Source: Candidatus Nanoarchaeia archaeon (lineage in GTDB: Archaea > Nanobdellota > Nanobdellia > WJKC01). From it: a stretch of DNA of 64,000 bases. Of the stretch, positions 1-64,000 are shown piece by piece. The notes under the pieces were generated by a model. It was not told the DNA's origin and ran no database searches. It saw only the letters and a list, made by a program, of their open reading frames with translations. Each line of letters opens with the position of its first letter. Position 1 is the stretch's first letter. The DNA is taken from contig JBAZFG010000006.1 of the NCBI GenBank assembly GCA_041653515.1, positions 484-64,483 on the forward strand. Reading direction: 5' to 3'. Position numbers and translations under genes: made by a program.

Positions 1-942
1 CTTTTTTTCAGGTTTTGATGTTATTATGTCAATCAAAGTAATTAATTGGTTAATCAATGATGCTGGTTTGCTCGCGTAATGCAATGCGATTGACCTATTA
101 ATACCGCAATAAACGCTTAATTTGTCCAAGCAATCAAGGTCATTATCACTAATCTCTCTTAAATTGTTTGGTGAAGCATTACTTATTAGGTTAATTAATT
201 GATTCTTAAATGTTTTTATTTTTTCATAATTAGTGTTAATAACCTCTGCTTGTATTATTTCGTTTTTTATTATACCTTGTATTTTAGCTTTTGAACTTGC
301 TATGTTAAGCATTTCTTTTTCAATTTTATTATCTAAGTCTTGCATCATAGCTTGTTTGCCTTTCACTTCTGGTCTTGAAAAGAATTCTTTTGCTTTGGCT
401 TTTATTTCAAATAAAACATTTTTTTTCTCAATAACCACTTGTAGTCCTGCGTATGATTGTGCTAAACTTTCATGTAAATCATTAATTTTTATGTAGTCTT
501 CCATGCTGTCAAATACGATATCCTGAGTTAAGCCTATTTGATGTGTTAATTCTGTATATTGATTAAATCCAATATTGCTCCAGCTTTCTCTTAAATTTTT
601 TACGCAGTCAACTGCTTCGCTTTTAAATTCATCATAACCCTTGATTGGTGTTATGCCTGGCAGTCCATTAATTTGTTCTAGCGTAAAATTAACAAAAGGG
701 TTAAAATCAATTGTTGATTCTTCTATATCATTAATATAATATAATAATTCATTTATTTCCACTATTTTTTGTTTTATTTTTTTATGTTCATTTTGGTTCT
801 TACTTATCGTTTTATACTCTTCTAATTGTTTTATTAGTTTACTTTCTGGGTTCTTACTTATCGTTTTATAATCTTCTTGTTCAGAAAGTTGTTTAAAAGA
901 TTTTATTATGTCTGAAAGATCAATACGTTTACGTTTACTCAT
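1..942 (-). CDS. hypothetical coiled-coil protein (N-terminal 314 codons; C-terminus outside window)
   Basis: Absent from the ORF track because there is no stop in the window. Hand translation of the minus strand from ATG 942..940 (MSKRKRIDLSDIIKSFKQLSEQEDYKTISKNPESKLIKQLEEYKTISKNQNEHKK...) stays open to position 1. The ATG overlaps the TAA of the upstream gene (TAATG). Confidence 0.6.
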   Translation of the reverse strand, partial: MSKRKRIDLSDIIKSFKQLSEQEDYKTISKNPESKLIKQLEEYKTISKNQNEHKKIKQKIVEINELLYYINDIEESTIDFNPFVNFTLEQINGLPGITPIKGYDEFKSEAVDCVKNLRESWSNIGFNQYTELTHQIGLTQDIVFDSMEDYIKINDLHESLAQSYAGLQVVIEKKNVLFEIKAKAKEFFSRPEVKGKQAMMQDLDNKIEKEMLNIASSKAKIQGIIKNEIIQAEVINTNYEKIKTFKNQLINLISNASPNNLREISDNDLDCLDKLSVYCGINRSIALHYASKPASLINQLITLIDIITSKPEKK

Positions 943-2117
943 TATAAATCACCTTCTTTGTTTGTTAAGCGCTTTTGATAAGTTTTTAATCCTTGCATGA
1001 AATCATTCATTGTTAAGTTATTACGGTTTAATTCCTTGTTTAATTGTTTCATTAATTTACTTTCATCTGGGTTCTTACTAACCTTGTAGATATAATGATT
1101 AATGATTGAATCCATTGCTTTCTCATTATTTATTATTGGGCTTGCGCTTGGGTTCTTACTTAGTGTTTTATACTCTTCTTGTTCACTATTAATGATGCTG
1201 ATGTGCTCAACGTAACTATTAAACCCATTCAGTAAATCAGTTAGAGTTAAATTATTGCTCTTTAAATCATTAGCTAATCCTTTAGCCAATTTCCTGTACC
1301 TTAAACTCTTAGCTTTACCATCAGCGTAATAATCACGCGTTGCTGTTAAAGACTTATCTGGGTTAATTTTGATCTTAGGATAATTAGCAATTATTGCCTC
1401 GGCAAGCGATACGTAATCACTATCAGTCTTGCCAGAATTACTAAAGTTGACAAGGGTTTTGTTGTAAATTTCATTAATCTTATTATTAACATCTTTAATA
1501 GCTACTTCTGAAATAAAATTTCTACTAAATAGATTAATAAAGCACTCTAAGCCAACAGCGATACCAGATAATATTGCTGCTGGTTTAAAGGAATTAAAAT
1601 AAACAGTAGAGCAAGCACAACCAGTATATTCTTCATAACAAATACAATTAGTGATTGCGCCCAGTGATTCACCAAACAAGTGAGACAGTAAGTCAGCACC
1701 AATAGCTGTTCCCCAACTAAGAATCAAACCACCAATTAAACTGGACTTGCTCTTGTCAATTTTATAACCCTCTATAAAATTAGCGGAATTGATGACAGCT
1801 AAGCCATAAGCACTGCTTTGAAGAAAAGAGTGAATTAAAGGGCTTACTGGTTTTGAGTAAAAACCACTAAAAAAATCCCACAACCACAGGGATAAGTGAT
1901 CATTAGGGCCAACTTCATGAATATTCATGTTCTTATCTGCAAGAAAACTAGCTGATGTTAAAGCACTGATAATGCTTGATGATAATAAAACCTTATTCTT
2001 AACCCGCCTATTATCCTTATTAATTAAATTATTGCGCTCATTAATTAGTTCTTGGAGTTCTTTGTTAAGTAAGCTAGTTGTTTTCTTTGGCAATAAGTCG
2101 TCAGGTATTTCAGTCAT
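942..2117 (-). CDS. hypothetical protein with Gly/Ser-rich hydrophobic core, Cys cluster (NCICYEEYTGCAC) and C-terminal helical repeats
   Basis: ORF track gives 942..2147 (GTG start). I prefer ATG 2117 (MTEIPDDLL...) because AGGTGG (complement of 2129..2134) lies 11 nt upstream. No family recognised. Confidence 0.6.
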   Translation of the reverse strand: MTEIPDDLLPKKTTSLLNKELQELINERNNLINKDNRRVKNKVLLSSSIISALTSASFLADKNMNIHEVGPNDHLSLWLWDFFSGFYSKPVSPLIHSFLQSSAYGLAVINSANFIEGYKIDKSKSSLIGGLILSWGTAIGADLLSHLFGESLGAITNCICYEEYTGCACSTVYFNSFKPAAILSGIAVGLECFINLFSRNFISEVAIKDVNNKINEIYNKTLVNFSNSGKTDSDYVSLAEAIIANYPKIKINPDKSLTATRDYYADGKAKSLRYRKLAKGLANDLKSNNLTLTDLLNGFNSYVEHISIINSEQEEYKTLSKNPSASPIINNEKAMDSIINHYIYKVSKNPDESKLMKQLNKELNRNNLTMNDFMQGLKTYQKRLTNKEGDL

Positions 2118-2362
2118 TTTTGAGTAACCCACCTTTTTTATCACCAATAGGTGTCATTAATACTTCTCGTATAAATAATACATTATAAACTTTTTGGTTT
2201 GAGTGGTTTTGCATTAACATGCAGGCACTCTTTCATTAACGTTTGAGAGTTCTTGTCACTTCGTGCCAGACCCCAATTCGCTATTGCTCCTTGGGTTTGA
2301 ACCATTGCTGTCGAGCGTTAGCGAGACAGAGGAGAACGAGGGCGTTAGCCCGATGTTTGACG

Positions 2363-2436
2363 TGAGACGGCCCGGATTTGAACCGGGGTCACAGCGTTCC
2401 GAACGCTGAGTCCTAACCAGGCTAGACTACCGCCCC
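2363..2436 (-). tRNA. tRNA-Pro (anticodon CGG)
   Basis: Reverse complement folds by hand as a cloverleaf: GGGGCGG TA GTCT AGCCTGGTTA GGAC T CAGCG TTCGGAA CGCTG TGAC CCCGG TTCAAAT CCGGG CCGTCTC A. Length 74 nt, no encoded CCA. Confidence 0.85.
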
Positions 2437-2522
2437 ATAATGATTTATAAGTTATTATCTTGGGTTAAAAAAACTTTGTTTTTCTTTTTCAGGGAAAGTT
2501 ATTAAAACCTATTAGTTTTTCT

Positions 2523-3410
2523 TTGCTATTAATGTTCGAGCGATTCTGGCGTTTATACGAGACTGATTATAAGAAGTTAATGCTCATCCCAATCATAATC
2601 ATATTATTCTTTTCAGGAGTAATAATTAATCATAAATTAACCACTGGCTCTTATTTCAATAAGGACATATCACTTAAGGGTGGCACGAGCATAACTTATT
2701 ATGTTAATGAGTCAATTAATGGTGTTACTGAGTGGTTGGTTGATTCTTGGGGTGAAGATGCCCAATTAGTTGTTATCACTAACCCATTTGGCGGTTTCAA
2801 AGGTTATGATATTAGGGTTGGGGTTGAGTTGAACGCTAGTGACGTTGCTTCTCGCTTGTCAGTATTAGTTGGCCGTGAAGTCACTCAGTCAGAGTTCAGT
2901 ATGGGTTATCAAGGCGCTAGTATTGCTAATGATTTCTTCCAGTCATCAATCATAATAATAATAGTGTCATTCCTGATGATGGGTTTAGTAATATTATATT
3001 ACTTCAAGAGTGTTATCCCAGCGATTAGTATTACTTTATCAACAATGGCTGATGTGATAGTAGTGATTGGCGTGCTTGATTTGCTTGGCGTTTCATTAAG
3101 CGTTGCTAGTATTGGCGCGTTATTAATGCTTGTAGGCTTAAGCACTGATAGTGACATATTATTAGCGAGTAATATTATTAAGAACCGTGAGTCCGGTTTA
3201 ATAGACCGCTTGAAGAAAACCATGAAAACCCAGTTAACTATGGGTTTAGCAGCGATTACTACTTCAACCGTGATGTTCTTATTAACTAATATTGATTTAA
3301 TCAGGAGCATTGCTTTAATACTGATGATTGGTTCAATCAGCGACATACTTAACACTCAAATCCTTAGTGCTGGGTTACAGCGAATGTATCGGGAGCGTAA
3401 GTCAAGATGA
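2523..3410 (+). CDS. secF: protein-export membrane protein SecF
   Basis: 295-aa polytopic membrane ORF overlapping the SecD ORF by 4 nt. The C-terminal TM bundle (LMLVGLSTDSDILLASNIIK) is typical of SecD/SecF. The track start is TTG; ATG at 2532 may be the real start. Confidence 0.8.
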   Translation: MLLMFERFWRLYETDYKKLMLIPIIIILFFSGVIINHKLTTGSYFNKDISLKGGTSITYYVNESINGVTEWLVDSWGEDAQLVVITNPFGGFKGYDIRVGVELNASDVASRLSVLVGREVTQSEFSMGYQGASIANDFFQSSIIIIIVSFLMMGLVILYYFKSVIPAISITLSTMADVIVVIGVLDLLGVSLSVASIGALLMLVGLSTDSDILLASNIIKNRESGLIDRLKKTMKTQLTMGLAAITTSTVMFLLTNIDLIRSIALILMIGSISDILNTQILSAGLQRMYRERKSR

Positions 3411-4972
3411 AATGGACTGACTTATTAAAAGAAGGTCGATTATTATTACTTGCTGCATTAATCATAATCTCATTAATCACTATTCACCCGTTTAGCCCGA
3501 CTAACGGCGTCCTGATTGAAGGGGTTAAGTCACCTGCGCCCTCATCATTAAAGTCAGGGATGATGATTACAGCGATTAATGGTCAATTAATTAGTAATCT
3601 AACTGATTACAATAACGTTATCCAAGACTTATTGCCCGGCGACGTTGTCAGGGTCACTTACTTAGAAGAATTAATGCCTTACCAATACGCTACTAGCACT
3701 TCAACTGCTTTCGTGGCTACTGAGGTTGATAATGAGACTAGTATTGGTTTAATTGTTGGTGTGATACCATCAACCCACCTTAATTTTGGTTTAGAGATAG
3801 TTGGTGGCACAAAAGTATTATTAAACCCTAATCGGACGCTGGATTCTTTTGAAGCAGATAACATTAAAGCTATTCTTGAACAACGGCTTAACTTCTTTGG
3901 TTTAAGAGAAGTGCCGGTTAACTTCGTGACTGATTTTAGTGGCCAGCAATACTTTCGAATTGAATTAGCTGGTTCAACAGAGGATGATGTTAGGACTTTA
4001 ATTGAGAAAGAAGGTGTTTTTGAAGGTAGAATAGCAAACCAGACCGTGTTTACTGGTGCTGATTTATTAGATGTTTGCATCAGCGGGGTTCAGTGCACTA
4101 TGACTGTCCAACCAGTCTATGTTGGCTCAACCACTGACTCACAAGTAGTATACCAATTCCAATTCCAGATTGATTTATCCTCAACCGCAGCTGAAAGATT
4201 CGCTAACATTACTAATGAATTATCAATCGGTGAGTGCCAAGGAACTATTTGTTACTTAAACGCGACTCTTGACTTATACCTTGATGGTGAAATAATACAA
4301 GACGGTGCATTAAGATTGCCTGAAAGCATTAAAGGCGAAGTACTAACTACTGCAAGCATCACTGGCACCCGCGAAACAATGAGTGAAGCCCAAACTGAGA
4401 TGAAGAAATTACAAGCAATACTACAATCACGCAACCTGCCAGTTAAAATGAACATTGTCAGCGTTGAAACATTATCACCCTCAATTGGTGAGGAGTTCTC
4501 TAATAATACTTTTACAGTGATGATGATAGCAATCATCGTGGTAGCATTAATCATTGGCTTGCGCTATAAGAGCCTAAAAGTATCACTGCCAATAATAATG
4601 ATAGTCTTAATCGAGGTTATCAGCACCCTTGGCATGTCAGTTACTTTTGGGATAACACTAGATTTATCAGCCATCGCTGGTATCCTGGCAAGCATTGGTA
4701 CTAGCCTTGATGACCAAATAATTATTACAGACGAAGTATTGCGTGGCGAGAAAGGAAATAAGCACTTAACAGTTAAGAAACGATTAAAATCAGCTTTATT
4801 CATAGTTATTGCCACGTTCACTACTAGTTTCGTGAGCATGATACCATTAGCTATTGTTGGCGCTGGCATCCTCAGAGGCTTTGCTATCACCACAATTATT
4901 AGCATTACTATTGGTGTAATAGTAACAAGACCTGCTTACGCTCGCATTTGCGAGCTTTTGTTCAAGGATTAA
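3407..4972 (+). CDS. secD: protein-export membrane protein SecD
   Basis: 521 aa. N-terminal TM, large periplasmic-type domain, then a C-terminal 6-TM bundle (SIGTSLDDQIIITDEVLRG). Coupled to secF. Confidence 0.8.
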   Translation: MKWTDLLKEGRLLLLAALIIISLITIHPFSPTNGVLIEGVKSPAPSSLKSGMMITAINGQLISNLTDYNNVIQDLLPGDVVRVTYLEELMPYQYATSTSTAFVATEVDNETSIGLIVGVIPSTHLNFGLEIVGGTKVLLNPNRTLDSFEADNIKAILEQRLNFFGLREVPVNFVTDFSGQQYFRIELAGSTEDDVRTLIEKEGVFEGRIANQTVFTGADLLDVCISGVQCTMTVQPVYVGSTTDSQVVYQFQFQIDLSSTAAERFANITNELSIGECQGTICYLNATLDLYLDGEIIQDGALRLPESIKGEVLTTASITGTRETMSEAQTEMKKLQAILQSRNLPVKMNIVSVETLSPSIGEEFSNNTFTVMMIAIIVVALIIGLRYKSLKVSLPIIMIVLIEVISTLGMSVTFGITLDLSAIAGILASIGTSLDDQIIITDEVLRGEKGNKHLTVKKRLKSALFIVIATFTTSFVSMIPLAIVGAGILRGFAITTIISITIGVIVTRPAYARICELLFKD

Positions 4973-4974
4973 AG
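4938..4974. repeat. copy 1 of 37-nt direct repeat (3' end of secD including stop)
   Basis: acgctcgcatttgcgagcttttgttcaaggattaaag recurs at 5070..5106 with 2 mismatches. It contains the hairpin ctcgca-tt-tgcgag. Confidence 0.85.
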
Positions 4975-5069
4975 ATTCGCAAATGCTCGCTTTGCCTGAC
5001 GGCAACCGCAAGAATCTGCGAACTATTATTCAAGGACTGAATTCTTAATTCTTGCTTAGCTTAACAGCA

Positions 5070-5106
5070 ACGCTCGCATTTGCAAGCTTCTGTTCAAGGA
5101 TTAAAG
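5070..5106. repeat. copy 2 of 37-nt direct repeat (orphan duplicate of secD 3' end)
   Basis: acgctcgcatttgcaagcttctgttcaaggattaaag. It would encode ARICKLLFKD* versus ARICELLFKD* in secD, and it overlaps the stop codon of the minus-strand ORF 5101..5490. Confidence 0.85.
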
Positions 5107-5490
5107 TTTGTAATCATCAGGCAGTCTGTAATCAGTATTGCCTACCCTGAAATTATTTGTAAAATTAATAATATGCTGTGATAAGTCAAGCAGTTTGCCT
5201 GACGATTCACTTATCTTACTGCTAGTTTTAAACATTGATTCATTACTCGGGTCAAAATCCCTGTCAAAAAAGTAATGCGCAATCCCTGAGAGATTATTAG
5301 CGTTAAAACTTATCTTAAGGCTGTTATCAGTAATTTTAATGTAAGTGAGTAATTTCTTGCCATTAACAAAAGAAGCGTTTAATTCGTAGTTGAATAATGC
5401 TTGCAAGCCAAGCACAGTCCTATTAGCTTTCTCGTTAGTAATTGGTTGTAAGAAGAAATCAAGCCACTCGCCATATAATTCAAAATTCAT
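5101..5490 (-). CDS. hypothetical protein (129 aa)
   Basis: ORF track only; no motif recognised. Confidence 0.45.
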   Translation of the reverse strand: MNFELYGEWLDFFLQPITNEKANRTVLGLQALFNYELNASFVNGKKLLTYIKITDNSLKISFNANNLSGIAHYFFDRDFDPSNESMFKTSSKISESSGKLLDLSQHIINFTNNFRVGNTDYRLPDDYKL

Positions 5491-5662
5491 TAACTAACCT
5501 TTGGTCAATAATCACTTAATTATTTTTTGCTCATTTAAGGAGTGTATTCCATGATTGAATTAATGATTGACTCAGCTAACCTGCGAGTCTTACTAATCAA
5601 TACTATCAACCCACCAACTCTCATTAATTCAACCTCACTTGACTGATTAATCAATTTTAGTA

Positions 5663-5983
5663 TTACTTCTTTTTTAATTTTATTATAGCCCCGGCAATAT
5701 CACCATCAGTTTCAGCAAGCGCATCAAGCACTTCAGCCTCACTGCAACCAGTCTGGTCCATCACTAACTTAATATCATCCTCAGTAACCTCAATAGTCTG
5801 CTCTTCTGTGATGTCACCACTAATCTGAAACATATCCTTGCCCTGAACCTTCATTCGCTGAACTGAAGGGTTATTAATCACTAAGTTACCTGACTCAGAT
5901 TTAATAATCACTTCAGTAGCAGGCACGTCTGTCATCTTTAATTGTTTCATTAAGTTCTTCATCATGTTAGGGTCTAATTTCAT
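5663..5983 (-). CDS. nac: nascent polypeptide-associated complex protein (archaeal NAC, NAC domain plus C-terminal UBA)
   Basis: 106 aa. The NAC beta-barrel region (VIIKSESGNLVINNPSVQRMKVQGKDMFQISG) and the UBA-like tail (DIKLVMDQTGCSEAEVLDALAETDGDIAGAIIKL) are characteristic. Confidence 0.85.
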   Translation of the reverse strand: MKLDPNMMKNLMKQLKMTDVPATEVIIKSESGNLVINNPSVQRMKVQGKDMFQISGDITEEQTIEVTEDDIKLVMDQTGCSEAEVLDALAETDGDIAGAIIKLKKK

Positions 5984-6507
5984 TTAGCGTTCAACCTCAC
6001 TGACAAGACTTCCTTATCAATTGATTTATTAGTAATAGCGTAATCACCAGGCACTTTAATTAACTTAAAATAACCTTTATTACCCTTAACAGCCCTAACC
6101 TCTAATGACTCACCCATCCTGATAAGATTAATATCATTAAGTGATTTAATACCCGGCAACTCAATTATTAATTCAATCGCTTGCTCGCTTTTATTAACAA
6201 TTGTTTTAGGCTCAATTAACTCACTAGGCATTCGCGTCATCCTAACTGATTTCTTTGACGGCAACACTTGATTCTGATTAAGATTATTTGATACAACTAA
6301 CTTACCTTCAGGTCCAGTGCTTATCCTAAACTTGAATACTTTGGCTTCAGGCGCATTATTAGTATTAAATAACTCATTATTGTTAAATAAACCATTAATC
6401 ATCTTACTTAACCCACTAAACAAACTATTATTATTGATTTTACCACCACAATAAGGGCAGTAAGCCCAATCTCGAGCCATTTTCTTATTACAATTATTAC
6501 AATTCAT
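5980..6507 (-). CDS. zinc-ribbon protein with suspected C-terminal HSP20/alpha-crystallin-like domain
   Basis: N-terminal CNNC...CPYC zinc ribbon. The C-terminal beta-rich segment (AIELIIELPGIKSLNDINLIRMGESLEVRAV...EVLSVRLN) resembles the ACD/CS fold. Overlaps nac by 4 nt. Confidence 0.5.
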   Translation of the reverse strand: MNCNNCNKKMARDWAYCPYCGGKINNNSLFSGLSKMINGLFNNNELFNTNNAPEAKVFKFRISTGPEGKLVVSNNLNQNQVLPSKKSVRMTRMPSELIEPKTIVNKSEQAIELIIELPGIKSLNDINLIRMGESLEVRAVKGNKGYFKLIKVPGDYAITNKSIDKEVLSVRLNAK

Positions 6508-6585
6508 AAGTTAATAATAACTATTCGTTGAGTATATAAGTTTTAGTAAATCTTAAAAAGGGGATATTAATAGTCTTGAACTAAC

Positions 6586-8220
6586 ATGAGTAATCGACAA
6601 CAACCACAAGTATTAATTTTACCAGAAGGTTACACGCGAACCCAAAAACGGGACGCTCAAAGAAATAATATAATGGCGGCTAAATTAGTAGCTGAAACAG
6701 TTAGGACTACTTTAGGCCCTAAAGGCATGGATAAAATGCTAGTTGATAGTATGGGCGATGTTGTTATCACTAATGATGGTGTGACAATCCTTAAAGAAAT
6801 GGAGATTGAACACCCAGCAGCTAAGATGATTGTTGAAATAGCTAAAACTCAGGAAGAAGAGGTTGGCGACGGCACTACTACTGCTGTGATAATCGCTGGT
6901 GCTTTATTGAAAAAAGCCGAGGAATTACTTGACCAAGAAGTTCACCCAACAGTTATTGTTAGAGGTTACTCAATGGCTGGTGAGAAAGCAATCAAAGTGC
7001 TTGATAAATTAAACTTAATAATTAAACCAGATGATATTGAATCATTAATTAAGTTAGCTAAGACTTGCACTAACACTAAAGGTGCAGGTGAGTCAGATAA
7101 ACTTGTTAAGATACTTGTCACAGCTGTTACTCGAGTAGTTGAGGAAGGCAAAGTTGACATTAATAATATTAAGATTCAGAAAAAAGTTGGTATGAGCATT
7201 GACGACAGTGAATTAGTTGATGGCTTCATAATTGATAAGGAACGAATCAGTAATGGGATGCCGCGCAAAGTCAAGGACGCGCGAATAGTCCTTATCAGCA
7301 ACGCGCTTGAAATTGAGAAAACAGAGACTGAAGCTAAAATTAATATTAGCAGTCCAGACCAACTTCAATCATTCCTTGACCAAGAAGAACGAATGATTAA
7401 AAGCATGGTTGATAAGATAATTGAGTCAAAAGCCAGCGTTGTGTTATGTCAGCGGGGCATGGATGACGTTGCCCAGCATTACTTAACTAAAGCAGGCATA
7501 ATGGCTATTAAGAACATTAGCAGTAATGACATGAATAAATTATCCCGTGCTACAGGCGCTAATGTTGTTAAAACTTTAGAGGACTTATCAGAAAAAGACC
7601 TTGGCAGTGCTAAATTAGTTGAGGAAGTAAAAATAGGTAATGATAATATGATTTTTATCCGCGAGTGCAGCAACCCAAAAGCAGTAAGCATCTTAATCAG
7701 GGGCGGCACTGAACATGTGATTGATGAAGTTGAGCGCGCGATGATGGACGCTATTGGTGTTCTTAAATCAGCGATTGAAGATTGCACTATTGTGCCTGGC
7801 GGCGGCGCCACTGAGATGGCTATTAGTAAAGAATTATTCAAGTACGCTGAAACTCTTAAGAGTCGAGAACAATTAGCTGTCAGGGCTTTTGCTGAAGCAT
7901 TGGAGAGTATTCCAAGAACACTGGCTGAAAACGCAGGCATAGATCCAATTGATATTATTGTTGGCTTAAAAGCAGCTCATGACGCTGGCAAGAATAATTA
8001 TGGTGTTGACGTGTTCAAGGGAGAACCAGCTGACATGTTAAGCCAAGGGGTTATTGAGCCATCAAGAGTTAAGAAACAAGCCATTCAAAGCGCTACTGAA
8101 GTAGCAATAATGATACTAAGAATTGATGATGTTATTGCTGCAGGCAAACTAAAAGAAGGGCCAGGCGGCATGCCACCAATGGGCATGGGCGGAATGGGCG
8201 GAATGCCTGACATGATGTAA
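6586..8220 (+). CDS. ths: thermosome subunit (group II chaperonin)
   Basis: 544 aa. Carries [32 protein letters not shown] and a C-terminal [18 protein letters not shown] tail. Confidence 0.95.
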
Positions 8221-8331
8221 TTTAATTTCATTATTATTTGCTTTTGTTTATCCTACATTCGTTTGATGGTATAAAAAACGGTCAAGTAATCACAAGACTT
8301 TTAACCAACTCATCTTTTAGTAACAATCCTA

Positions 8332-10191
8332 ATGACGTTTGATTACAAATCACTTTATTTTCCTTATGAGCAAGTGAGAGCTTATCAAGACTTGTTAATT
8401 CAGAACATTAGCGCTAGTATTGATTCGCGCAAGAGTTTATTAGTCCATGCGCCGACAGGCTTAGGTAAAACTGTGGCAAGCCTTGCGCCAGCTATTTATC
8501 ATGCGTTAAAAAAAGATTTAAGTATTTTCTTCTTAACCCCGCGCCACACCCAACACCGATTAGTGATTGATACAATAAAAGAGATAAGCAGTGCTTATGG
8601 AATTAAAGTGCCTGTGGTTGACTTAGTGGGTAAGCAATCAAATTGTCCTATGCCACCAGCCAAGGAATTAGGGCGCAATGACTTCCTTGATTATTGTAAG
8701 GATTTGCGCAACGCTAACAAATGCCCTTATTATAATAATACGCGCAAGACTGAGTTAACTGAAAAAGCAACCCGCGTGATTGCTGAATTAAGCAATAAAC
8801 CAGCCCTTCACTCAGAAGAATTATGCATTGCTTGTGCTGATAATAAATTATGCCCCTACGAAACAGCGATTGAGTTAGGCAAGCGCAGTAAAGTAATTGT
8901 TTGCGATTACTTTCATTTATTTTCTGACCACGTTAGGTCTAACTTCTTGGCTAAGATTAATAAGGAATTAGATAAATCAATCCTAATAATTGATGAGGGG
9001 CATAATCTGCCTGACCGCGTTAGATCCTTAATGAGTCATTCATTATCAACGTTCACTATTAATTCAGCAGTTAAGGAATTAGAGCTCTTTGCTTTTGATG
9101 ATGAAGCCAGTCTAGTAAAAGTATTATCAACTATAATTGATTCATTAATGTCCCGCTACGACCGAGAAGGTTTAGTTAGTCGTGATGATTTATTAAAAGA
9201 ACTTGAATCAAAAACAGGTTTATCTTATGATGAATTAATTGAATCATTATCAACAGCTGGTCTATCAGTGCGCGAGGAAAAACAACGAAGTTTCACACTC
9301 GCTATCGCTCGTTTCCTTGAGTCATGGAAAGCTGATGAGTCTGATCGAGTGCGAGTAGTTAAACGCGAGTTCAACAAGTATGGTCCGTTTACTTCATTAT
9401 CCTGTTATTGTCTTAACCCATCACAATACACTGAGCCAGTGTTCACTGAAGCTTACTCAACTATCATAATGAGTGGTACTTTAACTCCAACTAAGATGTA
9501 CGCTGAAGTATTAGGTGTGTCTAATAATAACCTTATAGAATTAAAAAGCCCTTTCCCACAGGAGAACCGTTTAACGCTCGTGGTGCCTGAGACAACTACT
9601 CGTTATGCTAAGCGAAGCGACGCTGAGTATCATCGGATTGCGCGCAAACTCGAGTCAGTGATTAATAATATTAGTGTTAGCACAGCTGTTTTTTTCCCCT
9701 CTTACATGATTCTTAATCAAGTATTGAGTCGTTTGAAACTGCCTGGCCGTAACATTGTTGTTGAAGAGCAAGGCTTATCTAAGGAAGCTAAGAATTCTTT
9801 GTTGTATAATTTTCGAACTCATCGTGGTTCAATCTTATTAGGTGTTGTTAGTGGTAATTTTGGTGAAGGTGTTGACTTGCCTGGTGATGAACTTGAGTGT
9901 ATTATTATTGTTGGACTGCCATTAGCAGTGCCTGACTTATTCACTAAATCACTCATTAATTATTATGATAATAAATTCAAGAAGGGTTGGGATTATGGTT
10001 ATATTTACCCAGCACTCACTAAAGTAATCCAGTCAGCTGGCCGTTGTATCAGGCAGTCAACAGATAAAGGGCTTATCATATTGCTTGACGAGCGTTACGC
10101 TCAACAGAATTATTTGCGCTGCATCCCACCCGAGTGGTTGGTTAAGGTAACTAAGACGCCTGAGCGATTAGCCAAAGAATTTTTTGGTTAA
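8332..10191 (+). CDS. xpd: XPD/Rad3-family (DinG-like) Fe-S DNA helicase
   Basis: Walker A HAPTGLGKT and a DEAH-type box IIDEGHNL. Four Cys lie between them (NCPMPP, DYCKD, NKCPYY, KLCPYE), as in the XPD 4Fe-4S domain. C-terminal motif QSAGRCIR. Confidence 0.85.
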   Translation: MTFDYKSLYFPYEQVRAYQDLLIQNISASIDSRKSLLVHAPTGLGKTVASLAPAIYHALKKDLSIFFLTPRHTQHRLVIDTIKEISSAYGIKVPVVDLVGKQSNCPMPPAKELGRNDFLDYCKDLRNANKCPYYNNTRKTELTEKATRVIAELSNKPALHSEELCIACADNKLCPYETAIELGKRSKVIVCDYFHLFSDHVRSNFLAKINKELDKSILIIDEGHNLPDRVRSLMSHSLSTFTINSAVKELELFAFDDEASLVKVLSTIIDSLMSRYDREGLVSRDDLLKELESKTGLSYDELIESLSTAGLSVREEKQRSFTLAIARFLESWKADESDRVRVVKREFNKYGPFTSLSCYCLNPSQYTEPVFTEAYSTIIMSGTLTPTKMYAEVLGVSNNNLIELKSPFPQENRLTLVVPETTTRYAKRSDAEYHRIARKLESVINNISVSTAVFFPSYMILNQVLSRLKLPGRNIVVEEQGLSKEAKNSLLYNFRTHRGSILLGVVSGNFGEGVDLPGDELECIIIVGLPLAVPDLFTKSLINYYDNKFKKGWDYGYIYPALTKVIQSAGRCIRQSTDKGLIILLDERYAQQNYLRCIPPEWLVKVTKTPERLAKEFFG

Positions 10192-11024
10192 ACACCCATG
10201 ATTAATCGAAGCATTCCCCTAACCCCTGTTGCTAACCCATAAGTGATGAAAATCATTTTAACAAAGTCAGTTAATTCTTTGTTACTCTTATCTTTGTCTA
10301 ACACGTAGATGACTGCGCCTAAGACTATTAGTTTCCAAGGGTAGAATGATAAGCTTGAGTTAAATAAGTTGAAAATAAAATTAGGGATGACGTGTTGTTC
10401 GAAATAATTATAATAAGCGAGGCTCACGTGAGTCACGCTAGCATCAAAGAAGTGTGATAATATCATAATTAAATTAAGCTTGTTCTTTAATGGTTTCCAA
10501 TAATTGCTTAGGATTATGATTGGCGCGCAAGATAGTATTGTGTAAAAAATAACCATCATTAATGCTTCAACACTTATCATTGATGGCGCGATGATGCTAA
10601 AAATAATTAATTGTGATAATAATAAAACAATGCTAACACCTGAATAAAGGTATTCATAACGCCACCCTCTTGTTTGCTCTAATTTTTTGGATAAAATAAT
10701 TAATGGCAGGAATAATAGTAGCACTGGCAAATAAAGTCCTGGGGTTGTTGTCCAGAAACCATATTGGTAGATGCCCGCATCAGTTAATGAATGCCAGACT
10801 GCGACTAAAAGTATGAACGGCACTGTTGCTTTAAAAAAATTTAAGTCAATCTTATAACCTAATTTTTTTAGTAATTTGAAAAGCGCGTAAGCGCCGAATA
10901 CTAATAATGCTCCGTAAACAATTGTGTTAACAATATTGTAACCACTACGCTCAATTACTGGTCTAATAAAGAATTCTTCAAAGAAACTGGGGATATTATT
11001 TGATTCATTAATAGTGGTTGTCAT
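10188..11024 (-). CDS. polytopic integral membrane protein (family not assigned)
   Basis: 278 aa with at least 7 hydrophobic helices. Overlaps the upstream small gene by 4 nt. Confidence 0.65.
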   Translation of the reverse strand: MTTTINESNNIPSFFEEFFIRPVIERSGYNIVNTIVYGALLVFGAYALFKLLKKLGYKIDLNFFKATVPFILLVAVWHSLTDAGIYQYGFWTTTPGLYLPVLLLFLPLIILSKKLEQTRGWRYEYLYSGVSIVLLLSQLIIFSIIAPSMISVEALMMVIFYTILSCAPIIILSNYWKPLKNKLNLIMILSHFFDASVTHVSLAYYNYFEQHVIPNFIFNLFNSSLSFYPWKLIVLGAVIYVLDKDKSNKELTDFVKMIFITYGLATGVRGMLRLIMGV

Positions 11025-11347
11025 TTTATTTTAGTGTTTATTACTGTTATCGCTTGGTTAATGTTTTCTAACTGCATTTTAAGCATGTCTAGTTTTGAGT
11101 TAATAACTTCTAATTGGCTCCTAAATTGGTCATCGCTTGCTGGTGGTTGTATTGGTTGTTGATTTGATGATTGTTGCATTGGTTGTTGGTATGATGATGG
11201 TTGCATTGGTTGCTGTAATCGTAAGTCAGGCCCGAACTCAGTTGGCTCTGGCGCTGAGTCAGGCAGCGGCATTAAGTCATCTTCAGGTATTGGCTCGTTT
11301 GCGACTGGCTCTTCTTTTTTTCTTTTCAAGAAACTAAGTAAACCCAT
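11021..11347 (-). CDS. small P/Q-rich protein with C-terminal coiled coil
   Basis: The track start is TTG 11356; ATG 11347 gives MGLLSFLKRKKEE.... The middle is low complexity (QQPMQPSSYQQPMQQSSNQQPIQPP), followed by a heptad-like tail. Confidence 0.5.
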   Translation of the reverse strand: MGLLSFLKRKKEEPVANEPIPEDDLMPLPDSAPEPTEFGPDLRLQQPMQPSSYQQPMQQSSNQQPIQPPASDDQFRSQLEVINSKLDMLKMQLENINQAITVINTKIK

Positions 11348-11405
11348 TATTAACAATTAAATAAGTTTAATAATTAAATAAGTTATCCTAATTAAAGGAG
11401 AATTC

Positions 11406-11414
11406 TTATATAAA
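11406..11414 (+). promoter_or_regulatory. TATA-like box for the 11436 gene cluster
   Basis: ttatataaa is centred about 26 nt upstream of ATG 11436, the spacing expected for leaderless archaeal transcripts. Confidence 0.5.
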
Positions 11415-11435
11415 CTGACTTGCTATTAATTATTG

Positions 11436-12782
11436 ATGGCACAAGGTGATTATGAAAAATTAATAAAGGATGGTTCCAAGACTACTCGCGTGCTCAAAAT
11501 GCTTTATGGCGCGGGCGATGCATTAGAGCCATTTTATTATCGTATTCTGTATGGCTTGCGCAATAATCGTTATTATAATACTATACTAAAAATAAATGAT
11601 ACTTATAATGTTAGCCCTAATACTCAGCAGTTTGGTTTCGCGACTAGTAATTTGCGTCAGGAAATAACTAGTGCGAGTGGTTTATTAGGTCAGATTGGTC
11701 AGATTGTTAAGAGTTTGGTCGCGATGAAAAAAGACCACCAGCGAATCAAAGAGTGTCTTGATTACTTTAAGGATAAAGGCCGACCTAACGAGTTAGTGCT
11801 TAAGGGTATCTGGGCTGATTTTGTTGACAGTAAGACTGGCCCGTCAAGCCTGACTCAGGCTGCGCAGAAACTAGAGTTCTTCGTGGCGCGCGACTGGTTC
11901 TTCAGGATTAATAGCGCTAAGGACGCGTTAGAATCAAAGGATATTACTAATGAGAATGTCAGGAATTTTTTGGCGCGCAAGTATAATGAATATGATAAGT
12001 GGAAAGAGCATTGGAAACCACGATTAGATGATATGGATAAGATTATTGAGCAACAAATAAAGACTACTCAGAATAGCATTAAGTTATACCGTGAGTGGGC
12101 TCAACCATTATTGCGTAACGTTGAAGCTTTAAAGATGTCACCTAACCCGACTAACCCTGATTTATTAAAGATTAGCGGCACTATTTACTCGCAAGTATCA
12201 ATTGTTGCTTGGGGTCGTCGCGAGCCAAAAGAAGCTAATTTAATCTTTGATTACGTGCCTGGTGATAAGAGTAAACCGCTAGGTGAGCGGGGTAAGTGCT
12301 TGTTTAAAGGTAAGGATGTGCCGTTCATGCCTGTTATTGAGATTACTATCACGCTCCGTTCAGGACCACAGGGTTACATGGAGACATTGGCTCATTATTT
12401 TAGCAAGGTTTACTCTAAAAAGGAGTTTGAGCGATTATACTATGAGGTCTGGAATAAGGACCCGGTTGATGATTGGATTAAGAATTTAATGCTTAATGAA
12501 GGGCTTAACTTGACTGATGAATCATTAAAAGAAGCAGTTAAGGAGAAACCAACTATTCTTGAAGCATTAGCTGATAAATTAATCCCTAAGTTTGATTTTA
12601 GTAAAACAATGGCGAAGGTTGGTTTAAATAAAAAGAAAACAGGTCCTAAACCCTTGCCTGAGCACGTGCTTGATGAATTAGTTGAGGGAGCAGGCGGTCA
12701 GGTCTTTAAGGACGTGGCTTACGTTTATTTTGTAGTTAAGAAGTCTTTTGGCATGCTCGCTGAGCTAGCAATGATAAGGTGA
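11436..12782 (+). CDS. hypothetical protein (448 aa), first gene of coupled three-gene cluster
   Basis: The long ORF is markedly GC-richer than the neighbouring island. No family recognised. Its last codons contain the SD for the next gene. Confidence 0.75.
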   Translation: MAQGDYEKLIKDGSKTTRVLKMLYGAGDALEPFYYRILYGLRNNRYYNTILKINDTYNVSPNTQQFGFATSNLRQEITSASGLLGQIGQIVKSLVAMKKDHQRIKECLDYFKDKGRPNELVLKGIWADFVDSKTGPSSLTQAAQKLEFFVARDWFFRINSAKDALESKDITNENVRNFLARKYNEYDKWKEHWKPRLDDMDKIIEQQIKTTQNSIKLYREWAQPLLRNVEALKMSPNPTNPDLLKISGTIYSQVSIVAWGRREPKEANLIFDYVPGDKSKPLGERGKCLFKGKDVPFMPVIEITITLRSGPQGYMETLAHYFSKVYSKKEFERLYYEVWNKDPVDDWIKNLMLNEGLNLTDESLKEAVKEKPTILEALADKLIPKFDFSKTMAKVGLNKKKTGPKPLPEHVLDELVEGAGGQVFKDVAYVYFVVKKSFGMLAELAMIR

Positions 12783-12790
12783 ATGAAATA

Positions 12791-14308
12791 ATGGTTGATG
12801 ATTGGCGTGAGTTTGGTGGTTATCGGATTGGGAGTAACATCCCTATTGGCCAGGGCGCTCCGTGGGAGAACGTTGCCCGCGTGTCCCGCTGGGGTGCGCC
12901 TGTCATTGAATTAAACACTAGTGCTGAGAAGCTGGGCAGTGTTGCTCGTAATGTTATTAAGGAGCAAGCTAAGGCTAATAATCTTGTTTACACTTGGCAC
13001 GTGCCCCCTGACCAGCGGGAGCATGGTGAGTGGGCTGCGCCTAATGACCCAAAACAAAATGAGTTCGCTCGCCAAGTAATGACTGAAACTATTAAGGCTG
13101 CTAAGGATACTGAGGCGCGTCACATTACTTTTCACCCAACGTTTGCACCCCGACCTGCTGAGGGCACAATGTATACTTATGATGCCCGAACTAAGCAAGT
13201 GGGTGGCCACCGGCTTATTGGAGATTTATCTAAGGAGGATAATATTCGGTTGTTGGATGAGCGCGCCAGAGCAGAGATTAACACTCAATTGAATCGCTTG
13301 GAGTCACAGCATAAAATGGTCTCTGATATGGAAGAGACTGCTAAGACTGTTAGGGAATTAGGGGTTAGTGATTCGGTTGCTTGGGATATGGCTTACCTTG
13401 TTGGTGAGTCCGCTGTTATGAGCTCAGCAGTTGGGTTGCAACCTGAGTCATTGTCGCGTGGCGAGTGGACGCGGATTCAGGAGAAAGCGGCTAGACGGCA
13501 ATCATTAAATGATGATGAGAAACAAGCAGTTAAGCAGTTTTCTGAAAAAGTCTTACATCAAGTGGGTGATTATAAGCGGTTGTTTAACTCGCAGATAGCT
13601 GAGCTTAAACCAATGACAAAGATTACTGGCCCTATTATCTCTGATGGTGAGGTTGCGATGAGGCAGAACGTGGCTGATAACCTGGCTGCAATGCCAAAGG
13701 AAGCGCTTAAGATGGCTGTTAATAATGGCATCTCACTTGGCATGGAAAACTTGCCAAAGGATTTCTTGTTTGGCACGCCTCAGGAATTAAATGATACTCG
13801 TGAGCGAGCAGTTAAGGCGTTGGTTGATTCGAAGAAGTTATCTAAAGCTGAGGCTGAGCAATTGATTGGTTTCACGTTTGATTTTGGTCACGCTAACACT
13901 ACTAAGTACTTGGATATTGATGGGGTTAAGTTTGCGGGACCAGCTGAATTCATTGACCAATTAAAAGGCCCGATTAAGCATGTTCACGCGACTGATAGTT
14001 TTGGTGTGGTTGATGGTCACTTACCGTTAGGCCAGGGCGAGGTGACTAAGCAGGAGTTTGATAAGATTAAGGAAGCGTTGAAGCGCAGTGGTTTTAAGGG
14101 CACGGCCATTCATGAGCTTGGGGCTAGTCAGAGCGGCGCGCTTTACCAAGCGACCATGCAGTTTGCAGAGCCAGGTGATTACATGGTTAATGGCTCGTCA
14201 ACGAGCAGTGTCTGGGGGCCTAGTTATGTTGAGGCGGGGATGACTGACCCGTTCATGTTGGAAAAAGATAAGGGGTATTTTTATGAATCATTTGCTGATG
14301 TTTTTTAA
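12791..14308 (+). CDS. xylose-isomerase-like / endonuclease IV-like TIM-barrel protein with large helical insertion
   Basis: Ordered metal-ligand-like motifs: VIELNT, TWHVP, ITFHP, then GMENLP, FDFGHAN, KHVHATD, DGHLPLG, IHELG. AAGGTGA (12777..12782) lies 8 nt upstream of ATG 12791. The track alternative start is GTG 12779. Confidence 0.7.
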   Translation: MVDDWREFGGYRIGSNIPIGQGAPWENVARVSRWGAPVIELNTSAEKLGSVARNVIKEQAKANNLVYTWHVPPDQREHGEWAAPNDPKQNEFARQVMTETIKAAKDTEARHITFHPTFAPRPAEGTMYTYDARTKQVGGHRLIGDLSKEDNIRLLDERARAEINTQLNRLESQHKMVSDMEETAKTVRELGVSDSVAWDMAYLVGESAVMSSAVGLQPESLSRGEWTRIQEKAARRQSLNDDEKQAVKQFSEKVLHQVGDYKRLFNSQIAELKPMTKITGPIISDGEVAMRQNVADNLAAMPKEALKMAVNNGISLGMENLPKDFLFGTPQELNDTRERAVKALVDSKKLSKAEAEQLIGFTFDFGHANTTKYLDIDGVKFAGPAEFIDQLKGPIKHVHATDSFGVVDGHLPLGQGEVTKQEFDKIKEALKRSGFKGTAIHELGASQSGALYQATMQFAEPGDYMVNGSSTSSVWGPSYVEAGMTDPFMLEKDKGYFYESFADVF

Positions 14309-14314
14309 AATTAT

Positions 14315-14322
14315 GGAGGTGA
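14315..14322 (+). promoter_or_regulatory. Shine-Dalgarno-like site (GGAGGTGA) for TTG start at 14327
   Basis: GGAGGTGA lies 4 nt upstream of TTG 14327. Confidence 0.6.
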
Positions 14323-14326
14323 TAAA

Positions 14327-15166
14327 TTGAAGAAGGAGCACTTGAGTACTTTGTCGCACTTAAAGGAGCGCATGGAGTTAATCAAGGAGAAGCCGGGTTT
14401 GCTTGATGAGAGTGATGTTAAACTGGTTTACTCTTTTGCTGGTAAGTTAGCTGGCAAGGAGTACCTTGGTGGCTTAGTGCAGGCAGTGGTCTTGTTTGGC
14501 AGTGTCATGAGGGATAAGCCATCTAGGGCTAATGACCTTGACGTCTTAGTCTTATTGGATGATGTTAGTAATGAGTTAACTAGTGAAATGGCGAGCGCTT
14601 ACAGCTTGTCGGTCGGCTCGTTGTTAGCTAAGCTTAATGCTCAGGAGAAGATTCACTTGACAACGTTAGGCATCATTCGTTTCTGGGATGGTGTTAGGAA
14701 CGGTGACCCAGTGATAATGAGTATTATTCGCTCGGGCAAGCCAATTGTTGATACTGGTTTCTTTAACCCGTTAAAGTCAATGCTTGAGAAGGGCATGATT
14801 AAGCCGACGCGCGAGGCAGTGGTCTCGCACTTGCGTTTAGCTGAGTCATTATTGCGTAACCAGCGTAATTATTATACTCGTTGCGTGGCTGACTTGTATT
14901 GGGCTGTGATGGACGCGGCTCACTCATTGATAATGCATGCCGGGCTTGAGCCAACTCACCCGCGCGATACACCAATTGTTTTCAGGCGGGCGGCGAAGCA
15001 GGTTGGGTTAAGCGTTCGACTGGCTTTAACAATTGAGTCTTTTGTTGGCATAATGAAGAACGTGTCGCATGGCAAGCAAAAAGAATTCACTGGCAAACAA
15101 GTTGACGCATTGAGAGTTAAGGCAGAGTCATTCGTTAAAGCAGTTAAGACAATTGTTGAAAAATAA
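14327..15166 (+). CDS. minimal nucleotidyltransferase (MNT) fused to HEPN-like helical domain
   Basis: NTase signature VVLFGSVMRDKPSRANDLDVLVLLDD (GS-x10-DxD). The C-terminal helical half (LRLAESLLRN...ADLYWAVMDAAHSLIMHAG) resembles a HEPN helical bundle. I saw no clear Rx4-6H motif. Confidence 0.7.
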   Translation: MKKEHLSTLSHLKERMELIKEKPGLLDESDVKLVYSFAGKLAGKEYLGGLVQAVVLFGSVMRDKPSRANDLDVLVLLDDVSNELTSEMASAYSLSVGSLLAKLNAQEKIHLTTLGIIRFWDGVRNGDPVIMSIIRSGKPIVDTGFFNPLKSMLEKGMIKPTREAVVSHLRLAESLLRNQRNYYTRCVADLYWAVMDAAHSLIMHAGLEPTHPRDTPIVFRRAAKQVGLSVRLALTIESFVGIMKNVSHGKQKEFTGKQVDALRVKAESFVKAVKTIVEK

Positions 15167-15190
15167 TTTCTTTATTCTTATTTTTTTATC

Positions 15191-16438
15191 TTAAAATGTT
15201 ATATCACAGTTAGGTAGTGATTGTTTAATCCTGTTTTTTTCGTTCTGATCTAATTTATTATCACTTAACATTAATTTCTTAAGATTTGTTAGTTCTTCAA
15301 TACTATTTGGTAAACTGTTTAATTTATTGAAACTAGCATTTAACACTTCTAATTCTGTTAGTTCACTAATGTAATCTGGTAGTTCACTTAAGCAGGTTGC
15401 GCTGATGTTTAATCCTCTGAGTTTAGTTAAACCTTTTATATTTGGTAGCGTAACTAAATTATTGGAATCTATGTTTAATACTTCTATTTTACTAAGCTTG
15501 TTAATCTCTTCAGGTAAATCACTTAATTGATTCCAACTTAAATCTAATTCTTTTAGATTCTTTAATTTGTATATGCTTTTTGGTATTTTCTTAAATAAAT
15601 TTTCATTTAAGTTCAAAACTTCTAAATTGATTAGTTTTAGTATTGCAGAAGGTAATCTTGTTATATCATTCCCCCTTAAGGATAACACTTTTAAGTTTAT
15701 TAAATCCCCCAGTGTTGTTGGAATCATTATTTTACTTCTTTTACTTTTATCTAAATATAATCCTTCTAGATTTGTTAATTCGCCTATTTCTTCTGGTAAG
15801 TAATATAATTGGTTATAATTTAAATCTAAATACTTAAGTTTTTTTAGATTGTTTACATTTTGTGGTATTGATTCTAATTTATTAAACGTTAATTTTAACG
15901 TATTAAGACTTGTTATTTCATTTATTATTTTAGGATATTTTTTTAGAAAATTACTTGATAAATCTAATTCTTTTAACATTGTTAATCCTTTTATGCTATC
16001 CGGTAAATCTTTTAAAAAATTTCTATATAAACTTAATTTTCTTAATTCTGTTAAATCACTTATAACATCAGATAAAGAACTTAAGTTATATTCTAATTGT
16101 AATTCTATTATTCTCTCTTTTTCTATTACCAGTGAGGATTTAGAGCTAGGAACTAATCCATTATAGTAAGCATTTACGTTGTTATAATCATATAGTGGGA
16201 CATTAATTTTTTTAAGCGTTTCATAATCTTTTTCATATAACCAACCAAACCGTGTGTCAATTATTTTTTCTAATCTTATACCCAAATCTATTGATTCTTC
16301 TTTTTTCTTTAGGAAGTATGATTCTAATCCAAAAGGATTGATATAATTGTTGTAAGAACTTTTATTGTTAATTAATACTTTACTTGTATTCCCCTTTAGG
16401 AAATATCCATCTGGTTTAGATTGATTATTATCACTCAT
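15191..16438 (-). CDS. leucine-rich repeat (LRR) protein with unassigned roughly 110-aa N-terminal head
   Basis: About a dozen 23-aa repeats of the form LxxLxxLxLxxNxLxxLPxxIxxL (e.g. LKNLKELDLSWNQLSDLPEEINKL). The ATG directly abuts the TAA of the vWA gene (TAAATG). Confidence 0.85.
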   Translation of the reverse strand: MSDNNQSKPDGYFLKGNTSKVLINNKSSYNNYINPFGLESYFLKKKEESIDLGIRLEKIIDTRFGWLYEKDYETLKKINVPLYDYNNVNAYYNGLVPSSKSSLVIEKERIIELQLEYNLSSLSDVISDLTELRKLSLYRNFLKDLPDSIKGLTMLKELDLSSNFLKKYPKIINEITSLNTLKLTFNKLESIPQNVNNLKKLKYLDLNYNQLYYLPEEIGELTNLEGLYLDKSKRSKIMIPTTLGDLINLKVLSLRGNDITRLPSAILKLINLEVLNLNENLFKKIPKSIYKLKNLKELDLSWNQLSDLPEEINKLSKIEVLNIDSNNLVTLPNIKGLTKLRGLNISATCLSELPDYISELTELEVLNASFNKLNSLPNSIEELTNLKKLMLSDNKLDQNEKNRIKQSLPNCDITF

Positions 16439-18067
16439 TTAACTAAACCCCTTGAATTCTTTTTTGGCTAAGTCAATGATTAATCCTGATAGGTCATGCG
16501 CATTATTAACTTGATAAGTATTAAAACCATTATCCTGTAAATCTTTATTTGTGTTAGAATGATTATTGATGCTAATAAAATTAAAAGAGTAATTATTCAT
16601 TAATTTCATAAAATCAAATTTAATGTCTTTCCAATTAAGAATTACTCCATCACTAAGCATAATAACTGCACAATTATCTGATTCACTAAGTGATTCATTA
16701 AGAATGTCCATGTTAAGTTTTGTGTTGCCTGACTCAGGATTTAATAATAACTTTTTGGCATCAGTTAGTTTATCATAATAATTAAAACCTGATGTTTTAG
16801 TATTATCTGAGAATAAACAAATGTTGAATCTTGTATCATTAAGTAATTTAATTGATTCAAGATAATTAATCACGCCATAAAAACCTAATAATGCATAGTG
16901 ATAACCTGACTTATTGTTAACATCACAATTCCCCATTGAACCAGAATCATCAATGATAAAGTAAATGTCAGGGATGCCCTTAATTATTTTATTTTCAGTT
17001 AATTTAATTTCAATTGATCCTTTGTTGGTGCATGGGACAAGACAATCAAAATTACTGTTAAAACCAATCTTTGACATATTAAGCTTGCTAATAGCGTCAC
17101 CAGATTGATATGGTTTATAATTAATAGGTAAGCTTAATGATGAGTTTTTATTGTTTGATTTAGGGATTAATTCAATTTTATCAGCCATTAACCTGTAAAT
17201 ATTGTCTAAGTAAACTTCTCGCCCAAACTCTTCCATTAATTTATTGTTAAACCCCTTATCATTAAAATCCTTGAAGATTATTTCTCTAACACCATTAGAC
17301 GAACTTATTTTATTATCAAGTGACTTAGAACCAAATAATAATGGTTGTTTTTGATTAATTTCCTTATTGATTAATGGGCTAATTATATCAATGAATTTAT
17401 TAATAAGGTCTTTATTCCAGATTGTTTCTTTTAAGAAATTGTTTCCGTATTTACCATCAAATAATGATTTTAGTTTCTTAACAGTTTTATTAACTATTTC
17501 ATTATTATTATAAAAACCATTAATTAATTTTTTGTCATGTTTATCACCCCATAAAACAAGTGATAACTTCATGAAAGATTCATATAAATCAGTTAATTCA
17601 TTATTCTTGATGCATTGGTCATAAAAGAACATTGTTTGACCTGCATGATTAGAATAATTATTCCTAACAAATGAGTTAACAATAATGTCTTCAAACATAT
17701 TAGTAATATAAAAATTTATTTCATCATTATTAATACCCTTATTTGATAATGACTTGCTTGTTTTCTTTAATAATTCATGATGATTAAATAAATTTTGAGG
17801 GCAGGTCTCCCAGTGAACTGCTTCATGATAAAGCAAGTCTCTTGCAATAATGTAATCAAGACTTTTGGTTAATTTTTTCTTTTTATAATAATGGCTTAAG
17901 TGCTTGTCACTAATCTTTATTGAATTACCAAGTGATATAGTTATATCCCAACATTTATTGTTAATGCTAGCTTTATATTCTTCATCATTTTTTATTGTTA
18001 AATCACTAAATAAGCCTAGTCTATTCTTTTGTTTGTTAAGTAATCTTTTTTCCTCATGGGTTAACAT
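16439..18067 (-). CDS. HExxH (putative metallopeptidase) plus von Willebrand factor A (MIDAS) domain protein
   Basis: N-terminal LLYHEAVHWETCP (HExxH). C-terminal IYFIIDDSGSMG (DxSxS MIDAS) followed by a vWA-like beta-alpha pattern. Starts 3 nt after the MoxR stop, and GGAG lies within the MoxR 3' end. Confidence 0.75.
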   Translation of the reverse strand: MLTHEEKRLLNKQKNRLGLFSDLTIKNDEEYKASINNKCWDITISLGNSIKISDKHLSHYYKKKKLTKSLDYIIARDLLYHEAVHWETCPQNLFNHHELLKKTSKSLSNKGINNDEINFYITNMFEDIIVNSFVRNNYSNHAGQTMFFYDQCIKNNELTDLYESFMKLSLVLWGDKHDKKLINGFYNNNEIVNKTVKKLKSLFDGKYGNNFLKETIWNKDLINKFIDIISPLINKEINQKQPLLFGSKSLDNKISSSNGVREIIFKDFNDKGFNNKLMEEFGREVYLDNIYRLMADKIELIPKSNNKNSSLSLPINYKPYQSGDAISKLNMSKIGFNSNFDCLVPCTNKGSIEIKLTENKIIKGIPDIYFIIDDSGSMGNCDVNNKSGYHYALLGFYGVINYLESIKLLNDTRFNICLFSDNTKTSGFNYYDKLTDAKKLLLNPESGNTKLNMDILNESLSESDNCAVIMLSDGVILNWKDIKFDFMKLMNNYSFNFISINNHSNTNKDLQDNGFNTYQVNNAHDLSGLIIDLAKKEFKGFS

Positions 18068-18070
18068 TTT

Positions 18071-19249
18071 TTAATACTCCATTAATTGGTTTATGAATTT
18101 TAATCGTCCGTTAAAAACTATGTTACTTCCTTTTATTGTTTCATTAATTTTTGCTTCGTTATCAATTAATTCTTTTTTGATACAATTAAGTATTGAATTA
18201 CTGGCTTCGTATGGGTTACCATGAAATCGGGATTTAATTGAATTATTGTTAATAATCCCACAGTAAGGAGTTATTAATTTTAGTATTTCAAAAAAATCAT
18301 TTAATGCGTCAATAGTGCCTAATTCATATTTAGCGCCTGTTTTTTTTTCATAAACTTGTATGAATGCGGGGTATATGTCTTGATAAACATGTTTTATTCG
18401 TGGGTTTGATTCTTTAGTCATAGTGCAAAACCCTCCTAAATCATTACATCCTTCACAGTCTTTTGGTATATTAATATTTTTTTTGCTAGTATCCTCTTTA
18501 TTACAGTAACCAAGGCCGTGGATTAAGTATTGTGTAGCTATTAATTCAGCGTTAGTATTCTTGATGTAATCATCATTACTAATAAATGATTTATTATCTG
18601 CCCATTCTTTTAGAATGTTTTCTGATAAATCATTTTTATCACCATTAATTCTTTTTAATAATATTTGAGTAGTGTCTTTTGGTGTTGGTTTGAAGTAATC
18701 CATGTTAATTATTATTTGAAACCGATTAAGTAAGGCTTCATCAGTGCCAAACGTGCCAGTGTAATCTCCATTGTTAGGGTTAGCTGCTGCAATGATTATA
18801 TGATACCCATCTTTACCTAAAGGTATTGTTTGTCCCTTAAAATTATAATAACCATCCATAATATTAAATAAATCATTTTGGATTATTTCTGGTGCACGAT
18901 TACATTCATCAATAAATGTGATTAATTTCTTAGTTATTTCATTATTTATTGATATTACTTCTTTGGCTTTTGGGTGGAATTCTTCATAAACATCTTTTAG
19001 GCTGGTATCCTTGTTCATTCTTAAACTATTCATTTTGTTATTGAAGAATGATTTGCCCACACTTTGCGCTAATGTTGTTTTGCCTAAACCTGTTCCGCCA
19101 AGCAATAATATGTTTGATTTTGATATTAAACTTATTTTTATTAAATCTGATAAATCCATTGGTTCACCACCGAAAGTAATAACTTTTGAAGTGTTATAAT
19201 AACCAATTAAGTTTGTGTTATAAACCGATATTTGGTTTTCATTGCTCAT
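18071..19249 (-). CDS. MoxR-like AAA+ ATPase with C-terminal Cys-cluster extension
   Basis: Walker A LLLGGTGLGKTT, Walker B/MoxR box FIDECNRAPEIIQNDLFNIMDG, sensor-1 HIIIAAANP. The C-terminal extension carries C-x15-C-x2-C-x6-C. Confidence 0.8.
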   Translation of the reverse strand: MSNENQISVYNTNLIGYYNTSKVITFGGEPMDLSDLIKISLISKSNILLLGGTGLGKTTLAQSVGKSFFNNKMNSLRMNKDTSLKDVYEEFHPKAKEVISINNEITKKLITFIDECNRAPEIIQNDLFNIMDGYYNFKGQTIPLGKDGYHIIIAAANPNNGDYTGTFGTDEALLNRFQIIINMDYFKPTPKDTTQILLKRINGDKNDLSENILKEWADNKSFISNDDYIKNTNAELIATQYLIHGLGYCNKEDTSKKNINIPKDCEGCNDLGGFCTMTKESNPRIKHVYQDIYPAFIQVYEKKTGAKYELGTIDALNDFFEILKLITPYCGIINNNSIKSRFHGNPYEASNSILNCIKKELIDNEAKINETIKGSNIVFNGRLKFINQLMEY

Positions 19250-19273
19250 GGAATAATTGATTTAGTTGTCTCT

Positions 19274-19281
19274 TTTATAAA
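19274..19281 (-). promoter_or_regulatory. TATA box for MoxR-vWA-LRR operon
   Basis: tttataaa is centred about 28 nt upstream of ATG 19249. Confidence 0.55.
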
Positions 19282-19337
19282 TCTTTACTTTTAATAAAAG
19301 CAGAGTTTATAGTTAATAAATGTTAATTCAATTTTTT

Positions 19338-19991
19338 TTATGCTTGTATTCTTTGTACGCCTAGGTCAACGTCCATTCTTGGGTCGTAATGTAATCTTGA
19401 TTCTAGTCCTTCGTTAGTCTCAGCTAGTTTGTCGGCCATTTCTTTTCTTTCATCGTAGCTTAAGTCGCTGATGATTGATTCCATGCCGTAAGCTGCCGGG
19501 ATTATTGACATGTTAATTCCTCTGGCGTCAGTGAACGGGCCGTAGCGCCTGACTAACGGCAGTCCCCTAATCATGCTGATTAAGTCATTTTTCTCTTTTT
19601 TATTAAGCGTGCCATTAAAACCAACTAAGTCGATTGTTTGTTCTTCAGCTTCTGTTGCCTCGAATAATTCAGGGCACTCTGCTCTGTACTTGAATATTAC
19701 TGGCGCTATGTCGCCGCCAACGCTTATTAGTTTTTTCATTAATGCTTTCTTCTTGTCATTAAGTTTTGAGTAATCAACTGATTGCACTAAGTCATTCTTA
19801 CAGACACTGGTTAAGTGGGTTGCGTAATTACTTATTTGTTCTGGTTTGATGTAACTGCTCATGAAGTTTAACGCACCCATTATTGCTTTGCCTGTTGAGC
19901 TATTCTTGTAATCATTAAGTGTTTGATGGCTTGTCGCGCTATTAACTGAATAACTTGCTCCTGGTTGCTTGACTCCTACTTCAACTGGCAT
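19338..19991 (-). CDS. hypothetical protein (217 aa)
   Basis: ORF track. Overlaps the upstream gene by 11 nt. No motif recognised. Confidence 0.6.
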   Translation of the reverse strand: MPVEVGVKQPGASYSVNSATSHQTLNDYKNSSTGKAIMGALNFMSSYIKPEQISNYATHLTSVCKNDLVQSVDYSKLNDKKKALMKKLISVGGDIAPVIFKYRAECPELFEATEAEEQTIDLVGFNGTLNKKEKNDLISMIRGLPLVRRYGPFTDARGINMSIIPAAYGMESIISDLSYDERKEMADKLAETNEGLESRLHYDPRMDVDLGVQRIQA

Positions 19992-20904
19992 CTTCTTTCA
20001 CCTCGTAGTTTATCATGCCATATAATAGTTTGCCCCAGCCTTGTGTTCTTGTTTTCTCAGCTTCTTTTGGGTGTAAGCCGTGGGTCATGGCTAGTAAAGC
20101 AGTGTATGTTTCCTCGCCGTTCATCTTCTCTAATTCTTTGTGGTCATCGTAAGAGTCATCTAGTAGTGTTTTCATAACGTTCTTAACGTCATTGTCATTC
20201 ATGGTCTTACGGGTTTTGTTCATGTCTGTTTGGTATTCTTTTGACTTGATTACTCCTTCCAGGCCGCCGTTTTTTAGTTTGTCAACAGCTATTACAGCGG
20301 TTACTTCTTTTGCTTTACCGTTTAACTCTTTGGCATCACCAATCTTGCCTTCAAGGCTTTTTAAGTATGGGCTGTTGCTGATTAAGCCCATGTCAAATAA
20401 TTTTTCTTTGATAATATAATGTGCAAGCGATTGTTCAGTGGCTAATTCAATATTTGATTCCTGACCTTGCTTTTTTAATTGGTCGTTTAATCGGTAACCG
20501 TCAAAGACTGCTCCGTAAAAACCCCTGAATAATGATAAAGCTGAGTAAGTGCCCTGTTTAGGTGCAGTCGGGGCTGGTTTAGCTGCGCTTGGCGCAGCAG
20601 TTTTAGCTGCTGTTGCAGGGTTGGCTGGAGTGCTTGGCACTGCTGGCTTTGAAGCAGGCTTGGCCTCGCTTGGCGCGTTTATTTCAGGCGCTTCTGGAAT
20701 ATCAGTTGGCTTAACATCAGGGCTTTCAGGGAGCTGACACTTTTTTAGTAAATCTGTTTTGTCTTTAGCTTCTTTTTCTAATTTTGCCTGTTTATTTGAA
20801 AGATTGTTTAATTCACTTTTTTTATTGCTTAAATCATTATTAATATCAGTGATATAATCAGATAATTCAGTTACTTTAGCATTAATATCACCAGCACCTA
20901 TCAT
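19981..20904 (-). CDS. hypothetical protein: N-terminal coiled coil, Pro/Ala-rich linker, unassigned C-terminal domain
   Basis: Track start is GTG 20910; ATG 20904 is preferred because TATA-like ttataaata lies about 25-30 nt upstream. Linker sequence: PTDIPEAPEINAPSEAKPASKPAVPSTPANPATAAKTAAPSAAKPAPTAP. Confidence 0.65.
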   Translation of the reverse strand: MIGAGDINAKVTELSDYITDINNDLSNKKSELNNLSNKQAKLEKEAKDKTDLLKKCQLPESPDVKPTDIPEAPEINAPSEAKPASKPAVPSTPANPATAAKTAAPSAAKPAPTAPKQGTYSALSLFRGFYGAVFDGYRLNDQLKKQGQESNIELATEQSLAHYIIKEKLFDMGLISNSPYLKSLEGKIGDAKELNGKAKEVTAVIAVDKLKNGGLEGVIKSKEYQTDMNKTRKTMNDNDVKNVMKTLLDDSYDDHKELEKMNGEETYTALLAMTHGLHPKEAEKTRTQGWGKLLYGMINYEVKEDAS

Positions 20905-20939
20905 AGTCACTACTTATCAGTGACTATTTATAAGGCTTT

Positions 20940-21968
20940 CTATGGTTTGTAAAGTGGCAATACAAGCGCTTTATTCTTATTTTGGAGTAAGTTGTATTGT
21001 TTTTCTTTTTCTTTGCCACTATTAGGGTCTAAGTAAATTACTTTGTCGTTCTTAACTCCTTTTACCATAACAAAGTGATTTTCATTAAGGTACATTATTG
21101 GTGGTAACGCTTTATCATCCTTAACCGCTTTCATATACATCTTTAGTTCATCCAAATCCATTTTCCTTGCAAAGAATTTTTTGTCATCACTTTCATTTTC
21201 GTTTATTTTGATTCCAGTAATATCATTCAATAAATTAATCAAATCAAAAGTATCCTTCCATTCATAAGTATAATCAAGTAATGAGTCGCAAACCTTTTTA
21301 TTGGTTGTTTTATTTATCTCATATAACTTGTTGGCTAAACTGAATTCCTCATCAAATGAATCATTTGGTTTTGTTTTATATTTGGCTAAATAATCCGCTT
21401 TTCCATCATCAATTATTTCTTCATTAGTTAATGGTATTTTAATACCTAAATAATCAAGTATCATTCTTGTGCAAGTCAAACCGCACGCCCCAACCCCACT
21501 CCACTCCTTGCCTTTTAGCCCATCAATGATTATTTCATCAGCTGATTCTTTTGATAATAATCCATTCTGGATTAATATTTTATCAATGGTGTTAATATAA
21601 TCTGTTAGTGTAACTATATTATTTTTTAACACAGCAACCTTGCTGTCATATTCAGCCATAGAATTATTGTAGGATTCTTCAATGCCTGTTTTGATTTCAT
21701 TAATTGTTCCAATCAGGTTGGCATATAATTGCCCGCTAGTTGCAGGTAATTTACTTAATTTATCATTAAAATCTTTAATTCTTGCCTCAAGGTCAGTGAC
21801 TGCTTCACCTTTTTCATATGAATTATCTAAGCCTTGTATTTTAACATTGAACTCATTAAACTTGGTTTCTAAACCAGTTAATTGGTCTAAAAAACTGTTT
21901 AATTCAGTAGCATTATCACTAAAGTTCTCTTTCTCCTTCTGTAATTCTGCATTATAATCAACTGCCAT
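20940..21968 (-). CDS. coiled-coil protein with C-terminal C39-like (papain-fold) cysteine peptidase domain
   Basis: Catalytic-type motifs GVGACGLTCTRMILDYLG (Cys) and NENHFVMVKGVKNDKVIYLDPNSG (His...Asp) match the layout of bacteriocin-processing C39 peptidases. The N-terminal roughly 140 aa is heptad-rich. Confidence 0.65.
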   Translation of the reverse strand: MAVDYNAELQKEKENFSDNATELNSFLDQLTGLETKFNEFNVKIQGLDNSYEKGEAVTDLEARIKDFNDKLSKLPATSGQLYANLIGTINEIKTGIEESYNNSMAEYDSKVAVLKNNIVTLTDYINTIDKILIQNGLLSKESADEIIIDGLKGKEWSGVGACGLTCTRMILDYLGIKIPLTNEEIIDDGKADYLAKYKTKPNDSFDEEFSLANKLYEINKTTNKKVCDSLLDYTYEWKDTFDLINLLNDITGIKINENESDDKKFFARKMDLDELKMYMKAVKDDKALPPIMYLNENHFVMVKGVKNDKVIYLDPNSGKEKEKQYNLLQNKNKALVLPLYKP

Positions 21969-21993
21969 GATTAAATTATAGCTATCAGTTCTT

Positions 21994-22001
21994 TTTATAA
22001 A
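21994..22001 (-). promoter_or_regulatory. TATA box for C39-like peptidase gene
   Basis: tttataaa lies in the 38-nt spacer, centred about 30 nt upstream of ATG 21968. Confidence 0.5.
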
Positions 22002-22006
22002 GATTT

Positions 22007-23032
22007 TTATTTAATTTTTATTAACCCCAAATCAATTAATTTCTTAAGATTATCAAGAAACTTTTTAACTTCTTTAGCATGGGACAAAAAATTATCATCA
22101 AATTTATTGATTTTTGATAATAAATTTACGTCTATATTAATGCCTGTTATATTGAAAAGGTTAATACAGTTGTTGATACTTTCTTTTTGGATTGCATTAA
22201 CATAACCTATTTGTACATCAATATTATTAATGACAGGCTTAACTCCTGAGATTTTTTTTAAGTACTCTATCCTGCCCACTTGGCAGCGCCTTATTGTTTC
22301 TGAATAGAATTCTTGTGAGAACTGATTAATTCGGTTGAAATTAACCTGTTCTATAAAACCCGAATTATTAATATTATCTTCGCAACCAAATAAAAAATCA
22401 TTAAGGTAATGATAAGCCCTTTTTTGATTATTACTAAATAAAGGACTGGCTTCCTCAAGAACCTCAAAATTCTTTAATAACTGGTCTAACCTTAGATTAA
22501 TTATGTCATCACTGCACCATGATTTGTCATTAATTGTCACAAGTCGATTAATTAATTGCTGATATAACTTGTTATCAAAAAATTCAACTGGAGAGTCATT
22601 ACCTACTGCAAGATCGTTTAAGTAATTATTAATAAATAATAAGGCGCTATCCCTGCTGGAAAACTTAATTATTTTGCTGTCTATCGTTGAGTAATCACTG
22701 CCATCTAACATAACTGCTTTATGAACACAATGAGGTAGTTTTGGCAGTATCAATAATTTGTCCTCGTCATATTTATACATATAAGCGTACACAGTAAAAT
22801 AATCATCATTTGCGTCAATAGCAAAACCAGACTCAATCTGCTTACCTTCATTAAATAAATGAGGAACTGGGCATAATAAGTAATCAATGTTGTTAAAAGA
22901 ATTTATTCTAAGAAAATAATCCTTCATTGAACAAACTTCTTTGTTAATGATTGTTTTACCATTGGGTACAAAGTAATTAATAAGCTCTGGTTTGATTTTT
23001 TTGATTAGTTTATTTAGAAATGATTTGCTCAT
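22007..23032 (-). CDS. hypothetical protein (341 aa)
   Basis: ORF track. Overlaps the upstream 729-aa gene by 4 nt. No motif recognised. Confidence 0.6.
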   Translation of the reverse strand: MSKSFLNKLIKKIKPELINYFVPNGKTIINKEVCSMKDYFLRINSFNNIDYLLCPVPHLFNEGKQIESGFAIDANDDYFTVYAYMYKYDEDKLLILPKLPHCVHKAVMLDGSDYSTIDSKIIKFSSRDSALLFINNYLNDLAVGNDSPVEFFDNKLYQQLINRLVTINDKSWCSDDIINLRLDQLLKNFEVLEEASPLFSNNQKRAYHYLNDFLFGCEDNINNSGFIEQVNFNRINQFSQEFYSETIRRCQVGRIEYLKKISGVKPVINNIDVQIGYVNAIQKESINNCINLFNITGINIDVNLLSKINKFDDNFLSHAKEVKKFLDNLKKLIDLGLIKIK

Positions 23033-25218
23033 TTTTTGTATTGGATGATTCCCTTAGCAATTGATTCACTTATATTTTTGTTAAGTTCATCTAATTCACT
23101 ATTCCATTTGTCAAAATCATCTTTAATCGCAGTTAGATTGGCTTTTTTGATAAGTTTTATGTCCTTAACATAATCTTCATTTAGCTTATGGTAAGTATCA
23201 ATTAATTTTTGTTTAGACGAATCATTAACGCTAATATTCTGCACTTTCTCATAAGTGCTGTTTGTGTTGACAAAACCATCATCAATGTCTAATGACTTAA
23301 CTTCAGTTGTATTAAGATTGTTATACAATTCATCCCTTTCAGCTATCTTATCTGCAAGCTCTTTTTTAGCTTCGTTAAGCATTGAATCATAATCAGGCGT
23401 TACAGTTGTGCCCGGCACGCTGTTGCTTGTCAGTAAGTTAGCGTAAATATTATCAATATCTGCTGTTTGATTTAGTTTCAGTTTCTTGAAGCTAATGATT
23501 TTGCCATTGTCTTTTTCAACATAACTAGCGCCCTTATTGAAGAAGCTTTCTAAGTTATTATCAATAATATAATTGCTTAATTCCTCTAATGAAATCTTAA
23601 CGCTTGTGTTATCAAAATTAATTGTGTAAGCACTAACAACATTAATTGCAGTTGTCTTAGCGTCACTAAGTAATGTCTTTAACGCAACAGCGTTATTATC
23701 ATCAAGCAAATCACGTAATGAAGTTACCATGCCACTATTTTGCTCAGCACTATTTATAAAGTTTTCCACATCCTTAGCTGGGATTTTGAGTTTTTTGGCA
23801 AAGTACTCAATAGCATCCTCTTCATTACAATTAACAGACTCTGAGTACACAAGTAATTGCTTGTTCTTCTTAACAAAATCGTTAATAGCATTTAACTTTT
23901 GGTCAATAGTAGCATCTTTAGCCAAGCTTTTCTTGATTTGGCCAGCATAAATAGGCATAATATCCCCGAAGTGCTTGTAAAATAATTTCTTCTCCAACTC
24001 AACAATCTGCGCCTCACTAAAGCCCTGCAAGTTATTAGTTAAGTAATCCTTGAGCCCTGCCGCGCCTTCTTTTAATAGTTTTAATCGGGCGTCAAGAACC
24101 ACGCCGCCAACCTCTGCGGTCTTACTTAATTCATCCTCAGAGTAATTGCCCTGATAACTAACTGAATTAACAATAATGCTGTGAACTACTTCCCTGAAAT
24201 CCTTGCCGTCATTAATGTTATTCATTAATAGGTTCCAGCGCTGGCGGATTGTATCTAAAGTCTTAATGTTTTCCTCAGCGTTATTGCCTAAGAGCAACCG
24301 CTCAAGCGTGTCAGTAACGTAAATATCAGTTTTAAGCAATTCATTAAACTTATCAATAGTCCCCATGAGCTTGGCGTACTCTGGGTTACTATTATCACCA
24401 AACATTACTTTTCTATACTCATCAGGGGTTATGTTCAATAAGTGATTAAACTTCATTAAATCACTATACACGACCCGCTCAACATCATCAAAAACGTTGC
24501 TAAGGAAATCACTGCTAACACCATTAACAACGTAATTATCAAGAGTAAGCCCGTTCTGTTCAGCAAGAATTTTTAACTCAGGCGTTAAATTTTTCTCAGA
24601 AACAGCTTTAAGCAAGTTTATATCTGGGTTATTCATATCAATAAACCTTGAAAGCGCTTGCCAGCCAGCATCACTTAACTGCTTTTCCTCACTCATCTTA
24701 ATTCCTTCAAGTTCAGTGTTTAAATCATTTACTATGTCACTAGCGGAGTTAATTATGTTGATAATGTTAGGGTTGTCTGATAATTGCAGGCCATTGGTTT
24801 GCCTGATCTCATAGCCATTATCAATTATTTCATTAACTGGCATGCCCTTGATTAATTCAATTAAGTTATTATAATTAAATTTAGGGTCATTTGATAATTC
24901 AAAACCATTCTTCTCTTTTAGTATTGGCTCTTCAGGGATTGCTTTAATTGAGTAATCACCCCTGAACTTTAGGTTTGCCCCGCAGATGTCATTAATAAAA
25001 TCTACCTGCTCTTTAGTTAGAGAAACATCCTCTTCAGGGTCTTTGTCAACTAACCGAATATTTTTTTCATTATTTCCATTTTTAAGCTTTTCATTAACTT
25101 CTTTCTCGGTCTTTGAAAGGCTGTAAATTGATTCAATTAATGGGGAGTAATCTAGCTGGCCCTCACCAAGTTTAGCCCCTATTGTATACAAATATTTTAA
25201 TAGGTCCACTATTTTCAT
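23029..25218 (-). CDS. large hypothetical protein (729 aa), no TM or signal peptide seen
   Basis: Long uninterrupted ORF. Helical, Asn/Asp/Lys-rich, with a coiled-coil C-terminus. No family recognised. Confidence 0.7.
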   Translation of the reverse strand: MKIVDLLKYLYTIGAKLGEGQLDYSPLIESIYSLSKTEKEVNEKLKNGNNEKNIRLVDKDPEEDVSLTKEQVDFINDICGANLKFRGDYSIKAIPEEPILKEKNGFELSNDPKFNYNNLIELIKGMPVNEIIDNGYEIRQTNGLQLSDNPNIINIINSASDIVNDLNTELEGIKMSEEKQLSDAGWQALSRFIDMNNPDINLLKAVSEKNLTPELKILAEQNGLTLDNYVVNGVSSDFLSNVFDDVERVVYSDLMKFNHLLNITPDEYRKVMFGDNSNPEYAKLMGTIDKFNELLKTDIYVTDTLERLLLGNNAEENIKTLDTIRQRWNLLMNNINDGKDFREVVHSIIVNSVSYQGNYSEDELSKTAEVGGVVLDARLKLLKEGAAGLKDYLTNNLQGFSEAQIVELEKKLFYKHFGDIMPIYAGQIKKSLAKDATIDQKLNAINDFVKKNKQLLVYSESVNCNEEDAIEYFAKKLKIPAKDVENFINSAEQNSGMVTSLRDLLDDNNAVALKTLLSDAKTTAINVVSAYTINFDNTSVKISLEELSNYIIDNNLESFFNKGASYVEKDNGKIISFKKLKLNQTADIDNIYANLLTSNSVPGTTVTPDYDSMLNEAKKELADKIAERDELYNNLNTTEVKSLDIDDGFVNTNSTYEKVQNISVNDSSKQKLIDTYHKLNEDYVKDIKLIKKANLTAIKDDFDKWNSELDELNKNISESIAKGIIQYKK

Positions 25219-25242
25219 ATCTTGGCCTGATTGTTATAACTC

Positions 25243-25250
25243 ATTTAAAT
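25243..25250 (-). promoter_or_regulatory. TATA-like box for 729-aa island gene
   Basis: atttaaat is centred about 28 nt upstream of ATG 25218, in the divergent intergenic region shared with rpl35ae. Confidence 0.45.
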
Positions 25251-25267
25251 GCTTTTTGATAGTAAGT

Positions 25268-25275
25268 TTTATAAA
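25268..25275 (+). promoter_or_regulatory. TATA box for rpl35ae-trm1
   Basis: tttataaa is centred about 29 nt upstream of ATG 25300. Confidence 0.55.
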
Positions 25276-25299
25276 ACAAACACTTTTCCACATTGAATT

Positions 25300-25557
25300 A
25301 TGAAGGCATTAATAGTTTCTTTCAAACGGGGAAGGCACTTGATTCACCCAAGGCAGGCTATAATTAAGGTTAGCGGCATTGAGGATAAGCGCAAGGCAGG
25401 GGCTCTTGTTGGCAAGAAAATAGTGTTTAAGACTAAGAGTGGTCGATTAATGACTGGCGTGATAACAAAGGCTCACGGCGGCAACGGTTTAGTTAGAGCG
25501 CGGTTTGATAAAGGCTTGCCTGGTCAAGCAATAGGCCAAGAAGTCACCTTGAAATGA
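25300..25557 (+). CDS. rpl35ae: 50S ribosomal protein L35Ae (eL33)
   Basis: 85 aa. KRGRHLIHPRQAIIKV...GKKIVFKTKSGRLMTGVITKAHGGNGLVRARF is the typical L35Ae pattern. Confidence 0.85.
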   Translation: MKALIVSFKRGRHLIHPRQAIIKVSGIEDKRKAGALVGKKIVFKTKSGRLMTGVITKAHGGNGLVRARFDKGLPGQAIGQEVTLK

Positions 25558-26546
25558 AGATAATAACTGAGGGCAGTACTGTATTCAAAGCATACACTGC
25601 TGATATAGTTAGCAAACAAATGCCTGTATTCTATAACCCTGACAAGGAGTTTGACCGGTCGCTGTCAGTGAAGATTGTTCAGGCTCTAAAACCGAAGAAT
25701 GCTATTGACTTACTAGCTGCGAGCGGGGCTCGCGGACTAAGATTAATGAACGAGGCAGGCGTTGAAGTAACTTTTAATGACTTAAACCCACAAGCAGTTA
25801 AATTAATCAAGAGCAACTTAAAACTCAATAAGTTAAGCGCGCGAGTTTATAATAAGAACGCTAACCAATTACTCTACGACCTTAATGAATTTTTTGATTT
25901 CATTGACCTTGACCCATTCGGCACCCCAAACCCCTACCTTGACGCTTGCATTAAGCATACATCGAGGCATGGCGTGTTAGCTGTCACTGCCACTGACACA
26001 GCAGCACTCAACGGTGCTCGCTCAAAAGCAGGTCTTCGTAAGTATCACGCAGTTGTTAGTCGTTGCCCGTTCATGAAAGAGCTTGGTTTGCGAGTCTTAA
26101 TCAAGCACGTGATTGAGAAAGGTGCTGAACAGGAGTTAGCGATGAAGCCAATACTCAGTCATTGCACTAAACATTATTATCGGGCTTACTTCCAAAAAGA
26201 GTTAGGTGCTGGCAGGTGTGATTCATTGTTAAGTGAAATAAAAAATCTTTATTATAACCCACAGACTGGTTATCGCGGTCTTGAAGAACAGAAGGGTTGC
26301 ATAGCATTAGGTCCAATTTATACTGGCAGCATTAATTCACTAAAAGTTGATGATGACTTTGTCAAAAGCCTTAATGTTGAGGATGAATTCCCGCCATATC
26401 ATTATAATACAATTGAACTAGGCTTTAAACAAGAACCAAAAATGGACTTACTGTTAAAGAAGTTCAAGGCAATCAGAAGCCATTATGATAAAAAAGTTTT
26501 CAAGACTAAATTAAGTTTGGCTGAGATGAAAAAAATTAATTTCTGA
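25554..26546 (+). CDS. trm1: tRNA (guanine26-N2)-dimethyltransferase Trm1
   Basis: FYNPDKEFDRSLSV, the SAM site LLAASGARGLRL, and IDLDPFGTPNPYLDA are Trm1 hallmarks. Overlaps rpl35ae by 4 nt. Confidence 0.85.
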   Translation: MKIITEGSTVFKAYTADIVSKQMPVFYNPDKEFDRSLSVKIVQALKPKNAIDLLAASGARGLRLMNEAGVEVTFNDLNPQAVKLIKSNLKLNKLSARVYNKNANQLLYDLNEFFDFIDLDPFGTPNPYLDACIKHTSRHGVLAVTATDTAALNGARSKAGLRKYHAVVSRCPFMKELGLRVLIKHVIEKGAEQELAMKPILSHCTKHYYRAYFQKELGAGRCDSLLSEIKNLYYNPQTGYRGLEEQKGCIALGPIYTGSINSLKVDDDFVKSLNVEDEFPPYHYNTIELGFKQEPKMDLLLKKFKAIRSHYDKKVFKTKLSLAEMKKINF

Positions 26547-26593
26547 ATTTAATTAGTAATCTTTTTAAATGGCTTTGTTGCTTCTTTTTGTTG

Positions 26594-27607
26594 ATGGAAG
26601 GTCGTGAGTTGCTTGAGGTTATTTTGCGTGAATTTCCTAGTCTTGACCCTAGTTATGTTCGTGGCGTGGTTGGTCGTAGTTTAGTGTCTCGTCCTGAGAT
26701 TAAGGCTTTTAATGGCGTGCCTTATTTGATTGTTGCTGACCCTTCATTGTCTACTGAGGCTGGTCGTTATGGTCTCGCGGTCAGGGTTGATGGTGAGGTC
26801 ACTGTTGATGATGTTGGTTTCTTGGTTGGTGGCGTGACTCACTTGGGTGTTTTTGGTGAGGAGTGTGATAAGCGCGCTGTCGTGTCATTGGATGGTCATT
26901 CTTGTAAGGGTATGCAGTATGAGGTTGGTGTTGATGGTGGTATGATTAAAGTGGTTGATGTTAAGGATGTTAACATGGCTGTTAACGCTATTAGTAACTT
27001 CCAGCTTAACTGCGTTGGCGGCGGCTTGTTTAATATTAATCGTTTCATGGTTGAGGGTTATACTAAGCTTAAGGATGCTGGTTTTGAGTTGCCTGGTGGT
27101 TTGAGTGATTTGATTACTAGTAACTTGGTTAATGGTCTTAATGATTTTATCTCGTCTTATGAGATTAATAATGATGTGCCGCTTGACTCAATAGTGATGA
27201 AGTTAATTGATTTGGGTGGTTTTAACCCAGGGGTTATTAATGGCTTGCTTGAGGGTCATGAATCATTCACTCAAAGTGTTTACAAATCATTATTTAATAA
27301 GGGTGAAATTTTTACTGCTCGTTCTTTGTTTGGTTGGTCTAAGATAAGTCCTGTTTTTTCTGAATCAGTAGTTCAATCAGGTTATGATTCTTTATTACAA
27401 GAAGGTCGGGTTGATAGTGCTCGTTATTTGTTTGTTTGGTCTAAGATAAGTCCTGTTTTTTCTGAATCATTAGTTCAATCATATTATGATTCTTTTTTCA
27501 AGAAAGGTTGGGTTTATAGTGCTCGTTCTTTGTTTGTTTGGTCTAAGATAAAACCCAATAATGAATTACTAACACAATACAAGATTAAGCCAGAAGAATT
27601 TAATTAA
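26594..27607 (+). CDS. hypothetical protein with C-terminal 34-aa tandem repeats
   Basis: Track start is TTG 26588; ATG is at 26594. The C-terminus carries 2.3 copies of ARSLF(G/V)WSKISPVFSES(V/L)VQS.YDS....G.V.S. Confidence 0.65.
   Translation: MEGRELLEVILREFPSLDPSYVRGVVGRSLVSRPEIKAFNGVPYLIVADPSLSTEAGRYGLAVRVDGEVTVDDVGFLVGGVTHLGVFGEECDKRAVVSLDGHSCKGMQYEVGVDGGMIKVVDVKDVNMAVNAISNFQLNCVGGGLFNINRFMVEGYTKLKDAGFELPGGLSDLITSNLVNGLNDFISSYEINNDVPLDSIVMKLIDLGGFNPGVINGLLEGHESFTQSVYKSLFNKGEIFTARSLFGWSKISPVFSESVVQSGYDSLLQEGRVDSARYLFVWSKISPVFSESLVQSYYDSFFKKGWVYSARSLFVWSKIKPNNELLTQYKIKPEEFN
27317..27555 (+). repeat. 102-bp coding tandem repeat (2.3 copies)
   Basis: Units start at 27317, 27419 and 27521 (gctcgtt(c/a)tttgtttg(g/t)ttggtctaagataagtcctgttttttctgaatca...). 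The third unit is truncated. Confidence 0.9.
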
Positions 27608-27757
27608 TTAATTTCTGAATTTCTTCCTGATTTGAGCTAATCGTTTCTGCCTTACTTCCTCGGCTCGCTGTCGCGCTTTGTCAGCGCTTGAAACAACATT
27701 CTGGTTATTATTACGCTTATTGTTTAATCGCTCTATTACTTTCTGGTCTCTTCGCAT
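27608..27757 (-). CDS. possible small basic protein (49 aa)
   Basis: Hand-translated: MRRDQKVIERLNNKRNNNQNVVSSADKARQRAEEVRQKRLAQIRKKFRN*. It falls below the ORF-track cutoff and has no supporting motif. Confidence 0.25.
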   Translation of the reverse strand: MRRDQKVIERLNNKRNNNQNVVSSADKARQRAEEVRQKRLAQIRKKFRN

Positions 27758-27881
27758 AAATCAAGAGGATAATTATCTCTGTTTATAAAGATAATTAAAA
27801 AAACTTTTTTTAATTTTTCTTAAAGCCTTAATTTCTATAAGATAATAATATTATTAAGAAAGGCTTGATTGAAATGAGATA

Positions 27882-29270
27882 ATGGGTTTAATCATTGACT
27901 GTGAAGATAAGACGTTTGAAGCTTTTGTTAAGGAATCCTATCGGATTGCTTCAGCAGTAATGAAAATAGATATTAATCAATTCCCCAGTTTAATCCAACT
28001 TAATTTAATAGATTTAAAAGAGAATGACTTGAATATTAAATTAAAAACTTATAGACATCTGTTAAATAAGATTAGTAATGGTTTAGGAGATGAAGAATTA
28101 AGGTATTATCAGGAGAAGGTAAAGCAGTTATCAGGGATTGACAAAGAAAAATTATTGAGTTCTAATATGATTTTTTGCACTCTTTATGAGATTATTAACC
28201 TAAAGCGCGTTGGGGGTCATTATAATGATAAAAATAATGTAATTTTTATGCCAATATCAAATCCATCCCCTTACACTCTTGGCGAGGAATTATTCCATTT
28301 TGTTCACAATCATTACAAAAAAAGAGAAGTTGATGGCAGTATTCATGAGTTCTTTGGTTACCTTGGCCGTTTATACTTATACACTTTATTTGAGCGTTAT
28401 AATAAAAAATGGATAAATTATTTTCCTAAAGAGGATGATGAGACTGTTCATGGCATGATTAACTACAAAAAAGCATTAAATAGGGTGCTTGATACAATGC
28501 CAAAAAATAATCCCAAGGAATTAATGAAACAGCTTTTACCTTATCAGCGATTATTCTTCAAACTACTTTACAAGATTAGTGATAGTGATAAAAAATTAAT
28601 GAATGAATTCCTAAGTAAAAAATTCAAGCCTCTTGCTTTTTCTAATCATCAGATTGCTACTACGTTTGTCTTTATCCCGCCTTTTAAGAAAGAAGACTTA
28701 CTGTCAATCAATCTGAGTGTAAACCAAGTCAATATGAAACGTTTCTTTAAGGAATTTGGTTTTAAAGATAAGGAAATAAGGTTTATGCATGAGCTTACTA
28801 ATAAGACGCCAAAGGAGATTATTAAGGTTATCTTTAATTCTATACCAAAAACCCGATTATATAAAGATACAATTAAATATTATGTTTCATTATTCATGGA
28901 ATTAACTGAAGGCTTTGAAAAACTTAACAAGAATCAAAAATTTCTTGTTTTGTTATTTGTAAAATATAAGCTATTGACTTGGATTTTAATCCAAATACTT
29001 AATAATGATTATGACCAGAGAAATTATAGCATAGAATTAATGAAAGCAAGTCAAAATCATGATAAGGGTTATCCAATGGCTTATGATTGTAAGGATTATC
29101 CCTCACTGGATTTAGCGATTAAGAACCCAGGAGAGTTTTATAATAAGACGCCAGAGGAGATTATTAAGCAATTAAAAACAACACCAAGAATCTTTAAGAA
29201 ATTAAGAGCCAGTAAAAATAGAAGAGAAGAGCAGGCAATAAATGAATTAATAAGAAAACAACTTGATTAA
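27882..29270 (+). CDS. hypothetical protein (462 aa)
   Basis: ORF track, AT-rich. Has a His-rich patch (GEELFHFVHNHY...SIHEFFGY) and a repeated NKTP(K/E)EIIK motif. No family recognised. Confidence 0.6.
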   Translation: MGLIIDCEDKTFEAFVKESYRIASAVMKIDINQFPSLIQLNLIDLKENDLNIKLKTYRHLLNKISNGLGDEELRYYQEKVKQLSGIDKEKLLSSNMIFCTLYEIINLKRVGGHYNDKNNVIFMPISNPSPYTLGEELFHFVHNHYKKREVDGSIHEFFGYLGRLYLYTLFERYNKKWINYFPKEDDETVHGMINYKKALNRVLDTMPKNNPKELMKQLLPYQRLFFKLLYKISDSDKKLMNEFLSKKFKPLAFSNHQIATTFVFIPPFKKEDLLSINLSVNQVNMKRFFKEFGFKDKEIRFMHELTNKTPKEIIKVIFNSIPKTRLYKDTIKYYVSLFMELTEGFEKLNKNQKFLVLLFVKYKLLTWILIQILNNDYDQRNYSIELMKASQNHDKGYPMAYDCKDYPSLDLAIKNPGEFYNKTPEEIIKQLKTTPRIFKKLRASKNRREEQAINELIRKQLD

Positions 29271-29319
29271 ATTCAAAAATAAGTTAAAGGATAATTAAAA
29301 AAAATAAATTTTAGAATTT

Positions 29320-30255
29320 TTATGCTTCCTTGATTTTCTTAACATCTTCTTCAAGGTTTAGTTTCTCAAGTAATTCCTTATACCTGTTACGGATGGTGAC
29401 TTCAGTCACGCCTGCAACGTCAGCGACTTCTCGCTGAGTCTTGCGCTCATCACTAAGCAAAGCACTAATGTACAACGCTGCTGCTGCAATACCCATTGGG
29501 CCCTTGCCGCTAACAATCTCTTTTTCTTTGGCTTTCCTTAGGATTTCAGTGGCCTTGCTCGTCGCTTTAGGAGTGAGTTCAAGCTCGCTCGCGAAACGAT
29601 AAACATAGTCAAGCGGGCTGGTCGGCAGGATGCGAATATTTAATTGTCGGCAAATGAACCGATAAGTCTTGCCAATCTCCTTCTTATCCAATGGGAAAGC
29701 TTGACTAATCTCATCTAATGTTCTAGGCGTTCCATGCCTGCGGCAAGCAGCGTATAACGCGCCTGCAACAACTGATTCCATACTGCGGCCCCTAACAAGT
29801 CCTTTTTCAGCAGCCATGTAATAGATACGCGCTGCTTCTTCCTCAGCCATATGAGGAATGTTTAGGAAACTACTAACCCGTCTTAATTCAGCCAAAGCGA
29901 ACTTAAGGTTGCGCTCAATCGCAGTGCTAATCCTTGACTGCCACTTCTTAATACGATAAAAGTGCTTCCGGTCAGTGGCTGATAATTTGTACATATCACT
30001 GCTAGTACCAATCTTAGTGCTCGCGCCCATATCATGCTTGGTGAAAGTTAACGGTGAACCAACACGGCGACTGTTACTAACTTGCGAGTAATCAAACTCA
30101 CGCCACTCCTGGCCAAAATCAATCGGGTTATCTTCAATAACTAAACCACAATTTGTGCACATTAACTCACCAGTCTTGCGGTTCAATTGAATATTAGTTG
30201 AATCACACTCAGGGCAAGTTCGTTGTGTTTTCTTAAGAGATAGTTTTTGTTCCAT
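29320..30255 (-). CDS. tfb: transcription initiation factor IIB (TFB)
   Basis: N-terminal zinc ribbon CPECDS...CTNCG and two cyclin-like repeats with a C-terminal HTH (QREVADVAGVTEVTIRNRYKEL). AGGTG lies 9-13 nt upstream of the ATG. Confidence 0.95.
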   Translation of the reverse strand: MEQKLSLKKTQRTCPECDSTNIQLNRKTGELMCTNCGLVIEDNPIDFGQEWREFDYSQVSNSRRVGSPLTFTKHDMGASTKIGTSSDMYKLSATDRKHFYRIKKWQSRISTAIERNLKFALAELRRVSSFLNIPHMAEEEAARIYYMAAEKGLVRGRSMESVVAGALYAACRRHGTPRTLDEISQAFPLDKKEIGKTYRFICRQLNIRILPTSPLDYVYRFASELELTPKATSKATEILRKAKEKEIVSGKGPMGIAAAALYISALLSDERKTQREVADVAGVTEVTIRNRYKELLEKLNLEEDVKKIKEA

Positions 30256-30314
30256 TTAAAAGACACCTAAAGGTTTAAAAATAAAACTATAAAAGACTTT
30301 ATAAAGCTTTCCAA

Positions 30315-30887
30315 TCATTCCTGATTGGCTTGTGTCTTTAATTTATTATATAAATCTCTTGGCAGAGAAAGACTTAACTCAAATAATAAATTATCATCTG
30401 CTTCACGAAACAAGTGAATCACACCAGAATAATCAGTGATTGGATTACTGCCAAACAATACGCAACCAATATGACTGCAATTAATGTTTGGTAAAGATTG
30501 CAATTTATTGCGCTGCAAGTATAAACCATGCAATTCAAGCTGGTTGATTGATTCAGGCAGTAATACTAAATTATTATCAGTCAAGCTTAATCGCTTCAAA
30601 TTAGTTAACTCACCAATCCAATTAGGGACTGACGTTAATTGGTTATCCCAGAAGAATAACTCCTCCAACGAGGTTAAGTCACGAACTGATTCAGGAATCT
30701 TAGTAAAACTGTTTTTATGACAATAAAGGCTCTTTAAGCCAAGGGGTAATTTAGGTAAATCACTTAATTGATTCCAACCCAAATCAAGTTTTTCTAAATT
30801 ATCCAAATCAGTAACATAAGACGGGACTGATTTCAAGCCTTGACAAGACAAACTAAGATACATTGAATAATTATTCTTAAGAAACAA
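30315..30887 (-). CDS. short leucine-rich repeat protein (190 aa)
   Basis: About 6 LRRs (LEKLDLGWNQLSDLPKLP, LTNLKRLSLTDNNLVLLPESI...). Shares a 26-nt identical stretch with the LRR gene at 15191..16438. Confidence 0.8.
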   Translation of the reverse strand: MFLKNNYSMYLSLSCQGLKSVPSYVTDLDNLEKLDLGWNQLSDLPKLPLGLKSLYCHKNSFTKIPESVRDLTSLEELFFWDNQLTSVPNWIGELTNLKRLSLTDNNLVLLPESINQLELHGLYLQRNKLQSLPNINCSHIGCVLFGSNPITDYSGVIHLFREADDNLLFELSLSLPRDLYNKLKTQANQE

Positions 30888-30893
30888 GTTTAA

Positions 30894-31391
30894 TTACTTT
30901 TTCTTTTTAGGCTCAGGCAAGGCTTTCTTTTCCTTACGGTCAGAATGCTTCTTAGCCTTCTTTTTAACAACAGTGCTCTTAGTCAACTTAGTACCGCCTT
31001 TCTCTTCAGTATACTCAGTGAACAATCCGTTAACAATACCTTCCTGACCAGGCCTGTTAGTAACTTTAACAAAACCAAGATTAGTTTTTAGTACAGCGCC
31101 CTTAGTAATAACATCCATTCGAACGTAGTGACGGTTAGCTGGGTTAAGCATTACATCCTCAATAATTGCTTTAACCATTTTCTTCTTCTTAGCGTCATAA
31201 ATATTAACTTCCTTAATTAATTGAGCTCTTAATTTGTAATTACCGCCTAATGTCCTAACCTTCTTAATCTTAGGCTCACCAATACGAGTTAAGGCAGCTG
31301 ACCTGCCAACATGCATCTTCTTTTTAGGTTTATCAACATGATACTTACCGCCACTTGGCTTCCTTTTACTGCCTTGCAACCAAATACTCAT
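30894..31391 (-). CDS. rps8e: 30S ribosomal protein S8e with Lys-rich C-terminal extension
   Basis: WLQGSKRKPSGGKYH...VRTLGGNYKLRA...NPANRHYVRMDVITKGAV is the typical S8e pattern. Confidence 0.85.
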   Translation of the reverse strand: MSIWLQGSKRKPSGGKYHVDKPKKKMHVGRSAALTRIGEPKIKKVRTLGGNYKLRAQLIKEVNIYDAKKKKMVKAIIEDVMLNPANRHYVRMDVITKGAVLKTNLGFVKVTNRPGQEGIVNGLFTEYTEEKGGTKLTKSTVVKKKAKKHSDRKEKKALPEPKKKK

Positions 31392-31511
31392 TACAAAGAA
31401 AAGAAAGATATATGTTTTATAAGCATTACTATGAGTTTAATATAAAATTGTTAATCAAGCATATTTCTTAACAGAAAAGTATTAAAAAGGCGCTAATTTC
31501 ATTTCTTTAAA

Positions 31512-31742
31512 ATGGTTGACATACAAAGACCACTTGACGCTTTGAACGAGTCAAAAAACAAGCGAGTTCTGGTTGAACTCAAGAATGGCTCAAAGTACAA
31601 CGGTCTGTTAGACGCTTTTGACATTCACATAAACATTGTTTTAAGCGACGCAGACCAGATAGTTAACGGCGAAGTCAAGCGAAAACTTGGCAGGTTATTT
31701 ATTCGCGGTGACACTATTACCTTGATAAGCGCTAGTGAGTAA
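31512..31742 (+). CDS. Sm-like (LSm/SmAP) protein
   Basis: Sm1 (VLVELKNGSKYNGLLDAFDIHINIVL) and Sm2 (LGRLFIRGDTITLI) motifs. Immediately upstream of L37e, the conserved archaeal pairing. Confidence 0.9.
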   Translation: MVDIQRPLDALNESKNKRVLVELKNGSKYNGLLDAFDIHINIVLSDADQIVNGEVKRKLGRLFIRGDTITLISASE

Positions 31743-31800
31743 AAAAAAATAGAGGGAAGGGTAGATTATTGGTTTTTAAACCCAGAATAGAGGTAAAAAA

Positions 31801-31968
31801 ATGACTAAAGGAACTCCAAGTAAAGGTAAGAAATCAAAAGGTAAATCACACATTATGTGCCGACGATGCGGTAAACCGTCATTTCACGCTAGCCATAATG
31901 TTTGTGCCAGCTGTGGCTATGGCAAGACTAGTAAGATAAGAAGTTATGCTTGGGCTAAGAAGAAGTAA
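31801..31968 (+). CDS. rpl37e: 50S ribosomal protein L37e (eL37)
   Basis: Not in the ORF track (55 aa). Hand-translated: [56 protein letters not shown]4 zinc ribbon; GAGGT lies 8-9 nt upstream. Confidence 0.9.
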
Positions 31969-32096
31969 AAAAAATTCTTTTATTATAAAAAAAAGAGTAT
32001 TCTATCAAAGTTTTTTTAAATCAATTCTTTAATTTATTTGTTTTAAAGCCTGTCAGCGCAGAATAATTAAGTCCCTTCCAGGGACAGTAAAAGAAT

Positions 32097-32254
32097 TGAG
32101 CCCGACGGGATTCGAACCCACGACCTACTGGTATCACCATCCACCAGTGTTTGACCACCAGCCTCGTTCTTTAATTGCTCTCGAACGGGACGCTTCAATT
32201 ACGAAGCGCTGGATGTAAGAGCCAGTCGCTCTAACCAGACTGAGCTACGGGCCC
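32097..32254 (-). tRNA. tRNA-Lys (anticodon CUU) with about 83-nt intron at the canonical 37/38 position
   Basis: Exon 1 (32254..32216): GGGCCCG TA GCTC AGTCTGGTTA GAGC G ACTGG CTCTTA. Exon 2 (32132..32097): A CCAGT AGGTC GTGGG TTCGAAT CCCGT CGGGCTC A. The anticodon stem ACTGG/CCAGT forms only after removing 32133..32215. Confidence 0.8.
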
Positions 32255-32315
32255 AACTTCGATAAAAAGAAAATAATATTCATTTTATAAACTTGATGTT
32301 TCTAGCTAACCAGCA

Positions 32316-32795
32316 TTAATCAATTTTTGAATAACTTAACTTAAACACTTTGTCACTAAGTTTTTTTAACGAATCGTACTCGTTAACGCTTAAACTCAAG
32401 TGCAAGTAATTCTTATTCAAATCATCAAAGAAGCTGTGCTGGCAGTTAATAGTGGCTGGCAGTAAATCAATAATACAATAATGATTGAAACTAATTGGTT
32501 TAACCTTAAGTGATTCATTAGTGGGGAATGTGTAAAAAAATTCTTCCTGCCTTGACATTGAACCAATGTAAAATGAGTCAAGCTCGGTTAATGAATCACC
32601 AGCGCTAAGCGGGCTAAGATTAATCATTAATTTATTACCAACGCGGCAATTAAAAACACCATTAATGAATATGGTGGATAACACGTGGTCAAGCGAGTTA
32701 TTAATATCATCCTGCATAAGATTAATTTTAGTTAAACCCTTAAAATCACTAACCCCTTCAACAACTAATCGTTTATCAAGAATCATTAAAGACAA
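32316..32795 (-). CDS. hypothetical protein (159 aa)
   Basis: ORF track only. Confidence 0.45.
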   Translation of the reverse strand: MSLMILDKRLVVEGVSDFKGLTKINLMQDDINNSLDHVLSTIFINGVFNCRVGNKLMINLSPLSAGDSLTELDSFYIGSMSRQEEFFYTFPTNESLKVKPISFNHYCIIDLLPATINCQHSFFDDLNKNYLHLSLSVNEYDSLKKLSDKVFKLSYSKID

Positions 32796-32862
32796 TTAAT
32801 GCCAAAAATAGTTTTTAAGGATTTAGTCATCAGACAACAATGAATGAAAGCACTCCTTGAGT

Positions 32863-32934
32863 TGGACTGACTGGGAATCGCACCCAGGACCTCCCGCATG
32901 CCATGCGGGCATTCTACTACTGAACTACCAGCCC
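32863..32934 (-). tRNA. tRNA-Ala (anticodon GGC)
   Basis: GGGCTGG TA GTTC AGTAGTA GAAT G CCCGC ATGGCAT GCGGG AGGTC CTGGG TGCGATT CCCAG TCAGTCC A. The G3:U70 Ala identity pair is present. The T-loop reads UGC instead of UUC. Confidence 0.8.
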
Positions 32935-32997
32935 ATTACTTTGTTTTAGACTACTCAGTTTCTAATCCTCTTGAAATCCTTTTTAGTATTAAAAGTC

Positions 32998-33672
32998 TTA
33001 TGGCTTATTGACTTCGTGCAATTGTTTTGTTGGCTCATCCATATCAGTTAAGATTGATATTAACTCACTAATCGTGTCCGCTTTAAGGTCCCCTTCATCA
33101 CTATTAATAGTTATTATTGTTAAACCTGCTTTGCGAGCGCCCTCTACTTCAACATCGTCATTGGTGATGAAAACGCACCGGTCAACTGGCTCGTTTAATA
33201 AACGGCAAGCCCTTGAGTAAACTCTTTTATCTGGTTTTAATAACCCTTCATCACTGCCAAAAACTAAGACATTAAAAATACTAGTGTTCAAACCCAACCT
33301 CATAACATCATTAATAAACCAGTCACGAGGCATGTTGCTAATAACACCTAATTTATAATTACTGCTTAACGCACTAAGCACTGATTTGAAATCTTTTCTT
33401 AGTTTGACTAATTCGGCTCGTTTATTATTATGTTGTTCAATAATCCTTTTTTGAGTTCTTAATGGTAATTCAACTTTCTTGAATACTTCATCAAAAAAAG
33501 CTTCACTTTTAATCTTGCCTTTCTGTAATAACCTAAAAGCCCTAATGTATGCTTTTATGAATTTTGATGGCTCAACGTAATAACTAATTATCTGGTTAAG
33601 CGAGCGCTTCATCTCACTTAATGGTAAATCAAGGATAACACTTGAATCAAAGATTAATGATTTAATCTTCAT
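32998..33672 (-). CDS. HAD-superfamily hydrolase-like protein (motif I degenerate)
   Basis: Motif II GVISNM, motif III KPDKRVY, motif IV VFITNDDVEVEGARKAGL. Motif I reads IFDSS rather than DxD. Confidence 0.55.
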   Translation of the reverse strand: MKIKSLIFDSSVILDLPLSEMKRSLNQIISYYVEPSKFIKAYIRAFRLLQKGKIKSEAFFDEVFKKVELPLRTQKRIIEQHNNKRAELVKLRKDFKSVLSALSSNYKLGVISNMPRDWFINDVMRLGLNTSIFNVLVFGSDEGLLKPDKRVYSRACRLLNEPVDRCVFITNDDVEVEGARKAGLTIITINSDEGDLKADTISELISILTDMDEPTKQLHEVNKP

Positions 33673-33712
33673 TAAATAATAATATAAGACGTAAGCGTTT
33701 ATAAGTTGATTT

Positions 33713-34324
33713 ATGAAAGTTGGCTCAATTGTTTTTAATAAAAATTACTTAATTAGTTATTACTGTGACCCTAAGCTTAAATTAATCCCTGGGCCAATTT
33801 ACGTCTTTAAGGGCTTTGATGAAACAGATGGTGTTTTTTTTGAAAAAGGTGAGTTCATTATTCGTTATAAAGGTAAGGAGACGCGTTTTAGGACTACTTT
33901 TAAGCCTTATGATGATGAGTTTGAGGATTTTATTAAGGAACAATTAGGTTACTCGTTAGGTGTTGCTGAGCGCGCTTTAAGTAAGGCTGATTATAAGGTT
34001 GTTGAGAAAAAATTATTAGTTGAAGCTGGGCGAATAAAAAAACAATGGTTAGTTGATGGTGTTGACTTGCGTTCATTTAGGAGTGTTAATAACCAGCGGG
34101 ATGTTAGACAAGCTCAAAGCCAGTTACTGAAAGCTTTCTGCTCAAAGAACATTATAATTGTCTCGAAGAATGAGTTAAAAATTGACTTCCAGAAATCTTA
34201 CTCGCTACGCGATGAACAATTTATTGTCTTGAAAGGCAAAGGTATTACTTTCACTAAACAATTATTGCCACTTGTTAAGGATTTGGTTGGTCAGAAGAAA
34301 GTTAACTTGGATTCATTCATGTAG
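33713..34324 (+). CDS. hypothetical protein (203 aa)
   Basis: ORF track only. Confidence 0.5.
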   Translation: MKVGSIVFNKNYLISYYCDPKLKLIPGPIYVFKGFDETDGVFFEKGEFIIRYKGKETRFRTTFKPYDDEFEDFIKEQLGYSLGVAERALSKADYKVVEKKLLVEAGRIKKQWLVDGVDLRSFRSVNNQRDVRQAQSQLLKAFCSKNIIIVSKNELKIDFQKSYSLRDEQFIVLKGKGITFTKQLLPLVKDLVGQKKVNLDSFM

Positions 34325-34345
34325 TATTAAGCTTAATAAAAAATA

Positions 34346-34417
34346 AGCAGGGTGAGGGATTCGCACCCCCGTAAACTCGCTCTGCAGGCGAGCGCATAAC
34401 TGCTTTGCTAACCCTGC
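34346..34417 (-). tRNA. tRNA-Cys (anticodon GCA)
   Basis: GCAGGGT TA GCAA AGCAGTT ATGC G CTCGC CTGCAGA GCGAG TTTAC GGGGG TGCGAAT CCCTC ACCCTGC T. Discriminator U73 is as expected for Cys. The D-loop lacks GG and the T-loop reads UGC. Confidence 0.75.
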
Positions 34418-34466
34418 TTTGTTTGATTTAAAAATAATTGTTTTGATTAAAAAGATTGTTATTGGG
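34400..34466. repeat. copy 1 of perfect 67-bp direct repeat (tRNA-Cys nt 1-18 plus 49 nt of its upstream/promoter region)
   Basis: ctgctttgctaaccctgctttgtttgatttaaaaataattgttttgattaaaaagattgttattggg is identical at 34504..34570. Confidence 0.9.
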
Positions 34467-34503
34467 GGTGGTTATCTCTAAGGAGGGGTTCTCCCCTTCT
34501 GAG

Positions 34504-34521
34504 CTGCTTTGCTAACCCTGC
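34504..34521 (-). pseudogene. orphan 5' fragment (18 nt) of tRNA-Cys within repeat copy 2
   Basis: The reverse complement GCAGGGTTAGCAAAGCAG equals tRNA-Cys positions 1-18. No downstream tRNA body follows. Confidence 0.6.
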
Positions 34522-34570
34522 TTTGTTTGATTTAAAAATAATTGTTTTGATTAAAAAGATTGTTATTGGG
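34504..34570. repeat. copy 2 of perfect 67-bp direct repeat
   Basis: Identical to 34400..34466 and separated from it by 37 nt that contain the hairpin AGGAGGGG-TTCT-CCCCTTCT. Confidence 0.9.
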
Positions 34571-34644
34571 CTGTTTTGTTAGCCTTATTTGTTGTCACTA
34601 TCTTTTTGTTAAATTGAAATAATTGTTAATAAAAAAGAATGGTT

Positions 34645-34863
34645 TTAGTGTTGTCTGCCTTTTTTTTCTGGCAGTTTCCAGTTCATTTCGTGAGCGCAGT
34701 TAATGCATACTTTGTGCATTGTAGGGAAGTCTTTTTTAGGCTGACCCTGTTTGCAAATCCTGCACCTAACGAAAATCTCGCCCGGTTCAAAATCACGACT
34801 CAACATTTTAACATCACTACTACTAAGTGACAAACAGTCTTTATAAGTATTTTGATTGTTCAC
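34645..34863 (-). CDS. small zinc-ribbon protein (72 aa)
   Basis: CRIC...CINC pairs of CxxC. Lies 19 nt downstream of cysS on the same strand. GTG start; an internal ATG alternative exists. Confidence 0.45.
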   Translation of the reverse strand: MNNQNTYKDCLSLSSSDVKMLSRDFEPGEIFVRCRICKQGQPKKDFPTMHKVCINCAHEMNWKLPEKKGRQH

Positions 34864-34882
34864 TACTTATAAGTGAAACCTA

Positions 34883-36262
34883 TTATTTGTCTTCAAGTTT
34901 AACCCCAATTCTGGCCAGCTCATCCCTGATATAATCACTTAATTCATAATTCTTTTCCTTACGAAGCTTATTACGAACCTTAGTAAAAACTTTAACTAAA
35001 TCTTTGCCATCTGTTTTAACTAACTCAACCTTAACGCCAAGCACGCCAAGCAATTCAAGTACTTTATCCTTTGCTTCAAGAAGTGATTCTTTTGAAGCAG
35101 TGCCAAGCGAGGAATTAATTGATTTAACTAACGCGTAAATAACTGCCAATGCTTTAGGTGTGTTAAAATCATCCTCCATTGCCTCAACGAACAAGACCTG
35201 CGCGGTATTATCATCCTTCTTTAATGAAGCCCGGCCAAATGATTTCTGCTCGTCAACACTAGTGACCATGTTCTTGACCCGCTCAAGAGTATTCTTAGCA
35301 GTCTCCATCATACCCTCACTAAAGTCAACCTGGCTGCGGTAATGACCTGAGATTAAGGCAAGTTTAACAGTCATTGCGCCCCACTTGTTAATTGAGTCCC
35401 TTGCAGTGATGAAGTTGCCTTTGCTCTTGCTCATCTTCTCGCCGTTAAGGGTGATGTGGGCTGAGTGAAGCCAGTAATTAGCAAAAGGCTTGCCAGAGTA
35501 AGCCTCGCTCTGCGCAATCTCATTAACATGATGAACTGGTATGTGGTCAACCCCACCGCCATGAATGTCAAGCGTTGGTCCAAGGTATTTTAAACCCATT
35601 ACTGAACACTCAATATGCCAACCAGGGTAACCAAGACCCCAGGGACTGGTCCACTTCATTAAATGGCTTTCAGGCGCTTTAAGCCATAATGCAAAGTCAT
35701 GAGGGTGACGCTTATTAGGGTCAATCTCAACCCTGGCACCGGCCTTCAAGTCACTAAGCTTAAGGCGGGCAAGATGGCCGTAACTTTTTGACTTAGTTGT
35801 ATCAAAGTAAACGTTGCCGCCCACTTCATAAGCAAAACCCTTAGCGAGCAAATCTTTAATGAAGTCCTGCATCTCAAGAATGAACTGCGTTGCGCGCGGA
35901 CTAATATTAGGCCGCTCATTATTCAAGTCATCCATGTCCTGCCAGTACTTCCTAATCTGCGACTCAACTAGCTCCATTGGCTCGAGTCGGCGCAAGCGGG
36001 CGCGCTTCTCTATCTTGTCCTCACCCTGGTCAGCGTCATCAGTCAGGTGGCCGACATCAGTGAAGTTGCGAACATGAAACACATTATAACCGCGCCACTT
36101 GAGGTAACGAACCACCACGTCCCACCTGGAGTAAGTGGCGGCATTGCCAATATGCAAGTCATCATAAATCGTTTGACCGCAAGTGTAAATCTTAACGTGC
36201 TTGCTCTTCTGCGGCTTGAACAATTCCTTCCGCCTCGTCATGGTATTGTAAACTTTAAGCAT
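34883..36262 (-). CDS. cysS: cysteinyl-tRNA synthetase
   Basis: HIGH motif (LHIGNAATY) and KMSKS (EKMSKSKGN), plus class-I Cys-specific motifs WGLGYPGWHIECS. Confidence 0.95.
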   Translation of the reverse strand: MLKVYNTMTRRKELFKPQKSKHVKIYTCGQTIYDDLHIGNAATYSRWDVVVRYLKWRGYNVFHVRNFTDVGHLTDDADQGEDKIEKRARLRRLEPMELVESQIRKYWQDMDDLNNERPNISPRATQFILEMQDFIKDLLAKGFAYEVGGNVYFDTTKSKSYGHLARLKLSDLKAGARVEIDPNKRHPHDFALWLKAPESHLMKWTSPWGLGYPGWHIECSVMGLKYLGPTLDIHGGGVDHIPVHHVNEIAQSEAYSGKPFANYWLHSAHITLNGEKMSKSKGNFITARDSINKWGAMTVKLALISGHYRSQVDFSEGMMETAKNTLERVKNMVTSVDEQKSFGRASLKKDDNTAQVLFVEAMEDDFNTPKALAVIYALVKSINSSLGTASKESLLEAKDKVLELLGVLGVKVELVKTDGKDLVKVFTKVRNKLRKEKNYELSDYIRDELARIGVKLEDK

Positions 36263-36268
36263 GATACA

Positions 36269-37222
36269 TCACTCAAATAACTCCGTACTTAAATATTTAA
36301 AGCCGTTGTCAGGGCTGATAACAACAATCACTCCGTAATCAAGCCCCTCAGCAATCCTAATAGCAGCACTCACCGCGGCCCCAGTGCTCATGCCAACCAA
36401 TAAGCCGTGCTCGCGAGCCAGCCATCGCGCTGCCTTGAATGCCTCATCATCATTAACCATTATTTTCTCGTCAAGCATTGACTCATCATAAATGCCCGGC
36501 TGCCGTGACTCACTCATATTCTTAAGGCCTTGGATATGATGGCCCCTGACTGGTTCAACACCGATGATTTTTACTTCAGAGTCAAGTTCTTTTAACCGCT
36601 TGCCAGCGCCCATGATAGTGCCGCCAGTACCAATGCCAGCCACTAAGTGAGTGATGTGGCCGTTAGTCTGGCGCCACACTTCATTGCCAGTGATGTAGTA
36701 GTGGCCCAGCCAGTTGGCAGGGTTGTCATACTGGTTTAAGTATACAAGCGATGAGTCTTCCTTAACTAACTCGCGGGCTTTCATTATTGCGCCGTCAACC
36801 CCTTGGTTAGCTGGTGTTAGTATTAATTCAGCGCCGTAACCGCGCATTATCTTCTTGCGCTCCTCGCTGGCGTTCTCCGGCATGACTAATTTAATCTTGT
36901 AACCCTTGACTGCCGCAATCATTGCAAGTGAAATGCCAGTATTGCCGCTGGTTGACTCAATAATAGTGTCGCCTTGCTTTAAGCGGCCTTTCTTCTCAGC
37001 ATCTAGTATCATGTAGAGTGCGGCGACATCCTTGATGCTGCCTGACGGGTTCATGCCCTCAAGCTTGATTAATAACTCAACATTCTCCTTGCGCGTAAAA
37101 CTATCTGTTTTAGCACCCAAAGAACTTTGTTCTTTTAGGAAGCCATTCTTAATCCTGACGACGGGCGTATTGCCAATTAAATCAATAATGCTCCTAGCGC
37201 CCAGACCTAAGTCAGAAATCAT
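36269..37222 (-). CDS. cysK: cysteine synthase / O-acetylserine sulfhydrylase family PLP enzyme
   Basis: PLP-lysine motif NPSGSIKDV, substrate loop TSGNTG, phosphate loop GIGTGGT. Confidence 0.85.
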   Translation of the reverse strand: MISDLGLGARSIIDLIGNTPVVRIKNGFLKEQSSLGAKTDSFTRKENVELLIKLEGMNPSGSIKDVAALYMILDAEKKGRLKQGDTIIESTSGNTGISLAMIAAVKGYKIKLVMPENASEERKKIMRGYGAELILTPANQGVDGAIMKARELVKEDSSLVYLNQYDNPANWLGHYYITGNEVWRQTNGHITHLVAGIGTGGTIMGAGKRLKELDSEVKIIGVEPVRGHHIQGLKNMSESRQPGIYDESMLDEKIMVNDDEAFKAARWLAREHGLLVGMSTGAAVSAAIRIAEGLDYGVIVVISPDNGFKYLSTELFE

Positions 37223-37322
37223 TTCATAACACCACCCAAAAGAATAGTGCTGCCACTAACAGCAGCAAATGCAAGCGCTGCAGAGTAAACCACTTATTTT
37301 TGCGCTTTTCATGGTGAATTAA

Positions 37323-37883
37323 TTGGCAAGTACTTTTTATAAATCTTACTTATTTTATGATGAGTGGATGAAGAGAGAAAAAGTTTTATCAGCACTACTA
37401 ATCCTGGCCGTGTTTTATTTTTCTTTCATGATACTTGACCGGTTCTTGTCACTGATTTATGGCATTAACATGCAGCCTTATGAGGATAATTACCCGACTG
37501 GTTTTGCTATCTGGGGTCACTTGATTAATGGCTCGGCCGCTGCCATAGTATTATATTCTCTTTTTAGGTTGTATGATTTTGGGAAAGCAAAAGGCAGTAA
37601 AGGCCTGCGGTTCTTAGCAGTGGCAGTAATAATTTTCTTACTGACAGTTATCCCTTACTCTGGCGACGCTTCTTACATGATTGATGATGGTCTTGGTGGC
37701 TTAGTAGTCTTTCATGTTATTTTCAATGCCCTGTACGTTTTCTTCTGGGGCTTATTATTATTCAAGCTTAAGACTGCAATCAAACAGCAGATGGTCATAT
37801 TAATTGTAATGATTGTTGCATTCTTGTTAATTCATTATTTATTGTACGCGCCTAGTTTTCCTGAATTCCGCTGGATAATATAA
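37323..37883 (+). CDS. integral membrane protein (186 aa)
   Basis: ORF track (TTG start) with 5-6 hydrophobic helices. No family assigned. Confidence 0.5.
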   Translation: MASTFYKSYLFYDEWMKREKVLSALLILAVFYFSFMILDRFLSLIYGINMQPYEDNYPTGFAIWGHLINGSAAAIVLYSLFRLYDFGKAKGSKGLRFLAVAVIIFLLTVIPYSGDASYMIDDGLGGLVVFHVIFNALYVFFWGLLLFKLKTAIKQQMVILIVMIVAFLLIHYLLYAPSFPEFRWII

Positions 37884-37935
37884 TACCGTGTGGTATCATA
37901 ATCTTTATTAAATGATTCGTTTCTAAAATACAACT

Positions 37936-39171
37936 ATGAGTCTTCTGGATAAACTATTTTCAAGAAAAACCACTGAAGTAATGGTTGATGAGCGTGAGGA
38001 AGTAGAGTTATCGCTTGATGAATTAAAAAAACAAGTTAATAATTCATTAACTACGATTAATCAGTTGGATGATAAAGCTGTTGTTGAACCATTAATGAAT
38101 AATATCAATAAGATTAAGAGTATCCTGAAAGGATTAATGACGCGGGAACTAAATAATGATTATAATAAAGCCTTATTGATTGGCGCTAATAACGCCCGCA
38201 AAAGGATTTATGACCAAATAATGCCCTTGCTTAATATTAAAACACCTGAAACATTAACTCGCGTTAATGAATTAATCATTAGCATTAACTCACTTATTGA
38301 GCGCGCCAGTAAGGTCGCTGCCCAATCAAGACATGCTCAAATAATCTTTAGGGATGATATGAATAATCTTGGCAACTCCTTTGAAGATTTAAGCAGTGAT
38401 GTTAATGACTTGGTTGAATCAGTTAAGGAGCGAAACGAGCAATTAGACTCATTCAAAAACCTTGTTAAAGAAATAAAATCCTTTGATGAAGCAGTTAATA
38501 AAACAAAAGAGATTAAGGAAGAAGAATTAGAGTTCAGAAAGAAAATCAGTTCTTATGAGCGTGATAAAACTTTCATGTCAAGTGAATTATCACGGATTAA
38601 AGGAGTGGAAAATTATGACCGCGTGATGAACGCTGACACTAAACTAAAAGAAGTTAATAATCGTAAGATAGAGCTTGATAGTATGGCAATGACTATTGTA
38701 TCAAAGTTCTCGCGCGCTTTAAGAAAAGCGTTCAGGGATGACCCGTTCGTTAATGCTTTCTTGACTAACCCATTGGATTATATTTGCAAGCAAGAAGGCG
38801 ATTTTAATAAAAAGATGAGCTTGTTAACAAATTTGATTAATTCAGGCAAACTTGAATTAAATGATAAGGATTCAAAACGTTATTTAAGAGCTATTAGTGA
38901 TGATAGTATTAATGATTATATTAATGAGTATAAAAAATTATTATTAATTGAGAATGAATTAACCAGTAATGATTTCTCGTTAATGAAAAAAGCCGATGCT
39001 TTTGAGCGCAGATTAATTGATTTATCGCATAGAATAAAGAGTGATATTGGTGGTCTTGACTCATTCAAGGAGCGGGTCAGTGAGCAACAAAAAATAATTG
39101 ATGCCTTAAAATCAAAAGTAGAAGCTGTTGCAAGTGAGTGTTATCCTGAGAATGTACGGCTTATTCTTTAA
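37936..39171 (+). CDS. coiled-coil protein (411 aa)
   Basis: ORF track. Heptad-rich, Glu/Lys/Asn-rich throughout. Confidence 0.6.
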   Translation: MSLLDKLFSRKTTEVMVDEREEVELSLDELKKQVNNSLTTINQLDDKAVVEPLMNNINKIKSILKGLMTRELNNDYNKALLIGANNARKRIYDQIMPLLNIKTPETLTRVNELIISINSLIERASKVAAQSRHAQIIFRDDMNNLGNSFEDLSSDVNDLVESVKERNEQLDSFKNLVKEIKSFDEAVNKTKEIKEEELEFRKKISSYERDKTFMSSELSRIKGVENYDRVMNADTKLKEVNNRKIELDSMAMTIVSKFSRALRKAFRDDPFVNAFLTNPLDYICKQEGDFNKKMSLLTNLINSGKLELNDKDSKRYLRAISDDSINDYINEYKKLLLIENELTSNDFSLMKKADAFERRLIDLSHRIKSDIGGLDSFKERVSEQQKIIDALKSKVEAVASECYPENVRLIL

Positions 39172-39697
39172 TAATATTTGTCATTGCTAATTTATCACCC
39201 CAACGTTTGCCATCCTTTCTTATCATTAAAATGCTTGGGATGTAAAGCGGTATTGCCTCAATGAAGCGGGTTAAATTTCTTTTAGCGCTAACACTAAAAC
39301 CATTATCAGTTACTTTTATTTTCATTAATTTTTTGCCATAAGTAGCTGAGTAACGTGCTTCGAGTAATAGGAAATAAATTGGGTGTAAGAATAGCATGAT
39401 TAGTATTGCTGGCACGCTGAATAAAGACATTAGTGTCTCGATTGACTTACCTGAATTAATGAATGCGAGTGAAGCGCTAAGACTAATTAACAAACCTATA
39501 CTTATAATAAAACTAATATCAATTAAGAATGCAATAATTCTTCGCCTAAACAAGTGATTATCTTTTTCTTTAACAATAGCATTTAGTCCTCCGCTTTCGC
39601 TTGGTGGCAAGTAAGCACAAACAGTGCATTTGCTTGAGTTGTAAACGCTTGCGCCGCATGACGGACAACGCCAACTTGTTGGGTAACTCATATTCAT
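39161..39697 (-). CDS. zinc-ribbon plus RDD-family membrane protein
   Basis: N-terminal CPSCG...CTVC, then RRRIIAFLIDISFI and a later D-containing TM pattern typical of RDD domains. Confidence 0.65.
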   Translation of the reverse strand: MNMSYPTSWRCPSCGASVYNSSKCTVCAYLPPSESGGLNAIVKEKDNHLFRRRIIAFLIDISFIISIGLLISLSASLAFINSGKSIETLMSLFSVPAILIMLFLHPIYFLLLEARYSATYGKKLMKIKVTDNGFSVSAKRNLTRFIEAIPLYIPSILMIRKDGKRWGDKLAMTNIIKE

Positions 39698-40195
39698 TTA
39701 GAATAGTTTTTCCTTTAAGAAATTAACTAACACATCCCCTGCAATACTAATATCAGGGTTTGATGTTTCAATTATTAGATTACTATCAATTATTATATCA
39801 CGCTTCAACCGCGCTTCAACCTCGCTTGGTGGGTCGCGTCCCCTTTGAGTGAGCCTTTTTCTTAGGATTTCTAGTCTTGCTGTTAGTTCAATAACTATTG
39901 TGTTTAAGTATCGCTCTTTTATTTTGTTAATAATATTCCGGCTGACATTAATGATATAATTTTTATCAGGGTCAAGTAATGGGATGCCGTACTTCTTGCC
40001 ATGAGCTTCCCATGAGATAAAGAATTCCATTGACTCAAATTCATCATCAGTTACGCTTTCAAAATCCTCAAAATCATTTTTTGGTCTGGTGATAAACCGT
40101 TTGATTTTATTTAATGGGATTTTATTACAGGCATAATCAATTATGGTATCCTTGCCACTGCCCGATGGTCCTACAATAAGTATTAAGTGGTTCAT
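39698..40195 (-). CDS. phnN: PhnN-like P-loop kinase (ribose 1,5-bisphosphate phosphokinase / guanylate-kinase fold)
   Basis: LIVGPSGSGKDTI, RFITRP, ISWEAHGKKYGIP, INVSR and RLTQRGRDPPSEVEARLKR parallel E. coli PhnN motifs as I remember them. Confidence 0.6.
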   Translation of the reverse strand: MNHLILIVGPSGSGKDTIIDYACNKIPLNKIKRFITRPKNDFEDFESVTDDEFESMEFFISWEAHGKKYGIPLLDPDKNYIINVSRNIINKIKERYLNTIVIELTARLEILRKRLTQRGRDPPSEVEARLKRDIIIDSNLIIETSNPDISIAGDVLVNFLKEKLF

Positions 40196-40255
40196 TAATT
40201 AAAATTAAAAAAATACACTACTTAATAAGTTAGTTATGAATAATAATTCGTAAAC

Positions 40256-40265
40256 TATATAAATA
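40256..40265 (+). promoter_or_regulatory. TATA-like box of DUF5320-DUF134 operon
   Basis: tatataaata lies about 40 nt upstream of ATG 40304. The SD GAGGTGA at 40291..40297 implies a short leader. Confidence 0.45.
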
Positions 40266-40266
40266 G

Positions 40267-40288
40267 GTTATGAATATATATTCATAAC
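40267..40288. promoter_or_regulatory. 22-bp perfect palindrome, putative operator
   Basis: GTTATGAATATATATTCATAAC is its own reverse complement. It lies between the TATA box and the SD. A degenerate copy (gttatgaataataattcgtaaac) is at 40233..40255. Confidence 0.6.
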
Positions 40289-40303
40289 AGAGGTGATGTG
40301 AAA

Positions 40304-40540
40304 ATGCCAAATTTAGATAAAACAGGTCCAAGAGGCCTTGGTCCAATGACGGGCAGAGGACTTGGTCCTTGTGGCCGGGGTTTTGGAAGAGGCCTTGGAA
40401 GAGGCCTTGGAAGAGGATTGGGCTACAGACAGGTAGTTACAGAGAAAGAAGAGTTATTCTTGCTTAAAGAAGAGAAAGAATTAGCTCAGAAAGAACTAGA
40501 AGAAATAAATAAAAGGCTCAAAGAATTAGAGGATAAGTAA
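40304..40540 (+). CDS. DUF5320-type small protein (Gly/Arg repeat plus coiled coil)
   Basis: MPNLDKTGPRGLGPMTGRGLGPCGRGFGRGLGRGLGRGLG, then a Glu/Lys coiled coil. ATG 40304 is preferred over track GTG 40298 because of SD spacing. Confidence 0.7.
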   Translation: MPNLDKTGPRGLGPMTGRGLGPCGRGFGRGLGRGLGRGLGYRQVVTEKEELFLLKEEKELAQKELEEINKRLKELEDK

Positions 40541-40833
40541 TGCCAAGACCAAGAATGATAAGGCGCGTCAGGTTTAACCCTGACGTGACTTATTACAAGC
40601 CAGCCGGTGTGCCAATGAGATTACTTGAAGAAGTAATCATTAAGATAGATGAAGCTGAAGCACTGCGTTTATGTGATGTTGAAGGACTTAAACAAGACGA
40701 GGCAGCCAAGCGAATGGGTGTCTCACAATCAACATTGTTTAGAATGCTTAGCTCTGGCCGAGAGAAACTGGCTAGTGCAATAATTAAAGGCAAAGCAATT
40801 AAAATACAAATAAAAGGAGATGGTAATAAATGA
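40540..40833 (+). CDS. DUF134/UPF0251-family predicted DNA-binding protein (sigma-70 region-4-like HTH)
   Basis: FNPDVTYYKPAGVP...EALRLCDVEGLKQDEAAKRMGVSQSTLFRMLSSGREKLA. Confidence 0.75.
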   Translation: MPRPRMIRRVRFNPDVTYYKPAGVPMRLLEEVIIKIDEAEALRLCDVEGLKQDEAAKRMGVSQSTLFRMLSSGREKLASAIIKGKAIKIQIKGDGNK

Positions 40834-41129
40834 AAATAGCAATAAGCTCAAATAGTAAAACAATTAATGGTGAAGTAAGTGAAATCTTTGGCCGCTGCCC
40901 TTATTTTATAATAATGGAAGATGGCAAAGTGATTGAAGTAATTAAGAACATTAGTATAAATCAGCGTGGTGGTGCAGGCATATCTGCTGCAAAATTGGTG
41001 GCTGAAAAGAATGTTGACGCTGTTATGGCAGGTAATATTGGGCCAAGAGCGTTAAGTGTTCTTAAGCAATTTAACATAAAGACTTACTTAAAGAAAGGCT
41101 TAATAAAAAATGCAGTGAGTGGTTTATGA
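40830..41129 (+). CDS. NifB/NifX-like (dinitrogenase FeMo-cofactor biosynthesis domain) protein 1
   Basis: FGRCPYFIIME...GAGISAAKLVAEKNVDAVMAGNIGPRA is the typical small NifX/NifB-C-terminal-like fold signature. Confidence 0.65.
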   Translation: MKIAISSNSKTINGEVSEIFGRCPYFIIMEDGKVIEVIKNISINQRGGAGISAAKLVAEKNVDAVMAGNIGPRALSVLKQFNIKTYLKKGLIKNAVSGL

Positions 41130-41467
41130 AGCTAGTAATCCCAACTAATGGTGCGATTGTAGCAGAACACTTTGGTCACTGTAAGACTTATACTTTTCTT
41201 GATGAGAATGGTAAATTGATTGAAGTAATAAAAAATACAAGCGAGCATATGGGTGGTGTTGGCTTGCCTCCTGAATTAATGAAAGCTCACGACGCAGATA
41301 TATTGTTATGCAGAGGTATTGGTCTTAGGGCAATTAAATTATGTAATTCTCTTGGAATAAAAGTATACATTGGTCAAGCATCAACAATAAATGAATTATT
41401 TAATTTATGGGAAAATAATAAGCTTACTGAAGCTGGTGATGAGGCTGCTTGTAGTGAAGGTAATTAA
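41126..41467 (+). CDS. NifB/NifX-like protein 2
   Basis: AEHFGHCKTYTFLD...LLCRGIGLRAIKLCNSLGIKVY. Confidence 0.65.
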   Translation: MKLVIPTNGAIVAEHFGHCKTYTFLDENGKLIEVIKNTSEHMGGVGLPPELMKAHDADILLCRGIGLRAIKLCNSLGIKVYIGQASTINELFNLWENNKLTEAGDEAACSEGN

Positions 41468-41847
41468 TGAAAGGGGTTTATGTTTTAATGATTAAGTTAG
41501 ATAAAGAGGTCTGTATTAGTGTTGGCTCATTAGGATTAATTAATTTTAGTAAAGGTAGTTATGCTTATGTTGGTTCAGCGCAGAATGGTATTAAGCAGAG
41601 GGTTAACAGACATTTATCTAATAATAAGAGGTTACACTGGCATATTGACTACTTGCTTAATGATGATAACACAAGTGTAACTAAGGTTTTTTACAAAGAA
41701 TCTGGAAAAGAAGAAGAGTGTCAGATTGCAAAATCATTATTGCTCACTGAGAAACCAGTGATTAAATTTGGTTGCTCAGACTGTAAGTGTAATTCTCATT
41801 TATTTAAATTAAATAATCCTTTAAAATTGGGGATGAAAGTCTTATGA
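41467..41847 (+). CDS. DUF123-type GIY-YIG-superfamily protein
   Basis: GSYAYVGSAQNGIKQRVNRHLSNNKRLHWHIDYLL plus a C-terminal Cys pair (GCSDCKC). Confidence 0.65.
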   Translation: MKGVYVLMIKLDKEVCISVGSLGLINFSKGSYAYVGSAQNGIKQRVNRHLSNNKRLHWHIDYLLNDDNTSVTKVFYKESGKEEECQIAKSLLLTEKPVIKFGCSDCKCNSHLFKLNNPLKLGMKVL

Positions 41848-42722
41848 AAATAGCAGTTACTGGCGGCAAAGGTGGGACAGGCAAGTCAACAGTGGCAGTT
41901 TCACTTGCAGTTCAGTTTGCTGAAAAAAATAAAGTTATGCTAGTGGATGCTGATGTAGAATGCCCAAACGACCACTTATTGCTTTCAGTTAAGAAAAGAA
42001 AAGATAAGGATATTTATCAATTAATCCCTAAGTGGGATTTTAGTAAGTGCATTAAGTGTGGCAAGTGCGGGCTTGTCTGCAAGCAGGACGCTATAGTGGC
42101 AATTAAAGATAAATACCCTGCTTTTCTGCCTGAAATCTGTATAGGTTGCAGTGCTTGTATTGTTGCCTGTCCTACTGGCGCAATTAGTAAGTCAAAAAAG
42201 AAGATTGGAACTATTTATATTGGGCATAATTATGGAGTTAACCTTGTTTCTGGTGAACTAAAAATAGGTGAATTAGCTTCAGGTGAAGTTGTTAGTTCAG
42301 TTCGTTCGCGCTCTAATGAGATTAATAAAAAATTAAAAGCAGAAGTAATGATAATTGATTCTGCTGCTGGGATTGGCTGCCCTGTTATTGCTTCAATTAC
42401 AGGCACTGATTATGTTGTTGCAGTAACTGAGCCAACCCCGTCAGCGTTTCATGATTTAAAGAGAGTTTTATACTTAGCTGAACACTTTAAGATAAAGCAT
42501 GGTATTGTGATTAATAAATCAACGCTTGATGATGGTTTTTGCAAAAAGATTAAATCCTTTGCCAAAAAGAAAGGCATACCAATAATTGGGGAAATCCCTT
42601 ATAGTGATGATTTTGTTAGTTCAACAATAAAGATGAAGCCAATAATTAAATTAAAGCCAATTTATACAGAAACATTTAGAAAAATAGAAATGAATATAAA
42701 TTCAAAACGTTTTGATGATTAA
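41844..42722 (+). CDS. MinD/Mrp-family P-loop ATPase with inserted 2x[4Fe-4S] ferredoxin domain
   Basis: Deviant Walker A TGGKGGTGKST; CIKCGKCGLVC and CIGCSACIVACP. Confidence 0.8.
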   Translation: MKIAVTGGKGGTGKSTVAVSLAVQFAEKNKVMLVDADVECPNDHLLLSVKKRKDKDIYQLIPKWDFSKCIKCGKCGLVCKQDAIVAIKDKYPAFLPEICIGCSACIVACPTGAISKSKKKIGTIYIGHNYGVNLVSGELKIGELASGEVVSSVRSRSNEINKKLKAEVMIIDSAAGIGCPVIASITGTDYVVAVTEPTPSAFHDLKRVLYLAEHFKIKHGIVINKSTLDDGFCKKIKSFAKKKGIPIIGEIPYSDDFVSSTIKMKPIIKLKPIYTETFRKIEMNINSKRFDD

Positions 42723-42725
42723 AAT

Positions 42726-43943
42726 ATGAGAAAAGAATTATTTTTCCTAATAGGATTGATGGTTTTTTCTAGTGCTTTTGCGTATAATGCGACTGCTTAC
42801 TTATTTTATGGCAATGGTTGCCCTCACTGTGCTGAGGAAATAGAATTTTTTAATTCAATTAATATTAATGGTTTTACGCTTGAGAAATTTGAGGTATGGT
42901 ATAATGAGACTAACTCATTAATGTTTAATGAGTTTGCTAATGCTTATGATACTTTTGGTGGTGGTTCAGTGCCAAGATTATTTATAGGTGATAAAGTTTT
43001 TGTCGGCTTCATGAGTGATAATGGTATATTATTATATGCACCTAATTACAAAGCGTTCGCTGGTTATAAAAACATAATTACTGATGAAATTAATAATTGC
43101 ATAAACAATAATTGCCCTGACCCTTACGAAGTTGTTTATGGCTCAGTCAGCCCATCAATTATTAATGGAACTAATATTGATATTGAAACCAGCGAGTTAA
43201 CAGAGATTGAATTGCCTTTCATTGGCAAGATAAATGTTGTTGAATCATCATTGTTTTTCCTGACAGTAATCATTGGCTTGCTTGACGGGCTTAATCCTTG
43301 CGCTATGTGGATGCTGTCATTCTTACTTGCTTTTACTATCTCAACCCGCTCGCGGAAAAAAGTATTCACAGTTGGTGGCATATTCATATTAGTCTCAGGT
43401 ATTGTTTATTTCTTGTTCATTACTGCGTGGCTGAACGTTTTTTTGAGCACTGAAGTAATTTCATTTATGCGCTACGTGGCTGGCGGTTTTGCATTATTTG
43501 CTGGCATAATTAATATTAAAGATTTCTTTGCTTTCCAGAAAGGATTTTCACTAACTATTCCTGCTAAGTGGCAACCAAGGATTAAGAAACGGATGAAACA
43601 ATTATCAGTTGCTTCAGGCATTGGGATGATCGCTGGTGTAATAGTATTAGCTTTCACTATTAACTTAGTCGAATTATTATGCACGATTGGCTTCCCAGTG
43701 ATTTACTTAAAAATACTGTCACAGCATGGCCTGCCATTCATTGCCAACTATTTTTACTTAATATTATATGTGATAATGTACATGCTTGATGATACTATAA
43801 TATTCCTAATAGCAGTCTTTACATTGTCACGATTAAATATGAACCAGAAGAATGTTAGAGTCTTGAAATTATTCAGTGGCATAATGATAACAATACTGGC
43901 TTTAATACTAATGATTAATCCATCAATACTAATGTTTGGATAA
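42726..43943 (+). CDS. thioredoxin-like (CPHC) domain fused to DsbD/CcdA-like membrane thiol-disulfide transporter
   Basis: N-terminal signal/TM, then YGNGCPHCAEE. TM core with LLDGLNPCAMWML and LVELLCTIGFPV. Confidence 0.65.
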   Translation: MRKELFFLIGLMVFSSAFAYNATAYLFYGNGCPHCAEEIEFFNSININGFTLEKFEVWYNETNSLMFNEFANAYDTFGGGSVPRLFIGDKVFVGFMSDNGILLYAPNYKAFAGYKNIITDEINNCINNNCPDPYEVVYGSVSPSIINGTNIDIETSELTEIELPFIGKINVVESSLFFLTVIIGLLDGLNPCAMWMLSFLLAFTISTRSRKKVFTVGGIFILVSGIVYFLFITAWLNVFLSTEVISFMRYVAGGFALFAGIINIKDFFAFQKGFSLTIPAKWQPRIKKRMKQLSVASGIGMIAGVIVLAFTINLVELLCTIGFPVIYLKILSQHGLPFIANYFYLILYVIMYMLDDTIIFLIAVFTLSRLNMNQKNVRVLKLFSGIMITILALILMINPSILMFG

Positions 43944-43945
43944 GA

Positions 43946-45367
43946 TTAATATTGCTTTGAATACAAGACAACGTACTTGGCTTTGTCTTTGCAGAAAGCG
44001 CAGGTTTTGCTGAATAACTGTTCATTAAAAGGCATGTTAGCGCTCTTAGCGCCTAAGTCATTCTTGAGTTTAATTTCATGCTCTGGGTCGCCGCACCAGC
44101 AAGCCTTGGCAACAAAGCCGTCCTTAATAGTTTTGTATAACTCAGTTTTAGTCTCAACTTTCTTGACTTTACTTTTTAAGACTTTGACTGCATTATCAAA
44201 CAACTCATTGTGGAATTCTTCAAGCAAAGCCTTAACATCCAAATCCTTTACTTTAATAAAACTCTTGCCGCCAGTGCGTTTAGCAACCACTACCTGTTTC
44301 TTTTCAATATCACGCGGCCCTAACTCAATCCTTAATGGCACGCCCTTCAACTCCCAGTGATTGAATTTCCAGCCAGGGCTCTTATTTGATTCATCAATGA
44401 ACACTCGTGCCTTGATTGACTTAGCAAGCTTACGAGCTTCCTTTAAGACTAATTCTTTAGTATCATCTTTGTAAATCGGCACAATAACAACTTGATATTT
44501 AGCAAGTCTTGGTGGTAACACAAGACCTTTATCATCACCGTGAGCTAATATCATTACACCAATACTCCTAATACTAATGCCCCACGAGGTCTGGTAAGCA
44601 TACTCACTCTTGCCTTTTTCATTAAGGAATGTAATGCCTAATGCTTTGCTGAAATTTTGACCAAGATAATGGCTCGTGCCTGCCTGAATTGTCCTGCCGT
44701 CAGGCAACACTGTTTCAGGACTGAATGACTTGTCAGCGCCAGCAAAACGCTCAGCCGGCGTCTTCTCACCCAGAATCATTGGGATAGCAAATAGTTCTTT
44801 GTAAATCTTCTCGTACAACTTTAAAGCATACATTTGGTCAGCGAGCGCTTCTTCTTGTGTCGCGAAAGCACAATGGCCTTCCTGCCATAAGAACTCGCGC
44901 GGTCGCAAGAAAGGATTAGTTTGCTTTTCCCAACGAATAATATTACACCACTGGTTAATCTTTAACGGCAAGTCACGCCAAGAACGAATCCACTTAGTAA
45001 ACGAGTCATATATTATCATCTCGCTCGTCGGCCTGATATACAATTCTTCTTCTAAATCATCATCACCTGCTTTAGTGCAAGTCAGTATTTCAGGCGCGAA
45101 ACCCTCTACATGCTCTTTTTCCTTCTCAATCAAACTTTTAGGCATGACTAATGGGAAATAAGCGTTGTCAACGCCGTACTTTTTTAATTCCTTATTAAAC
45201 CACTCCATTACTTGTTCCCAGATAAAATAACTCCACGGCTTTAAGATGTGAAAACCCTTGACTTGCGAGTAATCAATCATATCAGCTTTATTTAATACCT
45301 CAGCGTACCATTCCTGAAAATTACTTTTATTAGCTTTTAATCCTTGCTCTTCGCCCATTAAAAACAA
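43946..45367 (-). CDS. proS: prolyl-tRNA synthetase (archaeal/eukaryotic type)
   Basis: Class II motifs (YIRPTSE, FLWQEGH, RTIQAGTSHYLGQNFSK), a C-terminal Zn-binding-like domain, and a terminal Tyr. Confidence 0.9.
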   Translation of the reverse strand: MFLMGEEQGLKANKSNFQEWYAEVLNKADMIDYSQVKGFHILKPWSYFIWEQVMEWFNKELKKYGVDNAYFPLVMPKSLIEKEKEHVEGFAPEILTCTKAGDDDLEEELYIRPTSEMIIYDSFTKWIRSWRDLPLKINQWCNIIRWEKQTNPFLRPREFLWQEGHCAFATQEEALADQMYALKLYEKIYKELFAIPMILGEKTPAERFAGADKSFSPETVLPDGRTIQAGTSHYLGQNFSKALGITFLNEKGKSEYAYQTSWGISIRSIGVMILAHGDDKGLVLPPRLAKYQVVIVPIYKDDTKELVLKEARKLAKSIKARVFIDESNKSPGWKFNHWELKGVPLRIELGPRDIEKKQVVVAKRTGGKSFIKVKDLDVKALLEEFHNELFDNAVKVLKSKVKKVETKTELYKTIKDGFVAKACWCGDPEHEIKLKNDLGAKSANMPFNEQLFSKTCAFCKDKAKYVVLYSKQY

Positions 45368-45438
45368 TAAAACTCTCTTTTTTTATTAATCTTTTTAATT
45401 CGAAAGAGATATTATTAAGAAACTAGTAAGAAAACACT

Positions 45439-45939
45439 ATGAGCCTTGAAGCTTTAAGGGAAGTTGTTAAATTATTCGAAGCCAATAAGATTGATTACTG
45501 GGTGACTGGTGGTTATGCGATTGATTTAGCTGTTGGTAAAATAACTCGCAAGCACAAGAACGTTGACTTATTAATCAGGATTGAGAATTCAGGCAAAGTC
45601 CGCTCACTGCTTGAAAATAAGGGTTATTTGATTGATTACGAGCGAGATAAACTAGTTGCCAACAAGAATGACTTGATTATTAATTTAATAATGATTGACA
45701 TTTACAAAGATGATTATGTTATTCCAACTCTTAATATTGACTTGCATGTGCCCCAATCAATAATGGATAAGACTATTAAGGGTGCTGTTGATGAGATAGT
45801 TGGTCGTCGGTTGCCAAACGAGTTATTATACACAATAGTTCGTTACTCACCAAACCAATCTGATGTAGTGATAGCGTCAAACCTAAGAGTTGATAAATCA
45901 TTATTGAAAGGAATAAAAATAATTGTTAACAGAAGATAA
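45439..45939 (+). CDS. nucleotidyltransferase-fold protein (aminoglycoside/lincosamide NTase-like), tentative
   Basis: IDYWVTGGYAIDLAVG...KHKNVDLLI resembles G-x-A-x-D...DxD NTase cores. Weak call. Confidence 0.4.
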   Translation: MSLEALREVVKLFEANKIDYWVTGGYAIDLAVGKITRKHKNVDLLIRIENSGKVRSLLENKGYLIDYERDKLVANKNDLIINLIMIDIYKDDYVIPTLNIDLHVPQSIMDKTIKGAVDEIVGRRLPNELLYTIVRYSPNQSDVVIASNLRVDKSLLKGIKIIVNRR

Positions 45940-45968
45940 TTAAAATACTAACTCATTAGAATAATTCA

Positions 45969-47138
45969 ATGAAGCGTTTGAGTAGCCTAAAGGCAATGAG
46001 AGTTCTTGACTCTAATGGTTATTATACCATTAAAGTTGAGGCTATATCTGGTAAAGAAAAAGCCATGGCTATTGTACCTGGAGGTAATAGTAAAGGCATT
46101 AATGAAGTTGAGACCATTAACCCGTTGAGCGCTGTTAAGCGCGTGAATCACTTAGGTGGTAAACTAAAAGGTTTAAGTTTAGATGATATTGATGATAAAT
46201 TAAAGATTGAATCAGGCAACGTCTCAACTGGTATTAGCATGGCAGTTCACCGATTAATTGCTTTAACTAATGGTGTGGAATTATATGAATTATTCGGCGG
46301 AAAATTACTCCCTACTCCGTTCATGAACGTGATTAACGGAGGGGTTCACGCTGGCAATAAACTATCTTTTCAAGAATACATGATAGCGCCTTCAACCCGC
46401 AATTTTAGTGAATCATTAATGATGGGTGTTGAGGTTTATCATGCGCTTAAAGAAGAATTAATTAAGAAGTATGGTCACTTAGCTGTTAACGTTGGTATGG
46501 AGGGTGGTTTTGCGCCACCAATGAAAAGTGTTGAAGAACCATTAATAATCCTGACTAAAGTATTAAGCCGGCTTGGTTATTCAGAGGAAGTTAAGTTAGC
46601 GGTTGATTGCGCAGCCACCCAATTCTATGATGGCAAGCATTACTTAATTGATGGTAAAAAGATGAGTCGTGATAAATTAATTGATTATTATGAAAAAATA
46701 GTGAGTGATTATCATTTATTCAGTATAGAAGACCCATTATACGAGGAAGACTTCATTGGTTTTGCAGAACTAACCGCTCGGTTAAGGGAAAAAGCGCAAG
46801 TGGTTGGCGATGACTTATTAGTCACTAACCCCCGACGAGTTGAGCGCGCGATTAATGAGAAAGCTTGTAATACTTTACTATTAAAAGTTAATCAAGTAGG
46901 TACTGTGTCCCGCGCAGTTCAATCCGCTTGCTTAGCAATGAATGATTCATGGAAAATAATGGTCAGCCACCGCTCAGGCGATTCATGCGACCCGTTCATC
47001 GCTGACTTAGCAGTTGGGCTTGAAGCAGGCCAAATAAAATCCGGCGCGCCATGCAGAGGCGAGCGAGTCAGCAAGTATAATCGATTACTAGAAATTGAAG
47101 CAAGACTTGGTCGCAAAGCAAGATTTAACCTTTTATAA
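45969..47138 (+). CDS. eno: enolase (short form)
   Basis: RVLDSNGYYTIKVE, SIEDPL, VGDDLLVTN, LLLKVNQVGT, SHRSGDS, IKSGAPCRGERVSKYNRLLEIE. Confidence 0.9.
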   Translation: MKRLSSLKAMRVLDSNGYYTIKVEAISGKEKAMAIVPGGNSKGINEVETINPLSAVKRVNHLGGKLKGLSLDDIDDKLKIESGNVSTGISMAVHRLIALTNGVELYELFGGKLLPTPFMNVINGGVHAGNKLSFQEYMIAPSTRNFSESLMMGVEVYHALKEELIKKYGHLAVNVGMEGGFAPPMKSVEEPLIILTKVLSRLGYSEEVKLAVDCAATQFYDGKHYLIDGKKMSRDKLIDYYEKIVSDYHLFSIEDPLYEEDFIGFAELTARLREKAQVVGDDLLVTNPRRVERAINEKACNTLLLKVNQVGTVSRAVQSACLAMNDSWKIMVSHRSGDSCDPFIADLAVGLEAGQIKSGAPCRGERVSKYNRLLEIEARLGRKARFNLL

Positions 47139-48537
47139 CACCAAGCGGTTTAAGCCTGACTACTCGCTTAGCAATACCTGCTGCTTCACTAACGCGAACA
47201 ACTTCATCAACATCCTTGTAAGCACTTGGTGCTTCATCACTAACACTACTAATGTTTCGAGTTTTAAGAGTAATGCCCTTATCCTCAAGTGATTTCTGAA
47301 CTGACTCACCAGTCCAGCTTCTGGATGCTTGCGCTCGGCTCATTAAACGACCAGCGCCATGAGCAGTGCTAGCAAATGATTCATTAATACATGATTCTAA
47401 GCCAACAACAATGTAGGATGCAGTGCCCATCGTGCCTGGAATCAACGCTGGTTGACCAACACTCTTGTATGCTTCAGGCACTAACGCGTGACCTTTAGGC
47501 AAGCAACGAGTCGCGCCTTTCCTGTGAAGATAAAATTTCTTCCCATCAAACACTTCAACCTTGCAGATATTATGACAAACATCATAGACTTGTTTTAATT
47601 CAGTCTTACCAAAAATTTCATTAAAACTCTTCCTGACTTGATGCGCAATAACCTGCCTGTTACACCAAGCAAAGTTAGCTGCAGCGCCCATTGCTTTTAA
47701 GTAATCATTGGCAAGATTACTCCCGCCAGGTGCATAAATTAGTTCACGGTCAGGCAGTGAATTAATTAATTCAGGGTATGATTTCTCCATTAAGCGAATA
47801 TAATCACTACAAACTTGATGGCCTAAACCACGTGAGCCGCAATGAATCATTACAGTGACTTGACCAACGTGGTCAATACCAAACGCTTTGGCTGTAATTG
47901 GGTCAAATATTTTATCAACCCGTTGAATCTCAAGAAAATGATTGCCTGCGCCAAGACTGCCTAACTGGTCGCGTCCCCTTGAACGCGCTTTCTGACTAAC
48001 TTTAGCTGAGTCAGCCATCATCCGACCTTTCTCCTCAGTCCTGTCAAGGTCATCTTGTGTAGCATAACCATTACGCAAAGCCCACTCAGCGCCTTCATTA
48101 AGCACTTGATTAAGGTCTGCTTCACTTAGTTTGTCTAATTGGCCTTTGACTCCAACACCGCTTGGCACGTTGCGGTAAAGAGCTGAGATTAATTTATCAA
48201 TCACTTTAATCACGCTTTTATCATCTAAATCACTCCTGAGCAGTCTGACCCCGCAATTAATATCATAACCAATACCACCAGGACTAATACCTCCGTTATT
48301 AATATCTAACGCAGCTACTCCTCCAATTGGGAAACCATAACCTTGATGGCCATCAGGCATGCATAGCGCGTGTTTATAAATACCTGGCAGGCACGCAACA
48401 TTGCTTAATTGTTTAAGAGTATTATCTCTTTTCATTAATTCAAGCAGTTTCTCTGAAGCAAAAACATAAGCAGGCACTTTCATCTTGCTAGTTTTGGGCA
48501 CTAACCACTTGTTATCATTAACTTTTTTTAATTCCAT
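47125..48537 (-). CDS. rtcB: RNA-splicing ligase RtcB
   Basis: GYDINCGVRL, GAGNHFLEIQ, MIHCGSRGLGHQV, VCHN, STAHGAGR. Confidence 0.95.
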   Translation of the reverse strand: MELKKVNDNKWLVPKTSKMKVPAYVFASEKLLELMKRDNTLKQLSNVACLPGIYKHALCMPDGHQGYGFPIGGVAALDINNGGISPGGIGYDINCGVRLLRSDLDDKSVIKVIDKLISALYRNVPSGVGVKGQLDKLSEADLNQVLNEGAEWALRNGYATQDDLDRTEEKGRMMADSAKVSQKARSRGRDQLGSLGAGNHFLEIQRVDKIFDPITAKAFGIDHVGQVTVMIHCGSRGLGHQVCSDYIRLMEKSYPELINSLPDRELIYAPGGSNLANDYLKAMGAAANFAWCNRQVIAHQVRKSFNEIFGKTELKQVYDVCHNICKVEVFDGKKFYLHRKGATRCLPKGHALVPEAYKSVGQPALIPGTMGTASYIVVGLESCINESFASTAHGAGRLMSRAQASRSWTGESVQKSLEDKGITLKTRNISSVSDEAPSAYKDVDEVVRVSEAAGIAKRVVRLKPLGVIKG

Positions 48538-48584
48538 TGAGTTATTGAAAAAGATTTATATTCTTTAAATCTTTTGTAAGACAA

Positions 48585-49481
48585 ATGAGAGATGTTATGA
48601 TTATTGGTGCTGGCCCAGCAGGTCTTAGCGCGGCTATTTATTGCCGTAGGTTCATGATGAAGACAACTGTTATTGGGCAATTATTTGGTGGATTACTCAC
48701 TACTACTCATTTTGTTGAGAATTGGCCTGGTGAGCAAAGAATTCAAGGCAGTGACTTAATGAAAAAGATTGAATCGCACGCTCGAGCAACGGGTGCTGAA
48801 TTGATTAATGATGAAGTTAAATCAGTCAATAAGGATAAAGGTTTTTTCAAAATTAAGACTTCAACTAACTCTTATAGTGCTAAGTCAATTATCATTGCAA
48901 CAGGTACTTATCACCGTCGTTTAGGAGTTAAGGGTGAGGGTGATTTTTATGGTAAAGGGGTTAGTTATTGTGCTGCTTGTGATGCTCCTTTTTTTAAGAA
49001 TAAATTAGTTGGTGTTGTTGGGGGCAGTGATAGTGCTTGTAAGGAAGCGTTATTATTAAGTGAGCATGCAAAGAAGGTTTACATTATTTATCGTAAGGAT
49101 AAATTGCGCGCTGAACCAATAATTGTTGAGCGAATTAAGAATTCAAAAAACATTGAGGTAATCAATAACACTAATGTCAAGAGTATTAATGGTGATAAAG
49201 TATTAAGAAGTGTTTCCTTTGATATTGGTAGAGAATTATTACTTGATGGTTTATTCATAGCAATTGGGTTAGTTCCTCAGACTAATTTAATCAAGAGTTT
49301 AGGTGTTAAGCTTAATGCTAAAAGTGAAGTAATAATTGATTGTCACGCAAAGACTAATATTAAAGGTGTGTTCGCTGCAGGTGACTGCACTGACTCGCCT
49401 TACAAGCAGGCAATTACTGGTGCAGCTGGCGGAGTGATAGCTGCGTTTAATGCTTATGATTATGTAGAATCAAATATCTAG
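48585..49481 (+). CDS. trxB: thioredoxin reductase-like FAD/NAD(P) oxidoreductase
   Basis: IIGAGPAGLSAA, redox CAACD, GGSDSACKEA, AAGDC. Confidence 0.85.
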   Translation: MRDVMIIGAGPAGLSAAIYCRRFMMKTTVIGQLFGGLLTTTHFVENWPGEQRIQGSDLMKKIESHARATGAELINDEVKSVNKDKGFFKIKTSTNSYSAKSIIIATGTYHRRLGVKGEGDFYGKGVSYCAACDAPFFKNKLVGVVGGSDSACKEALLLSEHAKKVYIIYRKDKLRAEPIIVERIKNSKNIEVINNTNVKSINGDKVLRSVSFDIGRELLLDGLFIAIGLVPQTNLIKSLGVKLNAKSEVIIDCHAKTNIKGVFAAGDCTDSPYKQAITGAAGGVIAAFNAYDYVESNI

Positions 49482-49865
49482 CACTACTTGCGCCATCTTG
49501 TCAGTGATTGTCATGTCATTGTAAGTTATTGCTTTAACAAGGTTTCTTAATTCATGCGAGTCATTAATCTTTTCACCCCAAGCAGTGGCTTTAAGTGAAT
49601 TATTCTTGATAATTATTTTGAACTTAGCGAATAATAATCGCTTTGACTCACTGAATAATAATAATTCTTCGAGGAAATCATACATTAGTGATTTTAAGTC
49701 CTCTGCTTTAATCTTGAATTCTTTTTTGATTGATGGCTTGACTTTTTTAGCGTCAGTGATTGTTTCAGTAAACGCTAGTGCAGCGTTCTCAAAGACTTCA
49801 TTTAAGTTCTTGCCATAAGCCCTAAACTTAGTGTCTGCTGTGTGCTCCAGGAAACGAAATTTCAT
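49470..49865 (-). CDS. archease (RtcB activator)
   Basis: MKFRFLEHTADTKFRAYG...AITYNDMTI. Confidence 0.85.
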   Translation of the reverse strand: MKFRFLEHTADTKFRAYGKNLNEVFENAALAFTETITDAKKVKPSIKKEFKIKAEDLKSLMYDFLEELLLFSESKRLLFAKFKIIIKNNSLKATAWGEKINDSHELRNLVKAITYNDMTITDKMAQVVLDI

Positions 49866-49918
49866 TATTGTCTTGTAAAAGATAAATCATTATTAATAAC
49901 TAACTGCATATAATTTAT

Positions 49919-51346
49919 ATGGTGCTTAAATTAACAGCCCCTGATGATTACTCTTTTACTTTCAGTGAACTGCGCTTCATGACTGGTCTTACTAAGCGTG
50001 ATTGCAAACCTGATACAAGGACTTATTTGGATAAGGATAAGAAGATTAAGCTTAACATACCATTGCTTAGTTCAGCCATGCAATCAGTTAGTGGACCTAA
50101 ACTTGCTATTGCATTAGCTGAAGCTGGTGGTTTGGGTGTTATTTATTGCAGCCAACCAATCGATACTGAGGCTGAAATGATAAAGCAGGTAAAAACTCAT
50201 AAAGCAGCTTTTATCATTAATCCAACGACAATAAATTATGACGCAACAATTAACGATTTATTAAACTTATACAAAATACATCATTCAAAACACTACCCTG
50301 TTATTGATGGTGAAGGTTTGTTTAAGGGTTTTGCGACTTATTCGATGAATATGGAATTATTAAGTGATTCTGAAAAGAATAGTTCAATATTGATTGAGGA
50401 TTATGGTTGTCTTGATGGTAAATTAGATGTTAAACAAGATGATGTTAAACAATTTTTCACTAAGAACCTTAAAGTTAAGTGCGTGCCAATAGTTTACCAA
50501 AAGAAATTGCAAGCAGTATCTTTTTCAAAAGACTTGGTTGAAGCGCAGAATAATCCTGATCAATTTTTTGATAGTAAAGGTCGGTTAATGGTTGCTGGCG
50601 CGATTAATACTAAGGATTATGAAGCTCGTGTGCCTGCTTTAGTTGATGCTGGTGTTGATGTATTATTAATTGATTCATCAGATGGTTTTAGTGAGTATCA
50701 AGCTGATGCTATTAATTTTGTTAAAAATAATTATAACCTGCCAATTGTTGCAGGCAATGTTATTGACAAACGAGGTTATCAGTACTTGGTTGATGCTGGG
50801 GCTGATTGTGTTAAGGTTGGGATTGGCGGTGGCTCAATTTGCATCACGCAGGAAGTTAAGGGCATTGGTCGCGGTCAAGCCAAAGCTGTTTATGAGATAA
50901 GCAAGAGTGTTGAGCAAGCTGGTGTGCCAATAATTAGTGATGGTGGTATAGCGCAGGATGTTGACATACTAAAAGCACTTGCTTTAGGCGCTAATGCTGT
51001 GATGATGGGTCGTAAGTTCGCTGGCTTTGAGGAGAGCCCTACTAAAACTATGGAGATTGGTGGTGCAAAAATGAAACCTTATTGGGGTGAGGGTACTAAC
51101 CGCGCCCAGAACTGGCAGCGTTATGGTCATAAACTTGATGTTGAGGAGGGGGTTGAAGCTTTTGTTCCATTCTCAGGCCCGCTCAAGCAGGGTGTTAATG
51201 AGACTGTTATTATGCTTAAGCAAATAATGTGCAATCTAGGTGTTTATGATATTAATCAACTTCATCAGGAAACAATAATTGAATACGTTAGTGAGGGTTC
51301 TAGAGCTGAAGGTAAACCTCATGACGTAAAATTATTCCATAGATAA
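49919..51346 (+). CDS. guaB: IMP dehydrogenase
   Basis: Catalytic loop VGIGGGSICITQEV, ISDGGI, MMG. A CBS-like insert lies between barrel halves. Confidence 0.85.
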   Translation: MVLKLTAPDDYSFTFSELRFMTGLTKRDCKPDTRTYLDKDKKIKLNIPLLSSAMQSVSGPKLAIALAEAGGLGVIYCSQPIDTEAEMIKQVKTHKAAFIINPTTINYDATINDLLNLYKIHHSKHYPVIDGEGLFKGFATYSMNMELLSDSEKNSSILIEDYGCLDGKLDVKQDDVKQFFTKNLKVKCVPIVYQKKLQAVSFSKDLVEAQNNPDQFFDSKGRLMVAGAINTKDYEARVPALVDAGVDVLLIDSSDGFSEYQADAINFVKNNYNLPIVAGNVIDKRGYQYLVDAGADCVKVGIGGGSICITQEVKGIGRGQAKAVYEISKSVEQAGVPIISDGGIAQDVDILKALALGANAVMMGRKFAGFEESPTKTMEIGGAKMKPYWGEGTNRAQNWQRYGHKLDVEEGVEAFVPFSGPLKQGVNETVIMLKQIMCNLGVYDINQLHQETIIEYVSEGSRAEGKPHDVKLFHR

Positions 51347-51358
51347 AATTATCTATGT

Positions 51359-51769
51359 TTGTTGGATGATAATCCTTATAAACTGTACTTACTTACCAGT
51401 GAATACATAGCGTATTCGGGGGGGTGTACAAAAATGTCTAATGGATTGGTAGTTAGGGAAGGTAGTATTGACTTGAAAAAAGCAAGGGTTTATGCTTCTA
51501 GACAGAGGATTCCTTTTATTGACCTAAGAGATGGCTTAAGTTATTCTAATATAGACCAATTAAACCAGTGTTTATCAGTTAGAATAAGTAATGTTTTCAG
51601 GCGCCCAATAAGGGTTAGCATAAACTCATTCTTTAAAGGTGAGTGTTTGGGAAATAATTTCGTCGCAATATTACCCCATGACTTTGTTAATGATTTTATG
51701 GTAACAACAAAGCGAATGCCCGGCAGTATAATAACTGACTTAAATTATAATGAAGCAATACTTGCTTAA
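51359..51769 (+). CDS. hypothetical protein (136 aa; TTG track start, ATG alternative at 51434)
   Basis: ORF track only. Confidence 0.35.
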   Translation: MLDDNPYKLYLLTSEYIAYSGGCTKMSNGLVVREGSIDLKKARVYASRQRIPFIDLRDGLSYSNIDQLNQCLSVRISNVFRRPIRVSINSFFKGECLGNNFVAILPHDFVNDFMVTTKRMPGSIITDLNYNEAILA

Positions 51770-52965
51770 TGACCTCTTAATTTTTTAGCCTCAATTAATC
51801 GTTTAATAGCTAATGCATAAGCGCCTTGACGCAAAGAACAATTAAGTTTTTCAGATTCCTTAACAACTAACTCAAGATTACTAATCATCTTAATCTTTAA
51901 CTTATCAATCAACTCGCTTTCAATCCAATAAAAACCCTGATTATTTTGAACCCACTCATAATAACTAACAATCACGCCGCCAGCATTGCACAACACGTCA
52001 GGGTAGACCAGCACGCCCTTCTTCTCAAGAATTTTATCAGCCTCATTGTTAATCGGGCCATTAGCCACTTCAACAATAATCTTAGCTTTAATCTTATCAG
52101 CGTTCTTTTCAGTAATCATATTCTCAACAGCAGCAGGCACAAGGATGTTAGTGTCCAATTCTAATAATTCTTCATTAGTAATATTATGCGCTAACTTAAA
52201 ATCCTTAACTCCTCCAGTATTATTCTTATGATTAATTAATTCAGGAATATTAATCCCTTCATTACTATAAACACCTGACCTTGAATCACTAACTCCAATA
52301 ATTTTATAACCATTTTTGTAAAGCATTAACGCGAGGTTCAAGCCAACGTTGCCAAAACCCTGAACAATAACATTTGATTTTGAAGAAATATTCTTAATAA
52401 TAAAGAACGCGCCAAGAGCAGTTGATTCATTTCTTACGAGACTGCCACCAAGCACTAATGGTTTGCCAGTCACAACGCCTGGTTCATGATAACCTTTAAT
52501 TGTCTCATACTCATCAAGCAACCAACTCATTACTTGCGAGTTAGTGTAAACATCAGGCGCAGGCACATCAATGTTACTGCCAATATCCTTAGCGATTGAG
52601 CGGGTAAAACACCTAGTTATTAACTCGAGCTCTTCATTATTTAATGATTTAGTGTCAATTGTCACACCACCCTTAGACCCGCCATAAGGGATGCCTGCAA
52701 GCGAGTTCTTAATAGTCATCCATAAAGCCAGCGCCTTAATTTCATTTAGGTCAACGTTTGTGGTGAAGCGCAAGCCACCTTTATAAGGCCCGAGTAATGA
52801 GTTATACTGAACCCGATAGCCAGTGAAGTATTTAATCATACCTTTAATGCGCGTTGGAAACGAAGTAATAATTATTTTCTCAGGCTGTTGCAAGAATGAT
52901 AAATCCTCTTTTAATAAAAGAGCCACACTATTAAGCTTCTTAAGAGAATCCTCATAAACATTCAT
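51766..52965 (-). CDS. gdhA: glutamate dehydrogenase
   Basis: GPYKGGLRF, IPYGGSKGGV, Rossmann VQGFGNVG, VPAAVEN. Confidence 0.9.
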   Translation of the reverse strand: MNVYEDSLKKLNSVALLLKEDLSFLQQPEKIIITSFPTRIKGMIKYFTGYRVQYNSLLGPYKGGLRFTTNVDLNEIKALALWMTIKNSLAGIPYGGSKGGVTIDTKSLNNEELELITRCFTRSIAKDIGSNIDVPAPDVYTNSQVMSWLLDEYETIKGYHEPGVVTGKPLVLGGSLVRNESTALGAFFIIKNISSKSNVIVQGFGNVGLNLALMLYKNGYKIIGVSDSRSGVYSNEGINIPELINHKNNTGGVKDFKLAHNITNEELLELDTNILVPAAVENMITEKNADKIKAKIIVEVANGPINNEADKILEKKGVLVYPDVLCNAGGVIVSYYEWVQNNQGFYWIESELIDKLKIKMISNLELVVKESEKLNCSLRQGAYALAIKRLIEAKKLRGH

Positions 52966-52999
52966 GAATAAACAAGAATTGTGTCATTATTTAAGTATT

Positions 53000-54109
53000 T
53001 TAATGTTTTATAATAATAATTTGAGCATTCTTAAACGCTTTATTAACCAATGAATTAACATTCATTTTAGACTCAATCTTTTTTACATCAATTAACCTTG
53101 ACCGCGTCTCAGGGTGCTGGGCAATTAAATAACTACAACAATCACTGTAAGGTTTAATACTAGTCTCATAAGTCCCAATCCTTTTAGCTATACTAATAAT
53201 ATCACTCTTATCCAAACCAATCAATGGCGCGTAAACATTCTCTTTAGCTGCCTGCCAAATAGTCCTTAAATTATCAAGTGTCTGGCTCGCTACTTGCGCC
53301 ACGTTATCACCAGTTACAAAACCTTTAGCTCCTTCATGGTCAAGCACTTTACCTGCAATCAAAAACATTAACCTGCGGTAAGTAATCATCCGATGAGTTG
53401 CTGGCACACTCATAATAACCTCTTTTTGGGTTTCAAGAAAAGGCACTAAGTATAATTTAATACTACCTTGATACTTGGCAAGTAATGTTGCCAGTGCTGT
53501 AATCTTCTCTTTAACTCCTTCATGATTGTTATAAAAATGAACTAATATTAACTCACAACCACGGCGAATCATCTCATAACAAGCCACTGGTGAGTCAATA
53601 CCGCCACTAACTAACCCAACTAATTTACCTGTAACGCCCAATGGCAAGCCGCCAAGCCCTTTAACTTTCTTAGTATAAAGATAAGCATTTTTTTCACCAA
53701 CCTCAATTATTAAATCAGTTTTTGGTTTATGCAAGTCAACCTTTAAGCCTTTATTAAACAATGATTCACCAACTAATTTATTAATCTCTGGTGAAGTCAA
53801 TGGGAAACCCTTATTTGAACGACGAGCACTAACCCTAAATGAATCCTTAATAAGCAATAAGCCAGTTTTACTAATAATATCATTAATATCTAATTTAGCT
53901 TTAATCGCTGGCGAGTAATAAGCAATGCCTGGAATTAATTTTAAAGCGCTTAACTTACTCTTATCATAAGCCATGATTAATCGGCCATACTCACGATTAA
54001 CTGCTAAACCAGTTCTTGATTTAATATTATTAACCAATGCCCGCTCAAAAAAAGGCCTATTAGTCCCTTTTAAGCCAATTTCAGCGTAATGAATAACTAT
54101 ACAATCCAT
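53000..54109 (-). CDS. thiI: tRNA 4-thiouridine synthase ThiI (THUMP plus PP-loop)
   Basis: IHYAEIGLKG..NRPFFE, PP-loop LVSGGIDSPVA, GDNVAQVASQT. Confidence 0.85.
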   Translation of the reverse strand: MDCIVIHYAEIGLKGTNRPFFERALVNNIKSRTGLAVNREYGRLIMAYDKSKLSALKLIPGIAYYSPAIKAKLDINDIISKTGLLLIKDSFRVSARRSNKGFPLTSPEINKLVGESLFNKGLKVDLHKPKTDLIIEVGEKNAYLYTKKVKGLGGLPLGVTGKLVGLVSGGIDSPVACYEMIRRGCELILVHFYNNHEGVKEKITALATLLAKYQGSIKLYLVPFLETQKEVIMSVPATHRMITYRRLMFLIAGKVLDHEGAKGFVTGDNVAQVASQTLDNLRTIWQAAKENVYAPLIGLDKSDIISIAKRIGTYETSIKPYSDCCSYLIAQHPETRSRLIDVKKIESKMNVNSLVNKAFKNAQIIIIKH

Positions 54110-54513
54110 TAAAGTTCACAGTCCTTTTGCAATTCCTTAATTCGGTCAGCAATCACTTGAGGCTTATGAACATTACTTAACTTTAATGGTTGACCCCAAG
54201 TCTCTAATTCAAGGTCACCATAACGAAACATCTTCTGGAATAAACTCTGAGTTACTTTCATCTGCGAGATGCGGTCAACTGGCGAAGTAGTCCTAGACTT
54301 CTTGAAAATACCTCGTTCATGAGTCACCTCATTATCTTTAATAACATACTTGTCCTTAACCCGATTATACTCAGCTTTAAAGATAAGACCCGCAGTTAAG
54401 GCAATACCTGTTATTGATAATAAATCAGAGTTAAGCAAAGGCGTGACTGCTTGAATTAAGCCAGCCATAGCATATTTATTCAACTGCTTCAAACGAGATG
54501 GCCTGATAATCAT
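54109..54513 (-). CDS. membrane-anchored bacterial-type PH (YdbS/bPH_2-like) domain protein
   Basis: Two TM segments, then YVIKDNEVTHERGIFKKSRTTSPVDRISQMKVTQSLFQKMFRYGDLELET. Confidence 0.6.
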   Translation of the reverse strand: MIIRPSRLKQLNKYAMAGLIQAVTPLLNSDLLSITGIALTAGLIFKAEYNRVKDKYVIKDNEVTHERGIFKKSRTTSPVDRISQMKVTQSLFQKMFRYGDLELETWGQPLKLSNVHKPQVIADRIKELQKDCEL

Positions 54514-54538
54514 TGAGTATAATTAAGCGGTCGGGTAT

Positions 54539-55771
54539 TTAAAATTTTATCACAAATAATGGCTCTAACACTGCGACTCGTTCAGCTAATCTTAAATCAA
54601 ACGATTTTTTGCCAACCTGCTTGCCCCTATAATGAAATTGAAGGTCCTTAGGGTTTGAGATAGTAATACTAGCCTCAGTGTGCTCTAAATTACAGACAAA
54701 ATAACGGTTATCATTAAGAGTAATTACTTTTTCAACATTAAGCATATCATTAAGCGCGTAACCACCACCATGAGGCATAACATTAGCATTTAATAACACA
54801 TTAATTAACTCCCTGTTCTCAGCGCGCTTAGTCCAACCATTATTCTCAATTTGCTCTTCTGAAAAATTAGGCAACCCTTTAGCGAGATAAGCAATGGAGT
54901 CAGCTTTAAAAGTAATAGGCAAGAGACAATCCTCCAAAGAATTATGCGCTCCTAAGTACATTTCATTAATATTACTAATAATTCCTTGATGATTAGCGTT
55001 GCTGATTACTGTATTCGCGCCAAAAATCTTATTAGCAGCTAAAACCCTGCGTTGTTTGGAAAAATCATTAGCTCTTTGGCAGAAATCAAAATAACTAACA
55101 GCTTTATCATCAAGCAAGACATTACAATTACCAAAAGGTGTTTTAACGTGCTCGCACATATTATATAATTCTTTACTATCATCAATGTACATACCAGGAC
55201 TAACTTTTTTCATCTCAGGAGCTGAGCAATGAATAATCCCAAAATAATCAAAATTCTTAATCTCGCTAGAATCAGCATAAGGGTCAATTGATGATTTTTT
55301 AAACACGTCAATGAAGTGATTGCTCTTCTCAAAATCCCACTTAATCTTAATATCATTAATGTAATCTTGACTGTTCCTTAACGCAATAACATTATTAATT
55401 ATCTGCTCCTGTGAAGGCTCTGATTCTAAACCAACCACTATCATGCCGCAAGAATTAGGCTTTAAGTCTGGAAAAATAATTTCATCAAGACCATTACCCC
55501 AAACGTACTTGCCGCCATAACCACTACCCCAATCCCAGCGATAATCATTACGCGTTATTGTCTGGTCAGGGGTTGAGATGAAACAAGCGTTTGGACTAAA
55601 ACCAAAGGATTGCTGGACAAAATGAATCTTGGCTAAACCATATTTAGTATTAATACTGGCAAGCTTTGCTGCGCCATCATCTAATCCTGTGCTGAATACG
55701 TATTTATCTGAACGCTTAAGCAAGTCTTCATTACTTAACTTGTTTAAGTCAGCTTTAATTAATGAACTCAT
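54539..55771 (-). CDS. divergent RtcB-superfamily-like protein (paralog distinct from canonical rtcB)
   Basis: Collinear with RtcB motifs: SGYGGKYVWGNGL (cf. GYGFPIGGVAAL), PNSCGM (cf. DINCGV), SNHFIDV (cf. GNHFLEI), IIHCSAPE (cf. MIHCGSRG), NANHQG (cf. VCHN), MPHGGGY (cf. AHGAGR). Confidence 0.5.
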   Translation of the reverse strand: MSSLIKADLNKLSNEDLLKRSDKYVFSTGLDDGAAKLASINTKYGLAKIHFVQQSFGFSPNACFISTPDQTITRNDYRWDWGSGYGGKYVWGNGLDEIIFPDLKPNSCGMIVVGLESEPSQEQIINNVIALRNSQDYINDIKIKWDFEKSNHFIDVFKKSSIDPYADSSEIKNFDYFGIIHCSAPEMKKVSPGMYIDDSKELYNMCEHVKTPFGNCNVLLDDKAVSYFDFCQRANDFSKQRRVLAANKIFGANTVISNANHQGIISNINEMYLGAHNSLEDCLLPITFKADSIAYLAKGLPNFSEEQIENNGWTKRAENRELINVLLNANVMPHGGGYALNDMLNVEKVITLNDNRYFVCNLEHTEASITISNPKDLQFHYRGKQVGKKSFDLRLAERVAVLEPLFVIKF

Positions 55772-55808
55772 CTCAGAATTAATGGGTAAAATAAACTTAT
55801 AAGTATTC

Positions 55809-56255
55809 TTATTCTAAAGAAGTGTTTTTAATCATCTCAACGAGTTTGATTAAATCTGTTTTATTAACTTCATAACGGCCTTTAATCTCACGCCCCATAT
55901 GGCAGGGCTCAAGACCAGTCCCAAAAAAGAAGTGGTCCTTGCTTTTATTTTCATAACGCGGAATCAAGTGCCAGTGCAAATGAGGAAAATAATTTCCTAG
56001 TAATGAATAATTCATGTGGTCAGGCTTTAATGATTTTTCAAGCAATCGACCTACTTTAGTAACACTTTCCATTAATGAAGCTCGTTCCTCAATAGATAAT
56101 TGAGTAAAACTAGTCACGTGCTTCTTGTAATAAACACTTGTCTTGCCAAGCGATATTTGATTAACACTTAATTTAGCAATAACATTTTTGTCTTCATAAA
56201 CAACTAATGGATCAATAATGCTCACGCGTTTACAAATCTCACAATTTTCATTCAT
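55809..56255 (-). CDS. HIT (histidine triad) family hydrolase
   Basis: N-terminal CEIC and the histidine triad FPHLHWHLIPR. Confidence 0.85.
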   Translation of the reverse strand: MNENCEICKRVSIIDPLVVYEDKNVIAKLSVNQISLGKTSVYYKKHVTSFTQLSIEERASLMESVTKVGRLLEKSLKPDHMNYSLLGNYFPHLHWHLIPRYENKSKDHFFFGTGLEPCHMGREIKGRYEVNKTDLIKLVEMIKNTSLE

Positions 56256-56384
56256 AATAACATTATTATACTTACTTACTTATTTATTTTTAGTAACTCA
56301 GGAGTAACTATTATTAATAATTAATAATAAAAAAATAATAACAAAAAATATATTTTTAAAAAAATTGCTTAAAATCTTTTTTAA

Positions 56385-56606
56385 TTACTCTGCTTCAACT
56401 TCTGCTTCGACTTTCTTAACCTTTATTGCTTTAGGACCCTTATCTCCTGACCCTTTCTCGAATTCAACAGAATCGCCTTCGTTTAAACTTCTAAACGCAG
56501 GTTCTCCGCCTTCAACATCTGTCTGGTGGAAGAATAAGTCTTTTTCCTCGTTTTCAATTTTAATGAAACCGAAAGAAGTTCTTAATGCTTTAATTTTTCC
56601 TTTCAT
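56385..56606 (-). CDS. cold-shock domain protein with acidic tail
   Basis: GKIKALRTSFGFIKIENEEKDLFFHQTDV (RNP1/RNP2-like) ...GDSVEFE...GPKA. Confidence 0.8.
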   Translation of the reverse strand: MKGKIKALRTSFGFIKIENEEKDLFFHQTDVEGGEPAFRSLNEGDSVEFEKGSGDKGPKAIKVKKVEAEVEAE

Positions 56607-56721
56607 AAGAGACTTAAAGCTAATTAAGGGTTAATAACCCTTTGGGTTAGCTAATTATTACAAATAAACACGCATTTTCCTAACGAGAACTTAATAAATC
56701 TTGAATTAATCATAATTAATA

Positions 56722-58593
56722 ATGGAGTCATCCTGTATTTACTGTGGTTGTGGTTGTCGATTAAACTATGAAGTTAAGGATAATAAGATTGTTCGCGTTT
56801 CAGGCGTTTTAAGCGATGATGTTAGTGAAGGCAAGCCTTGTATTAAAGGATTAATGATTAATGAAGTATTTGACCAAAACAGAATAAGTTCACCGTTAAT
56901 TAACGGCAAACCAGTTACACTTAAACAAGCACTGGATTACGTTTACAATAACACTAAGAATTTAGCACCAAATGAAGTCTTTTTCAATACTTCAGGCAAG
57001 ATAACTAATGAGGATAATTATGTTATCCAAAAATTTGCCAGAACTTGTTACCAAACACCAAATATTGACTCTTGCTGCGGCAGGTTATGCCATAACGCGA
57101 CTGTGATGGGCATGAAAAACGTTTTTGGCGCGCCCAACTTAACTGTGATGAATGAGTCAAAAAAAATTGATTTCATATTAATTATTGGCTCAGAACCAGA
57201 AAAAGATTACCCTGTGTTCTACAATAAATTAGCGAATAATAAAAAACTAAAAATCACCCGCGTTCACTCATTCCTTAAAGGCTGCAGTGAAAAAGAATGC
57301 ATTGTTACAATCAGGCCTGGATCAGAGACTTGTTTATTAAATGGCTTAATTAATGAATTAATCAAGAAAGGATTAAAGAGCGATGTTGACGGCTTTGAGA
57401 TAATGAAAGAAGTAGCCTTAACTTATGATGCTGATTACGTTTGCAATACCTGCCAGATAAGCGAGAGGACTTATAAAAAATTAATTAATGATGTTTATAA
57501 TTCAAAACGCTTTGGCGTGTTCCACGGTATGGGGTTAACCCAGCACTTAAACAGTTTAGAAAACATTCACTCACTCCTAAACTTATTATTATTAAAGAAT
57601 GGTATAATACTATCACTCCGCGGGGAAGTAAACGTCCAAGGAGCTGGTGACTTAGGTGGTATGCCAGGTTTATTGCCCAGCGGTCCATTAAGTAATAAAA
57701 CAATAATAGAAAAAGAGTGGGGCTTAATAAGTGAGTCAAAAGGACTAAATATTATTGAAGCATTAATGTTATCACCAGTTAGGGCAGTCTTCCTAATAGA
57801 ATTTAACCCCTATAAGTCAATGCCTGATACTGAGCAATTAAATAATAAATTAAGGAAAACATTTAAAGTTTATTTTGGCGCTTACAATAATGAAGCCTCA
57901 AAGAAAGCTGACGTTGTAATACCAATTGCCTCACTATTAGGGAGTGAAGGCACAATCACTAACGGTGAGCGCCGACTAAGAAAAGTGAACAAAGTAATAA
58001 ACAATCAACCACAATTATGGCAAGTGCTTGGTGAATTATCAAAAAAGTTTGGTAAAAAGAAATACTTTGATTACACTAACAGTCGCGAAGTATTTAATGA
58101 ATTAAAAAGATTAGTCCCTGATTATAATAAGATTAACACTAATGACTTATGGCGTGGCCGGGATGATTGGGCTGAGAAAAGCATTAAATACGAGCGGTTC
58201 ATGCCCGAACATTTTGACGGCTTAGATGATGTCACCAGTGATAAGTACCCTTACATACTAACCACTTATCGGTCAAGCTATGCTTTCCTTGGCAATGAAG
58301 TGACAAAGAATAGCAAAACCCTAAGCGATTTACAAGAACCAGTTGGTTTTTATTTTAACCCAGTTGATATGAAACAATTAAGTTTAGCAGAAGGCGAGCG
58401 ATTAACAATTGAAAGTCAAACTAATTCACTAACTGGCAATGCTTACAAGAGTGACCGGTTACCAAGAGGAATAATTGGCGCTTACATGCATTACTCAAAA
58501 TTAATGATAAACAAATTATTTCCACTAAAATTTGATGAAGAAAGTTTCACGCCAAACTACAAAGCGGTCGCGGTTCGAGTCAAGAAAGACTGA
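56722..58593 (+). CDS. molybdopterin oxidoreductase, formate dehydrogenase alpha-like (Cys type)
   Basis: N-terminal 4Fe-4[13 protein letters not shown]...GKPCIKG. Mo-ligand region [14 protein letters not shown]-terminal beta-barrel-like domain. Confidence 0.75.
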
Positions 58594-58973
58594 GCTTTCC
58601 TTAACACTTGCTTAATATTCTCAAAAGTTATTTTTTTAACCGCCTCATTAAAAGATAACCATTCATAATTAACGTGCTCATGACTTAACTTAACTTTAAT
58701 AGTGTTTGATTTAATTAATAAAAAAATTACTCTTTTACCAACTAACTCACGTCGTGACTTAAAATAATAACCCACTTCCTCACTAAAACCATGAATAAAA
58801 ACACTATCAGTAATACCAGTCTCCTCTTCTAACTCGCGAGTAATTGTCTGCTCAACTGATTCACCAAGCTCAACATGGCCTTTAACAAGACCCCAATGAC
58901 CTGCACGGTACTTTAACAAAAGAAACTTACCATCATTAATTACTACTGCGCCAGCACTAACCTCAGGCTTCAT
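58557..58973 (-). CDS. Nudix hydrolase
   Basis: Nudix box [23 protein letters not shown]. Confidence 0.9.
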
Positions 58974-59791
58974 TTAAAATCATTCATTAACTTAGAAACA
59001 TCACGCTTCTTAACAAGACCCGGCTTAGGCAAGTGGTCTTCAAGCGTCTCAAATTCTTCCTGATAAAAAATACCTAGCGGAATCTTAGTGCCCCACTCAA
59101 GTGATTTATTAAACGCTTCAACACGAGTCTTTAATGGTTTATCAAGATAATAAACCCGCTCCTTATACCAAGCATAAGTGTTCTTCTTATTGAAAGTAAC
59201 GCATGGTTGCAATACATCAAGAAAAGCCGCACCCTTATGAGTGATTGCTTTTTTTATCAAATCTTTTAACCCATTTAAGTCACCAGCAAAACCCCTTGCA
59301 ATAAAAGTAGCCCCACAATTAATCGCAGTACTAATAGGATTAAGCGCCCTAACAGCGCCCCAAGGAGTAGTCTTAGTAATAAAACCATCATCACTTGTAG
59401 GTGATGTTTGGCCTTTAGTTAAACCATAAATCTGGTTATCATGAACAATATACGTAATATTAATATTATTCTGACAGAAATGAACGAAATGGTTAGTGCC
59501 CTCAGCAAAACCATCACCATCACCACCACAAGCAATAACAGTTAAGTCAGGTCGCGCTAACTTAACCCCAGTAGCCACTGTAACTGGCCGGCCGTGCAAG
59601 CCACAAAAAGAATTAACATTAACCCAATAAGGAATCTTACTTGAACAACCAATACCGCCTGCCATTACAACGTTCTCAGGCGATAGTTTTAATTCACTTA
59701 AAGCCATCTTAAGCGCAGTAATAATACCGAAATTACCACAACCAGGACACCAATTAGGTTTATCCCAAGTATCAAAATTCACTTCAAACAC
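58970..59791 (-). CDS. 2-oxoacid:ferredoxin oxidoreductase, beta (TPP-binding) subunit
   Basis: [33 protein letters not shown]. Confidence 0.9.
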
Positions 59792-61503
59792 CTCTTAACT
59801 TCACTAACAATCTCCTCAGGATTCAATGGTCGGCCATTATACTTATTAATCTTCTTAAACTCAACGCCCCGCAATAAACTAGCTAATTGACCATCATGAT
59901 TATCCTCAATAACAATTACTTGACCTTTAATTAATTCCTTTAATCTATCATGCGGGAAAGGGGATAATACTCTAACCTGAATAAACTGCGTCTTAACACC
60001 TTCTTTCTCAAGCAATGATTGTGCAGCAATAATAGCCCCTTTAGTTGAACCCCAACCAACCAAAGTAGTATTCCCTTCACCAAACACTTTAACACCATTC
60101 TTTAATTCACGGGCAATTAATTCATGCTTTCTAACACGCTTATCAATAATCATCTCAGCCTTACTAGCTGATTCAATAATAAATCCTTCTTGGTCATGCT
60201 CATCACCAGCAAAACAATAAGTTAACCCCTTAATACCTGGGATTGGTCTAGCTGAAACACCATCCTTAGTGAACTCATAGCGCTTAAACCGATGACCTGC
60301 CTCAACACTTTTAGGCATAGTTAATAATTTACCACGATCAATAATGTAAGAATCACTAAATGGTTTAACAGTTACGATAGAATCAGAGATATGTTTATCA
60401 AGCAAGACTATAACTGGTGTTTGGTACTTATCAGCGTAATTAAAAGCATCTAAAGCCATCTCATAACAATCATTAACATCACCTGGCGCTAAAACTAATC
60501 GAGTGAATTCACCATGACCAGCGTTAAGAACAAACAATAAATCACCCTGACCAGTCCTAGTAGGCAGACCAGTTGCAGGCCCAGGCCGCTGTGACATAGC
60601 AATAACTAATGGAGCTTCAATCATCCCTGCCAAACTAAAACCCTCATTCATTAAAGCAAAACCACCGCCACTAGTGCAAGTCAAAGCCCTAGCCCCAGTG
60701 AACGAAGCGCCTAGAGCAGTGTTAATCGCTGCAATCTCATCCTCAACCTGAAACGCCCTAACACCATACTCTTTGGATTTAGCGCACATGAACTCAAGAA
60801 TACTCGTTGCTGGTGTCATAGGGTAAGCACTAATAAAATTACAACCAGCCCTTAAAGCACCAATACAAAAAGCGTCATTACCATTAATCAATAAATCACC
60901 CTTAACCTTATTTTTCTTAAGAGTCATTAATTGATGCTTAACCCCTAACTCATAACCATCATTAAACGCTTTAGTATCAGGCTCAATAAATTTAGGCTTA
61001 TTCTTAAATAAATCCTTAATCAAATCATTACATACAGCCTTATCAAAACCAATAATACCACAAGAAACACCAATAGCAACCATATTCATCATTACTTTAG
61101 CGTCCCCATACTTACTTGCAATAGTCCTTAAAGGCACTGGGATTAACTTAAAACCCTTAACATTAGGCTTAACCTCAATATCATGAATAATAATACCACC
61201 CTTTTTTAGTTCAGGTGATTCCTCAATAATAGTCCGTTCATTCAAAGCAGCTAATAAATCACAATACTTTGACTGAGATGTTAATTTATCATCACTAAAA
61301 CGAATAGTGAAATTATTATGACCGCCCCTAATAAGACTAGGGTACTCTTTTGAACCAAAAACATTAAGTCCATGCTTCATGCAAACTTTGGCAAGGAAAT
61401 CACCTGCAGTAGCAATGCCATAACCTGCTTCACCCCCAACACGCCAAGCAAAATCAATCATTGTCAATAAGAGTAATAATCCATCCTTTAAATGATTTTT
61501 CAA
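59779..61503 (-). CDS. 2-oxoacid:ferredoxin oxidoreductase, alpha subunit (gamma-alpha fusion)
   Basis: N-terminal gamma-like domain (RVGGEAGYGI), then alpha core (SAYPMTPAT, GFALMNEGFSLAGMIEAPLVI). The true start may be M15 (61461). Confidence 0.9.
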   Translation of the reverse strand: MKNHLKDGLLLLLTMIDFAWRVGGEAGYGIATAGDFLAKVCMKHGLNVFGSKEYPSLIRGGHNNFTIRFSDDKLTSQSKYCDLLAALNERTIIEESPELKKGGIIIHDIEVKPNVKGFKLIPVPLRTIASKYGDAKVMMNMVAIGVSCGIIGFDKAVCNDLIKDLFKNKPKFIEPDTKAFNDGYELGVKHQLMTLKKNKVKGDLLINGNDAFCIGALRAGCNFISAYPMTPATSILEFMCAKSKEYGVRAFQVEDEIAAINTALGASFTGARALTCTSGGGFALMNEGFSLAGMIEAPLVIAMSQRPGPATGLPTRTGQGDLLFVLNAGHGEFTRLVLAPGDVNDCYEMALDAFNYADKYQTPVIVLLDKHISDSIVTVKPFSDSYIIDRGKLLTMPKSVEAGHRFKRYEFTKDGVSARPIPGIKGLTYCFAGDEHDQEGFIIESASKAEMIIDKRVRKHELIARELKNGVKVFGEGNTTLVGWGSTKGAIIAAQSLLEKEGVKTQFIQVRVLSPFPHDRLKELIKGQVIVIEDNHDGQLASLLRGVEFKKINKYNGRPLNPEEIVSEVKRCLK

Positions 61504-62255
61504 AGATTAATAATTAATTGATTAAGCTTATCTTTTGGGTTACCAACAAATAATTCATTAATTACTTCAACAAAATCATTACCTAAACCTAATAATTTAA
61601 TTAAACCAAGTTCATCAAATCGCTTCCTAACACTAAGAGCATTACCAAACTCTTTGACAAATAATTTATTATCAAAAGCGTATAAAATACTTTTAATAAA
61701 ACGCTTAATTGAGCCTAAGCGCTTAGCGTATAATTGTCGCTCAATATTCTTAGGTAAGAGATAAGAATACTTTCTAATAATATCAAATAATTTAGTTCGC
61801 TGCATACTAGTCTCTTTACAATTAAAAGAACAAGGAAAATGATTCACATAACTAACCATCCGAGTGTAATTAATTAATTCATCATTATTATGTGTCATTA
61901 AATTATAATACCAGTACAATTCGCGCGATAAAGGCAGGCTAACTATTTTAGAGAACGCTTTAACACAACAAGAAGGGTAACCAATGAATTTATCAGCTAA
62001 AGTAAGTATTGGCTCAATACTACTCTCCCATTCCTTAAACAAAAACCAATCCTTAGTAATATAACCATTATTCTTAAATGATACAAATAACCCTAATTGT
62101 TTGCATAATGATGATAAATTCTTTAATAAATCCTTATCTAATGACTCAATAAACACGCCCGGCTTAGCCCCATCAATTAACTCTAATAACTCAAGCAATA
62201 ATAAAGGTCGGTTAACCTTCAAGAACTTAATCTCACTTAATGCGCGTAAATCCAT
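61500..62255 (-). CDS. hypothetical protein (251 aa) with Cys motifs GYPSCCV and HFPCSFNC
   Basis: ORF track. Overlaps the OFOR alpha ORF by 4 nt. Confidence 0.55.
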   Translation of the reverse strand: MDLRALSEIKFLKVNRPLLLLELLELIDGAKPGVFIESLDKDLLKNLSSLCKQLGLFVSFKNNGYITKDWFLFKEWESSIEPILTLADKFIGYPSCCVKAFSKIVSLPLSRELYWYYNLMTHNNDELINYTRMVSYVNHFPCSFNCKETSMQRTKLFDIIRKYSYLLPKNIERQLYAKRLGSIKRFIKSILYAFDNKLFVKEFGNALSVRKRFDELGLIKLLGLGNDFVEVINELFVGNPKDKLNQLIINL

Positions 62256-62308
62256 AGAATTATTGATAGCATAAAACTTTATAAAAAGAACTGAACGTTT
62301 TTACTAAA

Positions 62309-62917
62309 ATGAATCTGGATGTTTATAACATAATAACAACTGTATTAGAGATTAACTGCCAGTCAATGGATTATAATGACCCTAATTATAAAAATTTAGT
62401 TAACCTGCTTAGGAACACTTTTGTTGTGGGAAGCCAAGTAATACAAGACAAGATTGATTGGCCTGATGATAATGACCTTGACTTATTTTATTATAGACAT
62501 AATAAGAAAAAACAGCGCCAAGAATTCAATAAACTAAACAATTACATATCAGTTAAATCACTTGATGATTGCTTAGACATAGATTTATTGCCAATTTTAT
62601 CAGCGAGTAATTTTTACAGCAATAAAGAACCTGATAAGTCATTAACAGATTGTATATTTGGCTCGAATAAAGAAATATTCACTGTTAGTAAAGGTATTAT
62701 AAGAATGCTTAACCTTAAAGGGTTCTTCTTAACCAAACTAGCTTCATTAAGCCAGCGCGAAGAGGAAAGGGATTATAAAGCACTAACAATAGTTTACGAA
62801 GAGTTTGGCAATCAATTACCAGAAGACGTTGACAACGCAATAAACGAGTACGGGTTAAATAATTACTTTGATGAATTCAAAAACAATTATTTAACTTCAG
62901 GCGAGAAATCTAATTGA
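62309..62917 (+). CDS. hypothetical protein (202 aa)
   Basis: ORF track only. Confidence 0.5.
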   Translation: MNLDVYNIITTVLEINCQSMDYNDPNYKNLVNLLRNTFVVGSQVIQDKIDWPDDNDLDLFYYRHNKKKQRQEFNKLNNYISVKSLDDCLDIDLLPILSASNFYSNKEPDKSLTDCIFGSNKEIFTVSKGIIRMLNLKGFFLTKLASLSQREEERDYKALTIVYEEFGNQLPEDVDNAINEYGLNNYFDEFKNNYLTSGEKSN

Positions 62918-63264
62918 TAGTCAGGGATCCCAAGCGAGAGACCATATTTAGTAACCTGTTCATATTCTTCTTTATTCTTTCTATTAACCTTAAAGACTTT
63001 GCCGCGGAAAACAATGTAATGAATGAAATCATTCTTGAAGTCAGCGTACCAGTCATGCTCCGGGTCAAGCGATTGGCTTAACTTTTCAGCAACCAAGTCA
63101 ACCTTTGACATAGGAACAATTATAGTATGAAGCGTCCACTTTTCTAACCAAGGCGTCTGGTGTTCATTAGTCACTAGTTCAACGTTAGTAGTAATAATTG
63201 TTACATCATCAAGAACACTCTTGTCAACAAGACTCTCTTCAATAATAACCCCCTTATAATTCAT
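62887..63264 (-). CDS. hypothetical protein (125 aa)
   Basis: The track ORF extends to 63336 inside radA. ATG 63264 (MNYKGVIIEE...) begins 4 nt after the radA stop and is preferred. Confidence 0.5.
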   Translation of the reverse strand: MNYKGVIIEESLVDKSVLDDVTIITTNVELVTNEHQTPWLEKWTLHTIIVPMSKVDLVAEKLSQSLDPEHDWYADFKNDFIHYIVFRGKVFKVNRKNKEEYEQVTKYGLSLGIPDYQLDFSPEVK

Positions 63265-63268
63265 GACT

Positions 63269-64000
63269 TTAATCCTCAAGCCCTTTCTCAGTAACCCTGA
63301 AAATGCACTCACCATCAGGCAGGCAAGGACTGTCAATCAATCGGGCAATACGCTTTTCCCCTCTTGACTTCCTTAAGTAAACCCTGTACGTACAACCATG
63401 GCCAATAACGTGACCGCCAACTGAAGTGGTTGGGTCACCGAAGAACACGTCAGGCCGAGACATAACTTGATTAGTCACAAACACAGCAATATTATAACGA
63501 TCACTAAGTCTTTGAAGGAAATGCAAGTGCTTGTTAAGCTTTTGCTGACGGTCAGCTAAAGTACCCCTGCCAACATACTCACTTCTAAATAAACTAGTTA
63601 ATGAATCAACAACAATTAATTTAATAGGCCTCTTATCCTGTTCTATTAATTCAGGAATCTTTTCAGCTAATAATATCTGGTGGTCAGTGCTAAAAGCACG
63701 AGCAACATGAATATGACCTAATACTGCTTCAGGGTCAAGCCCTTTATGCTTAGCTAATTCACCAACCCTGCTCGCACGAAAAGTATTCTCAGTATCAATC
63801 CAAACGCAGTCACCATTAAGACCCCCTTGCTCAATTGGCAGTTGAACGTTAATAGCTAATTGAAGACCTGCCTGAGTCTTACCACTACCAAAAGCGCCGA
63901 AGAACTCAGTGATTGATTGACTCTCAATCCCACCACCAAGCAAATTATTTAATTCCTTAGAACTAGTGGTTAAATGATTCATTAACTTGGCTTTTTCAAG
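63269..64000 (-). CDS. radA: RadA recombinase (5' end outside window)
   Basis: Walker [58 protein letters not shown]. The frame stays open upstream of the first Met to position 64000 (LEKAKL-M...), so the N-terminal domain is probably cut off. Confidence 0.85.

What the first reader, a model, noticed from the sequence alone, without database searches (positions are those of the whole stretch)
15191..19281. MoxR-type AAA+ / HExxH-vWA / LRR three-gene operon: candidate NTP-driven sensor-effector module
Seen in sequence:
- Three minus-strand genes are driven from one TATA box (19274-19281) and packed with 3-nt and 0-nt stop/start spacers (TAAATG at 16436-16441), so co-translation is likely.
- Gene 1 has MoxR-like AAA+ motifs (GGTGLGKT, FIDECNRAPEIIQNDLFNIMDG, IIIAAANP). 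It also has a C-terminal extension carrying C-x15-C-x2-C-x6-C, a possible Zn module that I do not associate with housekeeping MoxR proteins.
- Gene 2 combines an N-terminal HExxH (YHEAVHWE) with a C-terminal vWA MIDAS (IIDDSGSMG).
- Gene 3 is about a dozen 23-aa LRRs behind an unassigned 110-aa head.
- The genes are extremely AT-rich: my counts give 9/60 G+C at 15901-15960 and 13/60 at 18601-18660, against 30/60 at 13021-13080 in the adjacent cluster.

Established knowledge: MoxR-vWA pairs act as ATP-driven remodelling or maturation pairs (RavA-ViaA, CbbQ-CbbO, NorQ-NorD). Comparative genomics has also proposed vWA-MoxR modules as cores of NTP-dependent conflict systems. LRRs are classic ligand or non-self sensors.

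Inference: an LRR sensor coupled to an ATPase and a metallopeptidase/vWA effector, sitting in a compositionally foreign island of a small archaeal genome, looks like an uncharacterised defence or host-interaction system rather than an enzyme-maturation pair. No candidate substrate enzyme is adjacent.
Basis: partly seen in the sequence, partly recalled or inferred. Interest (0 to 1): 0.82.

Follow-up and report, generated by a model that had tools for sequence, protein, structure and literature searches.

The report
Archaeal ATPase–vWA pair with LRR add-on
Two of the three genes form a conserved ATPase plus metal-binding partner module that, in over a hundred related tiny archaea, sits among hypermutating binding-protein genes, whereas the third (leucine-rich-repeat) gene is a one-off addition found only in this genome.

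Summary
The sequence observation is confirmed. Three tightly packed minus-strand genes (392, 542 and 415 aa) carry the stated motifs and are among the four most AT-rich ORFs in the window.

g1 (AAA_5/AAA_3 ATPase with a 4-Cys insert) and g2 (N-terminal HExxH domain plus C-terminal MIDAS-complete vWA) are a real, co-evolving pair. An exhaustive HMMER scan found 410 g2 relatives. I retrieved 123 related loci, mostly from DPANN archaea.

In those loci the pair does not flank a substrate enzyme. It usually sits inside diversity-generating retroelement (DGR) cassettes: AAA+ / variable protein / HExxH-vWA / variable protein / template repeat plus reverse transcriptase. The adenine-specific TR/VR mismatch signature is present.

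The window's pair belongs to a side clade that keeps the Cys cluster and has no DGR. The window has no reverse transcriptase and no variable-protein gene.

The LRR gene is not co-conserved (0 of 123 loci) and has no orthologue among 5.8 billion clustered proteins. It occupies the slot that relatives fill with variable proteins or P-loop kinases.

The HExxH domain matches no Pfam or PDB peptidase family, and PADLOC finds nothing. A defence role is untested.

Verdict: a new variant of the MoxR–vWA kind, with a lineage-specific LRR partner.

The parts
19274..19281 (-). TATA-like octamer (TTTATAAA) 25-32 nt upstream of the g1 ATG, in the 88-nt spacer after the preceding gene; candidate promoter of a leaderless transcript
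   Evidence: Sequence read. The motif frequency in the window is near chance (20 observed, about 14 expected from my own base-composition estimate), so support is positional only.
18071..19249 (-). g1: 392-aa MoxR-like AAA+ ATPase (AAA_5/AAA_3) with a C-terminal extension
   Evidence: Pfam AAA_5 7.8e-10 and AAA_3 3.6e-8, both above gathering. AAA_5 matches 27/29 family members. K57, E115, N157 and R176 are invariant in 29 homologues; T58 and D114 are in 28/29. The closest relative, P0003, is 64% identical and named MoxR family ATPase by NCBI.
19076..19099 (-). Walker A GGTGLGKT (res 51-58) of g1
18905..18910 (-). Walker B D114-E115 of g1
18425..18505 (-). 4-Cys cluster C249-x15-C265-x2-C268-x6-C275 of g1 (candidate Zn module)
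   Evidence: All four Cys are conserved in P0003 while other Cys are not. The cluster is kept in the clade holding the window, L002, L025, L032, the bacterial pairs, L034 and L041, although bacterial members lack a Cys at the C268-aligned column and carry one two residues later. It is replaced (C265 to V/L/I, C268 to H, C275 to E/A/V) in the main DGR-linked clade.
16439..18067 (-). g2: 542-aa protein with an N-terminal HExxH helical domain, a beta linker and a C-terminal vWA/MIDAS domain
   Evidence: Family of 410 HMMER hits. AF2 model pLDDT 88. The C-terminal domain matches integrin I-domains and vWA with TM 0.6-0.69.
17813..17827 (-). HEAVH (H81, E82, H85) motif of g2, inside predicted helix 70-87
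   Evidence: H81 and H85 are invariant and E82 is nearly invariant in the 42-sequence alignment. 115/126 N-domains carry HExxH. Helix assignment.
17687..17701 (-). NMFED (N123...D127) motif of g2 on the following long helix; D127 is invariant and is a candidate third metal ligand
16448..16984 (-). vWA domain of g2 with a complete MIDAS (D373-x-S375-x-S377, T449, D473)
   Evidence: D373, S375, T449 and D473 are invariant and S377 is nearly invariant. Foldseek vs PDB. Pfam VWA matches 8/42 family members.
15191..16438 (-). g3: 415-aa LRR protein (orphan head of about 110 aa, then about 12-13 LRRs of 23 aa). It starts at the g2 stop (TAAATG) and is lineage-specific.
   Evidence: LRR_14 4.2e-34 and LRR_8 5.7e-31. 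69-nt DNA periodicity. No orthologue with the head domain. 0/123 related loci have an LRR gene.

Best explanation
g1 and g2 are a two-gene machine: a MoxR-like AAA+ ATPase, and a partner that combines an N-terminal HExxH (zincin-like) metal site with a C-terminal MIDAS-complete vWA domain. They belong to a family centred on DPANN archaea.

In most relatives the pair is embedded in diversity-generating retroelement (DGR) cassettes. There it is flanked on both sides by hypervariable binding-protein genes that share an N-terminal peptide. The window's copy belongs to a DGR-less side clade that keeps a 4-Cys insert in the ATPase. It was probably acquired, together with the LRR gene, from a more AT-rich donor.

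Most likely mechanism (inferred):
- The vWA MIDAS captures an acidic residue of a partner protein.
- The AAA+ ring supplies ATP-driven remodelling.
- The HExxH domain cleaves or gates that partner.
- The module therefore acts on, or is triggered through, an operon-encoded ligand-binding protein.

In this genome the co-transcribed, cytoplasmic LRR protein is the candidate partner. It fills the slot that relatives fill with DGR variable proteins or P-loop kinases.

Shown here: the domain content, the conserved catalytic and MIDAS residues, pair conservation and co-evolution, DGR linkage in relatives, and the uniqueness of the LRR gene.

Inferred only: peptidase activity, which protein is the client, and the biological role (host interaction versus defence).
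For: - Domains and motifs.
- Family size: 410 hits, 249 at E<=1e-10.
- Pair conservation: AAA+ is present in 39 of 42 loci of at least 9 kb.
- Co-evolution: NJ trees of the AAA+ and the vWA domain both group the window and its relative with L025/L032(/L035) and the bacterial pairs, apart from the main DGR clade.
- DGR linkage: RT homologues occur in 41 loci. TR/VR mismatches fall almost only at template adenines (25/25, 14/14, 13/13 and similar).
- Slot occupancy: a variable protein sits directly downstream of the vWA gene in 52/76 loci and directly upstream in 52/80.
- Variable proteins in one locus share identical N-terminal peptides, and three leader classes track three vWA clades.
- Window copy: the 0-nt and 3-nt junctions and the shared very low GC of g1-g3 fit one transcription and transfer unit. 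The relative's pair has the GC of its own flank.
- None of the three proteins, and none of 46 variable proteins, has a TM-like segment.
- No substrate enzyme is adjacent.
Against: - The LRR gene has no co-conservation (0/123 loci).
- The LRR protein lacks the N-terminal peptide shared by the variable proteins. An HMM of that peptide does not place g3 among the ten best-scoring window ORFs (best hit elsewhere, E 0.12).
- A second LRR ORF lies elsewhere in the window, so LRR proteins are not specific to this module.
- The HExxH domain has no detectable relationship to any peptidase family, and 2/42 members have HAxxH.
- The Foldseek PDB output listed only vWA hits, so a zincin fold is not demonstrated.
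- The AAA+ profile scores ClpC/Hsp104 D2 as well as MoxR 2R44.
- The gene downstream of the only close relative's vWA gene could not be seen.
Confidence: 0.5

Rival explanations
1. The LRR adjacency is incidental. g1-g2 is a self-contained AAA+/HExxH-vWA pair acting on unlinked clients, and g3 is an unrelated LRR gene that landed, or was co-transferred, next to it.
For: - 0/123 related loci carry an LRR gene.
- g3 has no orthologue with its head domain.
- g3 lacks the variable-protein leader motif.
- Another LRR ORF lies next to a ribosomal protein gene elsewhere in the window.
- In the nearest clade the downstream slot holds unrelated dNK-like kinases.
Against: - The stop and start abut with a 0-nt spacer (TAAATG) on the same strand.
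- g3 shares the extreme low GC of g1-g2, and the three are among the four lowest-GC ORFs in the window.
- In relatives the same slot is overwhelmingly occupied by a binding protein that is clearly part of the system.
Confidence: 0.3
2. One reading: an NTP-dependent conflict (defence) system of the vWA-MoxR ternary type. The LRR protein senses a viral or foreign ligand, the ATPase transduces the signal, and the HExxH peptidase is the effector.
For: - A MoxR+vWA core is present.
- Published ternary systems pair this core with variable third components and, in cyanobacteria and Gammaproteobacteria, with DGR-diversified sensor domains (PMC7159879, PMC10907252).
- Relatives here are DGR-linked.
- All components are predicted cytoplasmic, as expected for intracellular sensing.
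- The island is compositionally foreign.
Against: - PADLOC finds nothing.
- bpMoxR scores below gathering, 20.8 against 27 bits.
- No VMAP, iSTAND or beta-propeller component was found.
- Domain order is reversed: the vWA is C-terminal and the constant HExxH is N-terminal, rather than an N-terminal vWA followed by variable effectors (PMC7159879).
- No toxin-type effector is present.
Confidence: 0.15
3. A housekeeping chaperone or chelatase-like maturation pair (CobS/CobT-, CbbQ/O- or NorQ/D-like) that inserts a metal into, or remodels, an enzyme encoded elsewhere.
For: - The best PHROG for g1 is the CobS-like family phrog_249, at 3.7e-11.
- The best viral fold matches of g2 are full-length phage VWFA/CobT-like proteins.
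- Bacterial homologous pairs sit among housekeeping-looking genes.
Against: - No substrate enzyme is adjacent in the window.
- Archaeal relatives are linked to DGR variable proteins, not enzymes.
- The phage matches have rmsd of 20-30 A and TM of 0.2-0.3. hhalign to phage P23-45 P23p50 aligns only 79 vWA columns, and that protein has no HExxH.
- The patchy distribution and foreign composition do not fit a core housekeeping function.
Confidence: 0.07

Closest known systems
DGR cassettes of DPANN archaea (Nanoarchaeota, Pacearchaeota, Woesearchaeota; Paul et al. 2015, PMC4372165; Handa et al. 2016, PMC5006420)
   Same: The nearest full-length relatives of g2, and their g1-like partners, lie inside such cassettes. 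One locus (L009) comes from SCGC AAA011-G17, a genome analysed in PMC4372165. RT, TR/VR pairs and adenine-specific mismatches are present.
   Different: The window has no RT, no TR/VR and no variable-protein gene. Its pair belongs to a DGR-less clade that keeps the Cys cluster. The papers I could read do not mention the AAA+/vWA genes. Paul et al. 2017 was not available.
vWA-MoxR ternary conflict systems (Kaur, Burroughs, Iyer, Aravind 2020, PMC7159879) and DGR-diversified MoxR systems (Dore et al. 2024, PMC10907252)
   Same: A MoxR-like ATPase plus a vWA protein plus a variable third component. There is frequent linkage to DGR-diversified ligand-binding domains and a proposed sensor-transducer-effector logic.
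   Different: There is no VMAP, iSTAND or beta-propeller component. bpMoxR scores below threshold. The vWA is C-terminal, behind a constant HExxH domain. In relatives the binding proteins are separate genes rather than fusions to the vWA. The family is archaeal (DPANN) rather than from multicellular bacteria.
MoxR-vWA maturation pairs (CbbQ-CbbO, NorQ-NorD, RavA-ViaA; established knowledge, not tested here)
   Same: An AAA_5/AAA_3-type ATPase is encoded next to a MIDAS-containing vWA partner. The expected logic is ATP-driven remodelling of a client held by the MIDAS.
   Different: No substrate enzyme is linked. The partner carries a conserved HExxH domain. The clients suggested by synteny are binding proteins.
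DUF2201_N / DUF2201 (PF13203 / PF09967) putative metallopeptidase plus vWA-like proteins
   Same: The same overall architecture as recalled: an N-terminal HExxH domain and a C-terminal vWA-like domain, usually next to a MoxR ATPase. The partnering with MoxR is from memory.
   Different: Neither Pfam model matches g2, 42 full-length family members or 24 N-domains, even at E<=10. g2 is therefore not a detectable member.
Phage AAA+ / vWA (CobS/CobT-like) pairs, e.g. Thermus phage P23-45 P23p51/P23p50
   Same: The same gene order (AAA+ then a vWA protein of about 560 aa with a helical N-terminal region). g1 hits the phage CobS-like PHROG, and g2's model aligns full-length to phage VWFA/CobT-like models.
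   Different: There is no sequence-level match. P23p50 has no HExxH. The profile alignment is limited to 79 vWA columns at 63% probability. The structural alignments have very high rmsd.

Membership tests
MoxR-like AAA+ (Pfam AAA_5 / AAA_3) | Match to the family model above the curated threshold | tested here: met
   AAA_5 39.3 bits (cut-off 22) and AAA_3 33.8 bits (cut-off 27). AAA_5 matches 27/29 family members.
MoxR-like AAA+ (Pfam AAA_5 / AAA_3) | Intact Walker A, Walker B, sensor-1 Asn and Arg finger | tested here: met
   K57, E115, N157 and R176 are invariant in 29 homologues; T58 and D114 are in 28/29.
MoxR-like AAA+ (Pfam AAA_5 / AAA_3) | Closest solved structures are MoxR-clade proteins | tested here: inconclusive
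   In the profile search, ClpC/Hsp104 D2 scores 5e-7 and MoxR 2R44 scores 4e-6. 2R44 gives the longest aligned stretch.
MoxR-like AAA+ (Pfam AAA_5 / AAA_3) | Encoded next to a vWA/MIDAS partner | tested here: met
   Adjacent in the window. AAA+ is present in 39/42 long loci. The AAA+ and vWA trees agree on the window's clade.
vWA / MIDAS domain | DxSxS...T...D metal-ion-dependent adhesion site | tested here: met
   D373, S375, T449 and D473 are invariant and S377 is nearly invariant in 42 sequences.
vWA / MIDAS domain | Rossmann-like vWA fold | tested here: met
   AF2 pLDDT 88. Foldseek matches integrin I-domains with TM 0.60-0.69 and E about 1e-5.
vWA / MIDAS domain | Pfam VWA above the gathering score on g2 itself | tested here: not met
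   15.9 bits against a cut-off of 23.8. 8/42 relatives match at E<=0.01, best 2e-7.
DUF2201_N/DUF2201-type metallopeptidase-vWA | Match to PF13203 or PF09967 | tested here: not met
   Neither model appears (E<=1; 42 members) or 73 (24 N-domains, E<=10).
Zincin metallopeptidase | Conserved HExxH on a helix, plus a downstream third ligand | tested here: inconclusive
   HExxH is in 115/126 N-domains, inside helix 70-87. D127 is invariant and C89 nearly invariant, and both are candidate ligands. I could not inspect the geometry.
Zincin metallopeptidase | Detectable homology or fold match to a known peptidase family | tested here: not met
   No significant Pfam or PDB sequence hit. The top 50 Foldseek PDB hits are all vWA. 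The N-domain could not be searched on its own.
vWA-MoxR ternary conflict systems (VMAP / iSTAND / beta-propeller) | Third defining component (VMAP, iSTAND NTPase or beta-propeller protein) | tested here: not met
   g3 is an LRR protein. Neighbours show no such domains. PADLOC finds nothing.
vWA-MoxR ternary conflict systems (VMAP / iSTAND / beta-propeller) | bpMoxR-type ATPase model | tested here: not met
   PF20030 scores 20.8 bits, below the cut-off of 27. It matches 5/29 relatives at E<=1e-3.
Diversity-generating retroelement cassette | Reverse transcriptase plus a TR/VR pair with adenine-specific mismatches | tested here: not met
   In the window, tblastn with the RT gives nothing better than E 6.7, and the variable-protein HMM gives no hit. 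The feature is met in relatives.
Leucine-rich repeat proteins | Tandem LxxLxLxxNxL repeats matching the LRR models | tested here: met
   LRR_14 4.2e-34, LRR_8 5.7e-31 and LRR_4 5.8e-29. 69-nt DNA periodicity.

The most novel reading that the evidence does not exclude
The DPANN AAA+/HExxH-vWA pair may be a dedicated, ATP-driven, protease-coupled handling or activation machine for cytoplasmic ligand-binding receptor proteins. Most lineages feed it DGR-hypermutated proteins tagged with a shared N-terminal peptide. On this reading the window captures a natural receptor swap, in which a repeat-based LRR protein replaces the hypermutating one. The same engine would then serve two unrelated receptor scaffolds, loosely paralleling Ig versus VLR receptors in vertebrates. 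That would give a first mechanistic handle on what archaeal DGR variable proteins do.
Probability: 0.15. Interest if true: 0.85.

Novelty: new variant of a known kind. Interest (0 to 1): 0.55.

Why it matters
MoxR-vWA pairs are known, but three things here are not in the literature I could read.

2. The pair is systematically embedded between DGR variable-protein genes in DPANN archaea. [quoted passage not shown]
3. This genome shows a DGR-less version with an LRR protein in the variable-protein slot.

What DGR variable proteins do in ultra-small symbiotic archaea is an open question. A conserved ATPase/metalloprotease-like/vWA partner makes that question testable through interaction, cleavage of the shared leader peptide, and ATP dependence.

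The window's own trio is a single-genome variant. Its direct weight is therefore modest.

Tried and rejected
1. I thought g3's N-terminus (SKPDGYFLKGNTSKVL / INPFGLESYFLKKKEES) resembled the variable proteins' shared leader (IPDxFxGKxxxGxxExxL). An HMM of 33 leaders does not place g3 among the ten best-scoring window ORFs, and the best hit anywhere in the window is E 0.12. Rejected.

2. I tried to retrieve the 107,675-bp contig of the only close relative (MFA5406297.1 / MFA5406298.1) to see its downstream gene. The exact-protein look-up failed, or gave only a 3.2-kb fragment. Genome and metagenome scans with the two-sequence alignment found nothing.

3. AF2 with only two sequences gave pLDDT 36 and was unusable. 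The 42-sequence alignment fixed this.

4. Sequence and profile searches of the HExxH domain against Pfam and PDB returned only noise.

5. PADLOC and NCBIfam gave no informative family for g2.

6. tblastn of g1 and g2 against 50,697 phage records gave no match. No relatives were found on IMG/VR viral contigs. A viral-cargo reading is therefore not supported.

7. hhalign of the family against phage P23-45 P23p50 gave only a weak, partial vWA match.

8. A variable-protein profile against PDB gave no hit, including to the solved archaeal variable protein. Their C-type-lectin fold is therefore assumed from the literature and not shown here.

9. I searched for flanking direct or inverted repeats marking an insertion around 15.1-19.4 kb. 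Only LRR-internal and low-complexity AT-rich matches appeared.

10. The search for related loci with the 42-sequence alignment failed because no conserved stretch was found. An 11-sequence sub-alignment solved this.

Full report
**Observation.** The three minus-strand ORFs exist exactly as described: g1 at 18071-19249 (392 aa), g2 at 16439-18067 (542 aa) and g3 at 15191-16438 (415 aa). The junctions read TAA-AAA-ATG and TAAATG. All quoted motifs are present. GC is 28.8% (g1), 26.3% (g2) and 24.4% (g3), so the three are among the four lowest of 58 ORFs (mean 36.2%, sd 4.8). The adjacent plus-strand cluster is 46-47% GC. The TTTATAAA box lies 25-32 nt upstream of the g1 ATG. That octamer occurs 20 times in the window against about 14 expected from my own base-composition estimate, so only its position supports a promoter. 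The window is archaeal: it has an intron-containing tRNA, and the closest relatives are Candidatus Nanoarchaeia.

**Domain assignments.**
- g1 matches AAA_5 (7.8e-10) and AAA_3 (3.6e-8), both above gathering. bpMoxR is below threshold.
- g3 is a strong LRR protein, with LRR_14 at 4e-34.
- g2 alone gives only a sub-threshold VWA hit and no peptidase family.
- PADLOC and NCBIfam add nothing for g2.
- None of the three proteins has a TM-like or signal-like hydrophobic segment.

**Relatives.**
- Word-based searches found one relative each for g2 (P0002, 56% identity) and g1 (P0003, 64%). They are adjacent genes of one Nanoarchaeia MAG, MFA5406298.1 and MFA5406297.1.
- The four Cys of the g1 extension are conserved in P0003 while other Cys are not.
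- On a 3.2-kb fragment, the relative's upstream neighbour is a 182-aa ORF that looks TFIIB-like by eye (not tested). This differs from the window.
- An exhaustive HMMER scan then showed that g2 belongs to a sizeable family: 410 hits, 249 at E<=1e-10.
- In a 42-sequence alignment H81, H85, P90, D127, D373, S375, T449 and D473 are invariant. E82, C89, N123 and S377 are nearly so. Both the HExxH site and a complete MIDAS are therefore under selection.
- 126 of the top 150 representatives contain the N-domain, and 115 of those have HExxH.
- With this alignment AF2 gives a confident model (pLDDT 88, pTM 0.77). It has a three-stranded sheet, a helical domain with HExxH on helix 70-87 and NxFED on helix 115-137, a beta linker and a Rossmann-like C-terminal domain.
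- Foldseek against PDB matches the C-terminal domain to integrin I-domains and vWA (TM 0.60-0.69).
- The N-domain has no significant Pfam or PDB sequence relative. In particular it does not match DUF2201_N.

**Gene neighbourhoods.** Scans of GTDB genomes and JGI metagenomes gave 42 and 80 related loci. With the 3.2-kb fragment of the close relative (L002), that makes 123 loci. They are mostly Woese-, Pace- and Nanoarchaeota. A few are labelled Methanosarcinales or Micrarchaeota. Several bacterial loci (Aerophobetes, Clostridia) match only the vWA part. No relatives were found on viral contigs.

My ORF maps show a recurrent operon: AAA+ / one to five genes of 230-290 aa / HExxH-vWA / one or two more such genes / often a gene of 350-420 aa.
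- The small genes form one homologous cluster, 80 of 128 neighbours.
- Within a locus they share near-identical N-terminal peptides.
- They end in a ...G.VAGF.A.SGRA.L.C...P..S...LGVR motif.
- The larger gene is a reverse transcriptase (RVT_1 2.9e-19). Homologues occur in 41 loci.
- The RT-proximal repeat differs from the repeats at the 3' ends of the small genes almost only where the template has adenine: 25/25, 14/15, 11/11, 14/14, 13/13 and similar.

These are therefore DGR cassettes, and the small genes are DGR variable proteins.

Census figures:
- Among 42 loci of at least 9 kb, AAA+ is present in 39, variable proteins in 31 and RT in 28.
- The gene directly downstream of the vWA gene is a variable protein in 52/76 loci. 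The gene directly upstream is one in 52/80.
- No LRR gene occurs in any locus, by phmmer with g3 or by a motif screen.
- g3's best database hits cover only its LRR part at 39-40% identity.

**Where the window's pair sits.**
- The AAA+ alignment splits in two. The window, its relative, L025, L032, L034, L041 and the bacterial pairs keep a Cys cluster. The bacterial members lack a Cys at the C268-aligned column and carry one two residues later (CKQxNC).
- The main DGR-linked clade has replaced the cluster: C265 to V/L/I, C268 to H, C275 to E/A/V.
- NJ trees of the AAA+ and of the vWA domain both place the window and its relative with L025/L032(/L035) and the bacterial pairs, outside the main DGR clade. 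This agreement supports co-evolution of the two proteins.
- In the window's clade the two genes are natively adjacent. In L032 they are separated only by an opposite-strand 369-aa ORF that looks TnpB-like by eye (not tested).
- There is no RT in that clade. The downstream slot holds dNK/AAA_28-like P-loop kinases in L025, L032 and L035.
- The window itself has no RT and no variable-protein-like gene.
- The relative's pair has the GC of its flank (36-37% against 37.7%), whereas the window's trio is about 10 points below its genome. I infer recent acquisition of g1-g3 as a unit from a more AT-rich donor. No insertion scars were found.

**Mechanism.**
- Shown here: an AAA_5-type ATPase with intact catalytic residues; a partner with a conserved HExxH site and a complete MIDAS; pair conservation and co-evolution; and linkage in relatives to hypervariable binding proteins that carry a common N-terminal peptide. 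Three classes of that peptide track three vWA clades.
- Inferred from established knowledge of MoxR-vWA pairs (CbbQ/O, NorQ/D, Rea1 MIDAS): the MIDAS holds an acidic residue of a client and the AAA+ ring remodels it. The HExxH domain plausibly cleaves or gates the client.
- The synteny points to operon-encoded binding proteins as clients or triggers.
- In the window the LRR protein occupies that slot and is probably co-transcribed. However, it lacks the leader motif and is unique to this genome. A second LRR ORF also lies elsewhere in the window. I therefore put g3's involvement at roughly 40%.
- Whether the role is host interaction or defence cannot be decided. All components look cytoplasmic, which fits intracellular sensing. 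No defence family or toxin-type effector is detected.

**Comparison with known systems.**
- Published vWA-MoxR ternary systems and DGR-diversified MoxR systems share the logic (PMC7159879, PMC10907252). Their defining third components and domain order are not met here.
- The DPANN DGR papers I could read do not mention ATPase or vWA genes.
- Paul et al. 2017 was not available, so prior description of the association cannot be excluded.
- Phage AAA+/vWA (CobS/CobT-like) pairs are architectural look-alikes only.
- The AAA+ profile scores ClpC/Hsp104 D2 and MoxR 2R44 similarly. MoxR-clade membership therefore rests on the Pfam models and the vWA pairing.

**Verdict.** The LRR gene is a lineage-specific addition whose functional coupling is plausible but unproven.

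Noticed in passing
L003-L124 (e.g. L018 6099-11944; L021 6087-11926): There is a DPANN-wide DGR cassette layout: AAA+ / variable protein / HExxH-vWA / variable protein / TR + RT. Variable proteins within one locus share an identical N-terminal peptide of about 22 aa (L021 7276-7399 equals 9692-9815, 124 nt at 100%). Three leader classes track three vWA clades. No variable protein has a TM or signal-like segment.
   Followed up: partly
window 30315-30887 (-): A second, shorter LRR ORF (190 aa; LRR_4 6e-17; E 9e-17 to g3) lies directly next to the ribosomal protein S8e gene (30894-31391). LRR proteins are therefore not confined to the AT-rich island.
   Followed up: partly
window 19338-25218 (-): Five same-strand orphan genes lie upstream of g1 (729, 341, 342, 309 and 217 aa). 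The 342-aa protein combines a coiled-coil-like N-terminus with a Peptidase_C39-like domain (1.5e-9). The 309-aa protein has a Pro/Ala-rich low-complexity centre. Nothing else matches Pfam or PHROGs, and none is conserved next to the relative's pair.
   Followed up: partly
window 12779-15166 (+) and about 35000-37000: These are GC-rich patches (46-49% against a 36% mean). The first holds a 509-aa AP_endonuc_2/xylose-isomerase-like TIM-barrel protein and a 279-aa nucleotidyltransferase. It converges on g3 with only a 24-nt T-rich spacer.
   Followed up: no
window 32097-32254 (-): Rfam calls a 158-nt tRNA, implying an intron of about 85 nt, which ARAGORN did not report.
   Followed up: no
L032 6452-7561 (-): A 369-aa ORF that looks TnpB/IS605-OrfB-like by eye (not tested) is inserted on the opposite strand between the AAA+ and HExxH-vWA genes of a Nanoarchaeota MAG.
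   Followed up: no
L030, L033, L036-L039: Bacterial (Aerophobetes, Clostridia) homologous AAA+/vWA pairs keep a Cys cluster but lack the HExxH domain (vWA proteins of 367-385 aa). Neighbouring ORFs look radical-SAM-, YebC- and TldD/PmbA-like by eye (not tested).
   Followed up: no
L025 9668-10282; L032 9629-10824; L035 1199-2499: In the archaeal loci closest to the window's pair, one or two dNK/AAA_28-like P-loop kinase genes directly follow the vWA gene, in the slot where the window has the LRR gene.
   Followed up: partly
L023, L024, L042, L043: Contigs binned as Methanosarcinales carry the cassette with a distinct leader (MTPKNPFADPEHPIDYNIRGKDV) and up to seven variable-protein paralogues (L043). 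This is either transfer between DPANN and methanogens or mis-binning.
   Followed up: no
L125 27112-29624 (Thermus phage P23-45): The phage encodes a small AAA+ (P23p51, annotated as chaperone/Lon) immediately upstream of a 563-aa vWA protein (P23p50). This is the same order as g1-g2, but P23p50 has no HExxH motif.
   Followed up: yes

Follow-up and report, generated by a model that had tools for sequence, protein, structure and literature searches.

On the minus strand of positions 19338-25250 of the window (the whole 64,000-nt stretch of DNA analysed) lie five ORFs, in order of transcription p729 (23029-25218, 729 aa), p341 (22007-23032, 341 aa), p342 (20940-21968, 342 aa), p307 (19981-20904, 307 aa from its ATG, or 309 aa from a GTG at 20910) and p217 (19338-19991, 217 aa). 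These are the same-strand ORFs listed in an earlier, sequence-only reading, and a Logan contig of identical sequence, with its genes called independently, yields the same five products. On the basis of stop-codon frequency, ORFs of such length cannot be of chance origin in sequence with a GC content of 36%. Three further genes of the minus strand were identified by Pfam, coding for a MoxR AAA+ protein (18071-19249), a vWA protein (16439-18067; an N-terminal HExxH and a DxSxS MIDAS motif were read from the sequence) and an LRR protein (15191-16438). The claimed location between core translation genes holds on the right flank, where rpl35ae is situated; the left flank (11433-15166) contains no translation genes, and encodes a 449-aa protein without assignment, an AP_endonuc_2 TIM-barrel protein and a nucleotidyltransferase (NTP_transf_2 by Pfam match; 14327-15166, plus strand), the last serving as synteny anchor.

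The overlaps and short spacers described earlier were recovered from the ORF coordinates: p729 stop and p341 start overlap by 4 nt, and p307 stop and p217 start by 11 nt, overlaps being confined to these within-pair junctions, when spacers of 38 nt (p341/p342) and 35 nt (p342/p307) separate the remaining genes. The TATA-like boxes noted at leaderless distance were likewise present on the minus strand, at 25243-25250 for unit 1 (p729-p341; 31 nt upstream of the ATG, in an 81-nt divergent intergenic region common to this unit and rpl35ae), at 21994-22001 for unit 2 (p342; 33 nt) and at 20925-20934 for unit 3 (p307-p217; 29 nt). A fourth box, at 19274-19281, precedes the MoxR ATG by 32 nt within the 88-nt gap between p217 and MoxR. 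The spacing of 29-33 nt at all four boxes is also that of at least eight other window genes, including the core genes rpl35ae and S8e, and the boxes delimit four transcription units. Since all eight genes follow one another on the same strand, read-through transcription is possible.

The suggested mosaic composition was evident, with a GC content of 0.420 at 19338-20700 versus 0.294 at 20701-23032. The G+C count of 14/60 given for 22021-22080 is exact, but is matched by equally low values in 9% of all 60-nt bins. In reference to the 60 genes of the window, p307 and p217 are ordinary in GC (z-scores of +0.6 and +0.85, respectively), as is p729 (GC 0.347), and p341 and p342 are somewhat AT-rich (z-scores of -1.9 and -1.5). 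The compositional oddity ascribed to the five genes belongs instead to the MoxR-vWA-LRR trio, which is the lowest of all 60 genes in both GC (0.244-0.288; z-scores from -1.9 to -2.9) and GC3 (0.18-0.23). None of the five proteins has a signal peptide, and, as had been judged by eye, none has a transmembrane helix, the highest Kyte-Doolittle mean over any 19-residue window being 1.11. Approximately 12 of 30 other window proteins are also without Pfam match, thus the lack of such a match is commonplace in this genome.

The short motif reported as common to p342 and p307 was present, and in the relaxed form L[ST][DN]YI also in p729, which carries LEELSNYIIDNN at residue 547; three matches were found against 0.02 expected for this pattern picked post hoc. 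The motif may point to p729, p342 and p307 being functionally linked, which is unaccounted for if the units are regarded as independent.

In unit 1, p729 is probably a soluble, largely helical protein, with no match in Pfam, NCBIfam, PADLOC or PHROG and nothing in IMG/VR or GenBank phages. In 5.8 billion proteins it retrieved itself only, in a word-indexed search with p729 and p342 joined as one query, so distant homologues of both may exist. The label of orphan genes therefore suits p729 as far as a word-indexed search reaches, and was abandoned for the remaining four, as p342 has a C39-type domain, p307 and p217 recur in relatives, and p341 has ca. 35 homologues (E-values from 1e-80 to 1e-4) in DPANN and Asgard archaea. 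The p341 family was located at 10 GTDB-genome loci in Nanoarchaeota, Parvarchaeota, Undinarchaeota and Promethearchaeota, as tandem paralogues at three loci (L004, L006, L016), and immediately 3′ of the rpoB-rpoA-NusA-S12-S7 cluster in three Nanoarchaeota MAGs (L007, L013, L017). At no fewer than 12 loci, no p729 homologue adjoined the p341 homologues, and neither p342, p307, p217 nor MoxR was nearby.

In p341, an alpha/beta N-domain of ca. 230 aa precedes two ca. 33-aa helical repeats (AF2 model with pLDDT 84.5 and pTM 0.83), and the protein belongs to no Pfam family. Foldseek, which had been recommended for the predicted structures, was run for p341 and gave no match in PDB or BFVD; the N-domain is novel, with no detectable structural relative in these collections. 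Some family members carry a fused Ras/Roc/Arf, TPR or DnaJ domain, and p341 would most plausibly act as a protein-protein scaffold or adaptor. Among the effectors, scaffolds and toxin/immunity-like pairs proposed for the island, scaffold hence fits the helical repeats of p341, and no evidence of toxin/immunity was found. The C-terminal repeat module is common to a 339-aa protein encoded at 26588-27607 (plus strand), which aligned to the p341 repeats with an hhalign probability of 98% (E-value 2.9e-14) and returned phmmer matches to p341 homologues. The likeness of the N-domains was not significant, and this protein may be a divergent paralogue of p341.

In unit 2, residues 270-328 of p342 matched PF03412 at 38.2 bits (cut-off 22 bits), and residues 161-214 matched PF13529 at 23.6 (cut-off 24). 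The motifs CG...MILDYLG and NHFVMVKG...DP are colinear with the double-glycine protease domain 6mpz. The N-terminus (approximately residues 1-140) is coiled-coil-like, with weak matches that are all to coiled-coil families, EzrA, SF-assemblin and ASRP among them. As judged from its sequence, p342 combines this N-terminus with a predicted C39-type papain-fold cysteine peptidase whose catalytic motifs are present. The Cys and His motifs are separated by an insert of ca. 130 aa, which is longer than in canonical C39 domains. Tethered via the N-terminus, this putative soluble peptidase, devoid of an ABC-transporter moiety, would probably cut an intracellular protein partner rather than serve bacteriocin export.

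In unit 3, p307 has a short coiled-coil-like N-terminus, a Pro/Ala-rich linker and a C-terminal domain conserved in relatives, and p217 is a predicted helical protein, of which the AF2 model is unreliable (pLDDT 41.9). The exhaustive search returned no library-wide match for p307. Homologues of p217 were P0033 (E-value 1.4e-22) and P0036 (E-value 7.8e-14), and p307 residues ca. 190-303 aligned at 28-31% identity to gene fragments in L014 and L015 (E-values of 8e-7 and 2e-12) that lie 5′ of the p217 homologues. At both loci, the p307-like C-terminus and the p217 homologue are arranged tail-to-tail with the nucleotidyltransferase gene, with no MoxR-vWA-LRR genes between, as observed on two short metagenomic contigs of 2.4 and 1.65 kb which end within the p307 homologue. 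Identity of the nucleotidyltransferase is 70% (L014) and 62% (L015), versus 28-34% for the p307-p217 pair, which accordingly appears, from these alignments, to be kept at the locus and to diverge at about double the rate of its neighbours. Conserved genes at this locus with ordinary composition had been named beforehand as an outcome speaking against one horizontally shuffled module, and p307-p217 are such genes.

The probable insertion is the trio rather than the five genes. Its sole close MoxR-vWA homologue (64% identity) is in another context, with an unrelated gene and a tRNA ahead and no p217. No direct repeats flank the MoxR-vWA-LRR genes, and no insertion scars were seen. The direction would be insertion rather than loss, with loss in both relatives a conceivable alternative.

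It is therefore improbable that all eight genes form one horizontally acquired accessory system, in which the upstream five would be effectors, scaffolds or substrates assembled or licensed by a MoxR-vWA-LRR chaperone/sensor unit, as in NTP-dependent conflict systems. Such a system would agree with the ca. 10 kb contiguous on one strand, with the slight AT-richness of p341 and p342, and with the coupling of MoxR-vWA pairs elsewhere to scaffolds of coiled-coil or repeat type and to variable effectors (PMC7159879), and L[ST][DN]YI could be a docking peptide for vWA/LRR. However, the supposed tie to the ATPase operon is contradicted by the absence of the trio from the p217-nucleotidyltransferase junction of the two relatives, and by the separate promoter of MoxR besides the three of the five genes; an eight-gene block is contradicted by the close MoxR-vWA homologue and the p341 family loci, all without other island neighbours. 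Moreover, GC is sharply unequal (p217/p307 at 0.40-0.41 versus MoxR at 0.29), VMAP, iSTAND and known effector domains were not detected, and PADLOC matches were weak and below significance.

A role in host interaction or antagonism, in an archaeon living as an episymbiont, is somewhat less improbable, though still unlikely; p342 would then process or release fast-evolving effector or toxin proteins (p729, p307), with p341 or p217 chaperone- or immunity-like, in the style of polymorphic toxins. The fast divergence of p307 and p217, a peptidase fold serving leader or toxin processing, the translationally coupled gene pairs and the DPANN-like closest homologues are in line with this, when the lack of signal peptides and transmembrane segments in the five proteins, the housekeeping contexts of the p341 family, and the absence of recognised toxin, immunity or trafficking domains and of adjacent ABC exporter or secretion genes are not. 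Nor was a double-glycine leader candidate evident, by eye, in the neighbouring genes. That the stretch is what remains of an integrated virus or of some other mobile element is very improbable: the unannotated one-strand gene run with mosaic GC would suit such an origin, against which stand the synteny of two genes in relatives, the host-type promoters, the nearest tRNA at 32097 with none adjacent, the lack of flanking repeats, and the absence of integrase, capsid or other PHROG matches and of any hit in IMG/VR or GenBank phages.

The evidence from gene structure and promoters, homology, synteny and composition favours, with a probability of about 0.68, the reading that the 5.9 kb comprise, in place of a single module, three own-promoter units native to a DPANN-like archaeon, beside which the trio was inserted later. 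The host would be a small symbiotic-type, Nanoarchaeia-like archaeon, and the leaderless, independently promoted units would encode lineage-specific, rapidly diverging soluble proteins: a translationally coupled pair (p729-p341), a C39-type peptidase (p342), and a pair retained at the locus in related genomes despite fast divergence (p307-p217). The MoxR-vWA(HExxH)-LRR operon would most likely have entered at the junction of p217 with the nucleotidyltransferase gene, and would be functionally independent. The orphan look of the genes may thus be apparent, a product of fast divergence. Of the earlier reading, the lineage-specific, poorly annotated genes and the mosaic composition and evolution remain, without the single module.

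Compared with the MoxR-vWA-centric ternary conflict systems (Kaur, Burroughs, Iyer and Aravind 2020, PMC7159879), the trio has the MoxR AAA+/vWA couple (Walker A/B, MIDAS), a third, repeat-containing protein, and a weak likeness to PF20030 (bpMoxR) under the Pfam cut-off. It differs in that a standalone LRR protein takes the third place, and not VMAP, iSTAND, FtsH or a vWA-fused beta-propeller, and in the N-terminal HExxH region of the vWA protein. The five upstream genes showed no co-occurrence with MoxR-vWA in the relatives examined, and are thus not supported as its effectors.

The C-terminal half of p342 resembles the C39 peptidase domains of PCAT (AMS) ABC transporters, e.g. LahT150 (6mpz), in matching PF03412 and keeping CG (catalytic Cys) and NHF...DP (His/Asp). 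Unlike these, p342 is without transmembrane or ATPase domain and has no transporter close by, adds the coiled-coil-like N-terminus of ca. 140 aa, and matches solved structures weakly in pairwise comparison (E-values of 0.09-0.3). The repeats of the p341 family (WSGIxP..VQxGYxxLFxKGWIxxAxxL) are, like those of PPR/TPR-like alpha-solenoids, predicted helical hairpins, and the only Foldseek likenesses, all weak, are to designed PPR proteins (probability 0.2-0.28), although no sequence or structure match was significant (best E-value 0.28).

According to a published survey, “dark matter” is unusually abundant in DPANN genomes, and fast-evolving genes can persist in stable contexts (Makarova, Wolf and Koonin 2019, PMC6393860). 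The present locus is alike in its fast-evolving unannotated genes among housekeeping genes, and in the p341 family genes 3′ of S12-S7 in three MAGs. The flanking nucleotidyltransferase, detected by its NTP_transf_2 part alone, may resemble the MNT-HEPN fusion, which is conserved in DPANN and found in housekeeping contexts (PMC6393860).

All five minus-strand ORFs that the sequence-only reading had called orphan genes, named here by protein length, were found in place, i.e. p729 (23029-25218), p341 (22007-23032), p342 (20940-21968), p307 (19981-20904 from an ATG; a GTG at 20910 would give 309 aa) and p217 (19338-19991). Positions 13073-27363 of the window recur with 100% identity, and with identical gene calls, in a Logan contig from run SRR18595300. 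Overlaps of 4 nt (p729/p341) and 11 nt (p307/p217), spacers of 38 nt (p341/p342) and 35 nt (p342/p307), and TATA-like boxes at 25243-25250, 21994-22001 and 20925-20934 likewise proved to be as described, and another minus-strand TATA box (19274-19281) was located in the 88-nt gap between p217 and MoxR, the first gene of the three-gene MoxR-vWA-LRR operon (15191-19249). Among the eight colinear genes, overlaps of stop and start codons are confined to p729/p341 and p307/p217, and together with the placement of the TATA boxes this divides the block into four putative units: p729-p341, p342, p307-p217, and MoxR-vWA-LRR.

The eight-gene block has promoters of host type. A TTTATAAA-like box is placed 29-33 nt ahead of the ATG in no fewer than a dozen window genes, among them core genes such as rpl35ae and S8e, and p729, p342 and p307 are preceded by this signal too. 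Such boxes occur window-wide, e.g. upstream of 25300, 31391, 33672, 48537, 62255 and 62309, and their distance from the start codons of many genes indicates that leaderless transcripts predominate in the source genome.

For composition, the 52 genes not in the block served as the reference (mean GC 0.371, SD 0.044; mean GC3 0.343, SD 0.064), the GC of the window being 0.361. The compositional outlier is the MoxR-vWA-LRR operon rather than the five genes: MoxR, vWA and LRR deviate by GC z-values of -1.9 to -2.9, and their GC (0.24-0.29) and GC3 (0.18-0.23) are the lowest of 60 genes. Ordinary GC z-values were obtained for p729 (-0.55), p307 (+0.64) and p217 (+0.85); those of p341 (-1.9) and p342 (-1.5) were low, with a GC3 z of merely -1.1. 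The earlier count of 14 G+C in 60 nt at 22021-22080 was exact, yet 9% of all 60-nt bins are equally low. The atypical composition expected of a horizontally acquired island was not seen in the five genes. Neither integrase, tRNA target nor flanking repeats were found as hallmarks of mobility for them. Patches with GC of 0.45-0.48, against the window mean of 0.36, occur at 12779-15166 (AP_endonuc_2-like and nucleotidyltransferase genes) and at 34883-37222 (genes for CysRS and a PLP-dependent enzyme).

The left flank, taken earlier for translation genes, instead encodes at 11433-15166 an unknown protein, an AP_endonuc_2 TIM-barrel protein and a nucleotidyltransferase. The nucleotidyltransferase gene (14327-15166, plus strand) is well conserved in relatives, with NTP_transf_2 as the only part detected, and it may represent the MNT-HEPN fusion which is conserved in DPANN and found in housekeeping contexts (PMC6393860). 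Archaeal markers encoded in the window are L35Ae, S8e, TFB and thermosome, and the nearest relatives of several window genes are in DPANN (Nanoarchaeia) MAGs. Since about 12 of 30 other window proteins are without any Pfam match, Pfam-negative genes are the norm in this genome.

No credible match to p307, p217 or p341 was obtained in Pfam, NCBIfam, PADLOC or PHROGs, and a word-indexed search of 5.8 billion proteins with p217 returned the query itself only. When p341, p307 and p217 were joined as one query in an exhaustive HMMER search of 1.84 billion cluster representatives, p217 gained two homologues, and p307 none at library-wide significance. Both p217 homologues are on short contigs, L014 and L015, that stem from other samples (the relatives come from runs SRR10018917 and SRR14699980), where the C-terminus of the upstream gene aligns with that of p307 (28-31% identity, E-values 8e-7 and 2e-12). 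The p217 homologue (28-34% identity) comes next, tail-to-tail with a nucleotidyltransferase gene having 62-70% identity to window 14327-15166; in L014 only, this is followed by an AP_endonuc_2-like gene (65% identity to 12779-14308). The absence from relatives that would be expected of an acquired island thus does not hold for this end of it, the contigs ending before p342, p341 and p729. The p307 and p217 genes are positionally conserved, with about double the divergence rate of their neighbours, and would form a conserved two-protein unit. With three sequences aligned, AF2 gave an unusable model of p217 (pLDDT 41.9). Wherever tests for a horizontally acquired island were applicable, the five genes failed them.

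The 4.1-kb MoxR-vWA-LRR operon lies exactly between p217 and the nucleotidyltransferase gene in the window and is missing at the equivalent junction of L014 and L015. MoxR (18071-19249) matched AAA_5 and AAA_3, and the vWA protein (16439-18067) had weak VWA matches and, on reading of its sequence, a MIDAS motif (DDSGSM) and an N-terminal HExxH motif (LYHEAVHW). The only close homologue of the MoxR-vWA pair (64% identity; MoxR MFA5406297.1, on a 107.7-kb contig) was in a Candidatus Nanoarchaeia MAG. It has a host-like GC of 0.36, and a tRNA with a presumed intron and a gene of unrelated sequence precede it on its contig. With the MoxR alignment, a scan of genome contigs found nothing, and a metagenome scan gave just one MoxR of 25% identity, which was uninformative. 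No convincing direct or inverted repeats or insertion scars flank the operon. A less likely alternative is that it was lost in both relatives instead of being inserted in the window's lineage. Insertion is the simplest reading given the absence at the junction in the relatives, the different context of the homologue and the composition, and the operon is probably an insertion in this lineage. Whether it was inserted or lost, the p307-p217 pair does not depend on it, the homologous pair occupying the same junction without it in L014 and L015.

On contig L002, the gene that precedes the MoxR homologue looked TFB-like by eye, an idea that was dropped because it had no similarity to the TFB of the window. 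Immediately upstream of this homologue is a tRNA gene of ca. 157 nt (618-773, plus strand), and a gene of similar length is at 32097-32254 (minus strand) in the window; both are detected by Rfam, missed by ARAGORN and presumably intron-containing. As they are different tRNAs, synteny by way of them was ruled out.

For p341 the HMMER search identified about 35 homologues in proteins of 183-1030 aa, with 33-46% identity over residues 20-245, spread across DPANN and Asgard archaea, so p341 is no orphan. The N-domain of ca. 230 aa matched 28 representatives with E-values from 1e-80 to 1e-31, and the alignments display the motifs YILCPVP, E.GFA, LPHCVH, FFD.KLYQQL and FLFGCED. The N-domain is followed by helical repeats of ca. 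33 aa in variable copy number; p341 itself has two degenerate copies, which align with the repeats of homologues P0006-P0010 and are predicted as helix pairs in its model. The family has no Pfam model, and GTPase domains of Ras/Roc/Arf type, TPR or DnaJ domains are present in a few of its members. A PADLOC match of the AT-rich p341 C-terminus to AbiTi (E-value 1.7e-4) was sub-threshold and judged not credible.

Scanning of GTDB species genomes gave ten loci of the family in Nanoarchaeota, Parvarchaeota, Undinarchaeota and Promethearchaeota, the nearest homologue being labelled Promethearchaeota. In three Nanoarchaeota MAGs the gene stands in a housekeeping context, directly after an rpoB-rpoA-(L7Ae-family)-NusA-S12-S7 cluster (L007, 9998-11344, there before EF-2; L013, 9914-11107; L017, 9538-10436). 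Tandem paralogues were found in L004, L006 and L016, and no homologue of p729, p342, p307, p217, MoxR or vWA is encoded at the loci examined. In L005, L007 and L011, LRR proteins are also encoded in the vicinity of p341 homologues; in the window, a second LRR protein of 190 aa (30315-30887, minus strand) lies between the genes for ribosomal protein S8e and TFB. The AF2 model of p341 from a 32-sequence alignment was confident (pLDDT 84.5, pTM 0.83). The Foldseek comparison that had been recommended gave for this model no significant match in PDB or BFVD and a faint PPR/TPR-like similarity over the repeats. On these features p341 would be a repeat scaffold or adaptor. On the far side of rpl35ae-trm1, a Pfam-negative 339-aa protein (26588-27607, plus strand) has three copies of the family repeat (WSKISPVFSESVVQSGYDSLLQEGRVDSARYLF; hhalign probability 98%) and may be a divergent p341 paralogue.

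Within p342, Peptidase_C39 (PF03412) was recognised in the C-terminal part above the Pfam cut-off (E-value 1.5e-9; 38.2 bits, cut-off 22; profile positions 59-118 of 133 only), and the N-terminal part of the peptidase region scored 23.6 bits with PF13529, just under the 24-bit cut-off. As in the family at large, the Cys of the CG motif and the His/Asp of HF...DP are the putative catalytic residues. The motifs ACG...MILDYLG and NHFVMVKG...DP are colinear with the solved double-glycine protease domain 6mpz, with Cys and His/Asp in order, and in weak alignments ACGLTCTRMILDYLG pairs with CGAASLAMVLAYY and NHFVMVKG..DPNSG with NHFVVLKG..DPAKG of 6mpz. The first 140 residues gave only weak matches to coiled-coil families in profile scans, and a crude script for heptad periodicity picked out no coiled-coil stretch in either p342 or p307; the term coiled-coil-like therefore refers to those profile matches. 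In sequence and motifs p342 agrees with the C39 fold, but the bacteriocin-processing C39 domains have an exporter and a double-glycine leader substrate, and the p342 locus is without both: p342 has no TM helix or transporter moiety, neither it nor the neighbouring genes encode ABC domains, and the 29-38-nt spacers around it hold no leader-like small ORF. It would act inside the cell as a C39-type protease, with the coiled-coil-like region as its tether.

Nothing credible was found for p729 in Pfam, NCBIfam, PADLOC or PHROGs, nor in IMG/VR, where p342 also had no match, nor by tblastn against GenBank phages. A joined p729 and p342 query in the word-indexed search of 5.8 billion proteins returned p729 itself as the sole match. 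Upstream of p341 homologues, a 670-aa protein in L018 and the corresponding genes in L016 were considered as relatives of p729 and proved unrelated. Coupled to p341 by the 4-nt overlap, p729 would be its lineage-specific partner.

The short motif noticed in p342 and p307 is present, and when relaxed to L[ST][DN]YI it extends to p729. It is placed at residue 14 of p307 (residues 10-24; 20863-20877), residue 121 of p342 (residues 121-134; 21567-21608) and residue 547 of p729 (residues 543-557; 23548-23592), and a fourth copy is in CysRS. For a pattern picked after seeing the data, there were four copies in the 19,047-residue window proteome against 0.10 expected, and the five proteins hold three of these where 0.02 would be expected. 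In a wider Smith-Waterman comparison, the N-termini of p342 and p307 did not align significantly, 7% of shuffles scoring equally high. Because of the post hoc pattern and this alignment, the motif is regarded as a pointer to a docking or trigger helix in common, and not as evidence for a single system.

A functional tie of the five genes to the ATPase operon was not borne out in the small sample of relatives, in which the close MoxR-vWA homologue has other upstream neighbours, and p217, p307 and p341 homologues all occur without MoxR-vWA. No paralogy was detected among the eight proteins at E<0.1. The five proteins have no TM segment, as had been claimed (maximum 19-residue hydropathy mean 1.11), and no signal peptide, and in a comparison with polymorphic toxin systems they gave no match to a toxin or immunity family, though they may hold uncharacterised domains of such a kind; the PADLOC and PHROGs scans returned sub-threshold matches only. 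It is very unlikely that p729, p342 and p307, with their short L[ST][DN]YI helix motif and coiled-coil-like segments, form a DPANN-lineage protease complex with p341 as repeat scaffold, which MoxR-vWA(HExxH)-LRR was recruited to remodel or license; if so, the assembly would be new among archaeal systems for conflict or host interaction, its third component being an LRR sensor.

The stretch is most likely a mosaic, in which native, lineage-specific and fast-evolving soluble proteins in three units would adjoin an independently acquired MoxR-vWA(HExxH, MIDAS)-LRR operon. Native, fast-diverging genes would keep their places here, beside an ATPase operon acquired separately, and "orphans" in a row need not mean that a reduced archaeal genome has received an island by transfer, which affects how DPANN dark-matter "islands" are read. 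Three leads follow: the uncharacterised DPANN/Asgard p341 family, with a confidently predicted N-domain lacking a PDB/BFVD relative, sometimes GTPase-fused and often beside the RNA polymerase and ribosomal cluster; the free-standing C39-type peptidase p342 with a coiled-coil-like N-terminus and no obvious export role; and, in a DPANN-like genome, a MoxR-vWA module whose third component would be a standalone LRR protein. In the MoxR-vWA ternary conflict systems of Kaur et al. (PMC7159879), the third component is VMAP, iSTAND, FtsH or a beta-propeller fused to vWA. The window operon has the couple of MoxR AAA+ and vWA in common with them, whereas its third gene encodes an LRR protein, and VMAP, iSTAND, FtsH and beta-propeller are absent from all eight proteins. 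The mosaic agrees with the published description of DPANN "dark matter", which includes fast-evolving genes retained in stable contexts (PMC6393860); the whole stretch leaves current understanding in place, as ordinary DPANN dark matter with three modest leads.
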